Shown piece after piece: positions 1 through 64,000 of a DNA stretch of 64,000 nt (positions within the stretch are counted from its first letter, which is position 1; every line of letters starts with the position of its first letter). The stretch comes from Candidatus Heimdallarchaeota archaeon (lineage in GTDB: Archaea > Asgardarchaeota > Heimdallarchaeia > JABLTI01), in contig JABCTZ010000017.1 of NCBI GenBank assembly GCA_018238155.1, positions 116,949 to 180,948 of the forward strand, written 5' to 3'. The notes beneath the pieces were generated by a model. The model saw only the letters and a list, made by a program, of their open reading frames with translations, searched no databases and was not told where the DNA came from. Both the position numbers and the translations under genes were made by a program.

Positions 1-277
1 GATTATTGAATTCGAGATACCATTTGATTCAGGCGATTCTCACGGTCGAGATATAGCAGTAAATGTTGGTGATGATGAAGAAATATTTCTCTACTATCGG
101 GATGGAGACAATGAAACAACATACTCTCACTGGTTGGTAGAACTAGTTGAGTATGACTATTGTAGAATACATATTGGTTTACCCCCTGCTTTTACAGGGA
201 TTCCATTCTGGATATTTGCAACATCTCTTGCGAGTATCTTTATTATTGCTTCATTCATTAAGAAGAAGAAAAAGTGA
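1..277 (+). CDS. 3' end of a surface/secreted protein with C-terminal membrane anchor (partial)
   Basis: Frame 2 open from the window start: ...IIEFEIPFDSGD...GIPFWIFATSLASIFIIASFIKKKKK*; hydrophobic helix plus basic tail (CTERM-type sorting signal). Confidence 0.75.
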   Translation, partial: IIEFEIPFDSGDSHGRDIAVNVGDDEEIFLYYRDGDNETTYSHWLVELVEYDYCRIHIGLPPAFTGIPFWIFATSLASIFIIASFIKKKKK

Positions 278-412
278 GATACATCTGAACAACTGAAAGC
301 TGAAGGAACTTACCCTTTAGCTAGTTATTTTTTTAATAATTCTTTTTTTCTTCTCACCGTAAGTATTTTAAATGGAAACTGAAAGGAAAAAGATAATCAA
401 TAATAATAAGCT

Positions 413-518
413 AGGCCTGTAGCGCAGTTAGGATAGCGCACTTGCCTTCTAATCAGTTCACTTGGTGATCTGAGAAGTAAGTAAGGGGTCGAGGGTTCAA
501 ATCCCTCCAGGCCTGCCA
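413..518 (+). tRNA. tRNA-Arg(TCT) with 28-nt canonical intron (452-479), encoded CCA
   Basis: Acceptor AGGCCTG/CAGGCCT, anticodon stem CTTGC/GTAAG, T-loop TTCAAAT, BHB central helix CTTC/GAAG. Confidence 0.95.
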
Positions 519-532
519 TTTTAATTTTAGTT

Positions 533-1552
533 ATGAAACAATTTCATTTTACCATAAATTCTTTTACTTGCATTATTTTATATTTGAATGGTGTCGTAAT
601 GATTAAGCTAAAAGCATTAACTTCTAACCATATTTCAGACATTGTTCATTTAATCCTAAACAAGTGTAAACAAGCGAATTTAATTTTTCCTAATCTCTTT
701 GATCAAATACCAATTGAAACGAAACTATCCTCTATGCTCGACGATTTTTTTGTGAAAAATTCTGGATATGGTGCTTTTCGGAAAAATGAACTGGTGTCAT
801 TTCTTCTCGGATTTTCAGGTATACCTCATCTAAAGGGACAAGAACAGGGAATTTACATTCCGTTATGGGGGCATTATCAATCTAACATTGACGATCAACA
901 GTTTTTCCTTCTCTACCGCACTCTTGCTCAAGAAATTGTTAATGACGGTGTTTTTAATCATATCATAACCTATTTGCCAAATAATCCCCTCCTCCAAGAG
1001 CAATTATTCACTTTAGGTTTTGGTCTCTTGGTTATTGATGCTATTAGACCTATGGAATTAATTTCCACTAAACCTCTCCAATCAAAATTCGTTGTAAGGT
1101 CTATGACATCAGATGATCATAATGATGTTAATCAACTCGAAATTGATTTAAGTTCAAATTTGCAAACAAGTCCTACTTTTCTTCATTCATCCCTATCTGG
1201 TCAATCTTCTCCTTTGAGCGATTTTATCAGTGATAAAAACCAGACTTTTGTTGTCGAATTTGAGGATAAGATTGTAGCTGCTACACGTTGCGTCCTTGGT
1301 TCTAGTAATTTAGATCTTCTAGACCACTCCCAAACAATAGCAATAAATTTTGCAAATACTTATCCAGAATTCAGAGGGATGGGTTTAGGAACGCATTTAG
1401 TAAATGAAGTTCTCAAATGGGGTCAAACTCATCAATCTACTAGATGTACCGTAGATTTTGAATCAGCTAATCTGATTGCAACTCGGTTCTGGTTGTCCCT
1501 TTTTACTCCCATTGGTTTTAGTGCTATTCGCAAAATGGATAATCGTCTCTAA
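533..1552 (+). CDS. GNAT family N-acetyltransferase (start probably ~599)
   Basis: C-terminal acetyl-CoA motif PEFRGMGLGT...N..A..FW. Confidence 0.8.
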   Translation: MKQFHFTINSFTCIILYLNGVVMIKLKALTSNHISDIVHLILNKCKQANLIFPNLFDQIPIETKLSSMLDDFFVKNSGYGAFRKNELVSFLLGFSGIPHLKGQEQGIYIPLWGHYQSNIDDQQFFLLYRTLAQEIVNDGVFNHIITYLPNNPLLQEQLFTLGFGLLVIDAIRPMELISTKPLQSKFVVRSMTSDDHNDVNQLEIDLSSNLQTSPTFLHSSLSGQSSPLSDFISDKNQTFVVEFEDKIVAATRCVLGSSNLDLLDHSQTIAINFANTYPEFRGMGLGTHLVNEVLKWGQTHQSTRCTVDFESANLIATRFWLSLFTPIGFSAIRKMDNRL

Positions 1553-1663
1553 TTATCTTTTCTAGTCATTTACTATTTTTTTGTGTGGAAATTACTGAAT
1601 TTGTGCATGTTTTGTAATTATTATTTATATTCTATATTGATTGTTTATTAGCTTGGGATTATT

Positions 1664-2749
1664 ATGAAAAAAGTATTGCAAATTTGGCCTTTGATTTTGA
1701 ATAAAATAGAAACAAGTAATGTTAAAGAAACATATTTCTTTGATTTTAGTGATAATAAAGACGAAACTTGTGCTCTCCAGATAAGTAAAGGAACATGTCA
1801 ATTTATTGATGGTGTGCCGGAAAATTATACTATTAAGATTACTGTTGAGACTAAGGACTGGATATCAATCTTATCGAAGGAACAATTGATTGAAGATGTT
1901 ATTGCCGACGGAAAATTAACTATCGAAGGCGATGATAAGAAATTAACCAAATTTGAACAATATTTTTCTGGTGATCCCGATTGTCTACAATTCAAATCTA
2001 GTAACTATGTAATGACTGAGAATGAGAAAGAATTGGAAGAAGGAAAATGGACTAAACCACGAAAAATCTTAGCACTAATTGGTTCTCCAAGAAAAGACAG
2101 AGGTGCTACAACAATGGTTTATTCATTTCTCAAGCAAGGATTGGATGACTGTGATTGTGAAATTGATACCATCTATTTAGCTGATTTAGAAAATAAGACC
2201 TGTAAGGGATGTTTTACTTGCTGGAATGGAAAAGATAAGAAATGTGTCTATAGTGATGATGTTAATGATTTAATTCTTAAAATACCGACCTATGATTTAC
2301 TGATACTTGCAGCACCTGTTTATATTGATGGTCTTCCTGGTGCGCTGAAAAATTTTATTGATAGAATGCTTTGTCTACTCGCTCCCGAATTTATTATAAA
2401 AGACGATCATTGTCGACATCCCAGTAGATATCCAAGGATGCCTCATCTTCTCTTAGTATCCACTTGTGGATTCACAGAATTTGATAATTTCTCTCCAATG
2501 ATAGAACATGTAGAAGAAATTTGTAAAAATATGCATTTCTCTTATATTGGTGAAGTACTCCCACCAACTGCTTGGTTGATGACAGTTCCAAATCTACAAC
2601 CTTTATACTTGCCTGTTATTGAAGCTATAAAACAAGCTGGTAAAGATATTTTTACTTCAGGTAAAATTTCAGAGGATCTCTATAAGCAAATCACTAAACC
2701 TATCTTATCCCGTGGACAAATTTTTGCTTTCTATAATCGTGACCTATAG
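1664..2749 (+). CDS. SCP2 lipid-binding-like domain fused to iron-sulfur flavoprotein / FMN reductase (flavodoxin fold)
   Basis: N-term ...GKLTIEGD SCP2-like; GSPRK, CKGCFTCW..C, APVY..LPG.LKNFIDR. Confidence 0.8.
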   Translation: MKKVLQIWPLILNKIETSNVKETYFFDFSDNKDETCALQISKGTCQFIDGVPENYTIKITVETKDWISILSKEQLIEDVIADGKLTIEGDDKKLTKFEQYFSGDPDCLQFKSSNYVMTENEKELEEGKWTKPRKILALIGSPRKDRGATTMVYSFLKQGLDDCDCEIDTIYLADLENKTCKGCFTCWNGKDKKCVYSDDVNDLILKIPTYDLLILAAPVYIDGLPGALKNFIDRMLCLLAPEFIIKDDHCRHPSRYPRMPHLLLVSTCGFTEFDNFSPMIEHVEEICKNMHFSYIGEVLPPTAWLMTVPNLQPLYLPVIEAIKQAGKDIFTSGKISEDLYKQITKPILSRGQIFAFYNRDL

Positions 2750-2827
2750 TTAATTTACATATAGAAATTGCTTGAAAAATTCTCTCTTATTGGATATATT
2801 GTGGGAGAGACAGATTGTATCGAAGAT

Positions 2828-3679
2828 CTAAATCTTCTTTACAAAATACTCTAGTTTCTTTAACCATAAGTCAGCATTGTTACTATTTCTTTCATTTATC
2901 ACATACCAGTGTGCAAGCGTTGCAATTGCAAACCCCTTCCAAGTATTCACTTCTCGTTGCAAATGCAGAGGAGGATGTACCTTTGAATATTCTTTAGCAT
3001 AAGCTAAATCAAAATAGATTGAACCCTTAGTAGCAAACTCCCAATCAATAATAGCATACTTTGCTTCTTGTTCTTTGGCAGTAGGATAGACTTGGAGAAT
3101 GTTGCCTTCGTGAAAGTCTCCATGAATTAAGTGAGTACCAGCTAATTTTGTCTTTTTTTGTTGATCTAAGAACTCGGTAATCAATTCCAAATACATTCCC
3201 CACTTTTCCTCATTTTCTTGTTCTTTGTTTAGAGGTTGGGTTAATTTCTTTACTACATCTTGCTCAAATGAAAATTTAGCTGGAATGTGTTTACTTGCTT
3301 TCTTCATAATCTCAATTAATTCAATCACTAACTGAAAATCTAGATAGGGTTTCATACTTGAAAATGCTTGGCCATGAATCCAAGATAATGCTCGAATAGA
3401 ACACCCAGCTTCTACAGAGGTCCACTCATCAATTATTTCTGGAATAATAATCAATTGCTCATCTGTATGCCTTTTTTTTACTACTTTTGCGATTGCTTTT
3501 AGAGCCATTCCTTCTCGCTCGAAACGATTTTGATAATAATCATTGTCTGGATAAATACGAAAAATCACTTTTTGCTCTTTATATTTGCCAGTAAATTTCT
3601 GGATTGATTCTCCTAATATCAGAGGATGTATATCATTAGCATTAGTAATTTCTGCCAATTGATCAGCTGTCAAATTCAT
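2828..3679 (-). CDS. Aminoglycoside/choline phosphotransferase (APH) family kinase
   Basis: IHGDFHEGNIL and IIDWEFA motifs. Confidence 0.85.
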   Translation of the reverse strand: MNLTADQLAEITNANDIHPLILGESIQKFTGKYKEQKVIFRIYPDNDYYQNRFEREGMALKAIAKVVKKRHTDEQLIIIPEIIDEWTSVEAGCSIRALSWIHGQAFSSMKPYLDFQLVIELIEIMKKASKHIPAKFSFEQDVVKKLTQPLNKEQENEEKWGMYLELITEFLDQQKKTKLAGTHLIHGDFHEGNILQVYPTAKEQEAKYAIIDWEFATKGSIYFDLAYAKEYSKVHPPLHLQREVNTWKGFAIATLAHWYVINERNSNNADLWLKKLEYFVKKI

Positions 3680-3831
3680 ATTCTTACCAAACCTCTCAAT
3701 ACTGCATACTTCATCTTTAGCTTGATTTTGTTAGCGATTAGATGACTAATTAATATTTTTGGATGTAAAGAAAAAGACTTTAGTCTATTTTAACTAGATA
3801 GTATATGTTAAAATGTTCCGAGAGATGACTA

Positions 3832-6009
3832 ATGGTTCCAAAAACTGATTCTATTAAACCAACAATAACTGATATGATTTCATTGGAATTCGTTTCACAT
3901 GCAAAAATTTCGCCAAAAGGCGATAAAATTGCTTATTGTATTAGAAAAACGAACTGGACTAAAGATAGGTATGAGAATGATTGTTTTATATTTGATGTTG
4001 AGAAAAATAAAACCTTTCAATTAACTAGATATGGTAAAATAAATCAGATTGCCTGGATAAATAATGAATCTCTTGCAGTATTAAAAGAAGATCCTGAAAT
4101 GAAAGAAAATTCTAATCAAGTATTTGTTTTTGAAGATTTAATAGGAGAACCCATCCAAGTAACAGATCATTATAACGGCATCCAGACCTTTGAGATATTT
4201 GGTAAGGGGTTAATATATCTCGCAAAAGCTCCAGATAGAGCAGAAACAAAGGAACGTAAGACTAAGTTTGGATCCTTCATTCATTTTGAGCAAGAGCAAA
4301 GTGCAAGCGCACTTTATTATGTAGAATATGAGAAAATGAAGAATTATTTTGAAGGAAAGAAAAAGAAGAATGGAAATAATTCTAAATCGCTGATAAAACC
4401 TGTGATAGAAATTACCAAGCTATTGAAAGAACCTCTATCAATTTTGGGTTATGTTGTTTCTCCACAAAATGATGCAATTTATCTTACCTGTCAATCTCGA
4501 GATGACAAAGTATACGATCAAGAAACGAGCACTTATCAAATCAAGATAAAACCCACAGAAGCATTGAATGCTTATCTCAGCAAACAAGACGAAAAACAAC
4601 CTACTGATAAAAAAGAAACTAAGAATAAAAATGACAAAGAAGTGCTAGATGATGATCTATCATATCTTGGTGTTCTAACTAGAATCGCACTGCCAATTGT
4701 GAGCTCTATTGTTAATATTTCACCAGATGGAAAGAAACTCCTTGTAGCAAGAAGAGAACGCGATAATTTCTACTTCACTCAAAGTGATTTATGGACATTG
4801 GATGTAGATAAATGGCAACCCCTCCTAGCAAAGGAAGAAATAAACGATAAATTAGTGAAAATTACCGGTAGTCTAGATAGAACGCCTATGAATATACATT
4901 GGGTGAAAGAAGGAATATTTTGCTCTCATGTTGAAGGAACAAAAACAGCTATCATTCACATTTCTAAATCAGGGGAAATTTCTACATTAGATCTAGAAGG
5001 TTATTCTGCATCGCTGTTTAATACTTTTGATGTTTCAGAGAGCGGTCGTTTATGTTTCTTGGGATTCAACTCTTCTAAAATAGAAGAGCTCTATATTACT
5101 CAAAATGCAATTACAGTCAGCAAATTAGAATTCATACAAATAACTAATTTCGGCAAACAAATTCAAAATTGGAGATTCGGCACTGTCGAAACCATACGAT
5201 GGGCTAGTAAAGATGGAACTGAGATTGAGGGAGTTCTTAGAAAGCCTGATGGCTTCGATCCAAAGAAAAAATATCCATTAGTTTTTATCATCCATGGAGG
5301 CCCTGCAAGTTTTGACGCTGAAACTCTTCTACCTCGAAATAGCCTTTATTATTATCCTGGTATTCAATTTAGCAATCTGGATATACTAGTTTTAAGAGTA
5401 AATTATCGTGGGTCCATAGGAAGAGGACAAGCATTTCTTGAGCTAAACAAAGATAATCTTGGAATTGGTGATATGTGGGATCTAGAAAGTGCTATAGACT
5501 ATCTTGAAAAGCAAGGATTTGTTGACACTAACAAAATAGGCTGCATGGGTTGGAGTCAAGGCGGATATATCTCTGCTTTTGTAGGCATTCATTCAAAACG
5601 ATTCAAGGCAGTATCTGTTGGTGCAGGTATAGCAGACTGGTATACTTATCATATTAGCAATGATATTCCTCAATTTACAACTCATTACCTTTCTGGCAGT
5701 CCATTTAGAAATAGAGAATTATATGAGAAAACAGCTCCTATAAGTAATATCAAAAATGCCCAAACACCAACGCTAATTCAACATGGAGAAATTGACCAAA
5801 GAGTACCTCTATCAAATGCAAAAGAGCTCTATCGCGGTTTAAAGGAGATGAATGTACCCGTTGAATTGTTCATTTATCCAGGTATGGGTCATCCAATAAT
5901 CAAACCAAAAGAAAATCGTACGGTAATGTATCAAAATTTGAATTGGTTCAGTCACTACTTGTTAGGTGAGGTCTTGAATCTTTTTGATGAGAAGAAAATG
6001 GAAAAATGA
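3832..6009 (+). CDS. S9 family (prolyl oligopeptidase / acylaminoacyl) peptidase
   Basis: IHGGP, NYRGSIGRG, GWSQGG nucleophile, HGEIDQRVP, GMGH. Confidence 0.92.
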   Translation: MVPKTDSIKPTITDMISLEFVSHAKISPKGDKIAYCIRKTNWTKDRYENDCFIFDVEKNKTFQLTRYGKINQIAWINNESLAVLKEDPEMKENSNQVFVFEDLIGEPIQVTDHYNGIQTFEIFGKGLIYLAKAPDRAETKERKTKFGSFIHFEQEQSASALYYVEYEKMKNYFEGKKKKNGNNSKSLIKPVIEITKLLKEPLSILGYVVSPQNDAIYLTCQSRDDKVYDQETSTYQIKIKPTEALNAYLSKQDEKQPTDKKETKNKNDKEVLDDDLSYLGVLTRIALPIVSSIVNISPDGKKLLVARRERDNFYFTQSDLWTLDVDKWQPLLAKEEINDKLVKITGSLDRTPMNIHWVKEGIFCSHVEGTKTAIIHISKSGEISTLDLEGYSASLFNTFDVSESGRLCFLGFNSSKIEELYITQNAITVSKLEFIQITNFGKQIQNWRFGTVETIRWASKDGTEIEGVLRKPDGFDPKKKYPLVFIIHGGPASFDAETLLPRNSLYYYPGIQFSNLDILVLRVNYRGSIGRGQAFLELNKDNLGIGDMWDLESAIDYLEKQGFVDTNKIGCMGWSQGGYISAFVGIHSKRFKAVSVGAGIADWYTYHISNDIPQFTTHYLSGSPFRNRELYEKTAPISNIKNAQTPTLIQHGEIDQRVPLSNAKELYRGLKEMNVPVELFIYPGMGHPIIKPKENRTVMYQNLNWFSHYLLGEVLNLFDEKKMEK

Positions 6010-6145
6010 GTTCCTTTTCTCACATTTTTTTACCATAATCATCTACTACTTTCTTCTATGTACTCCTATTTTCTCTCTATACCCAACACATAATATTGAT
6101 TCTAAATGCATATGGAGATAGATTGAAACTGACTGTTGAATTGTT

Positions 6146-7009
6146 ATGGTAGTAAAAAAAAATAGTGAAGTATCAGAATCAATTTCTATACCGATCAAAA
6201 TAGCTAATGAACTTGTTTATAACCCAGAAATCATTCAAGATGAATTATTTGAAGAAAACGAAGTAAAAATGGACATTGTGAATTTATCGCATTGGTTTGG
6301 TGATAATCAAGTTTTATCAGGTATATCTATGCCCATCTTCACGAACAAAGTTACAGCTATTATTGGTCCTTCTGGTTGTGGAAAATCAACCTTTCTTCGC
6401 GATTTGAATCGTATGAATGATTTGGTATCTATCTCTAGAATGTCAGGTGATATTCTATTAGGGAATAAAAATATCTATGATAATGATGTAGACGTAGTTC
6501 AATTGAGAAAACGAATTGGTATGGTCTTTCAGAAACCAAATCCTTTTCCAATGCCAATAGAAAATAACATTGCTTACGGTCCTTATATCCATGGGATAGA
6601 ACCTGACAGCATTCCTGAAATTGTGAAAAGTTGTTTGCAAAAAGCAGTTCTGTGGGATGAAGTTAAAGATCGATTAAAAGATAATGCTTTTTCTCTCTCT
6701 GGTGGACAGCAACAGAGATTATGTATTGCACGAACCTTATCCGTTCAACCTGAAGTAATCTTATTTGATGAACCTTGTAGTTCTCTTGATCCTCATGCTA
6801 CCGCTAAGATTGAGGACTTGATTACAAAATTGAAACAAGATTATACTGTAGTAATTGTTACACATAATATGCAACAAGCAGCTCGAGTGTCTGATTATAC
6901 TGCATTCTTCAATTTAGGTGATCTTGTAGAATTTAATAGTACTAAAACAATATTCAAATCTCCCGAGCGAAAAATGACAGAGGAGTATATTTCCGGGCGA
7001 TTTGGTTAA
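6146..7009 (+). CDS. pstB: Phosphate ABC transporter ATP-binding protein, copy 1
   Basis: [45 protein letters not shown]. Confidence 0.95.
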
Positions 7010-7177
7010 CTCATTTTTATTGGTGGTTTGCATATTGAATGAAAATAATAAACAGCTTGATGAAACATTATGCACTAAAGAATTAATGAGCAAATTTCTA
7101 AATAATACGGGATTGTTTTACTATATTAATCGAATACATTTGAATAAATATTTTTATAGCTATGAACCATCGAATTA

Positions 7178-8083
7178 GTGGTGACAATATTTTTGCCAGC
7201 AAATACTCGCGATTCACTTTCCAAAGCTAAGCCTCTCAAAGACAGGAGCGAAGAAGCAAAGATTGCTATAAAAATAGCTGCTGATTTAACTGATCCACCC
7301 GAAATTGTCCGAGAAGATTTACTAAAAACACATGTATTGAAGATGGAGTCAGTTGAGCTTTCACACTGGTATGGCGATAACAGAGTTCTTTCTGGTATTT
7401 CTATGCCTATTTTCAACAACAGAGTTACAGCTATCATTGGTCCTTCCGGTTGTGGGAAATCGACTTTCCTTCGGGATTTAAACAGGATGAATGATTTAGT
7501 TAAGATTGCACGAATTGCTGGCAAAATTTTGCTTGATGGACAAGATATCTATGCAGAACATATTGATGTTGTTCAACTGAGAAAACGAATTGGTATGGTC
7601 TTTCAGAAACCAAATCCTTTTCCTATGTCAATAGAAAACAATATTGCATACGGTCCATATGTTCATGGAGTGAAGCATGAGGGTTTAGATGAAATTGTTG
7701 AAAGTAGCTTGAAAAAAGCTGCCTTATGGGAGGAGGTCAATCAACGACTAAAAGATTCTGCATTATCATTATCAGGAGGACAACAACAGCGGTTGTGTAT
7801 TGCTCGAGCCTTATCTGTTCAACCTGAGGTTCTCTTAATGGATGAACCGTGTAGCTCTCTTGACCCTCATGCTACCGCTAAGATTGAGGATTTAATTACA
7901 AAATTAAAGCAAGATTATACTGTAGTGATCGTTACCCATAATATGCAGCAAGCTGCTCGAGTGTCTGATTACACTGCATTTTTCAATATAGGGGAGTTAA
8001 TTGAATTTGATAGAACAAAGAAAATCTTTGCTAATCCTGAGAGGAAAATGACTGAAGAATATATTTCCGGGCGATTTGGATAG
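7178..8083 (+). CDS. pstB: Phosphate ABC transporter ATP-binding protein, copy 2
   Basis: Same PstB motifs; tandem paralog. Confidence 0.95.
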
Positions 8084-8131
8084 ATAGTTAGGATACTAAT
8101 TAATTAACGAATATGAATATTAAGTAGAAAG

Positions 8132-8818
8132 GTGAAGAAATTGAGTAAATTCAGGTCGAAATTTGGTGGTACAATACGTTTCAAGGAAATTATGAAAGAA
8201 TTGAATCAACATCTAGTTGTCTTGTCCAATCTTGTGATTAAAATGATTAAAGATGGAAATACTGCCTTAGCTAATGATGATGAATCTATCTTCAAAAGAC
8301 TTGAAGAAGAACTTAAGGAAGTTCATGAACATTGTAATTCTATTGATGAAACTGTTATGGATACTATTGCTTTGCATCAACCATTTGCAAAGGATTTACG
8401 ATTTATACTTTCCACGCTCAAAGTTTCAAATGAAATTCACCGTTCAGCTCATGATGCAGTACACATTGCTAATAGTTCAGCTTTTATCAACCTGAAAAAA
8501 TATACTGAGATTATTCAAAGAATTGGTGATTTGGCTACAAAAGCTTCTTCCATGTTCAAGAAAAGCATAGAAGCATTTTGCAATCAGAAGGAGCTCAATG
8601 TGCAAAAATGGACAAAAAAGGATGATGAAGTTGATAGATTACATTCGGAAATCATTCAAGATGTCACTAAAATCGTTGAAACCGATCCAACATGGTCAAG
8701 AGCAGGTGTTAGTCTTATTCTGACAACAAGGTATATTGAACGAATTGCTGATCATGCATGCAATATTGTTGAAGAGAGCAATTATGTTGTTACAGGTAAA
8801 AAAGCCAAAATTGAGTAA
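8132..8818 (+). CDS. phoU: Phosphate signalling protein PhoU
   Basis: QPFAKDLR, DDEVD, ERIADHACNI; pst context. Confidence 0.9.
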   Translation: MKKLSKFRSKFGGTIRFKEIMKELNQHLVVLSNLVIKMIKDGNTALANDDESIFKRLEEELKEVHEHCNSIDETVMDTIALHQPFAKDLRFILSTLKVSNEIHRSAHDAVHIANSSAFINLKKYTEIIQRIGDLATKASSMFKKSIEAFCNQKELNVQKWTKKDDEVDRLHSEIIQDVTKIVETDPTWSRAGVSLILTTRYIERIADHACNIVEESNYVVTGKKAKIE

Positions 8819-8964
8819 TGTCTTTTCTATCGAGTATTATCTTCATAGATTTTGATTCTTTTTCTTTCAGAGAAGACTTTGTATTGTTCGTTATTTTTTT
8901 TTATTTTGAAGAATTGAATACTATTCACGAGTATAAATTTGATATTTGGAATTACATTTGCCTA

Positions 8965-9045
8965 ATTCTCTCTATATAGATATAATTGAGATATATTCAG
9001 CTATTGTTCTGAAAATAAACTATACAGAGAAGGATTATCTTAATG
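8965..9045 (+). promoter_or_regulatory. Conserved CTATA-rich upstream element of pstS copy 1 (candidate PHO-box-like operator)
   Basis: CTATATAGAT...TATATTCA.CTATTGTT...ACTATACA.AGAA is repeated upstream of pstS copy 2 (~11200-11270). Confidence 0.55.
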
Positions 9046-9098
9046 TCTCTCCTAAGATGTGCACACAAGAAAATAAAACTAAATGGAGAAAAAATAAA

Positions 9099-10031
9099 AT
9101 GTCATTCGGTAAAAATACTAGCAAACTAACATACCTCCTTATTACATTAATTTTTGTTGGAACAGGTTTTGGTGTCTTTATTGGTTGGATTGCTTTTAAT
9201 GATGGAAACGGTGGAGATACATATATCTTAAATGTTCAAGGCTCCACCACAGTAGAAAAAATATGTACCTTGTCTGCAGTTCCTTTTATGGAAGCTCATC
9301 CTAGTGTTCAAGTAACGATTTCAGGTACAGGCTCGGGAACAGGAATTGGTACACTTATCAATAGTCAATGTGACATTGCAATGGCTTCCAGAACAGTAAA
9401 ATCAACTGAAAATGATACCGCACATACAAGTACAGGTGTTTGGTTGAGACAATTTACAATTGCAAAAGATGGATTGGCGATAATTATTAATGACGACGTT
9501 ACTAGCATTTTAGATCTCAGTGAAGATACAATCAAGGCAATTTTTAACGGCACAATTTCTAATTGGAGTGATACAGCTTTACCAGATGTAGGTTTATCCA
9601 GTGAAATTCAAGTAGTGGTTAGAGAAGAAGGATCTGGTACAAGAGATACCTTCAATGAATTAATAATGGGTGATGCAGATCAAGAATTCGCAGACAGTCA
9701 ATATGTTGGCGATGCTTTGCCTATGACTAGTAATCAGATGATTTTCGATGAAGTAAATACTAACCCCCAAGCAATCGGTTATGTTGGACTTGGGTATCTT
9801 GGTGACGGCGTTGAATCAGTACATGTAGATGGCGTTGAACCAACTTTTGAAACAGTAGTAGATGCAACATATTCTATTCAAAGAGAACTTTACCTAGTAA
9901 CTTTAGGTGACCCTGAAGTTGGGTCATTAATATGTGAATATGTGAATTGGCATTTCAGCCCAGACGGACAATATTTTGTCTTTGATTCTGGGTTCATAAA
10001 TATCTTACCTAGACGAGACAATCTAATATAG
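9099..10031 (+). CDS. pstS: Phosphate-binding protein PstS, copy 1 (N-terminal TM anchor)
   Basis: GSTTV, GSGTGI, DIAMASR, REEGSGTR; start moved to 9099 (MSFGK) to match the 310-aa paralog. Confidence 0.92.
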   Translation: MSFGKNTSKLTYLLITLIFVGTGFGVFIGWIAFNDGNGGDTYILNVQGSTTVEKICTLSAVPFMEAHPSVQVTISGTGSGTGIGTLINSQCDIAMASRTVKSTENDTAHTSTGVWLRQFTIAKDGLAIIINDDVTSILDLSEDTIKAIFNGTISNWSDTALPDVGLSSEIQVVVREEGSGTRDTFNELIMGDADQEFADSQYVGDALPMTSNQMIFDEVNTNPQAIGYVGLGYLGDGVESVHVDGVEPTFETVVDATYSIQRELYLVTLGDPEVGSLICEYVNWHFSPDGQYFVFDSGFINILPRRDNLI

Positions 10032-10100
10032 GTGAAGAAGTTAGGAGATTTTTTCTCCTAACAATTCTATTTTTCATTAATAAATAAAAAAATACTTTTT

Positions 10101-11105
10101 TTAATGTGCTCTATCAATTGCCATTTCAGCAATGTCTAAACCATAACCACAGATTCTATCCAAGTGCCTTTCAACAAGTTGGATTTGCATTTCCACATCG
10201 AAATCTGGTGCTCTTTGTCTTGTTAGCTTCTCAGTTTCAAGTTTAGCTTGTAATTCTTCAAATAATTTAATTGCTTTGAATGCTAATTTCAATTTATTTC
10301 CAAGAAAACTCTGTATTGCTAATGTATGAATTTCAACAGCTTGTTTTGAATAATCTAATAAATATTTTTTAGTACCTTCGTCATCTATTATTTTATCCTG
10401 CAACGCAAGGCAACTTTTAGCGATACTTTCACAATGATCAGCAATCTTTTCTAAAGACTTTGCAACAGGATAAATATACAAAACTTCTTGAGGTTTGATA
10501 TTCATTTCTTTTAGAATAGTTGGATTTTCTAAGGCTGAAGAAATCTCTCTTCTAATTAGGAAATAGAGTCTATCTACAGCATTTTCTCTTTCGAAAACAT
10601 CTCGTGCGCTCTCTTTATCTGATGTCACAAATGCTTCTACAGCTACAACTTGCATGTTTCTAGCAATTAAGTGTCCTCTTCTTAATGCCTTGTCAATTGG
10701 AAATTCTCCATGGATTGCTAAATCTCGAATCTCTACTTCTTGAAATTCTTCGGAAATAATTTCACTTCCAATAAGCTTCGATACTGTAGAAGAAATAGCT
10801 TTACTTGTTTTCGGAGAAATATTACTCTTAGATTTAATAATAATCTTGGAAAAACCCGCAAGATATTTCGAAATAATGATCTTTTCCAGTAAACTGGTTT
10901 CACCTATAACATCGATATCAATAGTCACCTCTCTTTCTCTTTTGGGTGTCAATGAGTTTTTCGATAAAAGTAGTGTTCCATCATTTTGTTCTAAAATAGA
11001 TAATTCATCTCCTTGAGTTAAATTCAATTTTGTAACCCAATCTCGAGGAAGACTTATGGTGTAGGTTGATTTTCCAGTAAGTTGTATTTTTCGTTTTACT
11101 GACAT
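10101..11105 (-). CDS. Archaeal phosphate uptake regulator (AbrB domain + PhoU domains)
   Basis: RKIQLTGKSTYTISLPRDW AbrB N-terminus; VDRLYFL, LEKIADH. Confidence 0.9.
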   Translation of the reverse strand: MSVKRKIQLTGKSTYTISLPRDWVTKLNLTQGDELSILEQNDGTLLLSKNSLTPKREREVTIDIDVIGETSLLEKIIISKYLAGFSKIIIKSKSNISPKTSKAISSTVSKLIGSEIISEEFQEVEIRDLAIHGEFPIDKALRRGHLIARNMQVVAVEAFVTSDKESARDVFERENAVDRLYFLIRREISSALENPTILKEMNIKPQEVLYIYPVAKSLEKIADHCESIAKSCLALQDKIIDDEGTKKYLLDYSKQAVEIHTLAIQSFLGNKLKLAFKAIKLFEELQAKLETEKLTRQRAPDFDVEMQIQLVERHLDRICGYGLDIAEMAIDRAH

Positions 11106-11124
11106 TTTACATCCCAATATGTGC

Positions 11125-11270
11125 GTGTCTATATATTGTTATTTGAAAACTATTTTCAATTATATATTAATAGACATGAACTATATATATTAAATCCTAT
11201 CTATATAGATGCCATGGAACTATATTCAACTATTGTTAAGTAAATAGACTATACACAGAAATATTATTTT
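11125..11270. promoter_or_regulatory. Divergent promoter region with multiple CTAT(A) repeats (candidate PhoU-AbrB operator)
   Basis: Repeated CTATA/TATAT motifs between the regulator and pstS2, homologous to the pstS1 upstream region. Confidence 0.5.
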
Positions 11271-11326
11271 AACCGTTTACTTTATGTGGAGTACTCAAAA
11301 TTAAATCTAATCGGTGAAAAGCTGTA

Positions 11327-12259
11327 ATGTCATTTGGTAAATACAAGAATAAAGTAACATATATTCTAATTGCATTAATCTTTGTAGGAACTGGATTCGG
11401 TTTCCTTGTGGGGTGGCTTGCGTTTAATAGTGGTGGTGGAGGTGAAACACATATACTAAATATTCAAGGGTCTACTACAGTAGAAAAAGTATGTACCCTA
11501 TCTGCTATTCCTTTTATGGGTGCACATCCGAGTATTCAGCTTACCGTTTCTGGTACAGGATCTGGGGCAGGAATTGGAACCCTTATTAATGGTCAATGTG
11601 ATGTCGCAATGTCTTCTCGAGCAGTGAAGTCTGCTGAAAATGAAACCGCTCATACAAGAACAGGCATCTGGTTGCGCCAATTTGCAGTTGCTAAAGACGG
11701 GCTGGCACTTATCGTTAATAATGATGCTACTAGCACTTTAGATCTTAGTGTTGATATAATCAAGGCAATTTTTAACGGCACAATTTCTAATTGGAATGAT
11801 ATATCTTTGCCAGATATAGGTTTTTCAGGTGAAATTCAAGTAGTCGTTAGAGAAGAAGGTTCAGGAACAAGAGATGCATTCAATAGTTTGATTATGGGTG
11901 ATGAAGACCAAGAATTTCCAGATAGTCAATACGTTGGTGATGCTTTGCCTATGACCAGTAATCAGATGATATTTGATGAAGTTAATACCAACCCTCAAGC
12001 AATTGGTTATGTTGGACTTGGATATCTTGGTGAAGGTGTTGAAACTGTGTATGTAGATGGAGTAGAACCTACAGTCGAATCAATTATTGATTTAACCTAT
12101 TTAATTCAGAGAGAACTTTATTTAGTGACGCTTGGTACTCCAGAACCTGATTCCCTAACTTGGGAATACATAAATTGGCACTTTAGCCCAGAAGGACAGT
12201 ATTATGTCTTTGAATCTGGTTTTATCAATGTTCGAGATAAACGAGATAATGGTATATAA
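11327..12259 (+). CDS. pstS: Phosphate-binding protein PstS, copy 2
   Basis: Same motifs as copy 1; directly upstream of pstC. Confidence 0.92.
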   Translation: MSFGKYKNKVTYILIALIFVGTGFGFLVGWLAFNSGGGGETHILNIQGSTTVEKVCTLSAIPFMGAHPSIQLTVSGTGSGAGIGTLINGQCDVAMSSRAVKSAENETAHTRTGIWLRQFAVAKDGLALIVNNDATSTLDLSVDIIKAIFNGTISNWNDISLPDIGFSGEIQVVVREEGSGTRDAFNSLIMGDEDQEFPDSQYVGDALPMTSNQMIFDEVNTNPQAIGYVGLGYLGEGVETVYVDGVEPTVESIIDLTYLIQRELYLVTLGTPEPDSLTWEYINWHFSPEGQYYVFESGFINVRDKRDNGI

Positions 12260-12283
12260 GAAAAAAGCCTCGAGGTATTTTGA

Positions 12284-13264
12284 TTGTCTGAAAAAACTAG
12301 CTCATTGGTTAACATGAATGAAAATGATACGAATGAAGATGGACTCAATTCAATCCTTGATGTGAATAGAGTACTTGCCATTGGTATACATAAAACTTCA
12401 TGGCAACAAGTAATACTATTGCTCGCAGCAAGTTTATCCGTTATAATTGTGTTTCTAATCTTTATTTTCACGTTCATAAATGGTTTTCAAATAATACCTG
12501 AATATGGTCTTTTTAAGTTCCTATTTGGTGATTTTTGGAATCCTGATATTGAATTTGGCATTTTTCCTATGATTCTCGGGAGCTTTCTAGTTGTTCTAAT
12601 TGCACTTGTTATTGCTGTTCCAGTAGGTGTTTCATGTGCTGTGTATCTTTCTGAACTAGCACCTGAAATTGTCCGAAAAATAATGAAACCAACAATTGAA
12701 TTATTAGCAAGCATACCCTCTATCGTTTACGGATTCATTGCTTTGAGAACAATAGTTCTATTTTTCCAAGACGTTTTAGGATTTAAAACTGGACGGACTG
12801 CTTTTACCGCCGGATTGGTTTTATCTATTATGATTCTCCCAACGATTATTTCAATTGCTGATGATGCAATTAAAGCTGTTCCACAAAGATACCGAGAAGG
12901 GTCTCTTGCACTTGGAGCAACACAGTGGCAAACTATCCGTAAGGTGATACTACCTGCTTCTGTTTCTGGTTTGACTGCGGCAATTATTCTTGGATTTGGT
13001 CGAGCAATCGGGGAAACGATGGCTATCTACATTATTGGTGGTGGTGCAACAGCGCTTCCTAAACCATTTTTCAATATCTTTCAACCAATAGATACTCTAA
13101 CTTCTCTCATTGTTCGAGAATTGGGTGAAGCAGCTGTAGGTTCAACAGAATATCACGCAATTTTCGGTGTTGCTTGTGTACTATTTGTAATTACATTTGT
13201 AGTAAATCTAATCGGTGATATAATCATAAAACGATTTGCAAAGAAATTAAAGGGTGGATCATAA
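12284..13264 (+). CDS. pstC: Phosphate ABC transporter permease PstC
   Basis: ELLASIPSIVYG, EGSLALGAT.WQTI, GRAIGETMA. Confidence 0.93.
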   Translation: MSEKTSSLVNMNENDTNEDGLNSILDVNRVLAIGIHKTSWQQVILLLAASLSVIIVFLIFIFTFINGFQIIPEYGLFKFLFGDFWNPDIEFGIFPMILGSFLVVLIALVIAVPVGVSCAVYLSELAPEIVRKIMKPTIELLASIPSIVYGFIALRTIVLFFQDVLGFKTGRTAFTAGLVLSIMILPTIISIADDAIKAVPQRYREGSLALGATQWQTIRKVILPASVSGLTAAIILGFGRAIGETMAIYIIGGGATALPKPFFNIFQPIDTLTSLIVRELGEAAVGSTEYHAIFGVACVLFVITFVVNLIGDIIIKRFAKKLKGGS

Positions 13265-14205
13265 TGAATGACAATGTACAGAAAATTGATCATCAACCAT
13301 CAGCAGTAGAGAAGCAATCATTTGATGAGCTACCTCGCAGAAAACGCATTCTCTCTCCCAAACAAGGACAAAAAACTGCTTATGTAATGCTAGTGTCATC
13401 CGCAGTATTCATCTTTCTTGTAATTGCAGTATTCTTGGGCTACATCATAGTAAATGGTTTGGCAAATTTTAGTTTTAGATTAGTATTCTCACCTTTTAAC
13501 CCCACAACCGATCAGTATGGAATAGGTCCAGCTATTTTGGGGACATTCATTTTGGTATTGGGTTCAGTAGCAATTGCATTACCATTAGGTATTCTTGCAG
13601 CAATCTATCTTACAGAATATACTAAGGAGGGTGTAATTGTAAATATCATTGATCAGGGAATAAACAATCTTGCAGGAGTGCCATCGGTCGTTATCGGTAT
13701 TTTTGGTTATACATTCTTTAGCATTTTCTTGAAAATAGGTCAGTCAATAATAGCCGGATGGTTAACCTTGGCTTGTATGCTGTTACCAACAATAATTAGA
13801 ACCTCTCAAGAAGCACTAAAAAGTGTACCACATGAATACAGAGAAGGCAGTCTAGCTTTAGGAATAACAAAGTGGCGGACAATAAGGTATGTTGTTCTTC
13901 CTTCAGCGTTGCCTGGGATTTTAACTGGTGCTATTTTATCTTTAGGGCGAGCTGCTGGAGAGACTGCCGCAATTCTATTCGTTGGTTCTGGAGCACTGTT
14001 CCTAAAATGGTTCGGTGGTTTCACTGGAACCTTTACCACTCTACCTTACATGATTTTGCATTTGTATCGCTCGAGTGGAGGATGGGAGCAGGTTGGGTCT
14101 GTTATGTGGCTTATTGCTTTTGTATTAATGCTTGTAGTATTTGGCTTCAATGCTGTTGCTATGATTGTTCGAAGTAAATTTGAGAAGAAACGTTCTGGAA
14201 ATTAG
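13264..14205 (+). CDS. pstA: Phosphate ABC transporter permease PstA
   Basis: LAGVPSVVIG, EGSLALG, GRAAGETAA. Confidence 0.93.
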   Translation: MNDNVQKIDHQPSAVEKQSFDELPRRKRILSPKQGQKTAYVMLVSSAVFIFLVIAVFLGYIIVNGLANFSFRLVFSPFNPTTDQYGIGPAILGTFILVLGSVAIALPLGILAAIYLTEYTKEGVIVNIIDQGINNLAGVPSVVIGIFGYTFFSIFLKIGQSIIAGWLTLACMLLPTIIRTSQEALKSVPHEYREGSLALGITKWRTIRYVVLPSALPGILTGAILSLGRAAGETAAILFVGSGALFLKWFGGFTGTFTTLPYMILHLYRSSGGWEQVGSVMWLIAFVLMLVVFGFNAVAMIVRSKFEKKRSGN

Positions 14206-14310
14206 CTTTTATTCTAATCTCCATTGATTGCTTTTTAGATGGTCTGTCTACTTTTAGCAGCATTTCTTATAAAAAAAATAATACCAATGAAAAGTATCCT
14301 CTTAGTGAAT

Positions 14311-15006
14311 TTATTCTTCGGTGACATTTTCATCAGATTTAACATCAGCTTCTTCATCTTTAATGAGATATTTGTGGTTATAACTGAAGGTCTTAATAAT
14401 ATGAACGATTTTTTCTCCAACGGCTATCATTTCTCGTAATGATTTATTCAGTGCATTACCAATAAACACTTCTGGTTCTTCAAATGAGATTTCACAGACA
14501 CCATCTTGGTCGCAGAATTTAAACTCAAATAATCCATCAATGATTTCGTTACAAATGATATTTAGCTCGTCAACTTTCTCTAATGAGTCATTATAGTTGC
14601 GATATAGTTCCTTTATTGCTTCATACAATAATTTCCCTGCTTTGGAAACTTCTTTGAGAATGATCACAAGTTTTTCATATGTTGGTTTCTTCATATCGTT
14701 AACGTGTGTATTCATAACTTCTCTGATTTCCTTACTATGAGTAGAAACAGCATTGATTCTCTCAAATAGTTGAAACTTCTCAATTTCTATCTTAGTATCA
14801 ACTTCTCCTTCCTTCATTAATTTTAACAATTCTCCACGGATACCCTTTTCTTCTATTTCAAGAATATCAAGCGTGAGACAATGAATTTTAGTATTACATT
14901 CCACATATAAAGACTCAAAATATTTGCTTGGTATGAAGGATAATTGAATTATTTTTTCTTCTATTCTTCTTTGTATAGTTCTAAATCCAAGTAATCTTCT
15001 GAACAT
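14311..15006 (-). CDS. Divergent DUF47/PhoU-like helical protein
   Basis: Helical protein coupled to the PiT gene; weak resemblance to DUF47 paralog at 16057; start set at MFRRLLG. Confidence 0.55.
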   Translation of the reverse strand: MFRRLLGFRTIQRRIEEKIIQLSFIPSKYFESLYVECNTKIHCLTLDILEIEEKGIRGELLKLMKEGEVDTKIEIEKFQLFERINAVSTHSKEIREVMNTHVNDMKKPTYEKLVIILKEVSKAGKLLYEAIKELYRNYNDSLEKVDELNIICNEIIDGLFEFKFCDQDGVCEISFEEPEVFIGNALNKSLREMIAVGEKIVHIIKTFSYNHKYLIKDEEADVKSDENVTEE

Positions 15007-15008
15007 TC

Positions 15009-16007
15009 TTAGAACAACCCCCGGATTGCATAAAAGCATCCTACTGCAATTAGACCACTAATAATTGGTGTCAAAATAACAAAGAGAACGATCAATCTCA
15101 CCGTTTTATAATTGAGTGGTTTATTCATACCTACCCCCGCACCCATGAAACTGGAAACTAAGACCATCGTTCCCGATACAGGTATGCCGATTATTACTGC
15201 AAAGAATACAACAACAGCTGCAGAACCTTCTGTAACAAAAGCTGATTCAGGAGTCAATTCTACAACATCATTTCCTAGTGTTTTCAAGACTCTCCAACCA
15301 ATGATAATTAATCCTAAACCTAAGCCTACTCCTCCAATTAATAATGGCAGTCTTTCATACCAATATCCTCCTCCTCCAAAAAGTGGAACAATAGGTGCAA
15401 TAGCGTTATTGATATCATTTCCTGCACGAGATAATCCTGTCCAAACAACCATAACTAACAGCAAAACACCAAATACGTTATTGGCGGATTCATGTTGTCT
15501 GAAACTTTTAACGGTCCTACCTAGAATTACTCTAACAAATTTCATTATAAGAAAAGATATCGTGAACCCAATAATTGGAGATATTAACCAAGTTATTAAG
15601 ACTTTACCCATACCTGTCATGCTCCAATCTACTTTGTATCCTAAAGCAAATGACAGACCAATAATTGACCCAACCAATGCTTCAGTAGATGAAATAGGCA
15701 AACCGAATACTGAGGCAAGAATTAAGCTAATTGCCATAGCAACATATATTGATATTAAAATCGGGTATTGATTGACCTCATCAATAAATAATTGTGGAGA
15801 AATATCATCACGCAATGTTTTACCCACTTGATCTGATAGGAAAAATCCACCAATAATTGCTATGACAGCACCCATTAACACTGCCGTCTTAACTGAAAGT
15901 CTCTTTACTCCTACAACTGAAGCAAACGTTTCATCATTAGCACCAATTGCAAACGCTAATAGCAGAGAGATTATTATTAGGACAATTAACATTACGACGC
16001 TTACCAT
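15009..16007 (-). CDS. Inorganic phosphate transporter, PiT family
   Basis: GAND, LPISST, AGNDINNA, IPVSGT; multi-TM. Confidence 0.9.
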   Translation of the reverse strand: MVSVVMLIVLIIISLLLAFAIGANDETFASVVGVKRLSVKTAVLMGAVIAIIGGFFLSDQVGKTLRDDISPQLFIDEVNQYPILISIYVAMAISLILASVFGLPISSTEALVGSIIGLSFALGYKVDWSMTGMGKVLITWLISPIIGFTISFLIMKFVRVILGRTVKSFRQHESANNVFGVLLLVMVVWTGLSRAGNDINNAIAPIVPLFGGGGYWYERLPLLIGGVGLGLGLIIIGWRVLKTLGNDVVELTPESAFVTEGSAAVVVFFAVIIGIPVSGTMVLVSSFMGAGVGMNKPLNYKTVRLIVLFVILTPIISGLIAVGCFYAIRGLF

Positions 16008-16056
16008 TTGAACAACCCAAGATTTCTGATTAACTGCTAGTGATAGATGTCATAGT

Positions 16057-16731
16057 CTATATCTCACTAATGACGATGGAACGTAACACATCTGAGGCAT
16101 CTTCAACAGCATTTGCCGCTTTTTCAATATCTCTCATTGCATGGTCAAAAATTATTAAACCACCGAAATTATCGTTATGTTTGCTATAATCGAAATAATG
16201 GCTTTTTAATCTTGTATATAATCCATCGACTTGATGTTCTAAGAAACTAATCTCTGTTGTAATATCAACTGTACGATGAATGTCATTTCGATAAACAGAT
16301 AATGCTTCAGCTAATTTCTCTGTAGCCATATTTACAATTTCAACAGCCTTTTCAATATCATCAAAAATATGTTCTGATAGTTTTACTTTATGAAGAATAA
16401 GCGCATTTATACCTGCTCTTTTTGCAAAGTTAGCTATTTCATCAGCTCTCTTAATAAAAGTCAGTATATTTGATCTAAGCTTTGTTTTGAGCGTACCTCT
16501 AGTAAGCTCTAACCACATTTCAGATAACAATTTATCAGCAGCGTTTTCTTCAGCAGACATATTTCCAACTTCACGTTCTAGATTTGAAAAATCTCCTTTT
16601 CGCCAAGCTGTTACTGCTCGCATTAATGACTTAGTAACTAATTGTACTCGTGATAAATGAGCTATCATTTTACCTTGGATTTCATCTTCTGCACGTTTTC
16701 TAAGAAAACCACTTATTCTTGTTCTTCCCAT
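16057..16731 (-). CDS. DUF47 family PiT-associated phosphate transport regulator
   Basis: EENAAD, ADEIAN, LEHQVD, AANAVEDASD; adjacent to PiT. Confidence 0.85.
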   Translation of the reverse strand: MGRTRISGFLRKRAEDEIQGKMIAHLSRVQLVTKSLMRAVTAWRKGDFSNLEREVGNMSAEENAADKLLSEMWLELTRGTLKTKLRSNILTFIKRADEIANFAKRAGINALILHKVKLSEHIFDDIEKAVEIVNMATEKLAEALSVYRNDIHRTVDITTEISFLEHQVDGLYTRLKSHYFDYSKHNDNFGGLIIFDHAMRDIEKAANAVEDASDVLRSIVISEI

Positions 16732-16922
16732 TATGTTTTACCACCAAACATTTGATTGCCGTATACTTTGATTTTAGCTACAACAATTACAACTAAATAA
16801 AAAAGTTCCCATTAAGTTTCAGAACAAAATTTAGTTACTTGCCGCTAAATCCTTCTTTGTGATAATGGAAAATGTTGAATAATTAAATTAAAAAAAGAGA
16901 AGAGGAAAGCCCTCTTAAATTT

Positions 16923-18167
16923 CTAGAGACCATTCGGGCTGGTACCTATTGGTGAAGTAGAAATACTAAATTCAATACAATAACGACAGCTACCAACATC
17001 CAAGTAGTACCACCACCACCAACCAGTATTTACAAAATCTAACATTGAATCTGACCAATAGTTAAATGCTGGAAATTGATCATCCCTATCTGGCCAGGAA
17101 TCATCTTCCCAAGCTTGGACATTAATTTTCAATGGATGTGTTTTAGGAATTAGTACGCTTGCCATTGTTTTCTTCCAATAAATGTATCCTCTTCCATTGC
17201 GTTTTGTGATACCATGGAAGCTTTTTGTGACATATCCAGAACCACCCCAACCGTCACCAACATACCATTTCATGTACATTTCACCAGCACCTTTAGGCCA
17301 AGGATCGGAATCTGTTTCATAGTAAACACCTACTAGATTAATTTCAACATAATAGCAATCTTCTGCACTCCAATCACTTGTTGTAATAACGTAAGTATTA
17401 CTGTCTTCATAGAGATCTGATGGTGAAATTCCATAAGCAGTTGTCCAAGACCAACTGTTACCATCTGGATCGAGATCAATGCCAAATAAGTCCTTGTAAG
17501 CAGCCCAAGCAAGCTCAGAGCAATACCAACCGTCTACTCCTGAGAGTCTATTTGTACTGTCAATTTGTTTAGAAGTCCAACCCCAATCGTAGTTTGGACC
17601 AACTGGATTGCCATCAGTTCCACCTGCAAGTTTTGATTTACACCAATCAACTGCTTGTTGTCTTTGAGCATTGTTAACTCCACTTACTCTAAGAGCTACT
17701 GCAGTATCTGCATGTTCATTAACACCTGTTAACCATGTTGAGTATCCTAATCCATTTCCTGCGTTGTCGCTTTTTGTTGAGTGAATAACGTACGGAGTGC
17801 TTGCTGCCATCCATTCGTGATTGTCTCTATCCCAAATATATTGACCTGATTGTACAAATCCACAAAAAATTTCGGTATGAGAAAATTCTCCGGGAATGAG
17901 ATAATCAAAAAATGTTCCCGCAGTTCCTAATACAATAATATCTCCTGGGACAAGTCCATTATAATTGAGGCTATTCATGCCATCGTTAGCAAAAGTAGGA
18001 GTATATTCTATTTGGTTTTCTTTAGCAAAATCCTCTACTTGGTTGTCTTCATCATCAAACGTTTCAACATCTGTCATGCTTGTTCCTGTGATAGTTGTAC
18101 CAACAAACATTAGAGATGCACTAAAAAGCAATATTAAACATATTGCACTAAGTTTTCCTCTTGTCAT
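16923..18167 (-). CDS. Secreted permuted papain-like (YiiX/YebB-type NlpC/P60) protein with C-terminal beta-rich domain
   Basis: Signal peptide; PGDII, FSHTEI, YCSELAW motifs. Confidence 0.75.
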   Translation of the reverse strand: MTRGKLSAICLILLFSASLMFVGTTITGTSMTDVETFDDEDNQVEDFAKENQIEYTPTFANDGMNSLNYNGLVPGDIIVLGTAGTFFDYLIPGEFSHTEIFCGFVQSGQYIWDRDNHEWMAASTPYVIHSTKSDNAGNGLGYSTWLTGVNEHADTAVALRVSGVNNAQRQQAVDWCKSKLAGGTDGNPVGPNYDWGWTSKQIDSTNRLSGVDGWYCSELAWAAYKDLFGIDLDPDGNSWSWTTAYGISPSDLYEDSNTYVITTSDWSAEDCYYVEINLVGVYYETDSDPWPKGAGEMYMKWYVGDGWGGSGYVTKSFHGITKRNGRGYIYWKKTMASVLIPKTHPLKINVQAWEDDSWPDRDDQFPAFNYWSDSMLDFVNTGWWWWYYLDVGSCRYCIEFSISTSPIGTSPNGL

Positions 18168-18353
18168 AACTTTAACACCCTATATGCGATTCTAAAGTTA
18201 AGAGATGTTTAGCTTTAAACATAACCAAAAATATTCTTAGCTTTTACGGTAAAAACAAAAGCCATTTTTGTCGTCAAGATAATTGTTTTCTTCAGAAGTT
18301 TTTTATAGGAATTCTCTTCTCAATCAATTTATCTTTGAGTATGTTGTGAGATT

Positions 18354-19361
18354 ATGAATTCAAAAGCAGCAATTGCTACTACAAGTTCTCATTCCTCTCT
18401 TTATAATATCGTTCCTGGAGCAATAGAAGAGGGATTAGATGTTTATGTTGTCTGTTTTGACCGAGATTGGGAACTATGGTCTCAGTATCCCGATTTAATG
18501 AAAAAAATCCATATTTTGAGAGTAAATAATTATTCGGATGCTCAAAGTACCATTCGAAAATTCAATGCTATTGACAAGGATACAGTTATTATTCCCCATG
18601 GTTCATTTGTTCGTTATTTATCTGTCGAGCAATTGAAGCTATTAAAACATCCAATACTAGGTGGAGTGAAAATCCTTGCTTATGAAGGTGATCGAGATAG
18701 GAATTCTGATTTACTTTCTGCTTCTGATATTACTACACCAAAAATTTTCCAAAAAGCATCACAGATTGACCGACCTGTTGTGGTTAAATTACATGGGGCA
18801 GAGGGTGGCAAAGGATATTTCATTGCCAATGATAAGGAAGATTTCAATAAAAAGAAGAAAGGAAAAAAGGTTAATTTCATACAAGAATATGTTAGTGGAG
18901 TATCTATTTATGCTCATTACTTCAGTTCACCTATTGAAGGTAGATGTGAGCTACTGGGATTTGATCGTCGTTTAGAATCAAATGTTAATTCACAATATCT
19001 TGCTCCATCTGAGGACCCATCATTTACAGTTGTTGGCAATGTTCCAATTGCCGTGCGCGAATCGTTAGTTCCTGAATATCATAGAATGGGGCGCAATTTC
19101 GTAGAACAAACAGGATTAGTGGGACCATTTTGTATAGAAACAATTTGTTCTCCTGAACCGAAAATTTATGCCTTTGAATTCTCAGGTAGAATTGTTGCCG
19201 GAACAACTGTTTGGGTACCTTATGGAAATACATATGCTAATTTGCTCTGGAATGAGCCGATGTATATGGGTAAGCGCATTGCCCGAGAAATCAAGAAAGC
19301 TTATGAGTCTGATAGTTTGGATTTACTTACAGTTGATTCACCAAATTTAGAGGAGATATAA
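18354..19361 (+). CDS. purP: PurP-like ATP-grasp protein (FAICAR synthetase family), paralog A
   Basis: SHSSL, IPHGSFV.Y, GGKGYF, GNVPIAVRESL, GPFCIE, EFSGRIVAGT, MGKRIAREIK. Confidence 0.8.
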   Translation: MNSKAAIATTSSHSSLYNIVPGAIEEGLDVYVVCFDRDWELWSQYPDLMKKIHILRVNNYSDAQSTIRKFNAIDKDTVIIPHGSFVRYLSVEQLKLLKHPILGGVKILAYEGDRDRNSDLLSASDITTPKIFQKASQIDRPVVVKLHGAEGGKGYFIANDKEDFNKKKKGKKVNFIQEYVSGVSIYAHYFSSPIEGRCELLGFDRRLESNVNSQYLAPSEDPSFTVVGNVPIAVRESLVPEYHRMGRNFVEQTGLVGPFCIETICSPEPKIYAFEFSGRIVAGTTVWVPYGNTYANLLWNEPMYMGKRIAREIKKAYESDSLDLLTVDSPNLEEI

Positions 19362-19365
19362 ATCA

Positions 19366-20628
19366 TTGATTAAAAGAGAAGAGATGCAACAAATCGTTAG
19401 CGAGTACAAAGGCAAACCAACAATAGTTATTTTTGGAAGTCACTCTGCACTCGAAACTGGTCTTTCATCAAAGAAGATGGGTTTATCTAATATTGTTATA
19501 GTTAAAAAAGGACGAGAACGTCAATATATCGAAGAACAAAGCCATCTCTTTGATAAAGCAATAGTTGTAGATGATTGGAAACAAATGCTTGATGAATCCA
19601 TTCAAAAGAAATTGTTAGAAATGAACGGGTTAATCATTCCTAATCGTTCTATGGTTGTGTATTTAACAGCAAAACGGATTGAAGAGGAATTACGGATACC
19701 TATGTACGGCAGTCGTACAATGCTCAAAAGTGAAGACAGAACAACTAATGAGAAAGAATACCTCGATCAATACGCTCTAATGGAAAAAGCATCTATTCGT
19801 TCTCCTAGAGAAATAAACAAAGATAATTTAGATATCATTGGTCCTAACAAAGAGGTTCCTGTTGCTCTAGTAAAAGTGCAACAAGCAGGTAATCCTCTCG
19901 AGAGAGCTTTCTTCTATATCACTTCTGAAGAAGATTACCATAATCAAGTTGTTACCATGAAAGAAAAGGGTCTAATTGATGATGAAACATTGGAAGAAGC
20001 GCGAATTGAAGAATTTATTATTGGTCCATATTTCAATTGTAATGGTTGGGCTTCTGGCTTAGGAAAAAGCCTCGCTAAAAAACATCAATTATCTGATGGT
20101 ATTAATTGGTTGGATTTAAATCGAGATCCTTTTGAGAACCCTGTTGTAGCGTGGGATTTTGTTGGATTTGGTCAAAGAATGCAAACAAATAGCAATGGTT
20201 TCTTGAATTTACCTGCAAAGATCCAATTACAAATAGGTGATAAAATCAAAATTAAAAATGAAGAAATTGGCCATACAATGGCTACAATGCGCGAATCGAA
20301 AATGAATGAAGTTGTAGGTTCAATTCCAAAATTCCTTGCTATCGCAGATAAATATTATCCTCCTGGAATGATTGGGTTATTTGGCTTACAAGGCGCAATA
20401 CCTATTGATCCTAAGACCAATAAACCGGAGTTTGTTGTTTTTGATGTTAGCATGCGCGTTCCAGGTGACCCTGCTGTTGCAGCAAGTCCACAAATGAACA
20501 GTTTAACTTTGAAATATCAGAAATACTTACCAAAAGGTGTTCATCAAATTACTTCTCCAATTGACATACCAATGCTTGAAATTCTCCAAGCATTCAAAAT
20601 TGGACAACAATCACAAATAGTAACTTAG
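19366..20628 (+). CDS. PurP-like ATP-grasp protein, paralog B
   Basis: GSHSAL, IPNRSMVVY, LERAFF, TMRES, PPGMIGLFGLQ, DVSMRVPG. Confidence 0.8.
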   Translation: MIKREEMQQIVSEYKGKPTIVIFGSHSALETGLSSKKMGLSNIVIVKKGRERQYIEEQSHLFDKAIVVDDWKQMLDESIQKKLLEMNGLIIPNRSMVVYLTAKRIEEELRIPMYGSRTMLKSEDRTTNEKEYLDQYALMEKASIRSPREINKDNLDIIGPNKEVPVALVKVQQAGNPLERAFFYITSEEDYHNQVVTMKEKGLIDDETLEEARIEEFIIGPYFNCNGWASGLGKSLAKKHQLSDGINWLDLNRDPFENPVVAWDFVGFGQRMQTNSNGFLNLPAKIQLQIGDKIKIKNEEIGHTMATMRESKMNEVVGSIPKFLAIADKYYPPGMIGLFGLQGAIPIDPKTNKPEFVVFDVSMRVPGDPAVAASPQMNSLTLKYQKYLPKGVHQITSPIDIPMLEILQAFKIGQQSQIVT

Positions 20629-20700
20629 ACATTGACCTTTAATCTCTCGTACGAGATTGAGGGAAAAGTTATTATCGCTTGTTAAATTTAACAATGATTT

Positions 20701-21456
20701 ATGAGTTTACAAAACCAAGAAATCATTCCTACAAATTGTTTGTTTTCACTCAAAGCGGTTGATTTTACAATTAATGGTAAGAAAATACTTTCAGATATTT
20801 CAATCGATTTGGAGCCTGGTGTTGTGACCGGAATAATTGGTCCTTCAGGTGCCGGTAAAAGTACCCTTCTTTCATTATTGAATAAACTTCTTTCTCCAAC
20901 GGGCGGTGAAATATTTTTTGATGGAAGAAATCTTTCTTCATTTCCATCCCAAGAATTACGGAAGTTGGTGGGAATGGTTCAGCAACGTCCACATCTATTT
21001 GCAGGAACAATTAGATATAATCTTGAATATGGACCAAAAATTTGGCAAATAGATTATTCAGATGAAGATTTATTTAAGTTAATGTCAAAAGTAGCTTTAC
21101 CGGCTGATTTTTTAGACAGAGAAATTGATGGTCTTTCCGGAGGTGAGCAACAGCGTGTAAGTTTTGCAAGAAGCTTGGCAAATCAACCTTGCGTTTTATT
21201 GTTGGATGAACCAACAAGTGCTTTAGACATTATATCCTCAGAGATCATTGAAAATACAATTAAACAATTAGCAAAGGAAGGAATGAAAATTATTATTGTC
21301 ACTCATTCTCTACAACAAACACAAGATTTGACTGAACAATTACTATTCTTAAAAGACGGTTGTTTTATTGAGAAAACCTCTACAATTGATTTCTTCAAAA
21401 AATATGATGAAGAAGAAATTAGAACTTTTTTCAAATCCAAAACGGAGGGAAAATAA
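20701..21456 (+). CDS. ABC transporter ATP-binding protein (YbbL/FetA-like)
   Basis: GPSGAGKST, LSGGEQQR, LLDEPTSALD; coupled to a UPF0014 permease. Confidence 0.85.
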   Translation: MSLQNQEIIPTNCLFSLKAVDFTINGKKILSDISIDLEPGVVTGIIGPSGAGKSTLLSLLNKLLSPTGGEIFFDGRNLSSFPSQELRKLVGMVQQRPHLFAGTIRYNLEYGPKIWQIDYSDEDLFKLMSKVALPADFLDREIDGLSGGEQQRVSFARSLANQPCVLLLDEPTSALDIISSEIIENTIKQLAKEGMKIIIVTHSLQQTQDLTEQLLFLKDGCFIEKTSTIDFFKKYDEEEIRTFFKSKTEGK

Positions 21457-22389
21457 ATGGATTTCATCGATATTTTTAATGATATTTGGTCTACGTTAAG
21501 TAACATCGATATTTTGATACGCATTGCTCTTTCAAGTGTGATGTTATTAATTATCATTATTCTCTCATTTTGGCAGAAAGTAGGTATGGAGACAATGTTT
21601 CTTTGGAGTTTCTTCCGAGGATTCATTCAAATTGTTTTAATGGGTTCTATTTTAACTTTAATTTTTGATATTTCAATAATATGGTTATTGTATATTGTTC
21701 TAATATCAATGTGTGTTTTTGCTGCATTCTCTATCTCGAGAAGATATCGCTATCCAAAGATGTTTTTAATAGAGCTTCTAGCAATTACTTCTAGTAGTAT
21801 GTTCATTTTAACATTGGTAATGTTCTCTGGAGTGCCTGCTGCTTTTGAAGGGATAATTCCTTTTCCACCACAAGGAGAGTTCATCATTCCAATGGGTAGT
21901 ATGGTAATCTCAAATACTATGGTAATTACCAGCATTGTTTTGGAACGAACCAAATCTGACATCTTAAAAGCAAAAGGTTCTGTTGAAGCAGCACTCACTT
22001 TAGGAGATAGCTCAACAAATGCGGTGAGAACAATTCTTAGAGATTCATATAAAGCAGGTTTAATGCCATCTACAAGTAGAGTCGCTATTCTAGGCATTGT
22101 CTCAATTCCAGGCTTAATGTCGGGTATGATTATTGGAGGAGTCCCACCAATTGAAGCAGCTGTATATCAAATAGTTATTTTCTTAATGATACTCTCTTCC
22201 TCATTTCCAGCAAGTATTATAGCAAATGCATTATTTACTCGTCAATTCTTCACAAAGGAGCATCAGTTTGATCTTGTGTTCTTAAACCAACTAGCAAAAA
22301 TAGAAGAAGAGAAAAAAGCTCAAATGAAAAAGAATAAGAAAAAAATGGAAAAATGGAAAGAAAAATTGAGAAGGAAAAATAACAAATAA
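21457..22389 (+). CDS. ABC transporter permease, UPF0014 (YbbM/FetB-like)
   Basis: RGFIQI, IIPMGSMVISN, GIVSIPGLMSGMIIGG.PP..AA.YQI. Confidence 0.85.
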   Translation: MDFIDIFNDIWSTLSNIDILIRIALSSVMLLIIIILSFWQKVGMETMFLWSFFRGFIQIVLMGSILTLIFDISIIWLLYIVLISMCVFAAFSISRRYRYPKMFLIELLAITSSSMFILTLVMFSGVPAAFEGIIPFPPQGEFIIPMGSMVISNTMVITSIVLERTKSDILKAKGSVEAALTLGDSSTNAVRTILRDSYKAGLMPSTSRVAILGIVSIPGLMSGMIIGGVPPIEAAVYQIVIFLMILSSSFPASIIANALFTRQFFTKEHQFDLVFLNQLAKIEEEKKAQMKKNKKKMEKWKEKLRRKNNK

Positions 22390-24084
22390 TTATTTTTCTT
22401 TCATTTCTTCATCGTTTTCGGTGTTACTTTCTTCATCTTTCTCTTGCATTTGCTGTTCTCTTCTTATACGATCTTTAATGAACGGTCGTCGGTATTTGAA
22501 AAGCTTCATCTTTGCTTTCTCGATTTCTTTTTGAATGCCTTTAAGTTCTCGTTCTTTATGTTGTAAAGATACAAGAGAGAGTAATTCTTCATCTGTGTCC
22601 CGTATTGTACGCCATTCTTTGTATCGATCAAATGGATATTGTAGCTTTATACGTGCAACTAATCTAGATTTGTCACCTTTTATCCATTCACTTTTTGACC
22701 AGATATTTGAAATATTGCGTTTGCTTTTATGTTCTTTATTTCTTAGATTCCAAAGGATCCTCAATTTATCAAAAGACAAGTAATGAAATTTCAGTAAATC
22801 TTGAGGAGTTCTGGATTTCATTTCTTCCCAGAGGTCGAGTTTGAATTCGCGAGTTCGATTAATAGACCAACTCATTAACAAAACAAACATTGGAATAATA
22901 AGATATGAAAAAGCTAAGAAAAGAAAATTGTAAAAACTATTTTCATCGATCAGAGCTAGAAAGGTAAAATTCAGCACTTGAAACCTGGAAAGCAGAGTAA
23001 ATGTGTAGAAAGCAATTATCGCTAACCACATAACAATATTAAAAGTAATATTGGAAAAGAATCGAAGGAAGATACTTGGTCTAATATATTCTCTAAATGC
23101 ATGCCATGATCGATCTATTAGAAACCAAGGATTTTCTTGGGTAGAATCCGATTCATGAAAGGTTAATTTTTCTTTAGGCACAAAGACTGTCTTGTAGTGA
23201 AAGAAATCAAATTGTGCGCCTTCAACCTGCCATTCTTCTTTGACATTTTTGCCGAGGAAAACGAGCAGGGGTGCATAATCCATAGGATGGGAAAATCTCT
23301 CTACAAAGGATTTTTCACCTCTTAAATAAAAATCCGCACCAATAATAAGCACAACCAAACCTAGTGCTAAAGTTAACCAGGCACTAATCGGTATTAGAGC
23401 AATCCATCCTCCGGCATAATCTGCTAAATCAATAATTGCATATTCTAATGCTGTCGTCCAGAGGAGTATCCCTGGCACAACAAATCCTATCATGCTATCA
23501 GGCACTGTTTTCCAATTTTTGATTCCATTAATAACACGTCTATACATTCCCTCAAAATAGGTCCATAATCCCATAACAATGAATATCGATCCAATAACTA
23601 GTAGAGCAGCATATATTCTTCCTCCACTACCGTCCTGAGCTGGCAGAAATTCGGTGGAGAATTGCCACATAAAGAGTGTTGAAATAAAGAATGGTATGCT
23701 TAAGAATATGAATTGAAACGGAAATAGTTGTCGAGTCCAAATAATAAAGTACTGCAAACATACTTTGACTGAACTATCCAGATCTCTATTATCAGCTATT
23801 ATTCTGAAAAAAGATCCTCCACCAATATTCCACCGGTCAAGTTCTGTCTTTAATTCTTGTGTTCTTAGGGTCAATATTGGTCTAAATCTTCTTTCTAAAT
23901 CAACTGCTTCTTTAGTGAGATCATAATCACCTTCATTCAAGTTCAAGTAAACCTCAGCACCTTCCTCTGGTTTGAGCTTTATGAGACTCTCCTTTATTGC
24001 TTCAGTTGGCCAATTGTCAATATTATCATTAAAAGCATCAGTGAGACTTCTTATCTTTGACTTCTCTTGCTGTTTTTTCATCAA
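22390..24084 (-). CDS. Multi-pass membrane protein of unknown function
   Basis: 564-aa ORF with ~6 hydrophobic segments and a charged C-terminal coiled coil. Confidence 0.7.
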   Translation of the reverse strand: MMKKQQEKSKIRSLTDAFNDNIDNWPTEAIKESLIKLKPEEGAEVYLNLNEGDYDLTKEAVDLERRFRPILTLRTQELKTELDRWNIGGGSFFRIIADNRDLDSSVKVCLQYFIIWTRQLFPFQFIFLSIPFFISTLFMWQFSTEFLPAQDGSGGRIYAALLVIGSIFIVMGLWTYFEGMYRRVINGIKNWKTVPDSMIGFVVPGILLWTTALEYAIIDLADYAGGWIALIPISAWLTLALGLVVLIIGADFYLRGEKSFVERFSHPMDYAPLLVFLGKNVKEEWQVEGAQFDFFHYKTVFVPKEKLTFHESDSTQENPWFLIDRSWHAFREYIRPSIFLRFFSNITFNIVMWLAIIAFYTFTLLSRFQVLNFTFLALIDENSFYNFLFLAFSYLIIPMFVLLMSWSINRTREFKLDLWEEMKSRTPQDLLKFHYLSFDKLRILWNLRNKEHKSKRNISNIWSKSEWIKGDKSRLVARIKLQYPFDRYKEWRTIRDTDEELLSLVSLQHKERELKGIQKEIEKAKMKLFKYRRPFIKDRIRREQQMQEKDEESNTENDEEMKEK

Positions 24085-24135
24085 TTATCAATCCATTATA
24101 CATCTATTTTTAAGGCGAAAAAAGAGAAAATAGAA

Positions 24136-24582
24136 TTAAATCATTTTCTCTAGTAAATTTTTTCCAAGCTCATTCTCAAATGTTGCTAATATACGAATTG
24201 CTAAATGAGCTGCATTCTTACCATTATCAATTCCAACTGTAGCAACGGGAACACCTGAAGGCATCTGAACAATAGAGAGAAGGGCATCCATGCCACCTAA
24301 CTTTGCTGAAACAGGCACTCCAATAACTACTTTTTTGGTTTTACTAGCACAAACACCAGGTAAAGCTGCTGCTAATCCTGCGATAGCAATAATTACTTTT
24401 GCTGGTGTTTTAGCAAGATATTCATCAAGCTCTTTTGCATTTCTATGTGCGGAAAGAACAACAAATGTATGGGGGACATCATATTCTTTTAACACATAAA
24501 CAACTTTATCAACGATTTCCATATCAGATTTTGAACCTGAAATGATTGCTACAACTGGTTCTGTCATGTTTATCCGTTCCAT
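24136..24582 (-). CDS. purE: N5-CAIR mutase / AIR carboxylase PurE
   Basis: [37 protein letters not shown]. Confidence 0.96.
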
Positions 24583-24677
24583 GTGAATGAATTTGTAGGT
24601 TCGAATGAAGGTAATATTTCCTACTACCTTGTTTCACTCTTTAATTATTGAAAGTTTCCAATGAGAAAAAAAGGTAT

Positions 24678-25604
24678 TCATTGATTCTTTCGCAGAAATC
24701 TCACAAGCTCTTTTCGATTTTTAGGTCCACTTCTTGCACCGATCTCTTGTATACAGATAGCAGAACATGCTGCTGCAATCCTTCCTGCTTCTTTTGGTGT
24801 TCTTCCTTTCGTTAAAGCATAAAGCATCCCCGCAGTGAAAGCATCTCCAGCACCGGTTGTGTCAACAACAGGCACTTTGAAAATAGGGATATTTTCTACA
24901 CATTGATCGCTAAAAATAGTTGCTCCTTCGCTCCCTTTTGTAATCGCAATTATCTTCCCTGATTTTTCTTTTACAAAATCAGAAGTAATATCATCTAATT
25001 CTTCTTCCGAGCATCTAAATATTTGTGACATTTCATCACGGCTTCCAACAATTAATTTCGCATGTTGTGCAAGTCTAAATGCTCTACTTGGATTTTGTGC
25101 GATAAGGGCTCCCGGGCTCATTGAGAAATTAATCACAAAATCACTCTCTAAGAGAGCTTCAATTGACGCGATATTTCTCATATCTGAAAGATGTGCCCAT
25201 TTTGCTTTAGTTAATGCCTCTAATGGTAGATCGTTCAATGTCAATAAATCTGCAGCACCACTGTATGCCATTATCATTCGATCCCCTTCCTTATTCACAC
25301 AGATATAACATGAGCCTGTGTTGGTTGTTTTATCAATTATTACTGTATCTTGTACATGTACTCTCTCTCGAGTAAGATCACTAAGCAAGATATCTCCAAA
25401 ATTATCTTTACCAACTTTCCCTGAAAAAGCTGTTTTGAGACCAAGTCGGCTACATGTAACGGCAACATTTGCTGCTGCTCCACCTGACATTAGTTTGAAA
25501 TCGTTGACGAATGATTCTCCATCTTTTTTAGGAAATTCATCAACAAGTGCAATCATATCAACCAATACTGCACCGATAGAGATAACATCAAATGTTTCAG
25601 ACAT
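24678..25604 (-). CDS. PfkB family carbohydrate/nucleoside kinase
   Basis: GGAAANVA, VDTTGAGDAF. Confidence 0.92.
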   Translation of the reverse strand: MSETFDVISIGAVLVDMIALVDEFPKKDGESFVNDFKLMSGGAAANVAVTCSRLGLKTAFSGKVGKDNFGDILLSDLTRERVHVQDTVIIDKTTNTGSCYICVNKEGDRMIMAYSGAADLLTLNDLPLEALTKAKWAHLSDMRNIASIEALLESDFVINFSMSPGALIAQNPSRAFRLAQHAKLIVGSRDEMSQIFRCSEEELDDITSDFVKEKSGKIIAITKGSEGATIFSDQCVENIPIFKVPVVDTTGAGDAFTAGMLYALTKGRTPKEAGRIAAACSAICIQEIGARSGPKNRKELVRFLRKNQ

Positions 25605-25678
25605 TTCTATTCACCAAATTCTGACTTAGTACACTCACTTTAGCTTCTTTAAATGAATTTTGTTCTTCTTTGCACATC

Positions 25679-27127
25679 TTAACTAACTACACCATTCTTA
25701 TCAGGAGGCTTATTTGGTAGAGTGAAGAATGCTGGTATTAACAAACAAAATCCTACAATCAATATGAACATTGGTGTTAGGAATCCATATGGTTGAGGGA
25801 TTGCGTCATAAAGAAGACCCGCAATTAAACCTCCAGGTAACCAACCAATAGTTCTGAAAATAGCTATTGAATTATACACTTTACTCTTTCGTTTTGAAGT
25901 CACATTTGTGAAGAGTGATATGGTTGAAGGTATCCACAGTGCTATTGATAATCCCAATGCTATACGTGATACAATCAATATCCAAAGATTCTGTGGGAAG
26001 AAGACAAATACCACAACCAAGCTAGCCCAGAACAAACCACAGAGTTCAGATGTGAAAAGAAGTGCTCGAGCACCTAATTTATCTGTAAACCATCCTGAAG
26101 GAAACATAGCAACAAGTACAGTAACATTTGTTGCAAGTATTAAATTGCTGATATCTAAATCATCCAAGGCATTTACACCCAATAAATCAGCATCTAATAA
26201 TCCTGCCCAATGAACACCCAAACCAATAGACCAAAAGGTAGCATCTAAGAAGAAAGTAAATGCAACTCTCAAGACCCATTTATCTTTAAACGTTTCAACA
26301 AAACCTCTTAGTATTCCCTTCTTCTCTTCTTTCTCTACTCGAGATGAAAGGATTTCTTCCGGTTCATTTGATAGTTCAAAATCCTCTTCGGTTTTTTCTT
26401 CTTCTTGCCTTATTTCATCAAAAGTTTCTGCCCATTTATCTTGTTTAACTATTTTTGTTGGGTCAGTAATAAACAATAAAGTAACGAAGGCAATAACCAT
26501 TACAATAATTGAACTATACAAATAGAAGAATGATCGTTCACGATTTGAAATCAATGCAATGGAACTAAGAATAATTGGAATGAGTGCTGAAACTGTGATT
26601 TCACCCATCCGACCGAAGAAATTCGTTAGAGAAAGAACCTTTCCTTTTTGTTTATCACCCGCAGTTTCAGTTAACATAATTGAATTTGGAGATTCATTTA
26701 GTGAAAAAGCAAAGCTCAAAATCAACACGGCGATAATTACCCAGATGATTTGTGTTGGTCTTGAAATAAAGAAAACATATGCTGCTGAAACTAATATCAA
26801 ACCAATAATTAGCACTCGTTTGTACCCTATTAAATCATTCAAATAATCAGCTAAAATTAATCCTACTAATCCACAGAAAGCAGCAGCAGTAGCAATAATA
26901 CCAATTAATCGTTCTGAATCTTTAATATCTTTAAAATAGGGATTATAAAAAGTAAAATGAATGATATTCGCTGATCCAGTGAAGAAAGCAGAAATTGCGA
27001 AGAAAATGATGTTTCTTCTTCTTTGTTCCTTTGATAAGAATTGCCTCCCAGGAGTGAGGTCCTCTTGAACGAGAGTTAAAATTTCTTCATCTGCTTCTCT
27101 TTTAATTGTCAATTGATACTTCACCAT
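25679..27127 (-). CDS. MFS transporter
   Basis: ~12 TM segments; D.IGYKR and DKLGAR motif A repeats. Confidence 0.85.
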   Translation of the reverse strand: MVKYQLTIKREADEEILTLVQEDLTPGRQFLSKEQRRRNIIFFAISAFFTGSANIIHFTFYNPYFKDIKDSERLIGIIATAAAFCGLVGLILADYLNDLIGYKRVLIIGLILVSAAYVFFISRPTQIIWVIIAVLILSFAFSLNESPNSIMLTETAGDKQKGKVLSLTNFFGRMGEITVSALIPIILSSIALISNRERSFFYLYSSIIVMVIAFVTLLFITDPTKIVKQDKWAETFDEIRQEEEKTEEDFELSNEPEEILSSRVEKEEKKGILRGFVETFKDKWVLRVAFTFFLDATFWSIGLGVHWAGLLDADLLGVNALDDLDISNLILATNVTVLVAMFPSGWFTDKLGARALLFTSELCGLFWASLVVVFVFFPQNLWILIVSRIALGLSIALWIPSTISLFTNVTSKRKSKVYNSIAIFRTIGWLPGGLIAGLLYDAIPQPYGFLTPMFILIVGFCLLIPAFFTLPNKPPDKNGVVS

Positions 27128-27228
27128 TTAAAGATTAAAAAAATTCTCTTTTAATAAGAACTGAATAAATTTCATCTGCTCTAAATTATTAAGGATTTAC
27201 TTATTATTGGTTGAAAAAAGAAAAGGAG

Positions 27229-28221
27229 CTAAGTTAATTGAGCTGCTTTTTCTCGAAGAAGTTTACGATATTTCTTTTGTAATGATAACAATTCATTGAA
27301 TTGTTCTTCTGTGAGATCCTCAACTAAATGGAAATTTTCTTCATTGATTTTCATTTCTTGTTTTTCTTCTTCCGTGAAATCAGCGATAAATTTCTTTGTT
27401 TCAGGAAAAACATCTATGAGTTTTTTTAGTGGAAAAATGGTTTTTCCTGAGTAAGCAATTGATGCAGGTTTTAATGAATGAATGTTGCCATTAAAGGAAA
27501 CTGCTGTTCCTCCATTCTTTCTGATAAAATCTAACATTTGAATATCGGTAATACTATCACCAACAGCTAAAACTTCATCTGGCTCACATGAATATTCCTG
27601 TAAAATATCGATTACATTTTCTTTCTTCCTTCCTCCACCACAAACAATTGTTTCCTCAAAGATTGGTCCAAAATCTGATTTTGGTATTTCATCAAAGAAG
27701 TATTTATCAAGATCTTTTTTTACTTCTACTAAACCATTTTTCAAAAACCGTGGAAAAATATCATCAAACAATTTGTCCAAAATAGCGATATTTTTTGGTT
27801 TTAGAGAAAAATCAAGTTTTGTACATCGAACGTTTTCTATGGTGTGATTAAGTTTCTTTGCAATTGTATGTGCATGTTGAGAATAGCTTGTTGAAATAAT
27901 AAATGTTGGAATATCCTTTTTGTGTAAATAATTGAAGAGTTCAATAGCTCCTTCTGTAGGTTCTGCTTTTTGAGATAGTGAAATCATTTCCTCTTCATCT
28001 GCAAATGAAACAATAATAGGAGAGATTAATTTGAGTGTATCTCCTGGCCAATATCCCTCTTTCTTATCAACTAAGAATAATTCATCGTCATAATCGCTAA
28101 TCATTTTGAAAAGTTGGTAGAAGTTTTGTTCTTTTCCTAACCTTTTGCCAATACTTTCTATTACATCAGCTGCATGATCGATTGGACAGAGAGGACCCTC
28201 AAGATCAAAGAAACAAATCAT
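27229..28221 (-). CDS. HAD superfamily hydrolase (COG4030/EhaR-like)
   Basis: FDLEGPL, ISTSY, GGGRK, VGDSITD..ML, SFNGN. Confidence 0.8.
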   Translation of the reverse strand: MICFFDLEGPLCPIDHAADVIESIGKRLGKEQNFYQLFKMISDYDDELFLVDKKEGYWPGDTLKLISPIIVSFADEEEMISLSQKAEPTEGAIELFNYLHKKDIPTFIISTSYSQHAHTIAKKLNHTIENVRCTKLDFSLKPKNIAILDKLFDDIFPRFLKNGLVEVKKDLDKYFFDEIPKSDFGPIFEETIVCGGGRKKENVIDILQEYSCEPDEVLAVGDSITDIQMLDFIRKNGGTAVSFNGNIHSLKPASIAYSGKTIFPLKKLIDVFPETKKFIADFTEEEKQEMKINEENFHLVEDLTEEQFNELLSLQKKYRKLLREKAAQLT

Positions 28222-28234
28222 AAATTTTTCTTAG

Positions 28235-29545
28235 TTATCTAACTACTAAAGAGTTTTTGTTCTTATTATTTTTTTCCTTGTTCACCTTTGGTTGTTTTAG
28301 GAAAAAAGCAATCACTATTGCCCCTACACTGAAAACTCCCATGGTAATAAATAACCCCCAGACGCCAAATATTTCTCCTATTGGTTTAGTTAACAATGCG
28401 CCTGAAACACCTGCAATTCCATAAGCAGTGTAAATTATTCCATAATTTGGTCCAAGATTATTCGCACCAAATAAATCAATTGTAGCTGTTGGATATAAAG
28501 AGAAATTTCCTCCGAAACAGAAATAGATTAAACAAACCCAAATGAAGAACAATATTTGACTATTTATTGTTAAAGCAAATGTAACCATCACTACTGTTTG
28601 TAATCCTGCAAAACAATATAGCACTTTTTTATAACCAAACCAATCAGATAATTTTCCCCAAACAATTCGTCCAAGCCCATTAAATAAAGCTGCCCATGCT
28701 CCAACTTGACTTAGGAATAAATCATTTGACCAAGATGCTGTCTTCCCAAATGTTTTATAAAAACCGACTATGAAAAGACCAGACGCCGCAGTCAAAATGA
28801 ACATTGACCACAACATCCAAAATTGAGGTAGCTTTATTGCTTTTTCTCTCGGATAATTTTGAGAGGCAGCAAGGACACCACTTTCTTCTTTTAGAGCGGG
28901 TTTCTTCCATCCAATAGGTTGATAATTTTCTGGTGGCAATTTAAGTGTCAACGACCCCCCAATAATCATTATTGCAAAAATGATTGCTAGAATACGTAAT
29001 AAAGACGGTACTCGGGTAAAGACCGCTGCTTCAATAACAGTATTGCTTGGGTTCACAAATGCTGTGGAAATAATGTTAAAGATGAAAGCTCCTGCCCCAA
29101 ACCCAGCAACAGCAAGTCCATTTATTAGTCCTTTTTTATCTGGAAACCATTTTGCTGCTGCAGCAATTGGACAAACATAAGCAAATCCGATTCCAATTCC
29201 AAACAGCATACCATATGTAAGTAGCATTCCAACAAAAGTAGTCATAAATGAGGAAAGTAATAATGCACATGTAACAATTACACCTCCAAATATACCAACT
29301 TTCATAGGACCAATTTTTTGCTGTAATTGCCCGGAAAATATCATTGTTATTGCAAATGTGAGTAGGCTGAGTGCAAAAATAAACAAAGTTTGACTATTGT
29401 CTATTTCTGTTGCACTAAATGAATTTAAAAATGGAGTGATATATGATCCCATATTACCCCAACAATAGATTGTCCCAAGAGCTAATTGAATTATAATAGC
29501 TCCTATTACAACAATCCACCTATTAAATGCCCTTTCTTCAACCAT
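28235..29545 (-). CDS. OFA (oxalate:formate antiporter) family MFS transporter
   Basis: NRW...LGTIY.W, KWFPDKKGLINGLAVAGFG, NGLGR..WG.LSD, NYG..YTAYG. Confidence 0.88.
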   Translation of the reverse strand: MVEERAFNRWIVVIGAIIIQLALGTIYCWGNMGSYITPFLNSFSATEIDNSQTLFIFALSLLTFAITMIFSGQLQQKIGPMKVGIFGGVIVTCALLLSSFMTTFVGMLLTYGMLFGIGIGFAYVCPIAAAAKWFPDKKGLINGLAVAGFGAGAFIFNIISTAFVNPSNTVIEAAVFTRVPSLLRILAIIFAIMIIGGSLTLKLPPENYQPIGWKKPALKEESGVLAASQNYPREKAIKLPQFWMLWSMFILTAASGLFIVGFYKTFGKTASWSNDLFLSQVGAWAALFNGLGRIVWGKLSDWFGYKKVLYCFAGLQTVVMVTFALTINSQILFFIWVCLIYFCFGGNFSLYPTATIDLFGANNLGPNYGIIYTAYGIAGVSGALLTKPIGEIFGVWGLFITMGVFSVGAIVIAFFLKQPKVNKEKNNKNKNSLVVR

Positions 29546-29679
29546 GATCTATAACACCTGCAAAGTTTACCGTATAATGTGATTGGACTTCTATGTGCTC
29601 TGATTTTAGTAGCTCTTTTAAATTCTTTTCGAAGAAATGTTCTACAAAAGTTTTCTCGATAAGAAATGAAAAGATGCGC

Positions 29680-31020
29680 TCATAAAATATTCAACTCTAC
29701 TAGGTGATCAATCCTTTTTTGGATTAGTGCTTTCGTTCCAACATCTTTTCTGTGAAAAAGAGGTCCTTTTACAAAAGTTGTTGCCTTTTCTGCTATTTTT
29801 TCTGCTTGTTCTATAGTGTCTGCAATACCCACAATAGCTATTGCTCGAGAGGATGTAGTGATTATTTTGCCTGTTGCTAATTCACTAACAGATGAATAGT
29901 ATAAATCAGCACCTTCATTGATTATTTTTTCAACAGCGACATCTATTGGTTCTTCCTTTTTAGGTGACACCGGATAACCTTCAGGTACAAGATATTTACA
30001 AACTGTAGCTTTATGCTCGAATTCCACGTTTAGCTCAGCTAATTTCTTATTGATCATTGCATTGAAAACATCAATGAGAGGTGTTTTCAAGAGTGGTAAT
30101 ACATTCATTGCTTCTGGGTCGCCAAAACGAGCATTATATTCTAGAAGTTTTAATCCCTTTGTAGTTAGCATGAATCCACCATACAAAATTCCACAATAAT
30201 CTTGTCCTGTTTCTTCTTTGATTGCCTTTGCGGATTTTCTAATGATTTCTTTTGCTTCTTCTACTATTTTTGCTTGAATGAAAGGTAATAGATGATCCTC
30301 AGCACTATAGGATCCCATTCCACCGGTGTTTGGTCCCTGATCCCCATCAAAAGCTCGTTTATGATCTTGAGCTATAGGTGTAGCAACAATATCTTCTCCT
30401 GATACAAAGCACTGAAGTGAGAATTCTTCACCAACAAGCAATTCTTCTAAAACAACAGGTTCACCTTGTTGGAAAATCTCTTTACAGAATGCAACTACTT
30501 CTGCAATTCCTAAGAGGTGTTCACCCATTAACTTTACTCCTTTTCCACCGGCAAGACCATCTCTCTTAACAACTACTTTTCCGAGTTTGTTAACATAGTC
30601 AATAATATCTTGATCCTTTGAATCTGGTTGGAAAACTTTGAATTCAATTATCCCTGGGATATTATATTTCTTCATTAAATCTCGAGTAAAACTCTTCGAG
30701 GCTTCCACACGGGCATTTGTTTTTGTTGGTCCTATGGACTCTACTCCTTTATCTTTCAAGAAATTAACAATGCCTTCTGCAAGTGGGTTTTCAGGACCGA
30801 TAACAGCAAAATTTGGTTGAATATCATTGATAAATTCCTCAAGTGCAATATAATCATTTAACTTTGCAATCTTCACTTTAGTTGATAATTTTGCTATACC
30901 GGGATTTTTTGCTTTCATGAATGCATAAAGCTCTAAATCGCTTCGTTTTAGTGCTTTTGCTATTGCATGTTCTCTTGCTCCTTGCCCAACTAGTAGTACC
31001 TTACATTTTTTTCCAGTCAT
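29680..31020 (-). CDS. purD: Phosphoribosylamine-glycine ligase
   Basis: GAREHA, GPENPL, GLAGGKGV, QDHKR, GPNTGGMG, EYNARFGDPE. Confidence 0.97.
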   Translation of the reverse strand: MTGKKCKVLLVGQGAREHAIAKALKRSDLELYAFMKAKNPGIAKLSTKVKIAKLNDYIALEEFINDIQPNFAVIGPENPLAEGIVNFLKDKGVESIGPTKTNARVEASKSFTRDLMKKYNIPGIIEFKVFQPDSKDQDIIDYVNKLGKVVVKRDGLAGGKGVKLMGEHLLGIAEVVAFCKEIFQQGEPVVLEELLVGEEFSLQCFVSGEDIVATPIAQDHKRAFDGDQGPNTGGMGSYSAEDHLLPFIQAKIVEEAKEIIRKSAKAIKEETGQDYCGILYGGFMLTTKGLKLLEYNARFGDPEAMNVLPLLKTPLIDVFNAMINKKLAELNVEFEHKATVCKYLVPEGYPVSPKKEEPIDVAVEKIINEGADLYYSSVSELATGKIITTSSRAIAIVGIADTIEQAEKIAEKATTFVKGPLFHRKDVGTKALIQKRIDHLVELNIL

Positions 31021-31324
31021 TTTTTTTCACTTCTACATTAATTTTAGATAGTAATCTTTTAAACTTTTCATTTTGCTCGTATGGTTAAACATTGATTCCA
31101 TTTCTTCTTTACCAATTAATTTGTAATTATTCATATATTGCTAAGTGAAAGAAATAGAGTTAAGAGAAATTGAAAGGATAACAATTACGGAATCATTCGA
31201 TGCATAACTAGCAATTACTACTCTGATATCAATTGTTTATGTTAATCTAATCTTCAAATGAAATGATCTGTTGAAGAGATTAAAGATGAAATCACTCTAT
31301 TAAATACAATCAAAAAAAGAAGCG

Positions 31325-32785
31325 CTAACTTTCTCTTTTACATAACCCTTGAGAAGGCGGAGATTTAATTGAGTAATTTCCTGTTAGACAAGCTAAGCAG
31401 AGATTATTATTATCTGGCCAGAGGTCGAAACCAATTGAATTGACCAATAATGGAACTGTATTATAGATTATTGCATCTACTCCAACTAGCTCTGCTATTG
31501 CCTCATCAGTTCGTCCACAAGCAATTAATTCTCGTTCTGTTGGAAAATCCGTGCCCATAAAACATGGATGGATTAATTTCGGGCAACTAATTGCGAAATA
31601 AACTTTTTCTGCTCCGGCATCCCGAATCATTTTTATGATTCCTTTTGATGTTGTACCTCTTACAATAGAATCATCAACTAGAACCACTTTCTTACCTTTG
31701 ACGAGATTTGACATCACATTCAGTTTTAGCTTTACTGCTTCTTCTCGAGCAGCTTGTCTAGGCATAATGAACGTTCTTCCAACATAGCGGTTTCTAATTA
31801 ACGCTTCAGAATATTCGATTTTTGTTTCTTTGGAGAACCCAATTGCAGCAATTCTACCTGAATCAGGTATTGGAACTACGAGATTTGCTTCGTATCCTCT
31901 TTCTTTAAATAATCTTCCTAGAGCACGACCAATTTTCTCTCTCGCTTCATAAGCGGAAACACCATCCATAACTGCATCAGGTCGAGCAAAGTAGACCCAT
32001 TCAAACATACAATGGGCAATTTTTTCTTCTTTAACCAGTCGTTTATGTTTAATGCTTTTTTCAGATACAATTAACATTTCTCCCGGTTTAACATCACCTT
32101 CAGGTTTTGCTCCAACAATGGTTAGTCCTATTGTTTCTGAAGCAATAACAAAATCTCCCTCTCGAGTTTTCCCATAACACATCGGTTTGAATCCTAGTGG
32201 ATCTCTTAATGCAATCATTTCCCCTCTACTTGTTGTGATGAGAATTGAATAAGCTCCATCTAGATTTTCAATTAGTAATTTACAAGCTTTATTCATATCA
32301 CCTTTTTCTTTTTCTAAACCGAAATCAAGGAGTTTACCAATAACTTCTGTATCTGTATCATGACTAAAACGATAACCTTCTTCCATGAGAAAATCTCTAA
32401 CTTGTTCATAATTAGCAATTGTACCATTAAAGGCAATTGCTATCTTCATCATTCTAGTCTGCATAACAAATGGTTGAATGCCAATTGTTAAATCGACACC
32501 TGCCGTTGGATATCGAACATGCCCTATACCAAATTTACCCTTTAAGGATGCTAATGTTGTTTTATCAAAAACGTCTTTTACAAAACCAAGGTCGGAAATC
32601 GTTCGCATATTTTTCTTATTGACTATTGTAATTCCAGCACTAGATTGTCCTCTATGCTGTAAAGCTAACAACCCTTGATAAAGTAGGAAACCTAAATCGT
32701 TAATACGTTTCGTGGTTCGTATACCAATAATTCCACAATGTTCTCTAGGTTTGTCAATTTCCAAGCATGTATCCTCAAACGACAT
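31325..32785 (-). CDS. purF: Amidophosphoribosyltransferase
   Basis: EHCGI, LQHRGQ, GHVRY, FEWVYFARPD, VDDSIVRGTT. Confidence 0.97.
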   Translation of the reverse strand: MSFEDTCLEIDKPREHCGIIGIRTTKRINDLGFLLYQGLLALQHRGQSSAGITIVNKKNMRTISDLGFVKDVFDKTTLASLKGKFGIGHVRYPTAGVDLTIGIQPFVMQTRMMKIAIAFNGTIANYEQVRDFLMEEGYRFSHDTDTEVIGKLLDFGLEKEKGDMNKACKLLIENLDGAYSILITTSRGEMIALRDPLGFKPMCYGKTREGDFVIASETIGLTIVGAKPEGDVKPGEMLIVSEKSIKHKRLVKEEKIAHCMFEWVYFARPDAVMDGVSAYEAREKIGRALGRLFKERGYEANLVVPIPDSGRIAAIGFSKETKIEYSEALIRNRYVGRTFIMPRQAAREEAVKLKLNVMSNLVKGKKVVLVDDSIVRGTTSKGIIKMIRDAGAEKVYFAISCPKLIHPCFMGTDFPTERELIACGRTDEAIAELVGVDAIIYNTVPLLVNSIGFDLWPDNNNLCLACLTGNYSIKSPPSQGLCKRES

Positions 32786-32849
32786 TTTTCTCTATAGTTT
32801 TAAAATTTATAGATTTACTACAAAATGAAAAGAAATAATAAAGGAGAAT

Positions 32850-35099
32850 TCATTTCTGAATTTTGCCTTCCATTTCTTCTTCCATTCTATATTTCCACTT
32901 TTGTTTGATTTCTTCAAGTGATAATTCAATAATATTAATATCATTACCGTTGCTTATTAGTAGTTTCTTCTCTTCAATTACTGTTCCAATTAAAGTAGCC
33001 GGGATTTGGTGTTGTGCAAATTGAGCTACAACCTTCCCAAGATTTTCATCAGTTGCTGTTACCAGAAATCTCCCATGTGTTTCAGAGAATAATTTGATAT
33101 CAACTCGGTCAGTATCTGCAGGTATTCGATGTAGATCTATGTTATATCCTAAATCACCAGCCATTGCCATTTCAGTTAAGGCAACAAATAGTCCACCTTT
33201 CGATAAATCATGCGATGCAGATACCAGTTCAGAATTGATGATAGACACCATGTCTGACAAAGTACTCTTAGCTTTGGTAAAATCAACTTTAGGAACTTGA
33301 CCGTTTTCTGTTTGATGAATAACTCGGGTGTATTCTGATCCACCAATTTCTGTTCTAGTTTCGCCAATAAGAATGACATGTTGTTTTGATGCTTTGAATT
33401 TACTATTCATTGCTTTTGAGACGTCTTCAAGTAGACCCGCTGCAAATATCACTGGAGAAGGCTTCACAGCAACATTATTTACTTGGTCATGGTTGTAGAA
33501 ACTAACATTGCCACCAACACAAGGAATATCAAGTGCTTTCGCTGCGTCAGCTAATCCTTCCACAACTTTTTCAAAAGTCCAGAAAACTTTTGGGTGCTCG
33601 GGATTACCAAAATTCAAACAATCTGTGAATGCTATAGGTTCTGCACCAACAGCAGCAACATTACAACATGCTTCCATTAATACTCCTGCTCCACCGTTAT
33701 ATGGATCAAGATAGCAATGATGTGAATTACCATCAAAAGTTGCTGCAATGCCTTTTTTTGAACCAAATTCAGATAATCGAAAAACGCCGCTATCGCCTTG
33801 CCCAGACTTTATTGTAGAGTAAAGACCCACTTCAGTATCATATTGACGATAAACCCATTCTCTACTTACAATATTATCACTCGTCATTATTTTTCGGCAA
33901 ATGCTATTGAGCTCCTTTATTTTTGGTTCCTTTGGCAACCATTTTCTATCGAGCTTATCAAGATAATCTGGATATTCTGCTGTCCTATTTGCAGCGGGAG
34001 GTTTAGTTAGAAGATGTGCCGGTAAGTCAACAATTGGTTTCCCTTTGTAGTTTACAACACATTTTCCAGTATCAGTTACAATACCAAGTTCCTCGAAAGG
34101 AAGTTCATACTTTTCAAAAATAGCATTTATTTTTGGAACATTTTCCAGTTTAACAACAAAGAACATCCTTTCTTGAGATTCACTAACAAGGATTTCCCAT
34201 GGTTCCATATCATCTTCTCGAATTCGTATTTTCTCCAAATCGATTTGTGTTCCAGTTCCACCTGCATCAGCAGTTTCAGAGATAGAACAAGTGACTCCTG
34301 CAGCTCCTAAATCTTTTAATCCCTCAACCACTCCCGATTTTATTGCCTCAAGAGTTGCTTCAATAATTAACTTCTTCATATATGGGTCGCCAATTTGCAC
34401 TGCTCCTCTATCACTCTCAGATTCTTCAGTAATATCCTTAGATGCAAATGATGCTCCGCCGATACCGTCTCTTCCTGTAGATCCCCCAAGTAGAATTAAT
34501 CTATCTCCTGGTGTTGTTGCTGTGCTCAGAGCCAATTCATCTTTACGCATTATGCCAAAACAACCAACGTTGATTAAGCAATTTATTTGGAATGAAGGAT
34601 CAAATTCGATTTCTCCACCTGCATTTGCAATTCCAACACAATTACCGTATCCACCTACTCCTTTCGTCACATGCTTTAGTAACCATTTTGTGTGTGGATC
34701 AGATAATTTGCCAAATCGAAAGCTATCCAATAGCCCAATTGGTCTAGCTCCCATACAAAGAATATCACGAATAATTCCACCAACACCAGTAGCTGCACCA
34801 TTATATGGATCAAGAGCTGAGGGATGATTATGCGATTCTAGTTTAAACACTAAGGCTAAACCGTCACCAATATCTACAACACCTGCATCTTCACCTGGAC
34901 CACAAATTACTCTTGGTCCTTCTGTAGGTAATTTTGGAAGAACAGGACGACTGCTTTTGTAAGAACAATGTTCTGAGTTCATAACTTCAAGCATAGCTGC
35001 TTCAGGTATAGTTAAGTCTCGTTGGAGTTCTTTGAAAACAGCTGCTTTCTCTTCTGCAGTTAAGTTAATTTCATCTTGTTGTATTGTTTCTTGTATCAA
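32850..35099 (-). CDS. purL: FGAM synthase subunit PurL
   Basis: SEHCSYKSS, ESHNHPS, TGRDGIGGA, SESQERM, GGNVSFYN. Confidence 0.97.
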   Translation of the reverse strand: MIQETIQQDEINLTAEEKAAVFKELQRDLTIPEAAMLEVMNSEHCSYKSSRPVLPKLPTEGPRVICGPGEDAGVVDIGDGLALVFKLESHNHPSALDPYNGAATGVGGIIRDILCMGARPIGLLDSFRFGKLSDPHTKWLLKHVTKGVGGYGNCVGIANAGGEIEFDPSFQINCLINVGCFGIMRKDELALSTATTPGDRLILLGGSTGRDGIGGASFASKDITEESESDRGAVQIGDPYMKKLIIEATLEAIKSGVVEGLKDLGAAGVTCSISETADAGGTGTQIDLEKIRIREDDMEPWEILVSESQERMFFVVKLENVPKINAIFEKYELPFEELGIVTDTGKCVVNYKGKPIVDLPAHLLTKPPAANRTAEYPDYLDKLDRKWLPKEPKIKELNSICRKIMTSDNIVSREWVYRQYDTEVGLYSTIKSGQGDSGVFRLSEFGSKKGIAATFDGNSHHCYLDPYNGGAGVLMEACCNVAAVGAEPIAFTDCLNFGNPEHPKVFWTFEKVVEGLADAAKALDIPCVGGNVSFYNHDQVNNVAVKPSPVIFAAGLLEDVSKAMNSKFKASKQHVILIGETRTEIGGSEYTRVIHQTENGQVPKVDFTKAKSTLSDMVSIINSELVSASHDLSKGGLFVALTEMAMAGDLGYNIDLHRIPADTDRVDIKLFSETHGRFLVTATDENLGKVVAQFAQHQIPATLIGTVIEEKKLLISNGNDINIIELSLEEIKQKWKYRMEEEMEGKIQK

Positions 35100-35101
35100 G
35101 A

Positions 35102-35817
35102 TTAACTCCTCCTCAAGAATTTCTCAATGGATTGAAAATAGAATTTTCCATCTTCGGTTTCCCATGGGCTCAGAGTGCTTTCTGCTGCTCTCTCAGGATG
35201 AGGCATTAGTCCTACAACGTTACCTTCTAAGTTAGAGATGCCAGCAATATTTTCAATTGAACCATTTGGATTTGCTTCTTTTGTTACCTCTCCTGATTCA
35301 GTTGTGTATCGCCATACGATTTGATCATTATCGTTTAATTCTTTCAATCCCTTTGTATCCAAATAGTATCGACCTTCACCATGAGCAATTGGGATTTTCC
35401 AGACATCTCCTTTCTTTGCTATGTTTGTTGCTGCACTTCTTTCAGTTTCAACACGCAAATTCGTCCATTTGCAACTGAAACGTAATGTTTCATTACCAAT
35501 AAGAGCTCCTGGTAAAAGTTCTGATTCAACAAGAATTTGAAAACCATTACAGATGCCTAAAACTGGTACACCTTCTTTGGCTCGTTCTTTTACTTTGCTC
35601 ATAACTGGTGTGAAAGCAGCAATGATTCCTGCACGTAGATGGTCTCCGTATGTGAATCCTCCGGGTAAGAAGATTGCATCATACTTTTCCAGATTCTTCA
35701 TTGCTTTTTCGTGCCATAAGAAATCAACATCCCACTCCATTACATTTCTCATCGCATTTACAAGGTCTCTATCACAAGTAGAGCCTGAGAATTGGATTAC
35801 TACAACATTCATTGGCA
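35102..35817 (-). CDS. purQ: FGAM synthase glutaminase subunit PurQ
   Basis: [33 protein letters not shown]; start estimated at MPMNVVV. Confidence 0.95.
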
Positions 35818-35847
35818 TAAATTTTTCACCACATATTTTACCAAAAA

Positions 35848-36120
35848 TCATTTTACTAATTGGATGACACACATGTGAGCTACTGGATTGTAGATTCGAA
35901 GTTCATTTACCATTTTTAAGCAAATTTCTTCTGCCTCGTTCTCATCTTTGGCTTCTAAATTTACCTTCAAAATCTTGCCACTGCGAACAGATTCGACCAT
36001 ATCATAACCATGCTTTATCATGAGATCACGCATGATTGTTTCACCCTCGGGGTCTCGAGCGTTCTTTTTTCCCTCAATAATTATTTCAACAGAAAATTTG
36101 GGCATAATATGACTTACCAC
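35848..36120 (-). CDS. purS: FGAM synthase subunit PurS
   Basis: DPEGETI, VRSGK, YNPV; upstream of purQ-purL. Confidence 0.93.
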   Translation of the reverse strand: MVSHIMPKFSVEIIIEGKKNARDPEGETIMRDLMIKHGYDMVESVRSGKILKVNLEAKDENEAEEICLKMVNELRIYNPVAHMCVIQLVK

Positions 36121-36220
36121 CTAGATCTACTATGAAATGGACTTATGTTTCCAGAGAAGAGCTTAGGTTTTAAATCTTCTTTTGAAGATGCAAAGAAAAA
36201 AAAGGAATTATTGAAAGAGA

Positions 36221-37594
36221 TTAGTTCTCTTTCGGTTTAACATAGATTCCTGCATCAGACATGACGTAAATTAAAGCATCTTTTTTATCCATTAAAAATT
36301 CTGCAAGATAATTTCTCATAGTTTCTTGAACAGACCCTTTTATTTTTACCCCACTAATTCTGAATGTCTCTTTGAGTTCTTTATGATCCATTTCAGTGAT
36401 CATATCAATTTGATTGTCTTTTAGTATTCGAAGAAGGTCCACAGGTTTTTGATTGCCAATTTTGAACGTTTCTTCGCTACATTTATTCGCAACAACCCAT
36501 GTAAGAGCTTCATCTAGATCTTTTTCTTTTATTGCGATCATTGTGTCATGATAGGCTTGATTTCCAACACCATCTTGAGCTCTTGCTAGGAGAAGAATTT
36601 TACCTCCTTTTCTGGCTGCATTCCAAGCGGCATGCATACCTTTACCTGCTTGATACAAATTCAAACCTAGATCGCTGGTGGTTATAATAACTAAATCAGC
36701 TCCTTTATCAACTTCTATTTCTCGCAAAGGTTTGAGTAAATCGCGAGCAAGGTTGTGAATAGAGATTATATCACCTGCATTAAGCAGAACTATTTTCTTA
36801 TCATTAAGGATTGCATCTATACAGAAAACTGCCTTAGTCTTTTTGACAAATTCAACCATTTCAATCATATCTTGAATGACTGGGTTTCCTTCAGTGTTCC
36901 CTAATCTACATTCAGCTTTAAAACCAGTTTCTTTTGAAAATGCTTTTGGATGGTTTCTGCTGATAGTTTTTCTCCCAGAAATACCAGGGAAGAATTGTTT
37001 TACAGTTCCTGCTACTCCGGCAAAATAGTGATATTCAGAATCTGTCATTGCAATGACGAGACAAGCATCAAGTGCTAATTTATTTAAGAAAATTGGTGTG
37101 CCTCGTGATGATGTTCCAATTTGAGTTACACCTTCATCACAATTATGACTTACAACATGGTCCTTGTATTTTTCCCATATTTCTGCACCAAGAACCTTAT
37201 TCTTTATTTCTTCTTCAGTTCCAGGTCGGTGTGTACCACTTGCTATTAGTATATGCAAATCCGATGGTGCAACTCCGTAATCTATGATTTTCGGGAAAAG
37301 TAATGGTAGAAGTATTCTAGTATGAATATTAGGGCGTGTGTTATCATCTGTTAAAATAATAACTGGTTTGCCTTTTGAATAATTTTCATCGATGAGGTCT
37401 TTTAACGAAAGACTGTCAATTGGACTCTCAATTACATCCAGTAACCTTTTGTTAATATCCTCTATCTCTTTTACTGCTCCAGTAATCTCAAGATTGCGAG
37501 CATCAATTCCTTTTGGAATAAAATAGTTAATTTCATCCGCACCATAATCTATTGGCGTGTTCATATATTCGTTAGTCATTTTTAAACCATCCAA
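36221..37594 (-). CDS. Lactate racemase (LarA) family nickel-pincer protein
   Basis: DNTRP, ASGTHR, HYFAG..G..K...PG, NLYQA.K. Confidence 0.85.
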   Translation of the reverse strand: MDGLKMTNEYMNTPIDYGADEINYFIPKGIDARNLEITGAVKEIEDINKRLLDVIESPIDSLSLKDLIDENYSKGKPVIILTDDNTRPNIHTRILLPLLFPKIIDYGVAPSDLHILIASGTHRPGTEEEIKNKVLGAEIWEKYKDHVVSHNCDEGVTQIGTSSRGTPIFLNKLALDACLVIAMTDSEYHYFAGVAGTVKQFFPGISGRKTISRNHPKAFSKETGFKAECRLGNTEGNPVIQDMIEMVEFVKKTKAVFCIDAILNDKKIVLLNAGDIISIHNLARDLLKPLREIEVDKGADLVIITTSDLGLNLYQAGKGMHAAWNAARKGGKILLLARAQDGVGNQAYHDTMIAIKEKDLDEALTWVVANKCSEETFKIGNQKPVDLLRILKDNQIDMITEMDHKELKETFRISGVKIKGSVQETMRNYLAEFLMDKKDALIYVMSDAGIYVKPKEN

Positions 37595-37722
37595 ATCGTT
37601 TTGCTATTACGAGCAACATTTCTCTGAGTGAATTATTAACATTTTTGATTAATTATAGAATGCTTTTTTCTCGAATGAAAAAGTTAATGTATGAATGTTT
37701 TTTATTAGTGTACTTGATTTTA

Positions 37723-38070
37723 ATGCCCTTAGAAAAATTGTGCTCAACGAAAGATATCCCAGAAAATGATGCTAAAAGATTCAATATCAAGAACTTTGAT
37801 ATTGCTGTTTTTAATGTGAATGGTGAATTTTACGCAATTAATCGTAAATGTACACACATGAAAGGCAACCTTGCCAAGGGTTTGGTTGAAGATACTACGG
37901 TGAGATGTCCCCTACATGGAGCAAAGTTCAATCTAAAAACCGGCGAGTTAGTAACCCATCCTGGTACAATAGCTGGTTGGTTCAAAAAAGCAAAAAATAC
38001 TACTGTGTATAAAACTAAAGTGAAAAACAATGATCTTTATGTTGATCTTCCTCAACCCATTGAGGAGTAA
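37723..38070 (+). CDS. Rieske [2Fe-2S] ferredoxin
   Basis: CTH...CPLHG motif; start set at MPLEKL. Confidence 0.9.
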   Translation: MPLEKLCSTKDIPENDAKRFNIKNFDIAVFNVNGEFYAINRKCTHMKGNLAKGLVEDTTVRCPLHGAKFNLKTGELVTHPGTIAGWFKKAKNTTVYKTKVKNNDLYVDLPQPIEE

Positions 38071-38105
38071 TTTTTTTGCTATGATTTATGGATTATTCAT
38101 AACAA

Positions 38106-38486
38106 TTATTTTTCTGACCATAAACCTAATTGGTTGCCACAGCAGTCTTCGAAAACAGCATAAAAACCAAAATTATTACCAATGTCTGTTTTTTCTCGAA
38201 CAATTTTACCTCCTAAATCGACAATTGTTTCAAGTGTAGTATTAATATTTTCTGTTTGAATATGTAACATTATTTCTCCTTTAGCAACTTTCTCTGATTC
38301 GAAGAATGCTCCACCAACACCTGTTTCACCGGTTTTGAAAAATGAATAGCCGGGCATACCTGTTTCAGTAGTGACCTCCCAAGAGAATACAGTCTCATAA
38401 AACTTTTTTGCACTTTTAATATTTCTAATTGGAATCTCTATATGAACGAATTTTTTCTCCAAAAATATCACCTGTATTTGTTTCAA
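38106..38486 (-). CDS. VOC (glyoxalase/bleomycin-resistance) family protein
   Basis: VHIEIP...AKKFY..VFSW, F.D..GN..GLW. Confidence 0.88.
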   Translation of the reverse strand: MKQIQVIFLEKKFVHIEIPIRNIKSAKKFYETVFSWEVTTETGMPGYSFFKTGETGVGGAFFESEKVAKGEIMLHIQTENINTTLETIVDLGGKIVREKTDIGNNFGFYAVFEDCCGNQLGLWSEK

Positions 38487-38726
38487 TTAAATATTAATGA
38501 AAGGAAGTTAAAAAACCTTCCAGTTAACTTTATGACTATTTTTCATTCTGAAACCATTTTTGAACCTTAAGCAAACCATTGCTAGAGCTCCTTTATAGGA
38601 TAATTTGTTTATAGTTATACTGCAGATAAAATTGAGCTAATATTCATAATCAAGACTGTACTCTTTCAACACCCATTTGATCTCCAGAATAAAGCTCATC
38701 GATTAAAAATATTTGAGGTAAAAGAA

Positions 38727-39710
38727 ATGAAAACAAAAATTATTATTGGTATAGCATTCATTGCAATATTGCTTCTACCAATTTCAACACAATTCACCTC
38801 TGCACAGGGTGATCAAATAAATGTTGATGATAAACCAGGAATGATTACAATAACTACCGAATATATTACCTTCAAATTTACTGAAGGGAGACCTAATTTT
38901 ACTTGGTGGAATGGTAACACTAGTTCTTCAGATGAAATGTATAATGTTCATTATATGACGATTTCTGAATATTTTGGCGATGATGAGATCCTAGATGGTT
39001 TAAATGAACTAATTGGTGGTTTAAGCTACAATTTACTTACCAGTGTTTGGTCAACAGATGTAGTTGAAGAAGATGAAAATGTAACAATCACAATGACCAT
39101 GTCAGGTTTAGCAAATGATGTTGAATTACAATTCATAGTTCATATTTATACTTCTGATCAAGTTATAGTTGGGACGGATTCAGTTGTCGAAGGTTTAACT
39201 GAAATAAAATTTGATATTGTGGTTAAGAATTGGCAATTCTCTGAAGGAGCTCAAGGTTTAGGTATAAAAGCTCAGATTCATGAATCGCAAAGACGAAACC
39301 GTGTTCGCATCAGAAGTGGTTCTGTTGAAGAAAATGGTAATAGATCCCGCCTTATGCAATTTGAAAGTGATGAATATAACAATGCCATAGTAGCTTATTA
39401 TGAATGGGCAACTTTTGCTGATATTTATAATGGATCCGAAAAAATAGACACAATAGACGTAGGTACTACTTATTTCAATGATGATATCCCAGGTCCAGGT
39501 GAAGGTCCCTTAGGTGGAGATCACAAAATACACAATCAATGGCTTACGTATCCAAATTACGGAGATTCCTTAACGATGATTCATGATCCATCAATAGGTG
39601 TGGATCCAACTGCAATTAGTAACAATCTTTCACTTACCATTCTCCCAATAATTGGTGGTATACTTGCACCCATTTTAGTGGTAAGTCTAGTAAAAAGAAA
39701 AAGACACTAA
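38727..39710 (+). CDS. Secreted/surface protein with C-terminal TM anchor and basic tail
   Basis: Signal peptide, HDPSIG, TM + KRKRH. Confidence 0.75.
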   Translation: MKTKIIIGIAFIAILLLPISTQFTSAQGDQINVDDKPGMITITTEYITFKFTEGRPNFTWWNGNTSSSDEMYNVHYMTISEYFGDDEILDGLNELIGGLSYNLLTSVWSTDVVEEDENVTITMTMSGLANDVELQFIVHIYTSDQVIVGTDSVVEGLTEIKFDIVVKNWQFSEGAQGLGIKAQIHESQRRNRVRIRSGSVEENGNRSRLMQFESDEYNNAIVAYYEWATFADIYNGSEKIDTIDVGTTYFNDDIPGPGEGPLGGDHKIHNQWLTYPNYGDSLTMIHDPSIGVDPTAISNNLSLTILPIIGGILAPILVVSLVKRKRH

Positions 39711-39829
39711 ATAGAAATTTGTGATTATGGACTTTTTTCCAAAATCACTTTCTTTTTATCTAAATAAAAAAAATTGTAAAGAACAATAATTTAATGTAGC
39801 ATAGAATACAATAATTCTTGAGGTAATTC

Positions 39830-40960
39830 TTGATGTATCAATTTCAGAGAAAATATACCAAATTATTCATTTTGGTTCTAATTCCAATTATTTTGACATC
39901 AATGATTATTGCTTATCAAATAGATCCAATTGATAATTCTAAGCAACAGCGAATTCCAGCTCCTAATCGCTTATTCACTACCAACGAATTGTCTCCTAAT
40001 GCAATTGAAAATGAGACCTTATTAGTTCATACAATGGAAATTGATATTCAAAATGATGAGTCTTTGAAAATCATTTCTACTTTTGTTTTAACAAATGACG
40101 ATACAGAGCCAATCAAATACTTCTGCTTAGAGATTAACAAGACCATTTCATCCGTTTTTTGTTATAATCCAATTGGTTCCTTACCTTTTACATGGATAGT
40201 TGATCCAATTATTGGAAATAAAATTAACATTTCTATAGGTTATCCTTTGCTTCAAGGGGAAATCTATGTCTTCTCTGTTTCGTATGAAATTGAAGATATT
40301 ATTTATCATGTAGACCAACCAGAAGAATATTTTGGACTTGAGTTTGATACAAGGCATATTAGAAAAACAAATCTGTTTAGATTAATATTGAATTTACCTC
40401 ATTATAGTATTCTCCTTGAGGGAAGCATTCCCGTGCCGGTTTTTCCAACACCAGTAAGTATTTCTTCTGAAGATAATTTCTTAAGAATAACTTGGGAAGC
40501 ATCAAACCTCAATATTGATGATACAGATGTTTTTCTAGTTCGGTATAAAATAGACTTTACTTCAGAAGGAGAGACTAATCCAAACCTTCTGCCTCTTTAT
40601 ATTGTTCTAGCTTTTATTGGTGGAATTGCATTAAGTGTATTGATTTTTTTCCTTTTCTATAGACTGAAATTGAAACCAGTTGAATCAGGCTTAGTAAGCT
40701 CGTTATTGTCAAATACTGAACATGAAGTAATAAAGGCGATAAATGATGACAGTGGTGTTTCAACTCAAAGACGTATTTGTGATAAAACTGGTTATTCAAA
40801 ATCTAAGGTTTCTCAAATATTGTCAAAATTGGAAGAAAAAGATGTTCTAAAACGCGAACGATGGGGACGAACGAATAAGGTTACAATTACCAATCCTTCC
40901 TTCAAAACATTAGGCCAAAATGAAACACTGAACAAACAGCAAGAAAAAACAACGAAATAA
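39830..40960 (+). CDS. Membrane-anchored wHTH transcriptional regulator (COG2512-like)
   Basis: Extracellular beta domain, TM, then TQRRI...GYSKSKVSQILSKLEEK...RERWGRTNKV. Confidence 0.85.
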   Translation: MMYQFQRKYTKLFILVLIPIILTSMIIAYQIDPIDNSKQQRIPAPNRLFTTNELSPNAIENETLLVHTMEIDIQNDESLKIISTFVLTNDDTEPIKYFCLEINKTISSVFCYNPIGSLPFTWIVDPIIGNKINISIGYPLLQGEIYVFSVSYEIEDIIYHVDQPEEYFGLEFDTRHIRKTNLFRLILNLPHYSILLEGSIPVPVFPTPVSISSEDNFLRITWEASNLNIDDTDVFLVRYKIDFTSEGETNPNLLPLYIVLAFIGGIALSVLIFFLFYRLKLKPVESGLVSSLLSNTEHEVIKAINDDSGVSTQRRICDKTGYSKSKVSQILSKLEEKDVLKRERWGRTNKVTITNPSFKTLGQNETLNKQQEKTTK

Positions 40961-41041
40961 AATGTCTCTCTAATTTTGCAAATACTTTTTTACTGCAATC
41001 CACTATTGATTATTACGGATAATTTTTACGGTGAACTTTAA

Positions 41042-41827
41042 GTGACAACCACTAAAGAAAAAAAAACTATTATTCCCGGAGCGGAACCATTTCGACTAAA
41101 AAATAAAGGTGCTAAAGTACTATTAATTCACGGTTTTACTGCATCCCCAACAGAACTAAGACCCATAGGGGATTTCCTCCACAAAAAAGGATACGATATT
41201 TATTCAGTTCTACTTGCAGGTCATGGAACCACTCCTCAAGATTTACAAACAAAGAAGTGGGTTGATTGGTGGGAATCAGCTAAAACTGCATTTGAAGAAA
41301 TTGATAATTGCGATTTTGTTTTAGGATTCTCTATGGGTGCACTATTAGCGAGTAGATTGGCTGTCGAATATCAACAAAAAATGAAAGGGGTAATATTAGC
41401 TTCTGCTTTTCTACGTATAAATCCTAAAATATTGTCAAAAGTCGCTTTCACATTTTCTGTGCTAAAATATATTAAACCATATTTCTCAAAAAGCCTTGAG
41501 ACTGAACAATTCTTTAAAGACAATAATTTGATTAGCTACATGAAATATCCAATGAGTGCTGTTCATGAATCTGTGAAATTATCAAAATACACTGAAAAAA
41601 AGATTCTACCAAAAATAACTATTCCAACACTAATCATTCAAGGATTGAAAGATGACCGTATAGATCCTGACAATTATAAAATCCAAGATAAATTGATACC
41701 GGCAAAAGATAAACACATTGAACTTCTACCGGAATCAGAGCATATTATTACTGTAGGACCAGATACAGAGCAATTATTTACTTCTATACTCAGTTTTCTG
41801 AAAGCCCATGAGAAACGAATAATCTAG
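41042..41827 (+). CDS. Alpha/beta hydrolase (carboxylesterase)
   Basis: LIHGFTASP, GHGT, GFSMGA, D and H of triad. Confidence 0.9.
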   Translation: MTTTKEKKTIIPGAEPFRLKNKGAKVLLIHGFTASPTELRPIGDFLHKKGYDIYSVLLAGHGTTPQDLQTKKWVDWWESAKTAFEEIDNCDFVLGFSMGALLASRLAVEYQQKMKGVILASAFLRINPKILSKVAFTFSVLKYIKPYFSKSLETEQFFKDNNLISYMKYPMSAVHESVKLSKYTEKKILPKITIPTLIIQGLKDDRIDPDNYKIQDKLIPAKDKHIELLPESEHIITVGPDTEQLFTSILSFLKAHEKRII

Positions 41828-41906
41828 TTCTCCTTTTCTTTTCGAAACGAAATCATTAGAAAGACTTAAGATTAACACTTAACTCATTTTTTTCCAAGTA
41901 ACTCAA

Positions 41907-43061
41907 ATGAGGAATTTTATTTTGAAAGAGAAGACTTCAGCTGGTTCCGAAACTGAATCGGAAGTCGATAATGAGGTGCAAGATTTGGACGAAAAAGGTG
42001 AAACCTATTCTAAATCAGGTGTTGATATTGTTGAAGAGGGTGCTGTTATTGAAGAAATTTGGAAACTGCTTCCAAAGACATTCAAAGTGAATCCAAATGT
42101 AAAGTTCTTACCAGCAATGGCTCATTATGGTGGAATAGTCGATATTGGTATGCCTGACAAATATCTAGTTGTTGCTGTTGATGGAGTTGGATCTAAGGTT
42201 CTCATAGCAGAAATGTTAGATAAATTCGATACTGTTGGTATTGATTGTGTTGCAATGAATGTCAATGATCTAATCTGCGTCGGTGCTCAGCCATTAGTTT
42301 TTGTAGATTATTATGCAATAGAAAAAGCTGACACTGAAATTGCCAAACAAATTGTTAAGGGACTTGTTGATGGTGCCATTCAATCAAAAATGGTTATTAT
42401 TGGGGGCGAAACTGCTACCTTACCTGATATTATCAGAGGACACGATGGGAAAGGATTTGATCTTGCAGGAACCGCTATTGGAATGGTTGATAAAGATAAA
42501 CTAGTTTTAGGTGAGAAAATATCCACAGATGACATTGTTATTGGCATTGAGAGTAATGGATTACATTCCAATGGCTATTCTCTTGCTAGAAGTGTTCTAC
42601 TTGAAGAGCATTCTGTGAATGATGAAGTTGAAGGCATTCATATTGGAAAAACATTGCTTGAACCAACATTGATCTATGTTCAGGAAATTCTCGAAATGAT
42701 AGAAAAGGCTGAAATTCATGGATTGGCAAATATTACCGGCGGAGCATTTCTAAAATTGGCTAGATTAATACGCCAATCAAAAACACCCATAGGTGTTCAT
42801 CTAAATTCCATGCCAGAACCGCTGCCAATATTCAAATTGATCCAAAAATTAGGTAATGTTTCTGATAAGGAAATGTATAAGACATTCAACATGGGTATAG
42901 GATTCTGTATTATCGCACCAGAATCAGAATTCGACACTATTGCTGAAATCTGCAAAAAAAATGGAAAGAAAACCTATAAGATTGGTAAAATTATTCCCGA
43001 AAAGAAAATTGTTCTCGAGATAGCAGGTGAGATAATAGAGTATCCGGCAGATAAATATTGA
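41907..43061 (+). CDS. purM: AIR synthetase
   Basis: Y..SGVDI, DGVGSK, AMNVNDL, GGETA, SNGLHSNGYSL, TFNMGIG. Confidence 0.97.
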   Translation: MRNFILKEKTSAGSETESEVDNEVQDLDEKGETYSKSGVDIVEEGAVIEEIWKLLPKTFKVNPNVKFLPAMAHYGGIVDIGMPDKYLVVAVDGVGSKVLIAEMLDKFDTVGIDCVAMNVNDLICVGAQPLVFVDYYAIEKADTEIAKQIVKGLVDGAIQSKMVIIGGETATLPDIIRGHDGKGFDLAGTAIGMVDKDKLVLGEKISTDDIVIGIESNGLHSNGYSLARSVLLEEHSVNDEVEGIHIGKTLLEPTLIYVQEILEMIEKAEIHGLANITGGAFLKLARLIRQSKTPIGVHLNSMPEPLPIFKLIQKLGNVSDKEMYKTFNMGIGFCIIAPESEFDTIAEICKKNGKKTYKIGKIIPEKKIVLEIAGEIIEYPADKY

Positions 43062-43068
43062 TCAGTAT

Positions 43069-43881
43069 TTATTTGCTCAAAAACTCTCCAATCTCTTCTT
43101 TTTTTATTGTTCCTTTGTGAAAAGCAGTTGCTATTAAAGCTCCTTCAATATTCTTTTCTTTCAAAGCTACTAAATCTTGAATGCTTCTTACACCACCACC
43201 ACTGTACACAGGAATGGCATTAATTTGTGATGCAATGTCAATCAGCTGCTGATTTAGTGGTCCGGATTGACTTCCGACTTTCTGCAATTCAAGAATAATT
43301 ATCGCGTGTATCCCTAATGTCTCAGCATGTTTTGCCAGTTTTACCGGTGAGACTTCTTTCATTCTTTCATTGTTTGCCACAAGCTTCCCGTCCTGAAAGT
43401 CAATACTGAGAATAATTTTCTCAGCACCAAATGCTTCAACTGCTTGATCAAGAATGAGTGGTGAATCAATTGTTTCTGTTCCTAAAATCACATGATCTAC
43501 ACCTAACGATAAAATATCTTTAATATCTTCTATCGTTCTGCAACCACAATCTATCATTACCTTGATTTTGGGATTCTTTACAATCTCAATGATTTGTTGA
43601 TAGTTAGGATTGTCTTCTTCAATAGAATTTGTCTCTTTTCGTTGTATGGAATCTAAATCGGCAATATAAAAAAGGTCTAATTGTAATTCTCTATAGATAT
43701 CATTCACTACAGAAACAGGTTCAATACTATCTGTAATTACAGAATCCTTGATTGGTTGGTAACTATCACGTTGTCCGCCAATCCCTTGAACCACTTTACC
43801 AGATAATAAATCAAGTACGGGAATAATTATCATAGGTAAAATACCAATAATTATTAATAAATAAACTTTCGCTCTTAACAA
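43069..43881 (-). CDS. HisA/HisF-related TIM-barrel protein (COG1411-like)
   Basis: IIPVLDL..G.VV.G..G.R..Y.PI, YIADLDSI, LGTET, GGGVR..DL. Confidence 0.8.
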   Translation of the reverse strand: MLRAKVYLLIIIGILPMIIIPVLDLLSGKVVQGIGGQRDSYQPIKDSVITDSIEPVSVVNDIYRELQLDLFYIADLDSIQRKETNSIEEDNPNYQQIIEIVKNPKIKVMIDCGCRTIEDIKDILSLGVDHVILGTETIDSPLILDQAVEAFGAEKIILSIDFQDGKLVANNERMKEVSPVKLAKHAETLGIHAIIILELQKVGSQSGPLNQQLIDIASQINAIPVYSGGGVRSIQDLVALKEKNIEGALIATAFHKGTIKKEEIGEFLSK

Positions 43882-43962
43882 CAGTGAAAAAAAGTCTTTA
43901 TTAAGGATTAAGAATGTTATATTGATTATCGCATACTAAATATTAGGAGCAAAACACTAAGA

Positions 43963-45240
43963 ATGGATAGAATAAGGTGTGGAATATTTTCAGCGAAAAC
44001 AAATATCCCGTTTAGAGCCGGAAAATTAGCCGTTGATCGAGCAGTAAGACAAACACTTGATAGTCATCCCGCTTTGTGTTTAGTTTTCTTTTCAGAAAAA
44101 TATGCTTCCTCCGATTTAGTAGATGGAATAATGCGTTCAATAAATCCTGAGATTGTTGCGGGATGTTCAACAAATGGAGAAATAGCTTCAGGCTATTGGA
44201 GAGAGAGTGTCATTGCAATAGTTATATCATCAGATTATATGCGATTTGGTATTGCAGTGGAAGACAACAATAACTTAGCTAAAACATCAGAAGATTATTA
44301 CAAGCAATTGGTTGATAGTGCTCTTTATGACCTCAAAGTGAAAATGACACATCATTCAAAAATAGTCCCACCAAAAAATCAAGAAGAAATAAAACCAGAT
44401 TTTGGTATTGTGTTATTACCAGGAACAGATGATGAACTGAACCCTAAATCTAATGAAGTAATAAATGGGTTGAGAAAACATCTCGGTGATTTACCACTTA
44501 TCGGTGGAACGATTGGTGATGATTGTAAATATGAAAATGGATATGTGATCTTTAAAGACGAATTCTTGGAAAACCATACACTGTTAATTTTATGTAAATC
44601 TGATCTAAAATTTTCAATGGCACAAAAACACAGCTATAACATAATAGATGATTTTCTGCTAAACAAAGTAAATAGAAACAATCTCATAGAGCTAAATAAT
44701 CAGCCGGCTTCAGAAGCTTATTTCAATGCAATAAATCAACCTGTCGTTGAAATATCTGATATGCGTGATGAAATATGTGCAATTAATCCACTCGGTTTGA
44801 TAGATAAAAAAACAAAAGAACTGCAAATAATGTTTCCAATGTCTCGAGGGAAAGGAGCAAAAGAAATCAACTTGTCACAAGTAGTTCCAGAAGGAACAAA
44901 AATATTCCTAACAGAAGCTGATATGGAACAATCAAAGAAAACATCGCTAGAATCAATAAAAGCCGCTTTTTCAACAAGCACAATAAAAGATCCTCGAGTG
45001 GGCTTGATGTTTTCATGTGTAGGGCGGAGTACATTCTATTTTGGACGTGCATTAGCAGAAATAGAGGAAATAAAAAAGCGTTTCAAATACACCGATATTG
45101 GTGGAGCATATTTATATGGAACAGTTTGTGGGCAAAGTGATTGGGTATCAGAAGGAACAACATCAACACTTCTTATTGGAAATGACCTGAAAGATGAGTT
45201 AGTTGAAAAGAAAGAACAAATGAAAACAGAAGAAAATTAG
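43963..45240 (+). CDS. FIST signal-transduction domain protein
   Basis: GCSTNGEI, GGTIGDD, ELNNQPA, FSCVGR. Confidence 0.85.
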   Translation: MDRIRCGIFSAKTNIPFRAGKLAVDRAVRQTLDSHPALCLVFFSEKYASSDLVDGIMRSINPEIVAGCSTNGEIASGYWRESVIAIVISSDYMRFGIAVEDNNNLAKTSEDYYKQLVDSALYDLKVKMTHHSKIVPPKNQEEIKPDFGIVLLPGTDDELNPKSNEVINGLRKHLGDLPLIGGTIGDDCKYENGYVIFKDEFLENHTLLILCKSDLKFSMAQKHSYNIIDDFLLNKVNRNNLIELNNQPASEAYFNAINQPVVEISDMRDEICAINPLGLIDKKTKELQIMFPMSRGKGAKEINLSQVVPEGTKIFLTEADMEQSKKTSLESIKAAFSTSTIKDPRVGLMFSCVGRSTFYFGRALAEIEEIKKRFKYTDIGGAYLYGTVCGQSDWVSEGTTSTLLIGNDLKDELVEKKEQMKTEEN

Positions 45241-45466
45241 TTCTCAGGATGCTCTGAAAGAACATTTGCCTTGTCTCAACCTCTGCTTACTCATTTTGTT
45301 ATTATCGATGAACTTTAACACATAAGTAAAAATCTATGATAGTACACCACTAAATAATATTTATAAAAGACGAACTGTAAATATGAAAGAGAAAACTAAT
45401 TAATTTATAAGCAATCAAGAACATTAGAAAGATGAATAATTTCGTTAGTGCTGGAAAATACGGGAA

Positions 45467-46231
45467 GTGCATGGTTTAATGCCTATTGCTAGACAAGTTA
45501 TGATACTCACTAAAGATGGTTTATTACTCCTTCATTATAAATTTAGAGGGGCAGAAACATTGGAAATGGAAACAGATCCAGACCTATTCTCAGGAATGCT
45601 ATCAGCAATCCTTTCAATAGCAAAGGAAACGACAGGGGGATTAGTACAAACAATAAACCAAGATAATTATAACGTACTAGTAAGTGAAGGAGAGAAAATA
45701 TACGTCCTACTATTTATTGATGAAGAAAGTAGAGAATTATACAATATAGCAAAAGCAATGGTAGGGAGATTTGAAGCGAAATTCAAAGATGAGCTAGGCG
45801 GAATAATAACTGACGTAACAATATATAAGCAATTTATAGAAGAACTAGAAGAAATATACGCAGAAATATTTAGAGTAGATGCAGAATTATTAGCAAAAAT
45901 AATCCCGGAAGTAACGCAAATAAAAAATGTCTCAATATTTGAAAAACCGATGAATCATCAAGTATACAACGGACCAAGAGATCCATTTGTAAGTGAATAT
46001 GAGCAACAATTTCAGGAAGTAGCGCTAAGGATAATTGAATCATATGCAAACTTTGCCGAGAAAACATTGGAGTTCCATAGAAGAACGATTATAACGTTCA
46101 AAAATAGAGCAATTGTTCTTGAGGATTTGGGAACACACGTACTAATGTTTATCGGAGACCAGGTAGAAGATATTTTAGCAAAAATAAAACGGATACGGAA
46201 AAAAGCCGGCATATCTGCAACGGGAAGATAA
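45467..46231 (+). CDS. Longin/roadblock-like domain protein (Asgard-type)
   Basis: VMILTKDGLLL, DPDLFSGMLSAI.SIAKE, F..KF pattern; second profilin/roadblock-like half. Confidence 0.7.
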   Translation: MHGLMPIARQVMILTKDGLLLLHYKFRGAETLEMETDPDLFSGMLSAILSIAKETTGGLVQTINQDNYNVLVSEGEKIYVLLFIDEESRELYNIAKAMVGRFEAKFKDELGGIITDVTIYKQFIEELEEIYAEIFRVDAELLAKIIPEVTQIKNVSIFEKPMNHQVYNGPRDPFVSEYEQQFQEVALRIIESYANFAEKTLEFHRRTIITFKNRAIVLEDLGTHVLMFIGDQVEDILAKIKRIRKKAGISATGR

Positions 46232-46405
46232 TTTTCCCAACTATTTTTATTCATTATCAACGGATAAGCAGTAAAGCAATTTTTTTGACAACATTTTTAA
46301 AAAAGAGAGGCAGATATGCTTCTTGCCAAAAAAAAGCAGAGATAGAGAAAATAAGTAAAGTAGCAAACTAAATTGCCAAACTAACAAAATATTGGAGAAA
46401 CTCTA

Positions 46406-46954
46406 ATGAGAGATGCAGTAAAGAAAATATGGCCAGAAATAGAATGGATAAAAGAAACAGAACTAAAAGAAAACGTCTACAAAACATGGGAAGACGCAAT
46501 AGAGCAAAGTGTACTAAACGCAGAAGACCTGGAGAAAATACCATTCACCCTACTGATAAAAAATTGCAAAGTATCATTCATGGAACACAAAAGAGCAGTA
46601 GTACATATAGCAGTAGAATCAGCAAAAGTAATGAACAAATTCTTCGGAGAGAAGTTACCAATAAATATGGACTACCTAATAGCAGGGTCAATATTAATTG
46701 ATGTAGGAAAATTACTGGAATATGTAATGAAAGATGGAAAAGCAGTAGTAGGAAAAACAGGAAAATTGTTGCGACACCCATTCACAGGAGTAGGACTAGC
46801 AATGAAATGCAATGTCCCGGATGAAGTGTGCCACATGATAGCAACACACTCAAAAGAAGGAAACCTAGGAAAAAGAACAGTAGAAGGAATAATTGTTCAT
46901 CACGCAGATTTCATTAGCTATGAACCACTAAAAGATGACACATTGAAAGTATAA
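46406..46954 (+). CDS. HD-superfamily protein (HD motif appears as ID: ILIDVGK)
   Basis: EH..AV, DVGKLLEY, RHP..G, H.IATHS, HHAD. Confidence 0.8.
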   Translation: MRDAVKKIWPEIEWIKETELKENVYKTWEDAIEQSVLNAEDLEKIPFTLLIKNCKVSFMEHKRAVVHIAVESAKVMNKFFGEKLPINMDYLIAGSILIDVGKLLEYVMKDGKAVVGKTGKLLRHPFTGVGLAMKCNVPDEVCHMIATHSKEGNLGKRTVEGIIVHHADFISYEPLKDDTLKV

Positions 46955-47026
46955 AAAAAAAGGCTGAAATTAAGCCGGAAGAGCACAAACGCTCTTTAGA
47001 TTTTTTTCTAAGAAATTATTTTAAAA

Positions 47027-47776
47027 TCACTTAACGCGATACCAGTAAATATACTCCTCTTTGAAACCAAGCTTCTTATAAAGACGAAGAGCAGCGATAT
47101 TGTTCTTCATAACTTGCAAAAAGGCAGAAGTAGCACCATTATCCTTGCCAAGATGTAAAAGATGCAACATAATCTGCTCACCATAGCCTTTCTTACGCTG
47201 AGAAACCTTGGTGAAAATATCATAAAAACTAATCATAGAACCATCTAAAACAGCAAAACCACAAGAAACAACTTTACCCTTAACAAGTAAGGAAACATAA
47301 AAAGTAGGAGGAAGAATGCGCTCAAGAATATGAACTAAGGCAGAACGATTCTTAGCAGCAGCCTTATTTAAAGAGCAAAAAGAATCAACCCAAGTATCGG
47401 TAAGAGTAGTGAAAACATCGAAATCTTCATGCTCAGGGAGATAATCAGCAGTAAGAGACAAAGTTTGAACACTAGTACAATCAATCTCATCATAACCACG
47501 ATCATCAAGAATAGTGTCAAGATTAGTGGGAGAAGAAGCATGAGTCAACTTAAAAATAACCTTAAGACCACGACCAGAATAAAGACGCTCACAGTAAGAA
47601 ATCTTATCAGCAAGAGAAAGAGTAGAAGAAAATAAAGGATTAATAGAATTAGCACGCTTGGTGAAACCATCAGAAAAACGAAGTAACCAACCGTCATAAA
47701 CAAGAGTATGAAGAGAAGGCCAAGCAGAAAAAGATAAACCCTCAAGATAATGAATGATAGATGATGATGCTCCCAT
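47027..47776 (-). CDS. GNAT family N-acetyltransferase
   Basis: GWLLRF..GFTKRANS, QRKKGYG, AFLQV..NN.AA..LY.KLGF. Confidence 0.9.
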   Translation of the reverse strand: MGASSSIIHYLEGLSFSAWPSLHTLVYDGWLLRFSDGFTKRANSINPLFSSTLSLADKISYCERLYSGRGLKVIFKLTHASSPTNLDTILDDRGYDEIDCTSVQTLSLTADYLPEHEDFDVFTTLTDTWVDSFCSLNKAAAKNRSALVHILERILPPTFYVSLLVKGKVVSCGFAVLDGSMISFYDIFTKVSQRKKGYGEQIMLHLLHLGKDNGATSAFLQVMKNNIAALRLYKKLGFKEEYIYWYRVK

Positions 47777-47945
47777 GATTTGAAATCTCCAACCAAATGC
47801 AAACAATCAAACAAAAGAATGCTTGAGTCAGCACAAGAAAATAGTAGATGAAACACAAATTAAAAGGTAAGCATACATAAGCTAAACAAACGAAAGATTC
47901 AAAAAGAAAAAAAGAAAAAGAAAAAACAACAAAAAAGCAAATACA

Positions 47946-48054
47946 GGACGAGTGGTCTAGCCTGGCATGACGCTTCCTTGACGACGATAAAAAATTGCGA
48001 TTTTTGTCGGCTGAATGGAGGCTATCGAGAGTTCGAATCTCTTCTCGTCCACCA
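47946..48054 (+). tRNA. tRNA-Val(GAC) with anticodon-loop intron (~47984-48015), encoded CCA
   Basis: Acceptor GGACGAG/CTCGTCC, Val-type D arm GTGGTCTAG..ATGAC, stem CTTCC/GGAGG, T-loop TTCGAAT, intron hairpin CGATAAAAA/TTTTTGTCG. Confidence 0.9.
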
Positions 48055-48055
48055 A

Positions 48056-48634
48056 TTATTTTCTTCTTTCTTGTTTTCTATATCCTATTATTCCGAGAAT
48101 ATTTTTCTCTATGAATTCTTTTGTATCGACCCCTTCCATCAATCTCTCTTTTATTTCTTCTCTTATTTTTTCTTCCCCCTCTTCTCCTATTTCTCTATAT
48201 TTTCTTGTTCTCTCTTTTTCTTCTCTCTCTAGTTCTTCTTCTACTCTTCTCTTTCTCTGCGTTAGTTCTCTTATCTCTTCTCTTTTTTCTTTTTCTTGAT
48301 ATGCAGGCTCATTGTAATAATTCCACATTCTCTTCACTATTTCATTCTCTTTGTTTAGTGAGTATTTCCTTTTCTCATGTTTTAGTATCCCTTCTTTTGT
48401 TCCTTTTTGCAATTTCTTTATGAGCGTGCTTTTTTCCCAAGGCATTTTTTCTAGTAGTTCTGCTAGCGAGTATTTTTTCGAGTGTCCTCTCGTTATTTTT
48501 TCTTTTACGAATTCATTTGCTATTTGATATAGTATTTCTCCTTCTTTTTTCCTTATTTTTTTTATTTGCTCCACTACCTCCTTTCTTTCTTCTGTTTTTT
48601 TCGTCAATATTTCTAGTTCCTCTGTTATTGTCAC
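48056..48634 (-). CDS. Coiled-coil/wHTH protein (terminal gene of the Cas1-like operon)
   Basis: YSLAELLEKMPWEKSTLIKKLQKGTKEGIL..EKRKYSL wHTH pattern; stop codon 1 nt after the tRNA CCA; two decayed copies downstream. Confidence 0.75.
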   Translation of the reverse strand: MTITEELEILTKKTEERKEVVEQIKKIRKKEGEILYQIANEFVKEKITRGHSKKYSLAELLEKMPWEKSTLIKKLQKGTKEGILKHEKRKYSLNKENEIVKRMWNYYNEPAYQEKEKREEIRELTQRKRRVEEELEREEKERTRKYREIGEEGEEKIREEIKERLMEGVDTKEFIEKNILGIIGYRKQERRK

Positions 48635-48651
48635 TTTTTTCGGCCTCTTGT

Positions 48652-50535
48652 TTAGTTTATCCCCCGAATTGTCAGTGGTCTGAATCCTGTTGTTCTATGT
48701 TCTCTTCTCAAATTTCTTACCAATCGTTCTTGTTCTTCTCTTCCCATTACTTCCCATACTTTCTCTTTCATCACTGCCCACGGCAAGTATTCTTCTCCAT
48801 GGTGTTCTATTTCATAGTAATTACTTCTCCTGTAGAAGTTGTTTACCCATTGTTTTCCCTGCAAGTAGTACTCTCTTATTCCATTTTTCGTTTTTCTTCC
48901 ATTTATTTTCCCTCTTTTCATCTCTTCAATTATTTCTCTTATCTGCTCTTCTAGTTCTGTTCCATGTTTTACATAGAATATTTTCTGTCTGTTTCTCCCT
49001 CTGTAATGTTGTATCTTATCTACTTCTATCATCTCGTTTTGTAGTGTTTCTAGTAGATATGGTAAGGTTAGTATTTTTTCTTGTTCTCTCATATCCAGAT
49101 GGAATCCAAACACTCCTCCTCGCGTTTTTCCATGGCATATACCTGGTAGTCCATCCCAACAGAATTCTATGTCCATGAGGTATTCCTTCACAAATTCTCC
49201 TGCAATTCCGAATTCTCCATTTATCAGTGTATCAATTGCTGAGTAAGCGAAAAATCTCTTATATGGTATTGACATATCCGTTACTAATCTGCTATCTACT
49301 CTTCCCGGAAAGTCTATTCCCAATTTCTTTAGATAGATTCTTACTATTCCCCACATTTCTTTTCCTGCTCTCATCTCATAGAGATTCCATTCTTTCGCTG
49401 TTATCCATCTTTTATTATTCACTTCTAAGATTAATTCTTCTATTTTCTTTCTTGCCCTTTTCACTTCAATTTCATTTGCTTTTTTGAATTGTTCATTTAT
49501 TTTCTCTATCACTGTTATTCTGCTTAGGAGCATTGCTATACAGAATTCTTTGTTAACGATCTTTATTTCCCGTAATAATCTCAGTAATCCTATATGTTGT
49601 TTCACTGGCGGTGGACTTACTAATTTCTCTACTCCCAGTATAACATCTATCTCTCTGTATCCTTTCTCATTTAGGAGTTCGACTATTGTTTCATAATCCT
49701 CTTTTCTTTTAGCAACTACATATTTAATATCATTTAATTTTCCTATCCAATTATTGACAGCCATTGTTTTTGTTCTAAAATTAAAACTGGCATCTCTCAG
49801 ATCATGGATAACTATCCCGAATTTATCACTCGAGTAAAGTACTCCCGGTTCCCCTCCTCCTGTTGCTTTTGTGAAATTCTCTTTATACTCTACTCCATTT
49901 TCTATGTTGTAATGAACTCTGAATTCTTCTTTTTTCTTATCGAATAGTGTCTTGTAATATGTATCACAATTTTCGCATCTTAGTACTGAGCTTCCCAGCT
50001 TCGTGATGTAGTTATTTCCTAGAGTCGTTAATTCTGCTTGGCATTTCTCGTTTGCACAATGATAGCTTATCCTAAACCCGTTTTCCGTTTCTGTTATTCT
50101 TCTGTTTTCGTCTAGGAAAACTTCTAGTTTTCTGCTATATAGCTGATTTTCTACTTCGATGAAATCATCACAAGCTACTGTATTTTTCGTTAATTTTGCT
50201 TTTACTCTATCTGCCCTGATTATTATTCCTCTTTCTGCTAGTTCATCATGGTAGGTGCATCTTCTATTTTTACTTTTATTTTTACATTCGGAACATTTCC
50301 TTCCGAGATATTTTGGCCACTGCGCATTCGTTGTTTTATAATACGTAACTCCTCCCTTCGGTCTAGCTACTCTTTTTCCCTCAATTAACCCCTTTTTTTC
50401 TAATATCTTAACATGTTTATGCACTACTCCATTTGATCGATCAAGCTCTTCAACTAACTCTGAAATTGTTACAGGATATTTTTCCGGTTTTTTTCTTATT
50501 ATCCTGAGTATTTCACTTTGAATATCTGTTGCCAT
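48652..50535 (-). CDS. Divergent Cas1-family (Cas1-solo/casposase-like) protein with N-terminal wHTH and two Cys clusters
   Basis: aa~235-570 follow Cas1 motif order: LNDIKYVV..ELLNEKG; YE387MRAGKEMW (EGxAAxxYW); DFPGR; AYSAIDTLINGEFG (AxDPxNAxLNYGY); PGICH468; FHLD481MRE484QEK (LxLDLMEEFR). Confidence 0.75.
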   Translation of the reverse strand: MATDIQSEILRIIRKKPEKYPVTISELVEELDRSNGVVHKHVKILEKKGLIEGKRVARPKGGVTYYKTTNAQWPKYLGRKCSECKNKSKNRRCTYHDELAERGIIIRADRVKAKLTKNTVACDDFIEVENQLYSRKLEVFLDENRRITETENGFRISYHCANEKCQAELTTLGNNYITKLGSSVLRCENCDTYYKTLFDKKKEEFRVHYNIENGVEYKENFTKATGGGEPGVLYSSDKFGIVIHDLRDASFNFRTKTMAVNNWIGKLNDIKYVVAKRKEDYETIVELLNEKGYREIDVILGVEKLVSPPPVKQHIGLLRLLREIKIVNKEFCIAMLLSRITVIEKINEQFKKANEIEVKRARKKIEELILEVNNKRWITAKEWNLYEMRAGKEMWGIVRIYLKKLGIDFPGRVDSRLVTDMSIPYKRFFAYSAIDTLINGEFGIAGEFVKEYLMDIEFCWDGLPGICHGKTRGGVFGFHLDMREQEKILTLPYLLETLQNEMIEVDKIQHYRGRNRQKIFYVKHGTELEEQIREIIEEMKRGKINGRKTKNGIREYYLQGKQWVNNFYRRSNYYEIEHHGEEYLPWAVMKEKVWEVMGREEQERLVRNLRREHRTTGFRPLTIRGIN

Positions 50536-50594
50536 TTCTAAACCTCTGAAGTGATCGAGTATTCTTTTTCATTTTTTCTTCTCCTCTTCTCTCC

Positions 50595-51206
50595 TCACTC
50601 ATTTGTTTCTGACCAAAACCTGTTATACGTTTCTTCTCTTCCTATTCCTTCATCATAATTTGCATATACTCCTATTCGAAAATTCTGCAATGCTTCCTCA
50701 ACAATTTCCTCTGTTGAGCTATTGCTATTTTCATAAGTCGTTTTTGAGAAATTCTCTACTAATTCAACAATATCTCCCTCAGTTATTTTCTGTAGGATAG
50801 TATCAATTTCTTTGTCTTGTTCCTGATAGTTATTATTGAATTCCTTAGTTAGAACGATTTCTTTCTCAATTCTCCCTATTTCTTTAAGGAGATCTGTTTT
50901 CAATTCTTGTTCTGATTCTGCATAGCAAAAACATGGATCGATAAATGCCATTCTAGAATATAGTTCATTATTTGTTAGCGTGTGTTTTATCCACAGTTTA
51001 TTTTCCTTCTTCTTTGTTATCATTTTCTCTTTTTCTATCAAAGAATCTATTGCTACTGCAACTGACTTTTCGTGTCGATTAATCTCACAAGCAAGCCCTT
51101 TTCGACCTCTAACATACCATTCCCCTTCACCCTTTATTTCTCTCAGAACAAAGAACCAAATAATTTCTACTTCCACTTTATTCAAACGTTCAAAATTATC
51201 AATCAA
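50595..51206 (-). CDS. Putative wHTH DNA-binding protein
   Basis: GRKGLACEINRHEKSVAVAIDSLIEKEKMITKK HTH-wing pattern; first gene of the Cas1-like operon. Confidence 0.6.
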   Translation of the reverse strand: MIDNFERLNKVEVEIIWFFVLREIKGEGEWYVRGRKGLACEINRHEKSVAVAIDSLIEKEKMITKKKENKLWIKHTLTNNELYSRMAFIDPCFCYAESEQELKTDLLKEIGRIEKEIVLTKEFNNNYQEQDKEIDTILQKITEGDIVELVENFSKTTYENSNSSTEEIVEEALQNFRIGVYANYDEGIGREETYNRFWSETNE

Positions 51207-51284
51207 TTATTTTTGTCCCTTCATATCACTGCTAGTATTCTACTGACAAAAATAGCTTTATAAAGTGCTAAATGGTCTCTTTTT

Positions 51285-52064
51285 TTGTTCTTTAAAAGGA
51301 TAATTTTCCAGTGTTTATTGAGAAAATTGCTTGAGAACGATTTCATCCTTAGTAAAACTGGTTTTATTGCCTACTTAGAATGTCCATTCCAGTTCTATCT
51401 ACAGAAGGAACTACAACATCACAAAGGATCAGGTGGAAACATTGATCACTCTGGATATGAATCCTTTTTACAGAGAGGTCTGGAAAAACACAAATGGTTG
51501 GAATGTTTCTATCAAGAGTATGGAACAAAAATAAGGAATGATGTTTATCCTAGATTAGACCAATCGGATGAAGATGCTTTTTGGAAACAACAATTCATAG
51601 ATTTTGAAATTAAACGATATGTCTCAGAGCCTAAATTTTGGGAACCTGTAGCAGTGGAGTATTATTTGAACGATGGAGTTTTTTGTGGGAAAATTGATCG
51701 AATTGATAGAATAAGTGATTTAGGTCATTGCCGTATAGTAGAATATAAATCGTCTCCGAAAGAATTCGATAAAGAAGAATTACTTTTCTATGCAGTTCTT
51801 TTAGCAAGTCAGTTACCTACTTTGGATTTACCAGATATTACTAAAGTGACTGAGTTAGGCATGTATTATTATTCATCTTCAGAATATTTTTCAACATTAA
51901 TTACAATGGACAATATTGTTACTTTTAGAGAGTATCTTGAAGAAATACTCCTGGAAATAGTAAATCCACAATCAATCAAAAAGAAAAAAAGATGTGATTT
52001 TGCTGTTACTACTTGTCTTTTTAGGCATATTTGCCAAAGAATTAACATTAAAAACAGAAAATAA
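51285..52064 (+). CDS. Cas4/AddB-like PD-(D/E)XK nuclease with four-Cys cluster
   Basis: LSKT....YLECP.QFY, G...H, AVE, GKIDRID, IVEYKS, LLFYA, C-terminal C......C.....C. Confidence 0.85.
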   Translation: MFFKRIIFQCLLRKLLENDFILSKTGFIAYLECPFQFYLQKELQHHKGSGGNIDHSGYESFLQRGLEKHKWLECFYQEYGTKIRNDVYPRLDQSDEDAFWKQQFIDFEIKRYVSEPKFWEPVAVEYYLNDGVFCGKIDRIDRISDLGHCRIVEYKSSPKEFDKEELLFYAVLLASQLPTLDLPDITKVTELGMYYYSSSEYFSTLITMDNIVTFREYLEEILLEIVNPQSIKKKKRCDFAVTTCLFRHICQRINIKNRK

Positions 52065-52200
52065 TTGGACTTTCGAAAATATAGGTTCTTTATCCTTGGA
52101 AAAATTTCGGACTTTCTAATTTTATACCTTTTTTTTGATGGAAAAAAATCGGACTTTCGAAGTTCTTGCAGACCAAAGGATATTTTTTCGGACTTTCGAA
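52056..52200 (+). repeat. Four phased direct repeats, core (TC)GGACTTTC(G)AA
   Basis: Cores start at 52067, 52109, 52151, 52190 (spacing 42/42/39 bp). Confidence 0.85.
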
Positions 52201-52511
52201 AAAACTACTTTGCTAAGAATACCAAAAATCGTCTCTAGAACCGTCTAAGTAACAAAAATGCTGCGGAAATACCTCCCTTTTATACTTATACTGATTTTCT
52301 ATTGGTGTCTAAATTTTGTTTCAGAATATTTGATAAGTTTTTGAAATAATTGTTGAAAAAAAGCTAATTGAAAAATCCCAATTGAAGCTCACATGTCAAA
52401 CCGTAAAAGAGGACTCCATCTTGCGATGGAGAAATAGGCGTACAGCCGTCTATTGATTTCCTTACCTTTTATTTGAGCATTAATTTCAAATATACAGAAA
52501 TTCTGAAATCT

Positions 52512-54161
52512 TTACAAAAATATCTCATCTCGCCATTGTTTCTTGTATCGATAAAATTCCTTTACCGTAAGTGTAGGAAAATCGATTGAATAATTATAAA
52601 ACGTTTCAAGAAAGTGAAGGAGAAGTCTACAATTAATACGGGAATTTATTAATTTAAGGCTAAAAATTTCTTCTAAAATAACGGCTACCTCGTCACTAAT
52701 TTCACTTACTAAAACATAATTTATCTTGGGTTTAAGTAGGGGTAGTATAATTTCTAATTCAGTACTTGGTTTTAATGGAAGTGTTATTGGGCTTGAATTA
52801 ACAACTTGATATGTAATATTACTTTTATTCTGTTCTAATATTTCGTAGAGAGTTCTAGTATGAGGTTGATTATTCAATATCTCTTTCAGCATTGAATATG
52901 GTAAACCTCTCTTATTCTTCTCCATATTAGAATAACTGCCTTGTGCAATTTTAAATTGATCATCCATAACAACATAAGTTCTTCTAGCACGGTATTCTTT
53001 AAGGAAATTACCTAAACCAAAAATAAAGAGAGAGTCAAATAAATCAAAATTGTAATAACCATCTTTTGTTAGAACATCTTTTTTCAAACCTTGAAATACA
53101 ACATATTTTTTATTATGTAGAAGATAATCCAATAAATCATTGCTTTTTTTAGGGTTTAAAGAACCGATTAATTCGACATAACGAAGTTTATCTCGAGCTA
53201 ATAAATAGATCATAACTGATCCGTTGGAGTTTTGTGGAACTTTTACTTCAAAACTATTCAAGTTTAGAAACTGCTTAAAATCAAGAAGATATCGTTCACT
53301 CGCGCTAGTAAATGAGATTCGATTCTTGAATGATCCATCAGCATCCATTGCACCACGCCAGTAGATATTCCGGAAAGGTCTTCCAAGTTGTTTGAATAGA
53401 AGTGGTTCTCGGAGTGAAGCATACTTTGCTCCTTCGATAGTGTGGTCGGTTAAAAAATTAATAATTCGAACTACCATAGCAGAACGTAACTCAATATTCC
53501 AAGCATTTCCTGTAAGAAACATCTCTCCAGGGTCATTGAAATTCTGTTCATAAAGTTTTGAGAGTAACAGCAAGAATTCTTTGGTTTCATCAGTTACCCG
53601 GAAATTATGCCTGTGTAAATGCCCGTCCCCATTTGCTACACCGCAAAGATACACAATAGCATTAGTTAATTTCGTTGGAATCGAGTATTTCTTTCCTCGA
53701 GCACTTTCAAAGTATAATTCCTCAATTTTTGGGTTAGTTAAGGGAAGATCAAGGATAGCACAAGCACAACGATACAACGGATAGGGCATTGCTCCCCGTT
53801 TGAGATACGTTTCAAATCTTCTCTTCCACTCCATGATACCTGAATTAATGGATCTGTAAAAGTAATCTCGAGTGAATTCAGCGATAAGCAAAATCCTTTT
53901 TTTAATTAGTGTTTTTTCCTCATCTGTGAGAACGAGGAAAGGAAATCTCGAGAGTATCCTGTCATTATCTTTTTCCTTTACAAAATCGATTTTTCTAACC
54001 AAAATTGGAAAAAGATGTAAGGTGTAATTGGTAGTATCAAAAAAAGAATTTATTCTTTGTATTCCAGCTGTAAGTAGCTTGTTTGCAGTTACCCATTTAT
54101 TCATTGGAGTGGGTTTCGCATCAAGTAACAAAGGATCATTTTGCCAAGTAAGAGGAGCCAA
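52512..54161 (-). CDS. Free-standing double-motif LAGLIDADG endonuclease-like protein with possible HTH
   Basis: YLCGVANGDGHL and YWRGAMDADGSF; later IAQGSYSNMEKNKRGLP XRE-like helix; no intein termini. Confidence 0.75.
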   Translation of the reverse strand: MAPLTWQNDPLLLDAKPTPMNKWVTANKLLTAGIQRINSFFDTTNYTLHLFPILVRKIDFVKEKDNDRILSRFPFLVLTDEEKTLIKKRILLIAEFTRDYFYRSINSGIMEWKRRFETYLKRGAMPYPLYRCACAILDLPLTNPKIEELYFESARGKKYSIPTKLTNAIVYLCGVANGDGHLHRHNFRVTDETKEFLLLLSKLYEQNFNDPGEMFLTGNAWNIELRSAMVVRIINFLTDHTIEGAKYASLREPLLFKQLGRPFRNIYWRGAMDADGSFKNRISFTSASERYLLDFKQFLNLNSFEVKVPQNSNGSVMIYLLARDKLRYVELIGSLNPKKSNDLLDYLLHNKKYVVFQGLKKDVLTKDGYYNFDLFDSLFIFGLGNFLKEYRARRTYVVMDDQFKIAQGSYSNMEKNKRGLPYSMLKEILNNQPHTRTLYEILEQNKSNITYQVVNSSPITLPLKPSTELEIILPLLKPKINYVLVSEISDEVAVILEEIFSLKLINSRINCRLLLHFLETFYNYSIDFPTLTVKEFYRYKKQWRDEIFL

Positions 54162-54221
54162 GTAGTGCCACCAAAGATGTTTATCACTAGCTTTGTTGTG
54201 TTAAACTACTTAAACTTAAAG

Positions 54222-54923
54222 CTAAAGTGACACTTTCTCATTAGCTTTTTCAATTAGCCAATTCATGTCAAGAATTTCTAAAGAATCAATGGCAAAGATT
54301 TCAATACCAGCTTCCCAAAGAATAAGCCCAATTCCTTGAGCTGCAAAACCTAGTTTACCTGTGATGTTTACTTTTAATTTTTGAGTGATTGTATCATAAT
54401 AATTCTCTAAATAAAAATCACGCAGAAATCGCATTTCAATAGATGAAGATGAATTATTCCTTAGATAAAGAGCTCCTGCGAGTATGACTTGATCTGTGTC
54501 TTCTGCATTGATTGTTAGATCAGTAAAAATCTGTTGTGTTAGGTTGGCAATGTCTACAGAATGCTTTGCTAATACCCAATACACTCGGGCACGAACACTA
54601 GGGGATATATCAATGATTAATGGAGAAATATATTGTACACTTTCTTTCTGTTGAAATGATTCAAGATAGAGTACGGATTTTTCTCGTAGAAAGCTTTCAT
54701 GATGTGATAGGAGCTTTTGTGAAATAGAAATTTTTACCTCTTCAGATACCTTCTTCTTTGCTATGAGAAAGTCTAACAAGGTGTTAAGTTGGGGTGCTGT
54801 TAGAGAACTCAAAGTATTCTCATATAACTCCTCAAATTCTTCTAAATTATCTTCTACTAGGAGAATTTGTTTAAAGATTATTTCCGGAATTGTTTCTTGA
54901 AGTTTTTTCTGAAGAAAGGTCAT
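54222..54923 (-). CDS. HEAT-repeat-like helical protein
   Basis: SFLREKSVLYL and SPSVRARVYWVLAK HEAT-like units. Confidence 0.55.
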   Translation of the reverse strand: MTFLQKKLQETIPEIIFKQILLVEDNLEEFEELYENTLSSLTAPQLNTLLDFLIAKKKVSEEVKISISQKLLSHHESFLREKSVLYLESFQQKESVQYISPLIIDISPSVRARVYWVLAKHSVDIANLTQQIFTDLTINAEDTDQVILAGALYLRNNSSSSIEMRFLRDFYLENYYDTITQKLKVNITGKLGFAAQGIGLILWEAGIEIFAIDSLEILDMNWLIEKANEKVSL

Positions 54924-54933
54924 AATATCACAT

Positions 54934-57036
54934 TTATTTAGTAATTTCTAAAGCGAATGTTTCTGTGCGGTAATCATGAAACATTGAGTCTATATTTGGA
55001 AGAAAATCATCCTTCACTTTGATGTAAAGTTGACTTTTATTACAATTAATAGTTTTTTGATGTAAATTTATTTCTCCAATAGCAAACCTGATTTTTGAGT
55101 AGAGATTTGGTTCATACTGAAATTCTCCTCTATCCTTACAGCTTATTGCTTGCATCTCTCCATTTTTAAAGATAAGGTGATCCACCTCAAAATGCTTGCC
55201 ATAAAAGGAAAAGAGAACGTTTGAAACAACTTGAAAATCCATTCTTTCAAGCAATTCTCTGGTGTGTTTCTCGTATTCTGTACCGGATTCAGTTTTGAAT
55301 CTTTTAAACTTTATAATATTGCATAATGGGGGTAAATTATTCGAAATAATTTCCCACTGTTCTAGTAAAATTTGATATTCTCTTCGGTTGTAAAACATTT
55401 TGCTTCTAGCTTTGAGAATATGATAATTTCCATTCTTTGCTAAAGTAGAATGAAGTGTCTGCAAGATTTCTTCTACATTATCAATTGGTTGAAATACACT
55501 GAACTTCTTTTGTAGTCTCATATCAAAATCTGCACTATTATTTAATCGATCCGAGATTACCTTGTAAAGTAGAGAGTAATCAGTTTTAGTTGTGTTCATA
55601 AGAAAACAATATTGCTCAATAAGTTGTTTAGCTTTTGCAGGTTTAGTATGTGTTTGCCGTAATACTTTGAATGCTTCTTGTTCTAAATCTTTTTTTGTAG
55701 TTAGTTTATGTGTAACTGGATGAATGAGTTGATTCATTCTTTTATTGTCTTTTAATAATGTTAAGAACTCATTAATACGCTCTAAAAATAGCGTTGGTTT
55801 TTTAACAAGTGCATTCACCTCATCCCTTCCAATAAGAATGATCTTTTTTGCTAAACCATAAAGTTTAGTTATATTCTTACCAAATTCTGTAGTAGTTACC
55901 TCAAAATTAAGAAAAACTATTGAGCAAATATTGCTCTTTTTTATTTCGTCTTGTAAATAGAGTAACTCGCCTAATATTTCAGTAAGCGGCTCATTATTTT
56001 TTTCTGCTGTTTTAATCTCGATTAAACCTATTAATTCATTCCAAATAAGCAATCCATCAAGACGTTTAGTAATTTGGGGACGATTCGAAGTTGTAATTTT
56101 AGTTTCCGAGAATAACTTGCTGTTTTCCTCTGTAAAAACACTTTTTAAAATCGTCCAAACATTCGACTCAAAGTCCTTATCAACATGTCGAGATTTATCT
56201 GTCCAAGCAGTTGTTAATTGTTGTATATTATATCCTGCTTGTCTTAGCTCCTTGGTTAGTGTTAGATCTTGTTTTGCATGTTTTGATAGTTCAAATATTG
56301 GGTGAGTGAATATTATTTTTATTTTCTTTCTGGGACCGTAATATGGAATAGTTATTTTATTTACAAGTTGTTTCTTTTTCTTTCTTTGTGAAAACTTTAG
56401 AATCGTTTTTGATCCATCGTCAATAGTTCCAACGACATAGTTATTTTTTAATGTCCACCAGTCTTTAATATATCTGCCAAGCTCTTGTGATAACTCAATA
56501 TCTCCAGATTCTCCTAGAGAACAATAACATTCAATTTGTAGTTGCTTTGTGTTTGTTTGGTAGATATCAAATGAATTTCCTCTTCTTTTACTTCCTAAAA
56601 GCCTTAGTGTTTTTTTCTCTTCTTTGATGTTGTTATATTCAAGTAGTTCTCTGTTTTTGAAAAACAACCCTGTTGGTTTTAATCCATTAATGATACAGGT
56701 GATTTTAGAATCTCTATATTGAGAGGTTATCTTATTCATCTCATTCATGTTTGATAATACTAAGAACCATCCGTTAGTTTTATTTTCAAGAGAGGCTATT
56801 TGGTTGATTATTATCTCTTTATTTCGATTGTCCTCATTCACAATAATGATCATTCTTATTGTATTTTTGTCTTCTTTACTTGATCTTACTATATCCATCC
56901 AATTCAGAATTCTTACAGGAATATGTATACTTGACAGAGTTAGTTTTCTATTGATTATGATTGTTCCATCTGTAAAAATCTCGAATGTTGTTCCTCTCCC
57001 AGGTTTTCCAGCTTTGTAGAGTAATTTTCTTATCAA
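54934..57036 (-). CDS. Large protein with two putative PD-(D/E)XK nuclease domains
   Basis: DFE...RLDGLL...IEIKT and EYE...FEVDHLI...ISCKD (Mrr/NERD-like). Confidence 0.65.
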   Translation of the reverse strand: MIRKLLYKAGKPGRGTTFEIFTDGTIIINRKLTLSSIHIPVRILNWMDIVRSSKEDKNTIRMIIIVNEDNRNKEIIINQIASLENKTNGWFLVLSNMNEMNKITSQYRDSKITCIINGLKPTGLFFKNRELLEYNNIKEEKKTLRLLGSKRRGNSFDIYQTNTKQLQIECYCSLGESGDIELSQELGRYIKDWWTLKNNYVVGTIDDGSKTILKFSQRKKKKQLVNKITIPYYGPRKKIKIIFTHPIFELSKHAKQDLTLTKELRQAGYNIQQLTTAWTDKSRHVDKDFESNVWTILKSVFTEENSKLFSETKITTSNRPQITKRLDGLLIWNELIGLIEIKTAEKNNEPLTEILGELLYLQDEIKKSNICSIVFLNFEVTTTEFGKNITKLYGLAKKIILIGRDEVNALVKKPTLFLERINEFLTLLKDNKRMNQLIHPVTHKLTTKKDLEQEAFKVLRQTHTKPAKAKQLIEQYCFLMNTTKTDYSLLYKVISDRLNNSADFDMRLQKKFSVFQPIDNVEEILQTLHSTLAKNGNYHILKARSKMFYNRREYQILLEQWEIISNNLPPLCNIIKFKRFKTESGTEYEKHTRELLERMDFQVVSNVLFSFYGKHFEVDHLIFKNGEMQAISCKDRGEFQYEPNLYSKIRFAIGEINLHQKTINCNKSQLYIKVKDDFLPNIDSMFHDYRTETFALEITK

Positions 57037-57044
57037 GTCGAATC

Positions 57045-57108
57045 ACACTATCTTAACACTATATCAACACTATAGTATAATAATACTTAAATCTTATGGT
57101 TACACTAT
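57045..57108. promoter_or_regulatory. ACACTAT direct-repeat operator in divergent promoter
   Basis: ACACTAT at 57045, 57056, 57067 (11-bp phase) and 57102. Confidence 0.65.
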
Positions 57109-57126
57109 AGTTCTTAGTGAACTAAG

Positions 57127-57285
57127 ATGCCTGTGAAATTCAAACGAAAAGTCATAGATTTGAGTAATAGTTTAGTCGTGAATATACCCCGTGAAATTGC
57201 AGATGAATTGGGAATAAAGAAAGGAGATACGATCATCGTAACCCTTGAGAACAGTCATTTTTGTGGAAGGAAAGAAGAAAAATAA
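57127..57285 (+). CDS. AbrB/MazE/SpoVT family DNA-binding protein (52 aa, not in ORF track)
   Basis: MPVKFKRKVIDLSNSLVVNIPREIADELGIKKGDTIIV. Confidence 0.85.
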   Translation: MPVKFKRKVIDLSNSLVVNIPREIADELGIKKGDTIIVTLENSHFCGRKEEK

Positions 57286-57418
57286 CAGGCAATAATCTGA
57301 AATAAAATTCAAAGCGGTTCATGCAAGCGTGATTTATCGCTGTAAGCGATGAATAGCGAGGACACGAGTCTGCGCCCAGCAAAGGTTTGAGTCATTTCTT
57401 TTTGATTGCAATATTACT

Positions 57419-58528
57419 TTATTTTCTTTTCTTGCGTTCAGCAACTTCTTTTATTCCCGCAAGTAACGGAGCTTTAATCTCCTCTTCTTTGTTTTCTTCT
57501 ACTTCCTCCTCTTCTTTTCTTTGTGGTAAATCAATTGTTTCTTCATCAGCTATTCCATAATTGGTTAAGAAAAACTCTGTCGTTTCGCATGGAAGAAATG
57601 AACAACTATCTACTTTCATTCGTCGAGAATTATCCCTTAATTTCCTCAAGAACAAACGCATATCCGAAGCATGCTCTATAGCTTCTCCACCTGCAGGTTT
57701 AATTGGAGAATATTTGTGATTAAATCCATGATTAGCAATAACATGATTTGTGAAGATAATAGCACAATTAAACCCAAGAGCTAAACGCTTAAGAAACGCT
57801 AACAAACTTTGCAAATGCTTTTGCATGATGATGGTTTCATTTATTGTTATGTATCTGCTTTCAAAAGGGGTCATCAATGAATCAATGATTACCAATCGGG
57901 TATCAAATGCTTGCACGTATCCTGGCAGTCGATCTATTGCTTGTTGGAAGTTCCTCATTTGTTCTGCTTGTACTATGAATAAGTTGCTTAGTAATTTCTC
58001 TTCTGCTATTTCGAAACGCTTTCCTATCCGTAAATAGTGTTCACAATGAAAGAAACTGTTTGTTGTAATATAGATAACTGGACTATCCAATCCACCTTTT
58101 TCTACCGGCATTTGTGCAGTCACCGCTGCTGTCATACAAGTTTGCGTTTTTCCTGAGCGATACTCTCCAACGATTTCCGTTAGCATTCCTGTTCTAAAAC
58201 CCCCTTCAAGCAAGGTATCAATCTCTTTTGAACCACTAGTAAAACTTTTCTGGGATTGGAGCTGATTCTCCCAATATTCTTCTACGTTCTGAAATAATTT
58301 TCCCCGAAACATATCTTGAGAAGCTCGACAAAGAGCTTGAGCAGTTCTCTCACTTATATTTGGTATTTTGCAATAATCAGTTTCAGTTAATACTGTCAGT
58401 GCTCGTGCATCATAGATGCCAAAATCTTTGAGTGCTTTAATAGAAATTTTCGGAATTCCATATTTTAATCTATTTTTCTCAATAAAATCTGCTATATCAT
58501 ATCTCACATTAATTGGCATTTTCTTCAT
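57419..58528 (-). CDS. RadA/Rad51 paralog, probably degenerate
   Basis: HhH N-domain, GEYRSGKT, LVIIDS, GG....H....RL.LRK; catalytic YIDTE replaced by YITTN. Confidence 0.85.
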   Translation of the reverse strand: MKKMPINVRYDIADFIEKNRLKYGIPKISIKALKDFGIYDARALTVLTETDYCKIPNISERTAQALCRASQDMFRGKLFQNVEEYWENQLQSQKSFTSGSKEIDTLLEGGFRTGMLTEIVGEYRSGKTQTCMTAAVTAQMPVEKGGLDSPVIYITTNSFFHCEHYLRIGKRFEIAEEKLLSNLFIVQAEQMRNFQQAIDRLPGYVQAFDTRLVIIDSLMTPFESRYITINETIIMQKHLQSLLAFLKRLALGFNCAIIFTNHVIANHGFNHKYSPIKPAGGEAIEHASDMRLFLRKLRDNSRRMKVDSCSFLPCETTEFFLTNYGIADEETIDLPQRKEEEEVEENKEEEIKAPLLAGIKEVAERKKRK

Positions 58529-58575
58529 TTATACACTGAAAAATTTTCTTTAAAAACAACAAAAATTGAATGTTT

Positions 58576-58610
58576 GGTAGTTCACGGTTCAAATCCGGGA
58601 TCGCCCACCA
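58576..58610 (+). repeat. tRNA 3'-fragment repeat R1
   Basis: GGTAGTTCACGGTTCAAATCCGGGATCGCCCACCA (3 mismatches to R2). Confidence 0.92.
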
Positions 58611-58629
58611 TTCTCTTTTCATTCTTTTC

Positions 58630-58860
58630 TTATAATTGCTCATAAAATTCGTCTAGAGTGATTTTTGCTAATCGTAGTGCTCCTCTCAAAGTTCCTGTTT
58701 TTAGTTCTTTATGTAGTGGAACTACGGTACCAACTTTCCCCTCATTTGTTTGCTTAGAGAGTCGAACATGACTTCCTTTCCTTCCTGAGATACTAAACCC
58801 AAATTTATTACATAGAATTTTGATAACTTTTTCACCTGAAACAGGTTTATACTTTGGCAG
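58630..58860 (-). CDS. hicA: HicA family toxin (CTG start; not in ORF track)
   Basis: (M)PKYKPVSGEKVIKILCNKFGF....RKGSHVRL...VVPLHKELKTGTLRGAL; GGAG upstream of CTG; overlaps hicB end. Confidence 0.85.
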   Translation of the reverse strand: MPKYKPVSGEKVIKILCNKFGFSISGRKGSHVRLSKQTNEGKVGTVVPLHKELKTGTLRGALRLAKITLDEFYEQL

Positions 58861-59083
58861 TCTTATCTACTCCCTTTGGTGAAACTTCAAAAGTAGTGAT
58901 TATTGGATGAGTGTCAGTTGTTAGTGGGAACTCTTCGAGATATAATTCTGTTGCTTCCACTAAATTTTCTAGTGCTTTCTCAATTGTTTTTCCCTGACTT
59001 ACTGTGCCTACTTGAGGACATTCTGCAACGTACATATCCTCTTCTTTGTAGATAACTGCTGTCAATGTAGACATCTTTATCAT
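58847..59083 (-). CDS. hicB: HicB family antitoxin (short form)
   Basis: YVAECPQVGTVSQGKTIEKALENLVEATELYLE. Confidence 0.9.
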   Translation of the reverse strand: MIKMSTLTAVIYKEEDMYVAECPQVGTVSQGKTIEKALENLVEATELYLEEFPLTTDTHPIITTFEVSPKGVDKTAKV

Positions 59084-59146
59084 TTTGTACTACCTCACTA
59101 TTATTCTTTAATTTTCTTATAAAAACCAAACTCTTATTTTAAATCA

Positions 59147-59181
59147 GGAAGTCCCCGGTTCAAATCCGGGATCGCCCACCA
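59147..59181 (+). repeat. tRNA 3'-fragment repeat R2 (best-preserved copy)
   Basis: GGAAGTCCCCGGTTCAAATCCGGGATCGCCCACCA: variable loop, perfect T-arm, 3' acceptor strand, ACCA. Confidence 0.95.
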
Positions 59182-59623
59182 ATTATTTTCTTCTTTCTTG
59201 TTCTCTATACCCTATTATTCCGAGAATATTTTTCTCTATGAATTCTTTTGTTTCTATCCCTTCCATCAATCTCTCTCTTATTTCTTCTCTTATTTTTTCT
59301 TCTTCCTTTTCTCCTATTTCTTTATATTTTTTCGTTATCTTCTTTTTCTAGTTCTTGTTCCAATCTTCTCTTTCTCTGCGTTAGTTCTCTTATCTCTTCT
59401 CTTTTTTCTTTTTCTTGATATGCAAGTTCATTGTAATAATTCCACATTCTCTTTACTATTTCATTCTCTTTGTTTAGTAAGTATTTCCTTTTCTCATGTT
59501 TTAGTATCCCTTCTTTTGTTCCTTTTTGCAGTTTCTTTATGAGCGTGCTTTTTTCCCAAGGCATTTTTTCTAGTAGTTCTGCTAGCGAGTATTTTTTCGA
59601 GTGTCCTCTCGTTATTTTTTCTT
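59182..59623 (-). pseudogene. Truncated, frameshifted copy of the 192-aa wHTH gene (duplicate of 48055-48504)
   Basis: Near-identical DNA beginning exactly after CCA (ATTATTTTCTTCTTTCTTG); small deletion, 5' part missing. Confidence 0.88.
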
Positions 59624-59720
59624 GTAAAACACTATTCTTTTTGATATTGTGCAATATTGTTATAAACACAAATAATTAATAGTATATTCCTCACATTTTT
59701 TAAATACTCTAATGTGAGAT

Positions 59721-60740
59721 TTGAGTAAAATTGAGAGTGTAAGAATGTCACTAACTGAGAACTCTAATTTTCCTAATTTTTCTTATTCAGATGCAATGTT
59801 GTTTTCTGTTCCCAAAGGTGATCTTTATCCGATTGGTTTGTTAACTGATAAAAAACAATCTGGAAAAAGAAATGATTTAGATATTAAGATAAAGATTCTC
59901 TCCGAGCTTAGAAATAGTTTAGATGAAACTGGAAATAATATAATAACCGAAATGCCTCTTCCTGAAAGATTTTCTAAAGCTAACGTTCTTGAAAAGTGGT
60001 TATTAAACACAAATCAATATTTCAATAAGGTTGAGGATGAAATATCCGCTGAAAAAGATTCCTCTTTTAGTTTACTCATTGAAACTCTTGAGCTTAAAGA
60101 AAAAATTGAATATAAAGTTCAAACTAATAATTATCAAAATATTGATCGCTTAATTAAACTCTATGATCGGAAATTAATTGATGCGTTTAAACTTATTTAC
60201 AAATTAATGCTATCAATCCGAACTAATTTGAGTATAATGTTTCTTGATTCAGAACTTCCCCCCGAATTTATTTCCACTATAAGTAATACAATGAACTCCT
60301 CATTAACTTTTATTGAATTTCTTCAATCTGAACAAGATTCAATTTTTGTTGATTTAAATAAATATAAATCCGGACGAACAACTGTAAAAAGAACTAAACC
60401 AATTTTAGCTAGAATTGATGCATTAGATGAAGATCATAATAAATTGCTGCTAAATTTCCAAAGATTGCTTTTCTTCATAGAAATTTGGAATTCCCCAACC
60501 TTGGAAGTATTATTCACTGATCAAGACATCCATTATGATATTAAGAATTTTGAATCCCATCAAGGATTTTTCATTAATTCATTAAATAAATTGAACCAGT
60601 TTGCAAAAGATTTTCATCACAAGGTAATAAATGCTGCTATGGAACGCAAACAATCCATCCCATTTTCACTAAAGGAAAAGGATTCAAGGAAAGACGATGA
60701 TGCTATCTCTTTATTTGCAAAAATAATTCACTCCTATTAA
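59721..60740 (+). CDS. Helical protein of unknown function upstream of a PIN gene
   Basis: 339-aa ORF, 19 nt before the PIN gene; no motif recognised. Confidence 0.65.
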   Translation: MSKIESVRMSLTENSNFPNFSYSDAMLFSVPKGDLYPIGLLTDKKQSGKRNDLDIKIKILSELRNSLDETGNNIITEMPLPERFSKANVLEKWLLNTNQYFNKVEDEISAEKDSSFSLLIETLELKEKIEYKVQTNNYQNIDRLIKLYDRKLIDAFKLIYKLMLSIRTNLSIMFLDSELPPEFISTISNTMNSSLTFIEFLQSEQDSIFVDLNKYKSGRTTVKRTKPILARIDALDEDHNKLLLNFQRLLFFIEIWNSPTLEVLFTDQDIHYDIKNFESHQGFFINSLNKLNQFAKDFHHKVINAAMERKQSIPFSLKEKDSRKDDDAISLFAKIIHSY

Positions 60741-60759
60741 GATATGAGAGGTATGGGAA

Positions 60760-61491
60760 ATGAAGTATGTTTGTTTTGACACAAACTATCTCTTGGCTGT
60801 TTTAATACCACTAGATAATTGGAAATCTGTAATTAAGATGTGTGAAGCTGAAATTGCCGAACTTGTTAATAGAAAGAAAATTAAAGTTTTTATTACTGAT
60901 AAAGTTGAATCCGAAGCTAACAATAGGATAATGGATATTTCCAAGAATGCTTCCCAACATTTTAGAAAATTATTTCATAAATTGAAGTCTACTGATTTAA
61001 AGAAGCCTTTTAATAAATCAAGCATTTTGAGTTTACGAAAAGAATTACAATTAATCTTAAGAGACGAAAATGACAAAGTGATTAGAAATCAACTATACTT
61101 CTATGAAGATTATCTTTTAAAAAATATAAATGATTTTCCTAAAAAACCCAAGAAGATTCTAATTGCTGAGTGTTTGAGTGAAATAAATGAAATTTCATTG
61201 AGATTTGATACTGAGTTGCAGGTTTACAATATAATGATTATTCAAAAACCAACTATTCAAAATGAACTTGATAAACTCAATGCAATAGAAAACAGAATAA
61301 AAGTTATGGTTCATAATTATAGTGATAGCGAGATTTTAGCCACATTTATTTATTTTATAAATGAAGAAAATGTTGAAGGGATATTCGTTACTCATGATTT
61401 TGTTGATTTATTATTAAACAGTTTATATCTTGAAGAAGAATTTAAAGAAGTTCATATAGTTAGACCACAATATGTAAAATTCCTTGTTTAG
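60760..61491 (+). CDS. PIN-domain ribonuclease with large helical insertion
   Basis: VCFDTNYLL, ITDKVESE, DSEIL, FVTHD. Confidence 0.78.
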   Translation: MKYVCFDTNYLLAVLIPLDNWKSVIKMCEAEIAELVNRKKIKVFITDKVESEANNRIMDISKNASQHFRKLFHKLKSTDLKKPFNKSSILSLRKELQLILRDENDKVIRNQLYFYEDYLLKNINDFPKKPKKILIAECLSEINEISLRFDTELQVYNIMIIQKPTIQNELDKLNAIENRIKVMVHNYSDSEILATFIYFINEENVEGIFVTHDFVDLLLNSLYLEEEFKEVHIVRPQYVKFLV

Positions 61492-61507
61492 TTTTTTCAA
61501 TTATTTA

Positions 61508-61531
61508 GTACTAAATCTGAATCGTTCAACA
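61508..61531 (+). repeat. Degenerate tRNA 3'-fragment repeat R2b
   Basis: AAATCT-GAATCGTTCAACA vs AAATCCGGGATCGCCCACCA (14/20, mostly transitions), 3 nt before the stop of the third wHTH-gene copy. Confidence 0.6.
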
Positions 61532-61534
61532 CTT

Positions 61535-61826
61535 TCATTCTTTTCTTCTGTATCCTATTGCTTCTAGTGTTTTTTTCGTTACAAGTCCTCTTACTTCTCC
61601 CCCCTCAACAAATTCTGCAATTATTTCCTTTCTAAATTCCTCTTCTTCTTTCTTTGTTGCTTCTCTATATTTTCTCCTTTTCTTTTTCTCTTCTTTCTCC
61701 AGTTCTTTAACCAATTTTCTCTTTTTTTGTATCAAGGTCCTAATTTCTTCTGTTTTTTCCTTTTCTTGATAGTTTGGTTCATTGTAATAGTTCCATATCC
61801 TTTTCACCAATTCATTTTCTTTCCTT
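61535..61826 (-). pseudogene. Third, more diverged 3' fragment of the 192-aa wHTH gene
   Basis: KENELVKRIWNYYNEPNYQEKEK...IGYRRKE vs KENEIVKRMWNYYNEPAYQEKEK...IGYRKQE. Confidence 0.8.
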
Positions 61827-62144
61827 TTATTCTTCACTAACTGTAATATATCCTTCTCCATTTTTAAATCCTATATCTCGGAAATAGGTAATTTGAGATC
61901 GAAAATATTCTTGATTATAGTTGATTTTTTCAATAACAAACTCAATTAAATCTTCAGAAGGATTTTGTGCAATAAATTCTTTTAATAACTCCCTTTGTTG
62001 TTGTAAAATAAAATTTATTTCACTAACTTTCTCAATATGGGAAAGAATTTCATCATTCAAAATTTTGAATTGTGTTAGTAAATAAGATGTATCCAAAGTA
62101 GTATCTCCATATCTATCAATAATGAATTCTTTATATTTAAACAA
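61827..62144 (-). CDS. Hypothetical protein or gene fragment
   Basis: 105-aa ORF filling the R2b-R3 cassette; no motif. Confidence 0.35.
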   Translation of the reverse strand: MFKYKEFIIDRYGDTTLDTSYLLTQFKILNDEILSHIEKVSEINFILQQQRELLKEFIAQNPSEDLIEFVIEKINYNQEYFRSQITYFRDIGFKNGEGYITVSEE

Positions 62145-62171
62145 AAGCAGTATTGAAATGTTGATTTATTC

Positions 62172-62201
62172 TTCCCTGTTCAAATCCGGGATCGCCCACC
62201 A
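62172..62201 (+). repeat. tRNA 3'-fragment repeat R3
   Basis: TTCCCTGTTCAAATCCGGGATCGCCCACCA. Confidence 0.92.
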
Positions 62202-62293
62202 TTTTCTTTCTCTCTTTTTTTCTCTCCTAGCAAGTACTATTGTTTTTATAGTACAAAAACAGTACTATTTTAGTGATTAGTTGAGGTGGTATT

Positions 62294-62530
62294 TTGACTA
62301 CAATATCCGTTTCATTAGACGAAGAACTTCTTGAATGGTTAGATCAGCTTATTGAACGTGGTGTGATCAAGTCTCGTAGTGAAGCCGTTCGTGGTGGAAT
62401 TTTCTCTTATGTTCAAGAAAAGCTTGGTATTTCTTCTCGAGCTGATTTACGTGAGTTTCTTAAGAAACAGCAACAGAAACCTTTTCAATCTGGTGTTGAA
62501 GCAATTCGTTCAGTGAGGCAAGAAGAATAA
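62294..62530 (+). CDS. Ribbon-helix-helix (CopG/NikR-type) antitoxin
   Basis: TISVSLDEELLEWLDQLIERGVIKSRSEAVR; 1-nt overlap with PIN gene. Confidence 0.88.
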   Translation: MTTISVSLDEELLEWLDQLIERGVIKSRSEAVRGGIFSYVQEKLGISSRADLREFLKKQQQKPFQSGVEAIRSVRQEE

Positions 62531-63009
62531 TGGCTCTTTATCTGGACACCAATGTCTTCTATCATGCTTATTGTCCTATTGAAGATGCTTCGATAGTTGA
62601 TTGGTTATTTTCTCAGGTTCATCCTGACTTTCCTGCTATTACTAGTGAGTGGTGTCTTATTGAGATGTTTCGAGCCTTCAAAAAACAAGTAAATTTGGGA
62701 ACTATCTCAGAAAAAAATGCTGAAATAGCTATTGACTTTTTTTTGAGTGATGTTGGAGAGATGGTTAAGAAAAAGCTCCTTTTACTTGCTCCCGTTTCTC
62801 ATGCTCTTCTTATTACTTCTCGAGAACATATCTTTGCTTCCAATCTATATGCTGCTGATGCCTTACATGCTACTACTGCTCTAAAATATAAAGCTAGAGC
62901 TTTCATTACTTTTGATTCTGACTTTAAATCCAATCTCAAATCCATGCCTATTTTTAATCCCTCTTCTCAAAATTTCAAAGCAAGTATTGGTAAATTGTTA
63001 TCAATTTAA
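62530..63009 (+). CDS. vapC: VapC/PIN toxin
   Basis: LYLDTNVF, TSEW..IE, LYAADALHATTA, FITFDSDF. Confidence 0.9.
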   Translation: MALYLDTNVFYHAYCPIEDASIVDWLFSQVHPDFPAITSEWCLIEMFRAFKKQVNLGTISEKNAEIAIDFFLSDVGEMVKKKLLLLAPVSHALLITSREHIFASNLYAADALHATTALKYKARAFITFDSDFKSNLKSMPIFNPSSQNFKASIGKLLSI

Positions 63010-63027
63010 TCAATATAGAAAAAAGCT

Positions 63028-63057
63028 TCCTCGGTTCAAATCCGGAATCGTCCACAA
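63028..63057 (+). repeat. tRNA 3'-fragment repeat R4
   Basis: TCCTCGGTTCAAATCCGGAATCGTCCACAA. Confidence 0.85.
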
Positions 63058-63528
63058 TTATCTTTTCTCTTGTTTATTGTATTCTTCCCATAAAATTATA
63101 TTGAATTTTTCGTTTATGCTCTCTATTATATCATTCCACTCATCGTGCACTTTCTTCTTTAGTTCTTTATCTAGTGTTAGCATTCCCTCTGCGTAATAAA
63201 CTGCTGTTGCAACCATTAAACAATCAATATGATCACTGTGACTTTTTCGCAGTTCGCTAGCTAATGCTTGTATTTCTGCATAATGTATGGGAATAATTTC
63301 TATTTTTTCTAGGTATTGTATTGCCGTAATTCCCTGTGTTAATTCTTCAGTTGATATCTTCTTCTTATTGACTAACTTGCTTCCTTTTGCAGACACTTCA
63401 AAAATCACCAACTCTGATCTGATGATCACTTCGTTTTCCATTAGTTCTAGTATTGCTTTTCTTGGGAATTGTACAATATCTACAGCTAAAAATGGCATAA
63501 AGAAAGAGCTATCCAATAACAGTTTCAT
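63058..63528 (-). CDS. vapC: VapC/PIN toxin
   Basis: LLLDSSFFMP, SELVIFE, DHIDCLMVATA, LTLD; stop abuts R4. Confidence 0.9.
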   Translation of the reverse strand: MKLLLDSSFFMPFLAVDIVQFPRKAILELMENEVIIRSELVIFEVSAKGSKLVNKKKISTEELTQGITAIQYLEKIEIIPIHYAEIQALASELRKSHSDHIDCLMVATAVYYAEGMLTLDKELKKKVHDEWNDIIESINEKFNIILWEEYNKQEKR

Positions 63529-63758
63529 TTCTCTGTATCCTTGCTTAACTTCCTTCTATGTTCTTTGAATTCTTCAAAGGTAATTGTGACTTTTGCTGGT
63601 TTTTCCAATAATTCTTCAGGTGTTGCAACCTTTTCTACCACTAATCTTCCTTGCACTATTCTGTACAAAACTCTTTGACCTTTTTTTAGTCCTATTTTTT
63701 CTCTGACTTTTTTAGGTGGAAATAACTCACCTTTAGAACCTACTTTACCTATAGACAT
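63525..63758 (-). CDS. AbrB/MazE family antitoxin
   Basis: KVGSKGELFPPKKVREKIGLKKGQRV; 4-nt overlap with PIN gene. Confidence 0.9.
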   Translation of the reverse strand: MSIGKVGSKGELFPPKKVREKIGLKKGQRVLYRIVQGRLVVEKVATPEELLEKPAKVTITFEEFKEHRRKLSKDTEK

Positions 63759-63814
63759 AATTTCACCAGATAAACATTCTTTTCTCTGGTATAAAAACCT
63801 TTCATAAAATCTTT

Positions 63815-63849
63815 GGAAGTCCCTGGTTTAAATCTGGGATCGCCCACCA
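63815..63849 (+). repeat. tRNA 3'-fragment repeat R5
   Basis: GGAAGTCCCTGGTTTAAATCTGGGATCGCCCACCA (3 C>T vs R2). Confidence 0.93.
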
Positions 63850-63858
63850 TTATCTTTT

Positions 63859-64000
63859 CTACTCTTCTTTTTTCTTGATTTCTTTTGCTATTTCCTCTAT
63901 TGATAATTCTTTTAACCACTCTTTTCTTTCGTATAATCCCCTTCCCCTTTTTCGAACATTTGCAAAAATCGTATCATATCTGTTACTCCTAGTTCTCTTT
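63859..64000 (-). pseudogene. 3' part of a small antitoxin-like gene, frameshifted (partial at window edge)
   Basis: RELGVTDMIRFLQMFEKGEGDYT then a frame change to ERKEWLKELSIEEIAKEIKKKEE*; resembles small PIN-partner proteins. Confidence 0.5.

Follow-up and report, generated by a model that had tools for sequence, protein, structure and literature searches.

Relics of an element family encoding a predicted Cas1-like protein stacked behind a tRNA-Val gene in Candidatus Heimdallarchaeota

A 192-aa winged helix-turn-helix (wHTH) gene end, which occurs three times behind the tRNA-Val(GAC) gene of a Candidatus Heimdallarchaeota archaeon, is the tRNA-proximal terminus of a family of 8–10.5-kb Heimdallarchaeial integrative elements. 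The tRNA gene is an insertion hot spot, at which such elements and small toxin–antitoxin cassettes stack in tandem up to tRNA-Ala, and the resulting island holds one intact mobile element (E1) and the stumps of two earlier ones, each standing after the tRNA-Val tail or a copy of it. We consider it probable that this family inserts site-specifically at tRNA 3′ ends, with tandem accretion at tRNA-Val, and that the three gene ends (copy 1, R2 and R2b) represent successive elements.

The sequence analysed, here called the window, comprises 64,000 nucleotides of assembly GCA_018238155.1 (contig JABCTZ010000017.1, positions 116,949–180,948 of the forward strand; GTDB lineage Archaea; Asgardarchaeota; Heimdallarchaeia; JABLTI01), and all genomes compared are MAGs. 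The native gene order is p182, tRNA-Val, island, tRNA-Ala. The tRNA-Val(GAC), with the acceptor pairing GGACGAG/CTCGTCC, was identified with Rfam and with ARAGORN once introns were allowed, a default ARAGORN run missing it. The features are as follows.

47946–48054, plus strand: tRNA-Val(GAC) with a 32-nt intron and encoded CCA, the island anchor
48056–48634, minus strand: copy 1, intact 192-aa wHTH gene, last gene of E1
48652–50535, minus strand: 627-aa divergent Cas1-like protein, with an N-terminal wHTH, Cys clusters and then a predicted Cas1 fold
50595–51206, minus strand: 203-aa protein (p203), family not recognised, conserved in the module
51285–52064, plus strand: PD-(D/E)XK (Cas4-like) nuclease
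52512–54161, minus strand: 549-aa protein with a double-motif LAGLIDADG endonuclease domain
54222–57036, minus strand: 233-aa and 700-aa proteins, distal part of E1, weak C-terminal NERD match
57419–58528, minus strand: RadA/Rad51 paralogue
58574–58610, plus strand: repeat 1 (tRNA-Val 3′ end, ATCGCCC allele), closing E1/RadA
58611–59144, minus strand: HicA/HicB-like toxin–antitoxin cassette
59145–59181, plus strand: repeat 2 (tRNA-Val 3′ end)
59182–59623, minus strand: R2, 5′-truncated and frameshifted remnant of a second element, copy-1 sublineage (95% identity)
59624–61512, plus strand: p339–p243 cassette
61513–61532, plus strand: decayed repeat before R2b, recognised only by positional orthology with L065
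61533–61826, minus strand: R2b, remnant of a third element, which belongs with C43 (tRNA-Ala sublineage; 280 nt at 94.3% identity)
62168–62201, plus strand: repeat 3 (tRNA-Val 3′ end)
62294–63009, plus strand: RHH–PIN (VapBC-like) cassette
63022–63057, plus strand: repeat 4 (tRNA-Val 3′ end, 3 mismatches)
63058–63758, minus strand: PIN/AbrB-MazE-like cassette
63813–63849, plus strand: repeat 5 (tRNA-Val 3′ end)

In copy 1, the wHTH gene is intact and its 3′ end follows the tRNA-Val CCA, as a first-pass annotation of this DNA had stated; the stop codon lies 1–2 nt after the CCA (the tRNA ends at 48054, and the stop-codon end of the minus-strand ORF is at 48056). The same annotation described R2 as a near-identical, truncated and frameshifted duplicate, and pairwise alignment of 48055–48504 with 59182–59623 bears this out, giving 21 mismatches and a net 8-nt deletion (~95% identity), with about the first 44 codons gone and the frame shifted. 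R2 stands in the same register as copy 1, beginning after the CCA of the tRNA-end repeat (59157–59181), and the two are 95% identical to the right of CCA, whereas to the left only generic tRNA similarity is found. Fixed by these relics, the element junction, previously placed at or near CCA, maps to CCACCA. The deletion joint of R2 coincides with the left end of the p339–p243 cassette in locus L065, where this cassette is self-contained between repeats; by comparison with L065, the first ~60 nt of the cassette are gone in the window, through the deletion that made R2.

R2b is homologous to the same wHTH gene end, but is only 73% identical to copy 1, and over 280 nt it is 94.3% identical to a paralogous element at tRNA-Ala on contig C43. 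In a tree, R2 with copy 1 and R2b with C43 are each grouped at 100% bootstrap support, and the terminal branch of R2b is four-fold longer than that of R2. Because R2b is 94% identical to C43 and 73% to copy 1, it derives from another sublineage and does not represent copy 1 at a later stage of decay, so that the earlier picture of one end at three stages of decay has to be given up. The rise of divergence with distance from the tRNA, likewise claimed, is numerically true, but it is confounded by the close match of R2b to the C43 element. R2b had further been described as a degenerate copy following a CCA; it is indeed a relic of this gene end, but no CCA is present in the sequence preceding it. 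The stretch at 61513–61532 gives no match to the profile of the repeats, its alignment score is equalled by 14% of random window segments, and it is counted as a decayed repeat only because its position is that of the intact repeat closing the same p339–p243 cassette in L065.

Judged from these alignments, an element end of the same kind was put beside a tRNA-type CCA on at least three separate occasions within the island, in keeping with the earlier claim of repeated insertion, and R2 and R2b are direct genomic evidence of the family's past mobility and of the reuse of one site. Local segmental duplication, homologous recombination or MAG mis-assembly might instead have generated R2 and R2b, given that the array sits at a contig end (the contig stops 151 nt beyond repeat 5), that the contamination of this MAG is estimated at 5.9%, and that the order of the units is taken from the assembly. 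However, R2b is nearest to a paralogue on another contig rather than to copy 1, the deletion joint by which R2 runs into the next cassette is unique, a collapsed repeat would leave one copy and not two with distinct flanks, and comparable arrays exist in five other MAGs or metagenome contigs, which leaves such an origin barely credible.

The conserved core of the family consists of the LAGLIDADG protein, the Cas4-like nuclease, p203, the divergent Cas1 and the wHTH protein. The family was found only in Heimdallarchaeota, and none of the papers searched describes it. In about 10 of 13 contexts, elements closely related to E1 adjoin the end of a tRNA-Val, Ala, Pro or Leu gene, agreeing with the expectation that homologues would lie mostly at tRNA 3′ ends rather than away from them. 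At the four measured loci (the window, G005, L065 and L106) the wHTH stop codon lies 1–8 nt from a tRNA-Val or tRNA-Pro CCA, and it likewise lies at such a CCA in L097; in L067/L094 the wHTH gene adjoins the tRNA, but the predicted ORF overlaps the tRNA, so the offset is not countable. tRNA fragments stand beside the wHTH gene in G003/L090, L098 and L093. In distant clades of the Cas1-like module, by comparison, the wHTH end is mostly not beside tRNAs. Every tRNA-adjacent element carries the Cas1-like gene one gene from the junction, and the elements are bounded on both sides by direct repeats of the tRNA 3′ end, one side retaining an intact tRNA, as seen on these contigs.

C43: element at tRNA-Ala, with tRNA fragments at 3020–3041 and 128–149
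C6: element at tRNA-Leu, with a tRNA fragment at 47944–47965
C13: tRNA-Val with five repeats

Elements of the tRNA-Leu subfamily lie in inverted orientation with respect to the tRNA, and the C6 element encodes Orc1/Cdc6, the gene content suggesting an episomal form; among the loci retrieved, no contig with a circular junction was found.

The 627-aa protein is not identified as Cas1 by sequence models alone, its Cas1 domain escaping Pfam PF01867. However, with its AlphaFold model (pLDDT 81), the top 29 Foldseek matches in the PDB are all Cas1 or casposase (best match 4n06_B, E 4e-6; casposase 6opm at 1e-3), and E387, H468, D481 and E484, which are conserved across 25 homologues, match the catalytic residues of Cas1 in the alignment. 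The structural model thus predicts a Cas1-family integrase fold with conserved catalytic residues. The 192-aa protein has no Pfam match; its model (H32–49, H57–63, H68–80, E84–87 and E90–93, with pLDDT 67–82 there) displays a three-helix bundle followed by a β-hairpin wing, as in a winged helix-turn-helix, and its best Foldseek matches, to ArsR, MarR, GntR and TubR wHTH proteins, are weak (E 0.03 or higher). The 549-aa LAGLIDADG protein has about 12 paralogues in the genome, accompanying the Cas1-like gene. The RadA/Rad51 paralogue is either E1 cargo or a separate cassette; a copy in G008, 93–98% identical, adjoins a repeat.

Among other hallmark features, no PolB was found among the Pfam, NCBIfam and PHROG matches of all E1 ORFs, nor in a small number of flanking ORFs examined for the C43 and C6 elements, and no Cas2 was found among the ORF family matches. 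An inverted-repeat search of 47900–58700 gave no pair at the element termini, and inspection of the C43 and C6 element ends gave no terminal inverted repeats. The tyrosine-recombinase model PF00589 had no match in any element ORF or in a six-frame search of these loci, although divergent archaeal integrases could escape this model; its two matches across the genome, on contigs C8 and C19, are both outside elements. No serine recombinase was recognisable in the elements.

The repeats, earlier attributed to a different tRNA, are the 3′ end of a tRNA-Val(GAC) allele that stands intact in sister genomes, no intact tRNA with this allele being present in this assembly. The 5′ and 3′ strands of full tRNA-Val alleles co-vary from genome to genome, and both the acceptor stem and the T stem of this tRNA change unusually fast. 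The flanks of E1 are unlike, with the resident tRNA (CTCGTCC allele) on the left and the ATCGCCC allele on the right, and the same situation is found in L065. In G000, L065 and G003, the distal repeat beside the tRNA-proximal unit is the ATCGCCC allele; about half of its positions, well-paired alternative T-stems included, do not agree with the resident tRNA end. Being a different allele, it is not a duplicated target. Between the C6 element flanks, two tRNA-Leu copies, 5 of 42 positions are different, and the changes in the T-stem are compensatory. No target-site duplication is thus seen around E1 or the L065 and C6 elements, although one of at most 6 nt (CCACCA) is compatible with the data. 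Since the repeats beside the elements do not duplicate the resident tRNA end, there is no support for target duplication in the manner of CRISPR or casposons, and the suggested likeness to leader-proximal CRISPR acquisition falls with it. The polarized order of insertion proposed at the same time fares better: repeat mismatches rise with distance from the tRNA in three arrays (permutation p about 0.003) and R2b has the longer branch, so that polarity has modest support from these sequence comparisons.

These observations bear directly on a model in which the Cas1-like integrase makes a staggered attack on the tRNA end and duplicates its ~35-nt tail as the repeat, always on the tRNA-proximal ("leader") side. 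The predicted Cas1 fold with its intact catalytic tetrad, the repeat-decay gradient and the casposon precedent, in which tRNA 3′ ends are targeted and tandem arrays are separated by shared target-site duplications (TSDs) of up to 35 nt (PMC4779613), are all in its favor. However, we regard it as very unlikely, as the distal repeats in G000, L065 and G003 are not copies of the resident tRNA end, the two C6 tRNA-Leu copies differ by compensatory changes, and terminal inverted repeats, PolB and Cas2 were not found in the searches above. A short TSD, confined to CCACCA, would still fit.

The small cassettes bear on the part played by the Cas1 module. The RHH–PIN cassette is 92–97% identical to cassettes of G003, G006 and L065, and in the PIN/AbrB-MazE-like cassette the stop codon of the PIN ORF starts on the first base after repeat 4. 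Such toxin–antitoxin cassettes, which have no Cas1, share the CCA boundaries of the elements, and the junction, contrary to what had been supposed, is therefore not specific to the Cas1 module; the enzyme that recombines them may act in trans and could be one other than Cas1. An unrecognised or trans-acting conservative site-specific recombinase (p700, p233, p203 or a chromosomal tyrosine recombinase) might thus join attP to attB at the tRNA, with the Cas1-like/Cas4-like/LAGLIDADG module as cargo serving, e.g., replication, defence or homing. This is consistent with the att-like direct repeats and the intact tRNA at one junction, with the Orc1/Cdc6 of the C6 element, which points to a circular plasmid-like form, and with the distant Cas1-like clades that mostly lack tRNA adjacency at the wHTH end. 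In addition, two repeats deep in the L065 array are that genome's own tRNA allele or T-loop hybrids, which is more easily reconciled with gene conversion or a crossover in the T-loop than with a single crossover at CCA; T-loop hybrids are expected for a 7-nt overlap in the T-loop. Nevertheless, PF00589 is confined to the two matches elsewhere in the genome, and among the conserved enzymes only the Cas1-like protein has a known integrase fold, its gene standing one gene away from the junction, so we rate this alternative as somewhat unlikely.

In the reading we prefer, that of successive site-specific insertions, each island unit is closed by a ~35-nt copy of a tRNA-Val 3′ end. Copy 1 would be part of the intact resident E1; R2 would be the remnant of an earlier element of the same sublineage, in which an internal deletion fused the wHTH gene to the next cassette; and R2b would be the remnant of a still earlier element of the other sublineage, with its intact relative at tRNA-Ala on C43. 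We infer that each unit brings its own tRNA-end mimic, that this mimic and the tRNA end in the chromosome recombine at CCA or beside it, and that new units usually enter beside the intact tRNA, pushing older units outward. As the element has no other gene that can be recognised as a recombinase, the modelled Cas1-like protein is the leading candidate for the integrase, which we put at slightly short of an even chance, and the wHTH protein abutting the site possibly aids it. A more specific proposal, that a non-CRISPR, non-casposon Cas1-family enzyme recognises the tRNA T-arm, acceptor and CCA and inserts whole gene cassettes and its own element beside it in polar order, a ~35-nt tRNA-derived repeat closing each insert, seems to us quite unlikely.

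Family 2 casposons form tandem insertions at tRNA-Leu in Methanosarcina (PMC4779613). The E1 family resembles casposons in having a Cas1-family protein (as modelled) within a mobile element, insertion at the 3′-distal part of tRNA genes in both orientations, reuse of the site with tandem arrays and inactivated older copies, and accessory HTH proteins and nucleases. We note several differences. First, the E1 family is without a family-B polymerase or terminal inverted repeats. Second, the repeats on either side of its elements do not duplicate the resident target. Third, its Cas1 domain, which escapes PF01867, has an N-terminal wHTH and Cys clusters. Fourth, its core includes a LAGLIDADG protein and a Cas4-like nuclease, and integrase-less gene cassettes share the array of E1. 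As in tRNA-gene islands and in archaeal integrative plasmids or viruses with tyrosine integrases, the direct repeats are the tRNA 3′ end, an intact tRNA stands at one junction, tandem accretion at attB leaves decaying relics, and one member carries the replication gene Orc1/Cdc6; unlike those elements, the E1 family has no recognisable tyrosine or serine recombinase, and units down to 0.5–0.8 kb (toxin–antitoxin pairs) lie within the same repeats. CRISPR arrays share a nearby Cas1-fold enzyme, similar ~35-nt direct repeats separating inserted DNA and signs of insertion at one polar end. However, the inserts here are not short, uniform spacers but genes or whole elements of 0.5–10.5 kb, no Cas2 accompanies them, the tRNA-derived repeats are not duplicated from the proximal copy and, as regards transcription and processing, the tRNA-Val array is known here from DNA alone.

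That elements accrete in tandem at a tRNA gene is nothing out of the ordinary. The unusual point here is that a cryptic relative of Cas1, missed by standard sequence models, is the sole enzyme of integrase type that can be recognised in these elements. For annotation, repeats labelled as another tRNA should be read as tRNA-Val alleles. Duplication of the tail on a new insertion would indicate Cas1/casposase chemistry, whereas a tail brought by the element itself would indicate att-type recombination, and either outcome bears on how Cas1 integrases were recruited. If a Cas1 relative does build this array of gene cassettes, it would do so in the archaeal lineage closest to eukaryotes and the system might be a living intermediate linking integration by casposons to the building of CRISPR arrays.

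The end of wHTH192, the 192-aa winged-helix gene that closes element E1, has two homologous stretches further out in the island, and the first-pass annotation had read all three as stages of a single decay series, each lying directly after a CCA. This island runs as far as the contig end, the window being the final 64 kb of contig C13 in a 4.08-Mb MAG of 46 contigs. The relevant features are:

47946-48054: tRNA-Val(GAC), with a 32-nt intron and an encoded CCA (Rfam; ARAGORN with introns allowed)
48056-48634, minus strand: copy 1, the intact 192-aa ORF
52512-54161: p549, a 549-aa endonuclease-like protein
57419-58528: RadA paralogue
58586, 59157, 62177, 63033 and 63825: the 25-nt tRNA-tail sequence
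59182-59623: R2, relic of the wHTH gene end
61533-61826: R2b, homologous to the same gene end

Copy 1 ends 1 nt after the tRNA-Val CCA, as had been claimed, and R2 begins directly after the second 25-nt tail copy in exactly the same register. The description of R2 as a near-identical, truncated and frameshifted duplicate is also borne out, with 21 mismatches and a net 8-nt deletion relative to copy 1 over 450 nt (~95% identity) and the 5′ part missing. Homology ends at about 59620, beyond which lies the p339 cassette, entered ~60 nt inside the left end seen in the MAG contig L065. R2 is a deletion relic. R2b is indeed a more diverged copy of the gene end; however, no tRNA tail is detectable in the sequence preceding it. 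Its position is that of the intact repeat closing the same p339-p243 cassette in L065. Over 280 nt, R2b matches the wHTH gene of the complete paralogous element on contig C43 of the same genome at 94.3% identity, compared with 73% to copy 1, and copy 1 and the C43 gene are 76% identical to each other. A maximum-likelihood tree pairs R2 with copy 1 and R2b with C43 at 100% support each; the copies do not form one decay series. The terminal branch of R2b is four times that of R2, and R2b is probably older, but its distance from copy 1 is mainly a matter of lineage.

The 25-nt tail occurs at five sites where chance would give none. It was proposed that these repeats represent the 3′ end of a different tRNA, which is contradicted by the sister genomes: the repeats match an allele of tRNA-Val(GAC), with T stem CCCGG/CCGGG and ATCGCCC as the 3′ strand of the acceptor, of which G005, G008, G001, G002 and locus L067 have intact genes. 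This assembly yielded no intact tRNA whose acceptor is that of the repeats (GGGCGAT/GGGCGGT ... ATCGCCC). The resident tRNA-Val shares the intron but differs in its T stem and has acceptor GGACGAG/CTCGTCC, and a third allele occurs in G003, L065 and L106. A comparison of the window tRNA with L057, L058, L059, L060, L063, L065, L067 and L106 gives at least three alleles in one genus, all showing complete compensation in the acceptor and T stems (GGGCGGT/ATCGCCC, GGGCGGG/CTCGCCC and GGACGAG/CTCGTCC). Such rapid change is unusual among tRNA genes and may have to do with recurrent integration at the 3′ end of this one. The same repeats stand in arrays of G003, G005, G006 and L065 with the same toxin-antitoxin cassettes, reordered, at 87-97% protein identity.

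Default ARAGORN returned no tRNA in the window, the intron-bearing tRNAs being recovered by Rfam and by ARAGORN with introns allowed. A ~30-nt T-loop insertion resembling a second, non-canonical intron is present in the intact tRNA-Val of G002 (G002:C88, L059) and in a tRNA-Val fragment on contig C26 of the window genome (46243-46300; L075 8244-8300). This fragment lies 1.8 kb from the contig end and may be a continuation of the island. The synteny at the locus is p254-p182-tRNA-Val, and tRNA-Ala(GGC) forms the far end of the island in G003, G004 and G005. That GNAT259 and the tRNA are a foreign block was rejected, because GNAT is present at this locus in L067 as well.

Were the target duplicated on insertion, as in casposons and CRISPR arrays, the repeat on the far side of the unit next to the tRNA would be expected to match the tail of the resident tRNA. 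It differs from that tail in each of the three informative genomes, namely the window's own (G000), L065 and G003: the resident tails are of the CTCGTCC or CTCGCCC allele, perfectly paired with their own 5′ strands, whereas the adjacent repeats are of the ATCGCCC allele. The CRISPR-like insertion that had been proposed is thus not upheld. In addition, the identity of copy 1 and R2 is 95% rightward from CCACCA, and leftward they share only tRNA-like sequence. These two observations lead us to infer that a unit arrives with a tRNA-tail mimic of its own and that its junction with the chromosome forms inside CCACCA or beside it. Conservative recombination could achieve this, as could an insertion that duplicates at most 6 nt. 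Two deep-array repeats in L065 (430-470 and 1290-1330) have the tRNA-Val allele of that genome itself or are T-loop hybrids; one is a hybrid whose allele switches at the T loop, and one sits 17 nt after an ATCGCCC-type repeat. Therefore, either some crossovers occur away from CCA or gene conversion is also at work.

The order of insertion was approached by counting how far each repeat departs from the consensus.

Repeat mismatches to consensus, from the tRNA outward
G000: 0, 0, about 7, 1, 3, 2
G006: 2, 1, 2, 4, 5
G005: 0, 1, 2

Summed over the three arrays, which are related, the rank correlation has a permutation p of about 0.003 (small n, one value estimated). This is modest evidence, compatible with new units entering next to the intact tRNA. 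The polarized order claimed earlier, with the newest unit beside the tRNA, finds modest support in these mismatches but not in the R2b-copy 1 distance. On G004:C19 (L083 1992-5910), the tRNA-Val-proximal unit keeps a Cas4-like gene and a partial p549 without the Cas1-like and wHTH genes; therefore, decay can also remove the tRNA-proximal end.

Whether homologues always end at a tRNA CCA was examined in 13 contexts, all from close relatives of the gene (>=47% identity). A full tRNA-Val adjoins the gene in five (this window, G005, L065, L067/L094 and L106), with the stop codon 1-5 nt from the CCA in four and the predicted ORF overlapping the tRNA in L067/L094. A tRNA-Pro CCA lies 8 nt away in one (L097), a tRNA-Ala 61 nt away in another (C43), and tRNA fragments or a tRNA-like end adjoin the gene in three (G003/L090, L098 and L093). 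Most close contexts thus fit, but three do not (C6, L066 and L095), and adjacency is mostly absent in more distant clades. The homologues carry the label Candidatus Heimdallarchaeota, and a scan of genome contigs gave matches from the same genus only.

The complete C43 paralogue stands at a tRNA-Ala, 61 nt from its wHTH gene, with tRNA 3′ fragments 10.2 and 13 kb away and a pseudo-CCACCA 16 nt from the wHTH stop. The stretch between tRNA-Ala and element (L068 13214-13274) includes 25 nt that are duplicated at the distal fragment, followed by a degenerate tRNA-tail-like sequence ending in that CCACCA. The complete paralogue on contig C6, at a tRNA-Leu, is inverted, with a tRNA fragment 8 kb away, and carries an Orc1/Cdc6 AAA+ replication-initiator gene (L069 8066-9244) between its wHTH gene and the tRNA-Leu fragment that closes it.

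E1 comprises wHTH192, a 627-aa protein, p203, a PD-(D/E)XK nuclease, p549, p233, p700 and perhaps the RadA paralogue. The 627-aa protein was missed as a Cas1 by Pfam, NCBIfam, PHROGs, phmmer, a profile search against the PDB and a six-frame PF01867 search, and was recognised by fold search only. The top structure matches of its model (pLDDT 81) are all Cas1 or casposase, its conserved E387, H468, D481 and E484 align with the Cas1 catalytic residues, and two homologues contain PF01867. The predicted structure of wHTH192 shows the topology of a winged helix. Both termini of p549 bear long extensions, and the protein contains two LAGLIDADG motifs and matches PI-PfuI and I-Tsp061I; about 12 paralogues in the genome lie at loci that also yield a Cas1-like gene or fragment. 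The Atlas was uninformative for p549 and p700, as was a profile search of p700 against the PDB. In another species (G008:C348, L081 1510-2523), a copy 93-98% identical to the RadA paralogue directly adjoins a tRNA-Val-tail repeat, as in the window, and the paralogue may be a separate mobile cassette rather than part of E1.

No tyrosine recombinase, PolB or Cas2 was found in the element, and a search for terminal inverted repeats found none at its ends. The best inverted pair (51282-51317 and 58530-58565; 36 nt, 81% complementary), upstream of the Cas4-like gene and the RadA paralogue, was rejected as element ends, being a promoter-like stretch that the two genes have in common.

The closest known parallel is the tandem insertion of casposons at a tRNA-Leu in Methanosarcina (PMC4779613). 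However, the present elements differ from casposons in PolB, terminal inverted repeats and target-site duplication, and from classical tRNA islands in the integrase. A paper on Tn7-like elements of Asgard archaea proved unrelated, and a literature search found no published description of this family. The arrangement is what serial site-specific insertion and decay would be expected to leave behind; it is of value in that it documents mobility, fixes the junction and speaks against a CRISPR-like reading.

Follow-up and report, generated by a model that had tools for sequence, protein, structure and literature searches.

To our knowledge, Cas1 has only two known jobs, the insertion of spacers into CRISPR arrays and the transposition of casposons. 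Family-2 casposons abut the 3′ end of tRNA genes, and the repeats that flank casposons are 14–15 bp in length. Casposon target-site preference has been treated previously (PMC5137440). Family-2 casposases, such as those from Methanosarcina mazei (PDB code 6OPM) and Aciduliprofundum boonei, carry a C-terminal HTH domain, as the first-pass annotation of the present locus had stated and as the literature agrees (PMC9755687). In CRISPR adaptation, Cas1 is combined with Cas4 in the type I-C and I-G Cas4–Cas1–Cas2 systems (PDB codes 8D3L and 7MI4). Diverged Asgard homologs of Cas1 have already been reported computationally (Makarova et al., 2020, CRISPR J 3:156, as cited in PMC8730458), and the name 'aCas1' is used by Altae-Tran et al. 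(2023; PMC10691335), who propose it as the transposase of repeat-flanked elements. These earlier reports were overlooked in the first-pass annotation.

The locus described here lies in a window of 64,000 nucleotides, the whole stretch of DNA that was analysed, from Candidatus Heimdallarchaeota archaeon. The proposed divergent Cas1 corresponds to one ORF, the strand of which had been left out of the first-pass annotation and is minus (Table 1). Comparison of an AlphaFold model of this Cas1-like protein (pLDDT 84, pTM 0.82) with known structures, a check suggested at the outset, gave top matches (the first 30 or so from Foldseek and VIA) that are Cas1 or casposase without exception, with a Foldseek E value of 8e-8. 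VIA aligned residues 238–625 of the model with A. fulgidus Cas1 (4n06_B; Z of 18.8) and residues 271–627 with the M. mazei casposase (6opm_A; Z of 18.1, r.m.s.d. of 3.7 Å over 255 residues), and Z scores of 16–18 were obtained for more than 14 further Cas1 or casposase entries; the two-domain β plus α-helical fold is present. The α-helical domain gave Z scores of 17–18 and an r.m.s.d. of about 3 Å over 220–255 residues against many Cas1s and one casposase, and the fold of the Cas4-associated CRISPR Cas1s is likewise matched with a Z of 17–18.

None of this is apparent from family libraries. Pfam PF01867 (Cas_Cas1) does not match the protein, Cas1 was not detected in it by Pfam, NCBIfam, PADLOC or PHROGs, and searches of the PDB by phmmer or profile, like those of a viral structure library, matched the winged helix-turn-helix (wHTH) domain alone. 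PF01867 does match three of 23 homologs (best E value 9e-8) and a distant relative, P0046 (score 34.7 bits, cut-off 22.3). The expectation that automatic annotation would leave the protein as 'hypothetical' was borne out, with homologs publicly labelled either so or as 'wHTH domain-containing'. A paralog, P0003, is encoded in the same genome.

Profile–profile alignment (hhalign) against 21 canonical Asgard Cas1s gave an E value of 0.001 with a probability of only 22%, and placed E387, H468, D481 and E484 on the invariant E, H, D and following E of the canonical proteins. The first-pass annotation had assigned these same four residues, and both the alignment and conservation within the family suggest that they are equivalent to E141, H208, D218 and D221 of Escherichia coli Cas1. 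H468, D481 and E484 are invariant among 23 close homologs, position 387 being E or D, although H468 itself falls within a loop that was modelled with low confidence (residues 462–479, pLDDT about 40). The gene encodes a genuine, extremely diverged member of the Cas1 superfamily in which the catalytic residues are conserved and which is predicted to be catalytically intact, as first proposed. A mainly regulatory role, in which the protein binds DNA through its wHTH and zinc modules and the Cas1 domain is reduced to an inactive scaffold, is very improbable. Family libraries do recognize the wHTH alone, and Group-1 Cas1-solo proteins have been reported without full catalytic sets (PMC9939771), but E/D387, H468, D481 and E/D484 are retained in superfamily members of only 22–28% identity, which an inactive scaffold would not predict.

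The N-terminal architecture assigned in the first-pass annotation also held up. Residues 1–70 match Pfam HTH_24, MarR_2, HTH_11 and HTH_5 (E values of 1e-6 to 4e-4) and superpose on ArsR, MarR and Z-alpha wHTH domains with a VIA Z of about 11. They are followed by a 166-residue module with two four-cysteine clusters, C81/C84/C93/C122 and C160/C165/C187/C190, which presumably bind two zinc ions. All eight cysteines are invariant across 23 homologs (33–67% identity), and both clusters are still kept in superfamily members as low as 22% identity; indeed, the arrangement of wHTH and zinc modules is kept throughout the entire superfamily. Folded alone, residues 71–236 matched no known fold (VIA best Z of 3.3, Foldseek best E of 0.09, ESM Atlas TM below 0.4), which does not prove that the modelled module is a new fold. 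An extra HTH domain is shared with family-2 casposases, the difference being that theirs is C-terminal whereas here it is N-terminal and precedes the two-cluster cysteine module. As originally suggested, these N-terminal modules would serve to recognize the target or the ends.

The gene belongs to a conserved module comprising a LAGLIDADG nuclease, a Cas4-like nuclease, a wHTH protein, the Cas1-like protein and an HTH protein, to which a NERD protein is added in some copies (Table 1). In the Cas4-like protein D138, D141 and E153-x-K155 are invariant together with one N-terminal and two C-terminal cysteines, and a third C-terminal cysteine (C250) is present in five of six sequences. The iteron core CGGACTTTCGAA recurs at the equivalent place in C43, L001, L002 and L005. 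The double-LAGLIDADG protein matched an I-Tsp061I-type structure in the PDB (E of 0.006), and an Atlas lead pointed to LAGLIDADG_3; its gene is the most widespread of the module in the genome. The position of the RadA paralog is taken in other islands by Orc1/Cdc6 or a TPR protein. The stop codon of the 192-residue HTH gene is 1 nt from the CCA end of tRNA-Val, and toxin–antitoxin cassettes adjoin the module.

Table 1. Features of the island in the window and parts of the Cas1-like protein.
Feature	Position	Strand	Evidence and remarks
Cas1-like gene (P0001)	48652..50535	−	Single ORF with translation, 627 aa; 29 full-length homologs; Cas1 fold
wHTH domain, aa 1–70 of Cas1-like protein	50326..50535	−	Pfam HTH_24, MarR_2, HTH_5; VIA Z about 11
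Module of two four-Cys clusters, aa 71–236	49828..50325	−	Invariant Cys; domain model pLDDT 85
Cas1 N-terminal β domain, aa 238–300	49636..49824	−	4n06_B and 4xtk_D alignments start at residues 238–240; β strands 240–300
Cas1 α-helical catalytic domain, aa 304–627, with E387, H468, D481, E484	48655..49626	−	VIA; hhalign; conservation
192-aa HTH protein, final operon gene	48056..48634	−	Adjoins Cas1-like gene in all close copies; weak HTH_71 and CARF-wHTH matches
203-aa wHTH/coiled-coil protein, upstream of Cas1-like gene	50595..51206	−	Conserved position; weak wHTH matches in homologs
Cas4-like PD-(D/E)XK nuclease, divergently transcribed	51285..52064	+	Pfam PDDEXK_1 E 6e-16; PADLOC Cas4 E 4.5e-5
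Four iterons, core CGGACTTTCGAA, spacing 42/42/39 bp	52057..52200	.	After Cas4-like gene
549-aa double-LAGLIDADG nuclease-like protein	52512..54161	−	Invariant motifs NGDGH and DADGS
233-aa protein, weak HEAT-like signal; optional module gene	54222..54923	−	
700-aa protein, weak NERD nuclease domain; optional module gene	54934..57036	−	
RadA/Rad51 paralog, 369 aa, variable cargo at far island end	57419..58528	−	Pfam Rad51 E 2e-51
Intact intron-containing tRNA-Val(GAC), abuts island	47946..48054	+	Rfam tRNA; ARAGORN on genome
First tRNA-Val 3′-end fragment repeat, probable distal island boundary	58576..58610	+	
Second tRNA-Val fragment plus copy of island's first ~450 nt, 88–92% identical	59147..59623	+	

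The same gene order is found again in other Heimdall metagenome-assembled genomes, and the module is present at least seven times in the 4.1-Mb genome (20–66% identity); at least three of the copies are close and several are distant. This multicopy, partly tRNA-flanked module with its LAGLIDADG, Cas4-like and NERD nucleases had gone unremarked in the first-pass annotation. In a survey of 301 Asgard genomes, the Cas1-like family occurs in nine of ten genomes of the genus, with two weak matches in the 290 other Asgard genomes. Canonical Cas1 (PF01867) was found in three of 11 genomes of the genus, and the Cas1-like family also occurs in genomes in which canonical Cas1 was not detected. The Cas1-like family is essentially confined to a single genus, and its occurrence is independent of canonical Cas1. 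No CRISPR array was found in the window, no Cas2 among the module proteins and no family B DNA polymerase among island ORFs of at least 100 residues; the gene lies outside any CRISPR adaptation module, and the description of it as a stand-alone Cas1 is upheld. The genome's CRISPR arrays are on C12, C15 and C27, and its canonical Cas1 is on C15; none of its 50 CRISPR spacers matches the islands or related loci.

These features place the locus beside several described systems. It resembles family-2 casposases in its catalytic residues and in standing alone without Cas2 or an array, and the adjoining gene for a Cas4-like Fe–S PD-(D/E)XK nuclease recalls Cas4–Cas1–Cas2, from which the island differs in lacking Cas2, a CRISPR array and effector genes. 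As described in PMC10691335, aCas1 too is an extremely diverged, Asgard-restricted Cas1 outside CRISPR loci, found in repeat-flanked loci and linked to TnpB. Here, flanking repeats are seen at about half of the copies, and TnpB genes adjoin the module in L003–L005 and C6, whereas the window copy has none; GTTCACTCA, a motif described as lying downstream of tnpB linked to aCas1, does not occur consistently at these loci.

The wealth of nucleases in the module and the adjoining toxin–antitoxin cassettes invite the reading that the Cas1-like, Cas4-like, LAGLIDADG and NERD proteins form an array-less defence or DNA-surveillance module that travels as cargo on islands mobilized through homologous recombination or by a trans-acting recombinase. 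Modular exchange between copies would agree with this, as would the non-programmable defence roles predicted for some Asgard Cas1-containing systems (Makarova et al., 2020, as summarized in PMC8730458). We nevertheless regard it as unlikely. No PADLOC system was matched, the hits being weak ones to Cas4 and wHTH alone; apart from short iterons, neither an array nor another plausible memory locus turned up; at least seven diverged copies per genome and restriction to a single genus are more typical of selfish elements; and integrations are the sole known biochemical roles of Cas1.

About half of the close copies have an intact tRNA gene on one side and a 24–42-nt repeat of a tRNA 3′ end on the other. 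The sites are tRNA-Val (the window, L001 and L002), tRNA-Ala (C43) and tRNA-Leu (C6), so that several islands, like family-2 casposons, adjoin the 3′ end of a tRNA. The islands at C43, C6 and L001 are closed by a 24–42-nt copy of the 3′ end of their own tRNA, and the L002 locus showed no distal repeat. The orientation of the module at C6 is reversed with respect to the tRNA, upstream of which there is additional DNA. A search around eight copies other than these gave neither tRNAs nor tRNA 3′ ends, and L059, L060, L061 and L005, about half of the close copies, have none in their vicinity. Exactly where the studied genome has a fragment alone, four sister genomes have an intact tRNA-Leu, and these are empty sites. 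Island genes are 43–64% identical, against 69–86% for four of six flanking host genes (HisF 53%, GNAT 32%). The second tRNA-Val fragment in the window, with its copy of the island's start, is, to judge from the sequence, evidently the remnant of an older tandem element.

This arrangement is reminiscent of SSV/pNOB8-type tyrosine-integrase elements, which likewise lie between an intact tRNA and a tRNA 3′ fragment (here 24–42 nt), accumulate in tandem as elements and remnants, and have the host allele in the displaced fragment. However, no island encodes a tyrosine recombinase and the terminal island ORF is not split by an att site. Pfam, PHROGs and PADLOC detected no tyrosine, serine or DDE recombinase in the islands, and PF00589 has only two matches genome-wide, on contigs C8 and C19, both off the island contigs. 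With no gene of this kind inside the islands or close to them, a tyrosine integrase was set aside as the explanation; an enzyme acting in trans is conceivable.

The distal fragments represent the native tRNA allele of relatives, while that of the intact tRNA next to the island differs; in the window, the first fragment is the allele of a related genome (L002) and not that of the resident tRNA. A staggered cut of the Cas1 type would leave both repeat copies identical at the start, and the allele difference is not what this predicts. The pattern is compatible with attP × attB exchange, with homing accompanied by co-conversion, or with a tRNA that was replaced afterwards, and the repeats fit exchange or homing better than target-site duplication. 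The islands seem to differ from casposons in this respect, their 24–42-nt repeats behaving unlike fresh target duplications, and they differ also in lacking PolB and terminal inverted repeats: in the four bounded islands, end-to-end inverted alignments scored within the range of shuffled controls. No 5′ halves of the displaced tRNAs were found at island borders.

Homing would account for a divergent intact tRNA next to a native displaced fragment, which is the expectation from co-conversion. In such a scheme, alleles of tRNA genes or other sites that are still unoccupied are cut by the LAGLIDADG protein, the island is copied in during repair along with a tRNA allele that resists cleavage, and the Cas1-like and Cas4-like proteins serve otherwise, in end processing or ectopic DNA capture. 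Both catalytic Asp motifs of the double-LAGLIDADG protein are invariant, its gene is the best conserved of the module (64–68% against 47–56% for the Cas1-like gene) and has the most genomic copies, and a Heimdallarchaeum element at an rRNA/tRNA site with a homing endonuclease has been proposed (PMC8813620). Since its conservation and its spread both exceed those of the Cas1-like gene, the LAGLIDADG gene could, on these sequence comparisons, be the true mobility engine. Homing alone, however, does not account for islands that occupy three different tRNA genes as well as sites without a tRNA, nor for the superfamily-wide conservation of the Cas1 catalytic residues and N-terminal DNA-binding modules. 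Moreover, between L060 and L061 the Cas1/Cas4 block is 96% identical and the LAGLIDADG gene only 74%, indicating that the two parts are separable. We consider homing as the means of spread to be improbable.

We favor the Cas1-like protein as the integrase of an integrative element without PolB or terminal inverted repeats, with a probability of roughly 0.5. Speaking for it are the Cas1 fold, the catalytic conservation, the recurring module, the tRNA repeats, the empty sites, the variable cargo, the restriction to one genus, the divergence of island genes, the absence of a rival recombinase in the islands and the role proposed for aCas1; weighing on the other side are the better-conserved LAGLIDADG gene, the close copies away from tRNA genes, the missing inverted repeats, the differing tRNA alleles, the inversion at C6, the unmatched spacers and the poorly modelled H468 loop. 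Such an element would span 8–11 kb around a core of the Cas1-like integrase, the double-LAGLIDADG nuclease, the Cas4-like nuclease and two small HTH proteins. The wHTH and zinc modules, possibly with the two HTH partners, would recognize the island ends, the target (frequently a tRNA gene at its 3′ end) or both. The Cas4-like nuclease may trim the DNA ends, and the Cas1 active site (E387, H468, D481 and E484) would join the 3′ ends of the island to the target by metal-dependent transesterification.

A further idea, which we offer as a long shot, is that the Cas1-like enzyme inserts whole cassettes or islands at the tRNA 3′ end, each time duplicating or displacing a tRNA-end 'repeat' of about 30–40 nt, so that an array of cassettes (toxin–antitoxin pairs and island remnants) punctuated by repeats builds up. 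If true, this would be a gene-cassette analog of the CRISPR array, or a Cas1-run integron, and would represent an extant stage midway from the transposition of casposons to the acquisition of spacers.

The multicopy Heimdall-group island looks like the representative of a kind of mobile element. Its Cas1-like family forms a third, deeply diverged Cas1 branch with its own DNA-recognition modules and with homing-type and Cas4-like nucleases as fixed partners, and with neither polymerase nor array. With several copies that have defined boundaries and at least one site known in its empty state (tRNA-Leu), the family provides substrates for studying how integration proceeds and how targets are chosen. 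A Cas1 able to insert roughly 10 kb of DNA at defined sites in a sequence-specific way may be of practical interest. Should the protein prove to be an integrase, it would widen the range of DNA mobilized by Cas1 enzymes and bear on the origin of the CRISPR adaptation module from mobile elements.

The gene described by the first-pass annotation as a highly divergent Cas1 is, as proposed, a single open reading frame encoding 627 residues, and the winged helix-turn-helix (wHTH) assigned to its N-terminus is matched by the Pfam families HTH_24, MarR_2 and HTH_5 (residues 3-56). Family libraries recognize this winged helix alone, with NCBIfam and PADLOC giving nothing beyond wHTH-type matches. The family recovered from ~5.8 and ~1.8 billion searched proteins is small, comprising 29 proteins and 19 representatives, and its named members are Heimdall-group MAG proteins labelled 'hypothetical' or 'wHTH domain-containing' in public records, as had been anticipated.

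An alignment-based AlphaFold model of the protein is confident (pLDDT 84, pTM 0.82), and a Foldseek search of the PDB, suggested earlier as a check on the fold, gave significant matches exclusively to Cas1 proteins and to the casposase of M. mazei (E values down to 8e-8). Superposition with VIA-align gave Z scores of 18.8 for A. fulgidus Cas1, covering model residues 238-625, 18.1 for the casposase (r.m.s.d. of 3.7 Å over 255 residues) and 16-18 for many other Cas1s (r.m.s.d. of ~3 Å, residues 304-625). Three of the 23 homologues pass the Pfam model Cas_Cas1, as does one distant relative. A profile-profile alignment (E value 0.001, probability only 22%) with 21 canonical Asgard Cas1 domains equates residues 324-509 with Cas1 positions 95-258; it places E387, H468 and D481 on the three columns that are invariant in Cas1, with E484 falling on the next glutamate, in agreement with the catalytic residues originally picked out. 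Among 23 full-length members (33-67% identity), H468, D481 and E484 are invariant and position 387 is Glu or Asp. Members at 22-28% identity, some of them fusions of 830-1215 residues, retain the acidic/His/Asp/acidic pattern and both cysteine clusters. H468 is placed in a loop modelled at a pLDDT of ~40.

Residues 1-70 superpose on winged helices of the ArsR, MarR and Z-alpha types (Z of ~11). All eight cysteines noted beyond them (C81, C84, C93, C122, C160, C165, C187 and C190) proved invariant in the alignment of 23 members, which makes two zinc sites likely in residues 71-236. Modelled alone, this segment has a pLDDT of 85, and no convincing structural match to it was found (best PDB Z of 3.3, Foldseek E value 0.09, ESM Atlas TM <0.4). 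A 174-residue open reading frame on contig C11 of the same genome consists of the cysteine-cluster module alone (32% identical to residues 61-198); the surrounding module contains NERD, 233-residue and LAGLIDADG genes, and a Cas1 domain is not recognizable there.

The Cas1-like gene is the middle one of a three-gene operon, between genes for a 203-residue wHTH/coiled-coil protein and a 192-residue HTH protein. A PD-(D/E)XK Cas4-like nuclease (Pfam E value 6e-16; PADLOC Cas4 E value 4.5e-5) is encoded divergently from this operon, and in it D138, D141, E153-x-K155, one N-terminal cysteine and two C-terminal cysteines are invariant and a third C-terminal cysteine (C250) occurs in five of six sequences. 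Past a spacer of ~450 nt lie three more genes, the first encoding a 549-residue protein with two invariant LAGLIDADG motifs and the others a 233-residue protein and a 700-residue protein with a weak NERD domain. The long spacer that separates the convergent Cas4-like and LAGLIDADG genes contains iterons with the core TTCGAAAGTCCGA. These iterons are kept even between islands with protein identities of only 45-66%, and could be a binding array for one of the wHTH proteins or a replication origin. Contig C21 carries another copy of the window's RadA paralogue, at 56% identity.

No CRISPR array, Cas2, PolB or recombinase was found around the Cas1-like gene in the window, bearing out its description as stand-alone, and the one canonical Cas1 of the genome lies on contig C15 beside a CRISPR array. 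Within the genus, canonical Cas1 was detected in just three of 11 genomes versus nine of ten for the Cas1-like family, and the two are therefore independent; the scan of 301 Asgard genomes gave just two weak family matches outside the genus. We conclude with high confidence that the protein is a Cas1 of catalytically competent appearance, with new N-terminal DNA-binding modules, that stands alone with respect to CRISPR.

Coordinates of features in the window, in other contigs of the same genome and in related loci
Feature	Location	Strand	Remarks
Cas1-like gene	window 48652-50535	-	627 aa
TTCGAAAGTCCGA iterons	window 52057-52200		three or four, spacing 39-42 bp
TTCGAAAGTCCGA iterons, other loci	L015 ~9047-9222; L001 ~8287-8454; L002 8441-8492; L005 4003-4064		
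RadA/Rad51 paralogue	window 57419-58528	-	acidic or lysine-rich tail; inside island, closes block
35-nt tRNA-Val repeats	window 58576-58610, 59147-59181		between toxin-antitoxin cassettes; more to contig end; also L001, L015
Older tandem island remnant	window 59182-61531		truncated 192-aa gene copy, then 339-aa and 243-aa genes (stretch 59721-61491)
TnpB genes	L003/L004 3976-5834; L005 803-2014; C6:38344-39705		
174-aa Cys-cluster ORF	C11:84901-85338		L012/L020
Spacer match	C24:36311-36351		41/41 nt; array C12 7829-8977

The gene order [NERD, 233]/LAGLIDADG/Cas4-like (opposite strand)/wHTH/Cas1-like/HTH is repeated in other Heimdall MAG contigs. Close copies in the same genome lie on C43 and C6 (Cas1-like proteins 66% and 58% identical) and more distant versions on C42, C17 (two), C11 and C19. 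Between L060 (G004:C364) and L061 (G005:C48), loci from two genomes of the genus, the Cas4/wHTH/Cas1/HTH block has 96% nucleotide identity, the adjoining LAGLIDADG gene 74%, and the flank on the LAGLIDADG side is unrelated; this comparison indicates a recombination breakpoint inside the module and a module that recombines. Several modules have TnpB genes (OrfB_IS605 plus a Cas12f1-like TNB) immediately next to their LAGLIDADG end, echoing the published association of TnpB with aCas1, the diverged Asgard Cas1 homologues; the window's copy has no adjoining TnpB.

The island starts 1 nt past the CCA of an intron-containing tRNA-Val(GAC); other copies adjoin tRNA-Ala(GGC) (C43), tRNA-Leu(TAG) (C6) or tRNA-Val(GAC) (the related loci L001 and L002). 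In C43, C6 and L001, a 24-42-nt copy of the adjoining tRNA 3' end occurs 8-11 kb away, setting island sizes of ~10.2, 8.0 and 11.2 kb, respectively. The window island (~10.5 kb) is bounded by a repeat of a different tRNA-Val allele, and no distal copy was found within the L002 locus. Distal-end cargo varies by island (RadA; Orc1/Cdc6 and a 180-residue protein; a TPR protein), and past the distal repeat come further repeats with toxin-antitoxin cassettes or island remnants between them. In the window remnant, the truncated gene is ~90% identical to the live one and the two genes that follow have 81-84% identical counterparts in the L001 island. Between genomes, island genes are 43-64% identical versus 69-86% for four of six neighbouring host genes, the exceptions being HisF (53%) and GNAT (32%).

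The 35-nt window repeats represent the 3' end of a tRNA-Val(GAC) allele that is intact in L002, not of the resident tRNA-Val, to which the distal window fragments are just ~60% identical; two tRNA-Val alleles are represented among the L001 fragments. The site seems to have undergone repeated tRNA replacement. In four sister genomes, a complete tRNA-Leu precedes the same ABC-transporter gene by ~92 nt, a position at which this genome has only a 42-nt fragment. The last 24 nt of the C6 fragment are identical to the sister allele, and the intact C6 tRNA-Leu beside the island differs from that allele, with compensatory changes in its stems.

We give roughly even odds to the Cas1-like protein being the integrase of these islands, because it is their sole recombinase-type enzyme, because its gene is one gene from the junction in most tRNA-linked copies and because every Cas1 activity known to us is DNA integration. 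A further reason is that Asgard aCas1 has already been proposed as the transposase of repeat-flanked elements (PMC10691335; PMC8730458). One main rival gives the Cas1/Cas4 pair a defence-like role outside mobility. Several observations speak against a simple casposon-like mechanism. Neither a tRNA gene nor a tRNA end was found near roughly half of the close copies, the C6 tRNA also has 5.7 kb of additional DNA, with a TnpB gene, on its upstream side, and none of the genome's 50 CRISPR spacers targets the islands. One spacer matches contig C24 of the same genome, marking either a self-target or an integrated element.

Casposons combine Cas1 and PolB with terminal inverted repeats and target-site duplications. 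That identity is ruled out for the island because PolB and inverted repeats were both sought and not found, the search for repeats covering the ends of four bounded islands and giving nothing above shuffled controls. A staggered Cas1 cut with fill-in is expected to yield two identical copies, the non-functional one then decaying. The allele pattern is the opposite, with the displaced fragment native and the intact tRNA divergent, and no surviving copy of the 5' half of the old tRNA was found at C6. Judged from these alleles, the pattern would fit exchange with an island-borne tRNA-like site, later tRNA replacement with a new island, or homing with co-conversion; the other main rival to a Cas1 integrase is spread of the islands by LAGLIDADG-driven homing.

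Asgard Cas1 homologues reportedly show 'unprecedented diversity', according to a 2020 study, and the present family probably belongs among them. With bounded island copies and empty sites available, the mechanism is testable.

Follow-up and report, generated by a model that had tools for sequence, protein, structure and literature searches.

Tail copies downstream of tRNA-Val(GAC)

The window, a 64,000-nt stretch of the genome of a Heimdall-group (Asgard) archaeon, contains a tRNA-Val(GAC) gene followed by repeats that resemble the tail of a tRNA and do not match that gene. We asked where the repeats come from and how they came to lie behind this tRNA. The + strand of the window carries five copies of a 25-nt core, ending at 58610, 59181, 62201, 63057 and 63849, with 0, 0, 1, 3 and 2 mismatches, respectively. 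The chance expectation is zero, with no match in 100 shuffles. A sequence-only reading of this DNA had proposed a fixed 35-nt 5' boundary at GG(A/T)AG. R1 (58576-58610), R2 (59147-59181) and R5 (63815-63849) do start in this way (GGTAG, GGAAG and GGAAG), but R3 (62167-62201) and R4 (63023-63057) do not, and the proposed boundary stands only in part. R2 is identical over 35/35 positions to the tRNA-Val(GAC) tail of the congeneric genomes G001 and G006, while R1 has an exact core and three mismatches in its first 10 nt. The first 10 nt of R3 do not resemble the tRNA. R5 matches at 32/35 positions and represents a subtype with T at position 61 that also occurs in fragments of G009, G008 and G004. 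Across the five copies, 16/50 positions in the first 10 nt are mismatched to the genus-typical tRNA tail, compared with 6/125 in the last 25 nt. Because mismatches crowd into the first 10 nt, and R3 and R4 lack the common start, the conserved unit is the last 24-25 nt, equivalent to tRNA positions 52/53-76, from the T loop to the CCA. Local alignment also gives a candidate sixth, decayed copy on the + strand at about 61495-61530. Its score was reached by 72 of 1000 shuffles and is not significant alone; it occupies the same place as a clear copy (fragment B) of L035.

The repeats had been ascribed to a different tRNA. The observations behind that claim are sound: R2 and 48020-48054 have 21/35 nt in common, and neither the tRNAs of the window nor, in a genome-wide tRNA search, those of the whole 4.08-Mb assembly have a repeat-type end. 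The repeats are nevertheless the 3' part of tRNA-Val(GAC) itself, in the allele of congeners G001, G004 and G006. All three have an intact tRNA-Val(GAC) with the repeat-sequence end at the orthologous site, and an A-rich upstream flank is common to their loci and that of the window. The intron of the window's tRNA-Val(GAC) is also present in G001 and G008. Judged by sequence, the repeats are tail copies of this one valine tRNA gene in the form that sister species carry, an origin that we regard as established.

The anchoring tRNA is a divergent allele

The anchor tRNA-Val(GAC) (47946-48054, + strand) scores 42.6 bits against the Rfam tRNA model and is detected by ARAGORN with the intron option, but not without it. 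The gene has a 32-nt intron at about 47984-48015, an encoded CCA, acceptor arms GGACGAG/CTCGTCC and a T stem of GAGAG/CTCTT. Of its 77 exon positions, 21-22 differ from the repeat-type allele. Exon identity to congeners is 71-81%, compared with 84-99% for three control tRNAs: Glu(TTC), 88-99%; Val(TAC), 84-96%; and Thr(GGT), 87-97% among the seven congeners whose Thr(GGT) gene has no extra intron. A search of 82 further genomes of the class gave no match to the 3' half of the anchor at ≤2 mismatches. By T arm, the genus has at least five tRNA-Val(GAC) alleles, with a conserved 5' half. The T arm closest to the anchor's is that of L034, whose Cas1 is only 67% identical to that of the window and whose element is just slightly closer than others; our search found no donor of the window's allele. 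These comparisons identify the window's own tRNA-Val(GAC), and not the repeats, as the outlier.

An attR copy of tRNA-Val(GAC) past the window, raised earlier as a way for the repeats to be passive cargo, was not found in the assembled DNA. The contig stops with the window and has no sequence beyond 64000, and the 4.08-Mb assembly has no other copy of the anchor's last 24 nt at ≤5 mismatches. The assembly is a metagenome bin (90.7% complete, 5.9% contamination) with no second tRNA-Val(GAC) contig. The window's final 106 nt are found again on contig C26, at one end, and on the 2-kb C38, at both ends. The C26 continuation has one more typical-type repeat copy, followed by sequence that in G001 directly adjoins the intact tRNA; this is apparently where the array natively ends.

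A solo-Cas1 element adjoins the tRNA

The CCA of the tRNA is directly followed by a 10.5-kb integrated element, E1 (48055-58575), which ends at R1. The left end of E1-type elements is marked by ORF192 (48056-48634, - strand), a wHTH-like protein with its stop codon 1 nt past the CCA. An Atlas search with this protein returned wHTH leads only. Homologues are found at 59322-59669 and 61535-61861, on C43 and in G004, with another presumed from 63859 to the end of the window. Next to it is a 627-aa solo Cas1-family protein (48652-50535, - strand) with an N-terminal wHTH and Cys clusters. For its AlphaFold model (pLDDT 84), each of the top 50 PDB matches is a Cas1 or a casposase (best E 8e-8), and residues E387, H468, D481 and E484 align with Cas1 motifs. 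Pfam Cas_Cas1 is matched by 3 of 23 members of the family, at best with 8.9e-8. We consider the Cas1 fold demonstrated.

The conserved core of E1 also includes a 203-aa protein without a family match (50595-51206, - strand), whose position is kept in L034, L035, L036 and C6. It is followed by a Cas4-like PD-(D/E)XK nuclease (51285-52064, + strand; Pfam PDDEXK_1, 5.6e-16) and a 549-aa LAGLIDADG-endonuclease-like protein (52512-54161, - strand). The latter is kept in all E1-type elements; its Pfam LAGLIDADG_3 match is weak (0.0028, below cut-off), and its translation shows two LAGLIDADG-type motifs. The cargo region (54222-58528) encodes a 233-aa protein, a 700-aa protein (weak NERD, 6e-4), a 52-aa AbrB/MazE-type protein on the + strand (MazE_antitoxin, 4e-7) and a RadA/Rad51 paralogue (Rad51, 2e-51).

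Paralogues of E1 with the same gene order directly adjoin tRNA-Ala (C43) and tRNA-Leu (C6), and elements of this gene order also follow tRNA-Val in L034, L035 and G004. The order tRNA, ORF192, Cas1 recurs in L034, L035, G004 and C43, and two other studies have contigs whose alignment extends to the anchor's final base. On this sequence evidence, the tRNA/E1 junction is a natural one. E1-type elements have no terminal inverted repeats and no PolB. Pfam searches of the arrays and their surroundings found no tyrosine or serine recombinase, and the only two Phage_integrase matches in the whole genome are not at an array. The solo Cas1 is the sole integrase candidate, a putative and unproven role. 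Repeat length depends on the tRNA, at about 24-35 nt behind Val, 32 behind Ala and 41 behind Leu, which does not agree with a Cas1-type ruler.

Toxin-antitoxin cassettes and element remnants

Downstream of R1 is a HicA-HicB toxin-antitoxin cassette (58630-59083, - strand) with HicB-like Pfam matches. Its HicA-like frame (58630-58866) has no common start codon; L035 has a homologous pair that carries the annotation HicA_toxin. R2 is followed by a second, truncated E1 left end with an ORF192 remnant (59182-59669, - strand), 88-92% identical to 48055-48484. The duplicated post-tRNA segment described earlier is thus borne out, 48031-48484 recurring after R2 at this identity. A two-gene cassette (59721-61491, + strand) encodes a 339-aa protein of no known family and a weakly PIN-like 243-aa protein, a pair also found in L035 at 82% nucleotide identity. 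Beyond it lies a third left-end remnant with a 105-aa ORF (61535-62144, - strand); the remnant is 108 aa long and 93% identical to ORF192 of C43.

Two further toxin-antitoxin cassettes precede R4 and R5. An RHH (CopG) and PIN pair (62294-63009, + strand; Pfam RHH_1 2.8e-7, PIN 6.9e-9) recurs in G009, L035 and G008 at 93.5%, 91.8% and 87.7% nucleotide identity, respectively; for L035, this 92% compares with 85% for the host HD gene. A PIN and AbrB/MazE-type pair (63058-63758, - strand; Pfam PIN 1.1e-8, MazE_antitoxin 8.6e-5) is also present on G004 contig C218 at 81%. A further unit begins at 63859 and runs to 64000 on the - strand, with an ORF that has its stop just after R5 and is open at the contig end; it is putatively another ORF192-type end. 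The RHH-PIN, HicAB and 339/243-aa pairs all occur in L035 in a changed order. The cassettes, as their sequences indicate, are discrete units shuffled between genomes.

Each repeat is a junction product

The first ~10 nt of the repeat vary, and they move together with the cassette on their left; the end of the RHH-PIN cassette is identical in four genomes. L035 fragment D is a hybrid, in which the RHH-PIN end is joined to a 24-nt core of the host's own tRNA type. The repeats on both flanks of RHH-PIN in L035 have the host core type, the right-hand one being this hybrid, and copies of both core types are interleaved there. The hybrid, which we take as firmly demonstrated, places the junction near tRNA position 52, and the left ~10 nt belong to the left unit, so each repeat is a junction product. 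An att site of each cassette's own, with crossover in CCACCA, had been suggested; the part that stands is that the left ~10 nt travel with the cassette. The core follows the host tRNA in L035, and the join falls near position 52.

Such arrays are a general system in this genome. Downstream of tRNA-Lys(CTT), four tail copies fence four toxin-antitoxin cassettes, and tail copies also lie downstream of tRNA-Ala(GGC), tRNA-Ala(TGC), tRNA-Leu(TAG) and tRNA-Pro(TGG). In the Lys, Ala, Leu and Pro arrays, the copies match their own anchor.

A tRNA-anchored stack with a probably swapped anchor

Since the repeats carry the tail of the same gene as found in sisters, and the gene itself is odd, we favour a tRNA-anchored stack of units in which the anchor allele was later swapped. 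We think this reading of the site, as an integration hot spot in a Heimdall-group (Asgard) archaeon, probably correct, with appreciable doubt. Mobile units would pile up downstream of the single tRNA-Val(GAC) gene, inserted by the solo Cas1: one complete 10.5-kb solo-Cas1 element, what is left of at least three others, and compact toxin-antitoxin cassettes, every unit with a tRNA-tail copy behind it. The tails would preserve an allele still intact in several sister species, and each join would fall near tRNA position 52. The array head would most likely have been exchanged in one step by recombination, either by homologous exchange, with the conserved left flank and the resident Cas1 element as arms, or by an exchange accompanying the arrival of E1. 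An earlier suggestion had the array put together at another tRNA or host and then moved. A weaker version of it survives, in which the other tRNA falls away: the array may have been built on another tRNA-Val(GAC) allele, with the anchor later changed or imported by recombination.

No model that we tried accounts for every junction. The first downstream copy likewise differs from the anchor in G005, G008 and L035, which requires either frequent swaps or units that bring their own cores. The second option was the main idea of the sequence-only reading, in which every unit has a complete genus-typical att site (compare integron attC) and recombines with any tRNA-Val allele at its extreme 3' end, the anchor being unchanged and the repeats cargo. 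The left 10 nt that travel with the cassette, the intact R1 and R2 cores, and typical-type copies behind non-typical anchors in G000, G005, G008 and L035 all fit this idea. We consider it unlikely, however, as the host-type cores and the hybrid of L035 imply that the core is not tied to the cassette and that the join lies outside CCACCA. The anchor-matching copies of the Lys, Ala, Leu and Pro arrays also argue against it, and the 25-mer is on no free element in the viral contig collection. We are similarly doubtful that E1 and a typical-type array were built in a strain carrying the typical tRNA and inserted together, as a single composite, at the window-type tRNA, with an anchor-matching tail copy at the far end in unassembled DNA. 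The array does run off its contig where the assembly graph branches into C26 and C38, the bin is 90.7% complete, and in L035 typical-type copies are embedded in an other-type array, as composite insertion would give; but no such tail copy was found in the 4.08 Mb at the threshold above, and C26 resembles a native array end.

An assembly artefact, joining typical and window-type strains within the shared ORF192/Cas1 element or at 48054, is improbable. Contamination of the bin (5.9%) and the ORF192-type segments repeated within the locus would allow one, but these segments are just 88-92% identical, the tRNA-ORF192-Cas1 junction recurs in four independent assemblies, contigs from two other studies reach the last base of the window-type tRNA, and the bin lacks a second tRNA-Val(GAC) contig. 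We give very little credence to divergence of the anchor in place, by point and compensatory mutations selected to escape further integration. In its favour, most of the differences are compensatory (pairs 3-70, 7-66, 10-25 and the T stem), the genus is variable in its T arm, and relatives have T-loop and D-loop introns. Against this, T-arm types do not track host-flank similarity, and the presumably neutral R1 and R2 have 0 changes in 60 nt (both 25-nt cores and all 35 nt of R2 are unchanged), compared with 21-22 in 77 nt of the anchor. The lack of core decay indicates that the anchor was probably replaced by recombination and not by drift, as the swapped-anchor reading proposes.

Relationship to known systems

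Integrons carry cassette arrays, an example being chromosomal integrons rich in toxin-antitoxin cassettes. The present arrays are similar in having one- or two-gene cassettes, shuffled between genomes and separated by a recombination-site-like repeat that is a hybrid of two partners. They differ in lacking IntI and an attI beside an integrase, in having cassettes in both orientations with their own promoters, and in a repeat that is a tRNA tail and not attC.

Tycheposon islands of Prochlorococcus are tRNA-anchored genomic islands derived from integrating elements (bioRxiv 10.1101/2020.12.28.424599, which also cites the sublocation classes of Williams 2002). As in such islands, a full tRNA is proximal, the stacked units are separated by partial tRNA copies, remnants and cargo build up, and close relatives differ in content. 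Unlike them, the present arrays have no tyrosine or serine recombinase in or near them, their units are very small, self-promoted toxin-antitoxin pairs, and the anchor allele is not that of its own copies.

Casposons are Cas1-solo transposons that target tRNA 3' ends and, in Methanosarcina, occur in tandem separated by target duplications (PMC9939771; PMC8464041). Here too, the only gene that resembles an integrase encodes a Cas1-family protein, insertion is at the 3' end of a tRNA gene and units are stacked head to tail. The present elements, however, lack PolB and terminal inverted repeats, and their Cas1 has an N-terminal wHTH and Cys clusters. Their repeats are tRNA-dependent and 24-41 nt long (13-15 nt in casposons), and the hybrid and mixed-type copies do not resemble simple target duplications. 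Asgard archaea have diverse Cas1 homologues, some thought to represent new mobile elements (Makarova et al. 2020, CRISPR J, as cited in PMC8730458). To the extent that this citation describes them, the protein of E1 is alike in being a diverged solo Cas1 of Heimdall genomes, encoded outside CRISPR loci.

Origin of the tRNA-tail repeats

Five copies of a 25-nt core lie on the plus strand between 58586 and 63849, ending at 58610, 59181, 62201, 63057 and 63849 (R1 to R5), with 0, 0, 1, 3 and 2 mismatches; none would be expected by chance. The intact tRNA gene at the head of these copies is tRNA-Val(GAC) at 47946-48054 (+), the anchor, which carries a 32-nt intron. ARAGORN with default settings calls no tRNA in the window, and the intron option or Rfam is required to find it. 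The locus thus has an intact tRNA at one end and five tail copies downstream, as in an att array, with copies that match the genus-typical allele of the gene (typical-type) and not the allele now present (window-type). The sequence-only reading had described the repeats, their mismatch to the anchor (R2 shares 21 of 35 nt with its tail) and the lack of a tRNA with a repeat-like end; the core search, and tRNA calls in the window and the whole assembly, bear out all three. It had also proposed a fixed 35-nt unit. R1, R2 and R5 do begin with GGTAG or GGAAG, as that proposal holds, but R3 and R4 lack GG(A/T)AG, and against the typical-type tail the five copies have 16 of 50 positions mismatched in their first 10 nt versus 6 of 125 in their last 25 nt. 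In R1, the first 10 nt contain three mismatches and the following 25 none.

We searched for the core in 40 relatives and found it in five of the ten congeners. In three of them (G001, G004 and G006) it ends an intact tRNA-Val(GAC) gene whose last 35 nt are those of R2, and an A-rich upstream flank is common to these genes and the window's own. The window's 32-nt intron is also nearly letter-identical in the tRNA-Val(GAC) of G001 and of a further congener, G008. Because intact congener genes at a shared flank have the R2 tail, the repeats are the tail of the same gene in its genus-typical allele. The different source tRNA that had been suggested gives way to a different allele of tRNA-Val(GAC). 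The original observation is confirmed in part and its interpretation is partly supported.

The suggested genome-wide hunt for more fragments did yield a further typical-type copy, at 46243-46310 (-) of contig C26. This copy lies 1.8 kb past a 106-nt overlap with the window's end and has a 31-nt T-loop insertion, which is homologous to the second intron of an intact tRNA-Val(GAC) in another congener (G007, contig C88). The orthologous tail copy in the congener G009 has no such insertion.

Two other origins for the repeats were considered and rejected. The 3' half of a split tRNA does not fit, as the assembly has no matching gene or half with the same acceptor strand, and the copies start at position 42 at the earliest instead of at the intron site. 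The homology that extends from position 42 back toward the intron end is weak and A/T-rich, and no weight is placed on it. A CRISPR array does not fit either: the intervals measure 0.5-10.5 kb and contain genes, the repeat is a tRNA tail, and the canonical Cas1 of the genome is encoded on another contig.

Genome bin and assembly of the locus

The bin comprises 4.08 Mb in 46 contigs (33% G+C) and is 90.7% complete with 5.9% contamination. All named relatives of one bin protein are from Candidatus Heimdallarchaeota, and many tRNA genes of the bin have introns and an encoded CCA. The window is the final 64 kb of contig C13, whose last 106 nt are found again on C26 (one end) and on C38 (both ends). 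The duplicated segments of the locus are only 88-92% identical and are therefore not collapsed repeats.

The assembly may contain a strain chimera within E1, the 10.5-kb element (48055-58575) that directly follows the anchor's CCA. This degree of identity between the repeated segments speaks against such a chimera, as does the junction of the tRNA with ORF192 (the gene at the left end of E1) and a Cas1-like gene, an order that recurs in four independent assemblies. Relatives' contigs published in two other studies can be aligned as far as the final base of the window-type tRNA; past the tRNA end, one contig runs on into another ORF192-type gene. Three runs contain just 5-6% of the words, in the form of relatives' contigs; they show similar tRNA ends elsewhere but do not bear on whether the assembly is right. 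Base skew changes sign exactly at the tRNA (window 46000-50000; AT skew from +0.36 to -0.43, GC skew from +0.07 to -0.36). The likely cause is that nearly all rightward genes lie on the minus strand and are K/E-rich.

A divergent anchor tRNA

By sequence comparison, the anchor is the outlier. A search of 82 further genomes of the class, with up to two mismatches allowed, did not find its 3' half, and exon identity to relatives is 71-81%. Control tRNAs compared with congeners gave 87-97% for Thr(GGT), among those congeners whose gene lacks an extra intron, 88-99% for Glu(TTC) and 84-96% for Val(TAC). Congeners share a conserved 5' half of tRNA-Val(GAC), but their T arms fall into at least five complementary versions and their acceptor 3' strands into four. 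Among the four tRNAs compared, the targeted tRNA-Val changes fastest, and whole T arms are swapped between relatives.

Three accounts of the divergent anchor were weighed. Gradual divergence in place is unlikely, since the anchor differs from the typical allele at 21-22 of 77 exon positions while the cores of R1 and R2 show no change (R2, none in 35 nt). Simple integration of E1 would have left R1 as a copy of the present type, and the anchor-type tail copy for which the sequence-only reading had proposed a search is found nowhere in the assembly. The most parsimonious reading would have the array head exchanged in a single recombination step, with the conserved left flank and a resident Cas1 element serving as arms. 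The only other tRNA-Val(GAC) found with a GAGAG/CTCT(C/T) T arm is on contig L034, where it adjoins the closest known relative of the E1 Cas1, itself only 67% identical. Gene-by-gene identity singles out no donor of the anchor and left E1 clearly, and it lends weak support to L034. The first downstream copy also mismatches the anchor in G005, G008 and L035, a Heimdall MAG contig; either exchanges are frequent or a part of the model is missing.

The L034 gene (3640-3800; ERZ27252208 contig) is without the anticodon-loop intron, has a D-loop insertion of approximately 31 nt and is not called by ARAGORN. When metagenome contigs were searched with a 28-nt pattern of the anchor-type 3' half, two of its positions being degenerate, 108 contigs matched; the 80 loci examined were all unrelated tRNAs from other organisms.

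Junctions of the repeats

A cassette encoding an RHH-PIN pair has the same right end in the window's genome (G000), G008, G009 and L035. In the first three a typical-type core comes after this end. The anchor of L035 has a different T arm, and there the end is followed by the host's own core type, with the hybrid join between positions 51 and 53. On the left side of the L035 cassette the copy is host-type as well, and two typical-type copies lie further in. On the evidence of the L035 hybrid and the R1 pattern, the left 10 nt of a repeat belong to the left-hand unit and the 24-25-nt core to the target.

Cassette order in L035 differs from that of the window, and the RHH-PIN cassette is 92% identical in nucleotide sequence as against 85% for the host HD gene. 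The units are discrete and shuffled. Neither a textbook att exchange at one fixed crossover nor a target duplication of fixed length fits all junctions, and the mixed and hybrid repeats are unlike plain target duplications. On the reverse complement of L035, just 15 nt separate two tail copies that differ in allele type (12202-12267); this may be the scar of a composite insertion or of a deletion. Viral contigs scanned for the 25-nt core yielded no copy.

Cassettes and related arrays

E1 is followed by HicAB, by a truncated second E1 left end fused to a two-gene cassette, and by a third E1 left-end remnant; next come RHH-PIN and PIN-AbrB, and last an ORF still open where the contig stops. The HicA-like frame (58630-58866, -) overlaps hicB at its end and lacks an ATG, GTG or TTG start, reflecting either an unusual start or decay. 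Content at the same site differs between relatives, with other unit sets and orders in G005, G008, G009, G004 and L035.

Other tRNA genes of the genome head similar arrays. At C19:9789-14158, tRNA-Lys(CTT) and its four tail copies fence ParD/RHH-PIN, MNT-HEPN, AbrB-PIN and MNT-HepT cassettes; these tail copies all share six extra bases past the tRNA end. On contig C43, a 10.2-kb E1 paralogue lies downstream of tRNA-Ala(GGC); a 32-nt tail copy bounds it, and a second copy comes next. tRNA-Leu(TAG) on contig C6 adjoins a third E1 paralogue with an inverted core module and a 41-nt copy as its boundary. tRNA-Pro and tRNA-Ala(TGC) also have tail copies. Repeat length varies with the tRNA (24-35 nt for Val, 32 nt for Ala, 41 nt for Leu). 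At the Lys, Ala, Leu and Pro sites the copies match their anchors, and tRNA-Val is the exception. ARAGORN also calls a tRNA-Met with a 1378-nt 'intron' at C21:101013-104126, with a tail copy 1.6 kb downstream; a tRNA head with an insertion and tail copies is more likely here than a real intron.

A Cas1-like protein in E1

E1 encodes ORF192 (a wHTH-like protein), a 627-aa protein, a 203-aa protein, a Cas4-like nuclease, a LAGLIDADG-like protein, two large proteins, an AbrB-type protein and a RadA paralogue. The predicted structure of the 627-aa protein (pLDDT 84) matches only Cas1 and casposase structures, and its invariant residues E387, H468, D481 and E484 align with the catalytic motifs of Cas1. 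Three of its 23 relatives hit the Pfam family Cas_Cas1; the protein itself falls below the Pfam threshold. These results identify the 627-aa protein as a Cas1. A profile comparison with the genome's own Cas1 gave a probability of 0.14%, and only the motif alignment was used. Searching PDB sequences with the 627-aa protein returned only wHTH matches, PHROGs and NCBIfam were uninformative for most E1 proteins, and ORF192 has only wHTH-type leads in the Atlas, all below 0.9.

Three more distant relatives of this solo Cas1 (24-29% identity) are encoded at C42:37367-39205, C17:11292-12878 and C19:25295-26839; the distance from the tRNA-Lys array is 11 kb for one of the three. Just past the Cas4-like gene, a 21-nt direct repeat is present in two copies 84 nt apart (52057-52161).

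Insertion of the units and relation to known systems

No ORF of 48055-64000 matches a tyrosine or serine recombinase Pfam family, and the Phage_integrase matches of the genome are only on C8 and at 71 kb of C19. In and near the arrays, where these recombinases are absent, the solo Cas1 is the only integrase-like gene. That it inserts the units is a possibility, with the odds somewhat against it.

The locus shares features with several known systems. Like att-integrase elements it has variable content and tail copies, but it is without a tyrosine or serine recombinase. It has a Cas1-family protein, as casposons do, but no polymerase family, PolB included, among the E1 ORFs, no terminal inverted repeats (the element ends of E1, C43 and C6 score no better than shuffles) and no fixed target duplication of 13-15 bp. 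Unlike integrons, it has no IntI/attI tyrosine recombinase, and its cassettes lie on both strands. Since these hallmarks are missing and the repeats are long, tRNA-dependent and hybrid, the elements are not casposons, integrons or classical att-integrase elements. In their behaviour they most resemble tRNA-anchored islands, for example those that tycheposons build (bioRxiv 10.1101/2020.12.28.424599).

A joint reading of these features, which we regard as speculative and rather improbable, is that a solo Cas1 family, without PolB or inverted ends and with Cas4-like and LAGLIDADG-like partners, would insert itself, and small toxin-antitoxin cassettes in trans, at the segment of tRNA genes that runs from the T loop to CCA. 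The arrays would then be integron-like and shuffled, their repeats would be junction hybrids, and the targeted tRNA genes would answer with rapid T-arm replacement and with T- or D-loop introns. If true, this would be a third use of Cas1 beside casposons and CRISPR adaptation.

Implications

The core of the puzzle is ordinary, in that the repeats from an apparently unknown tRNA are fossils of the same gene. Less ordinary is an Asgard lineage in which toxin-antitoxin cassette arrays stand behind several tRNA genes, with no classical integrase in view and, as the one integrase-like gene, a very diverged solo Cas1 directly at the tRNA. If this Cas1 does the joining, the known range of Cas1 enzymes widens; if it does not, an unrecognised recombinase is at work. 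The tail copies also preserve tRNA alleles and introns in a dated record, which has a bearing on a long-standing idea, that introns in tRNA genes guard against integration.
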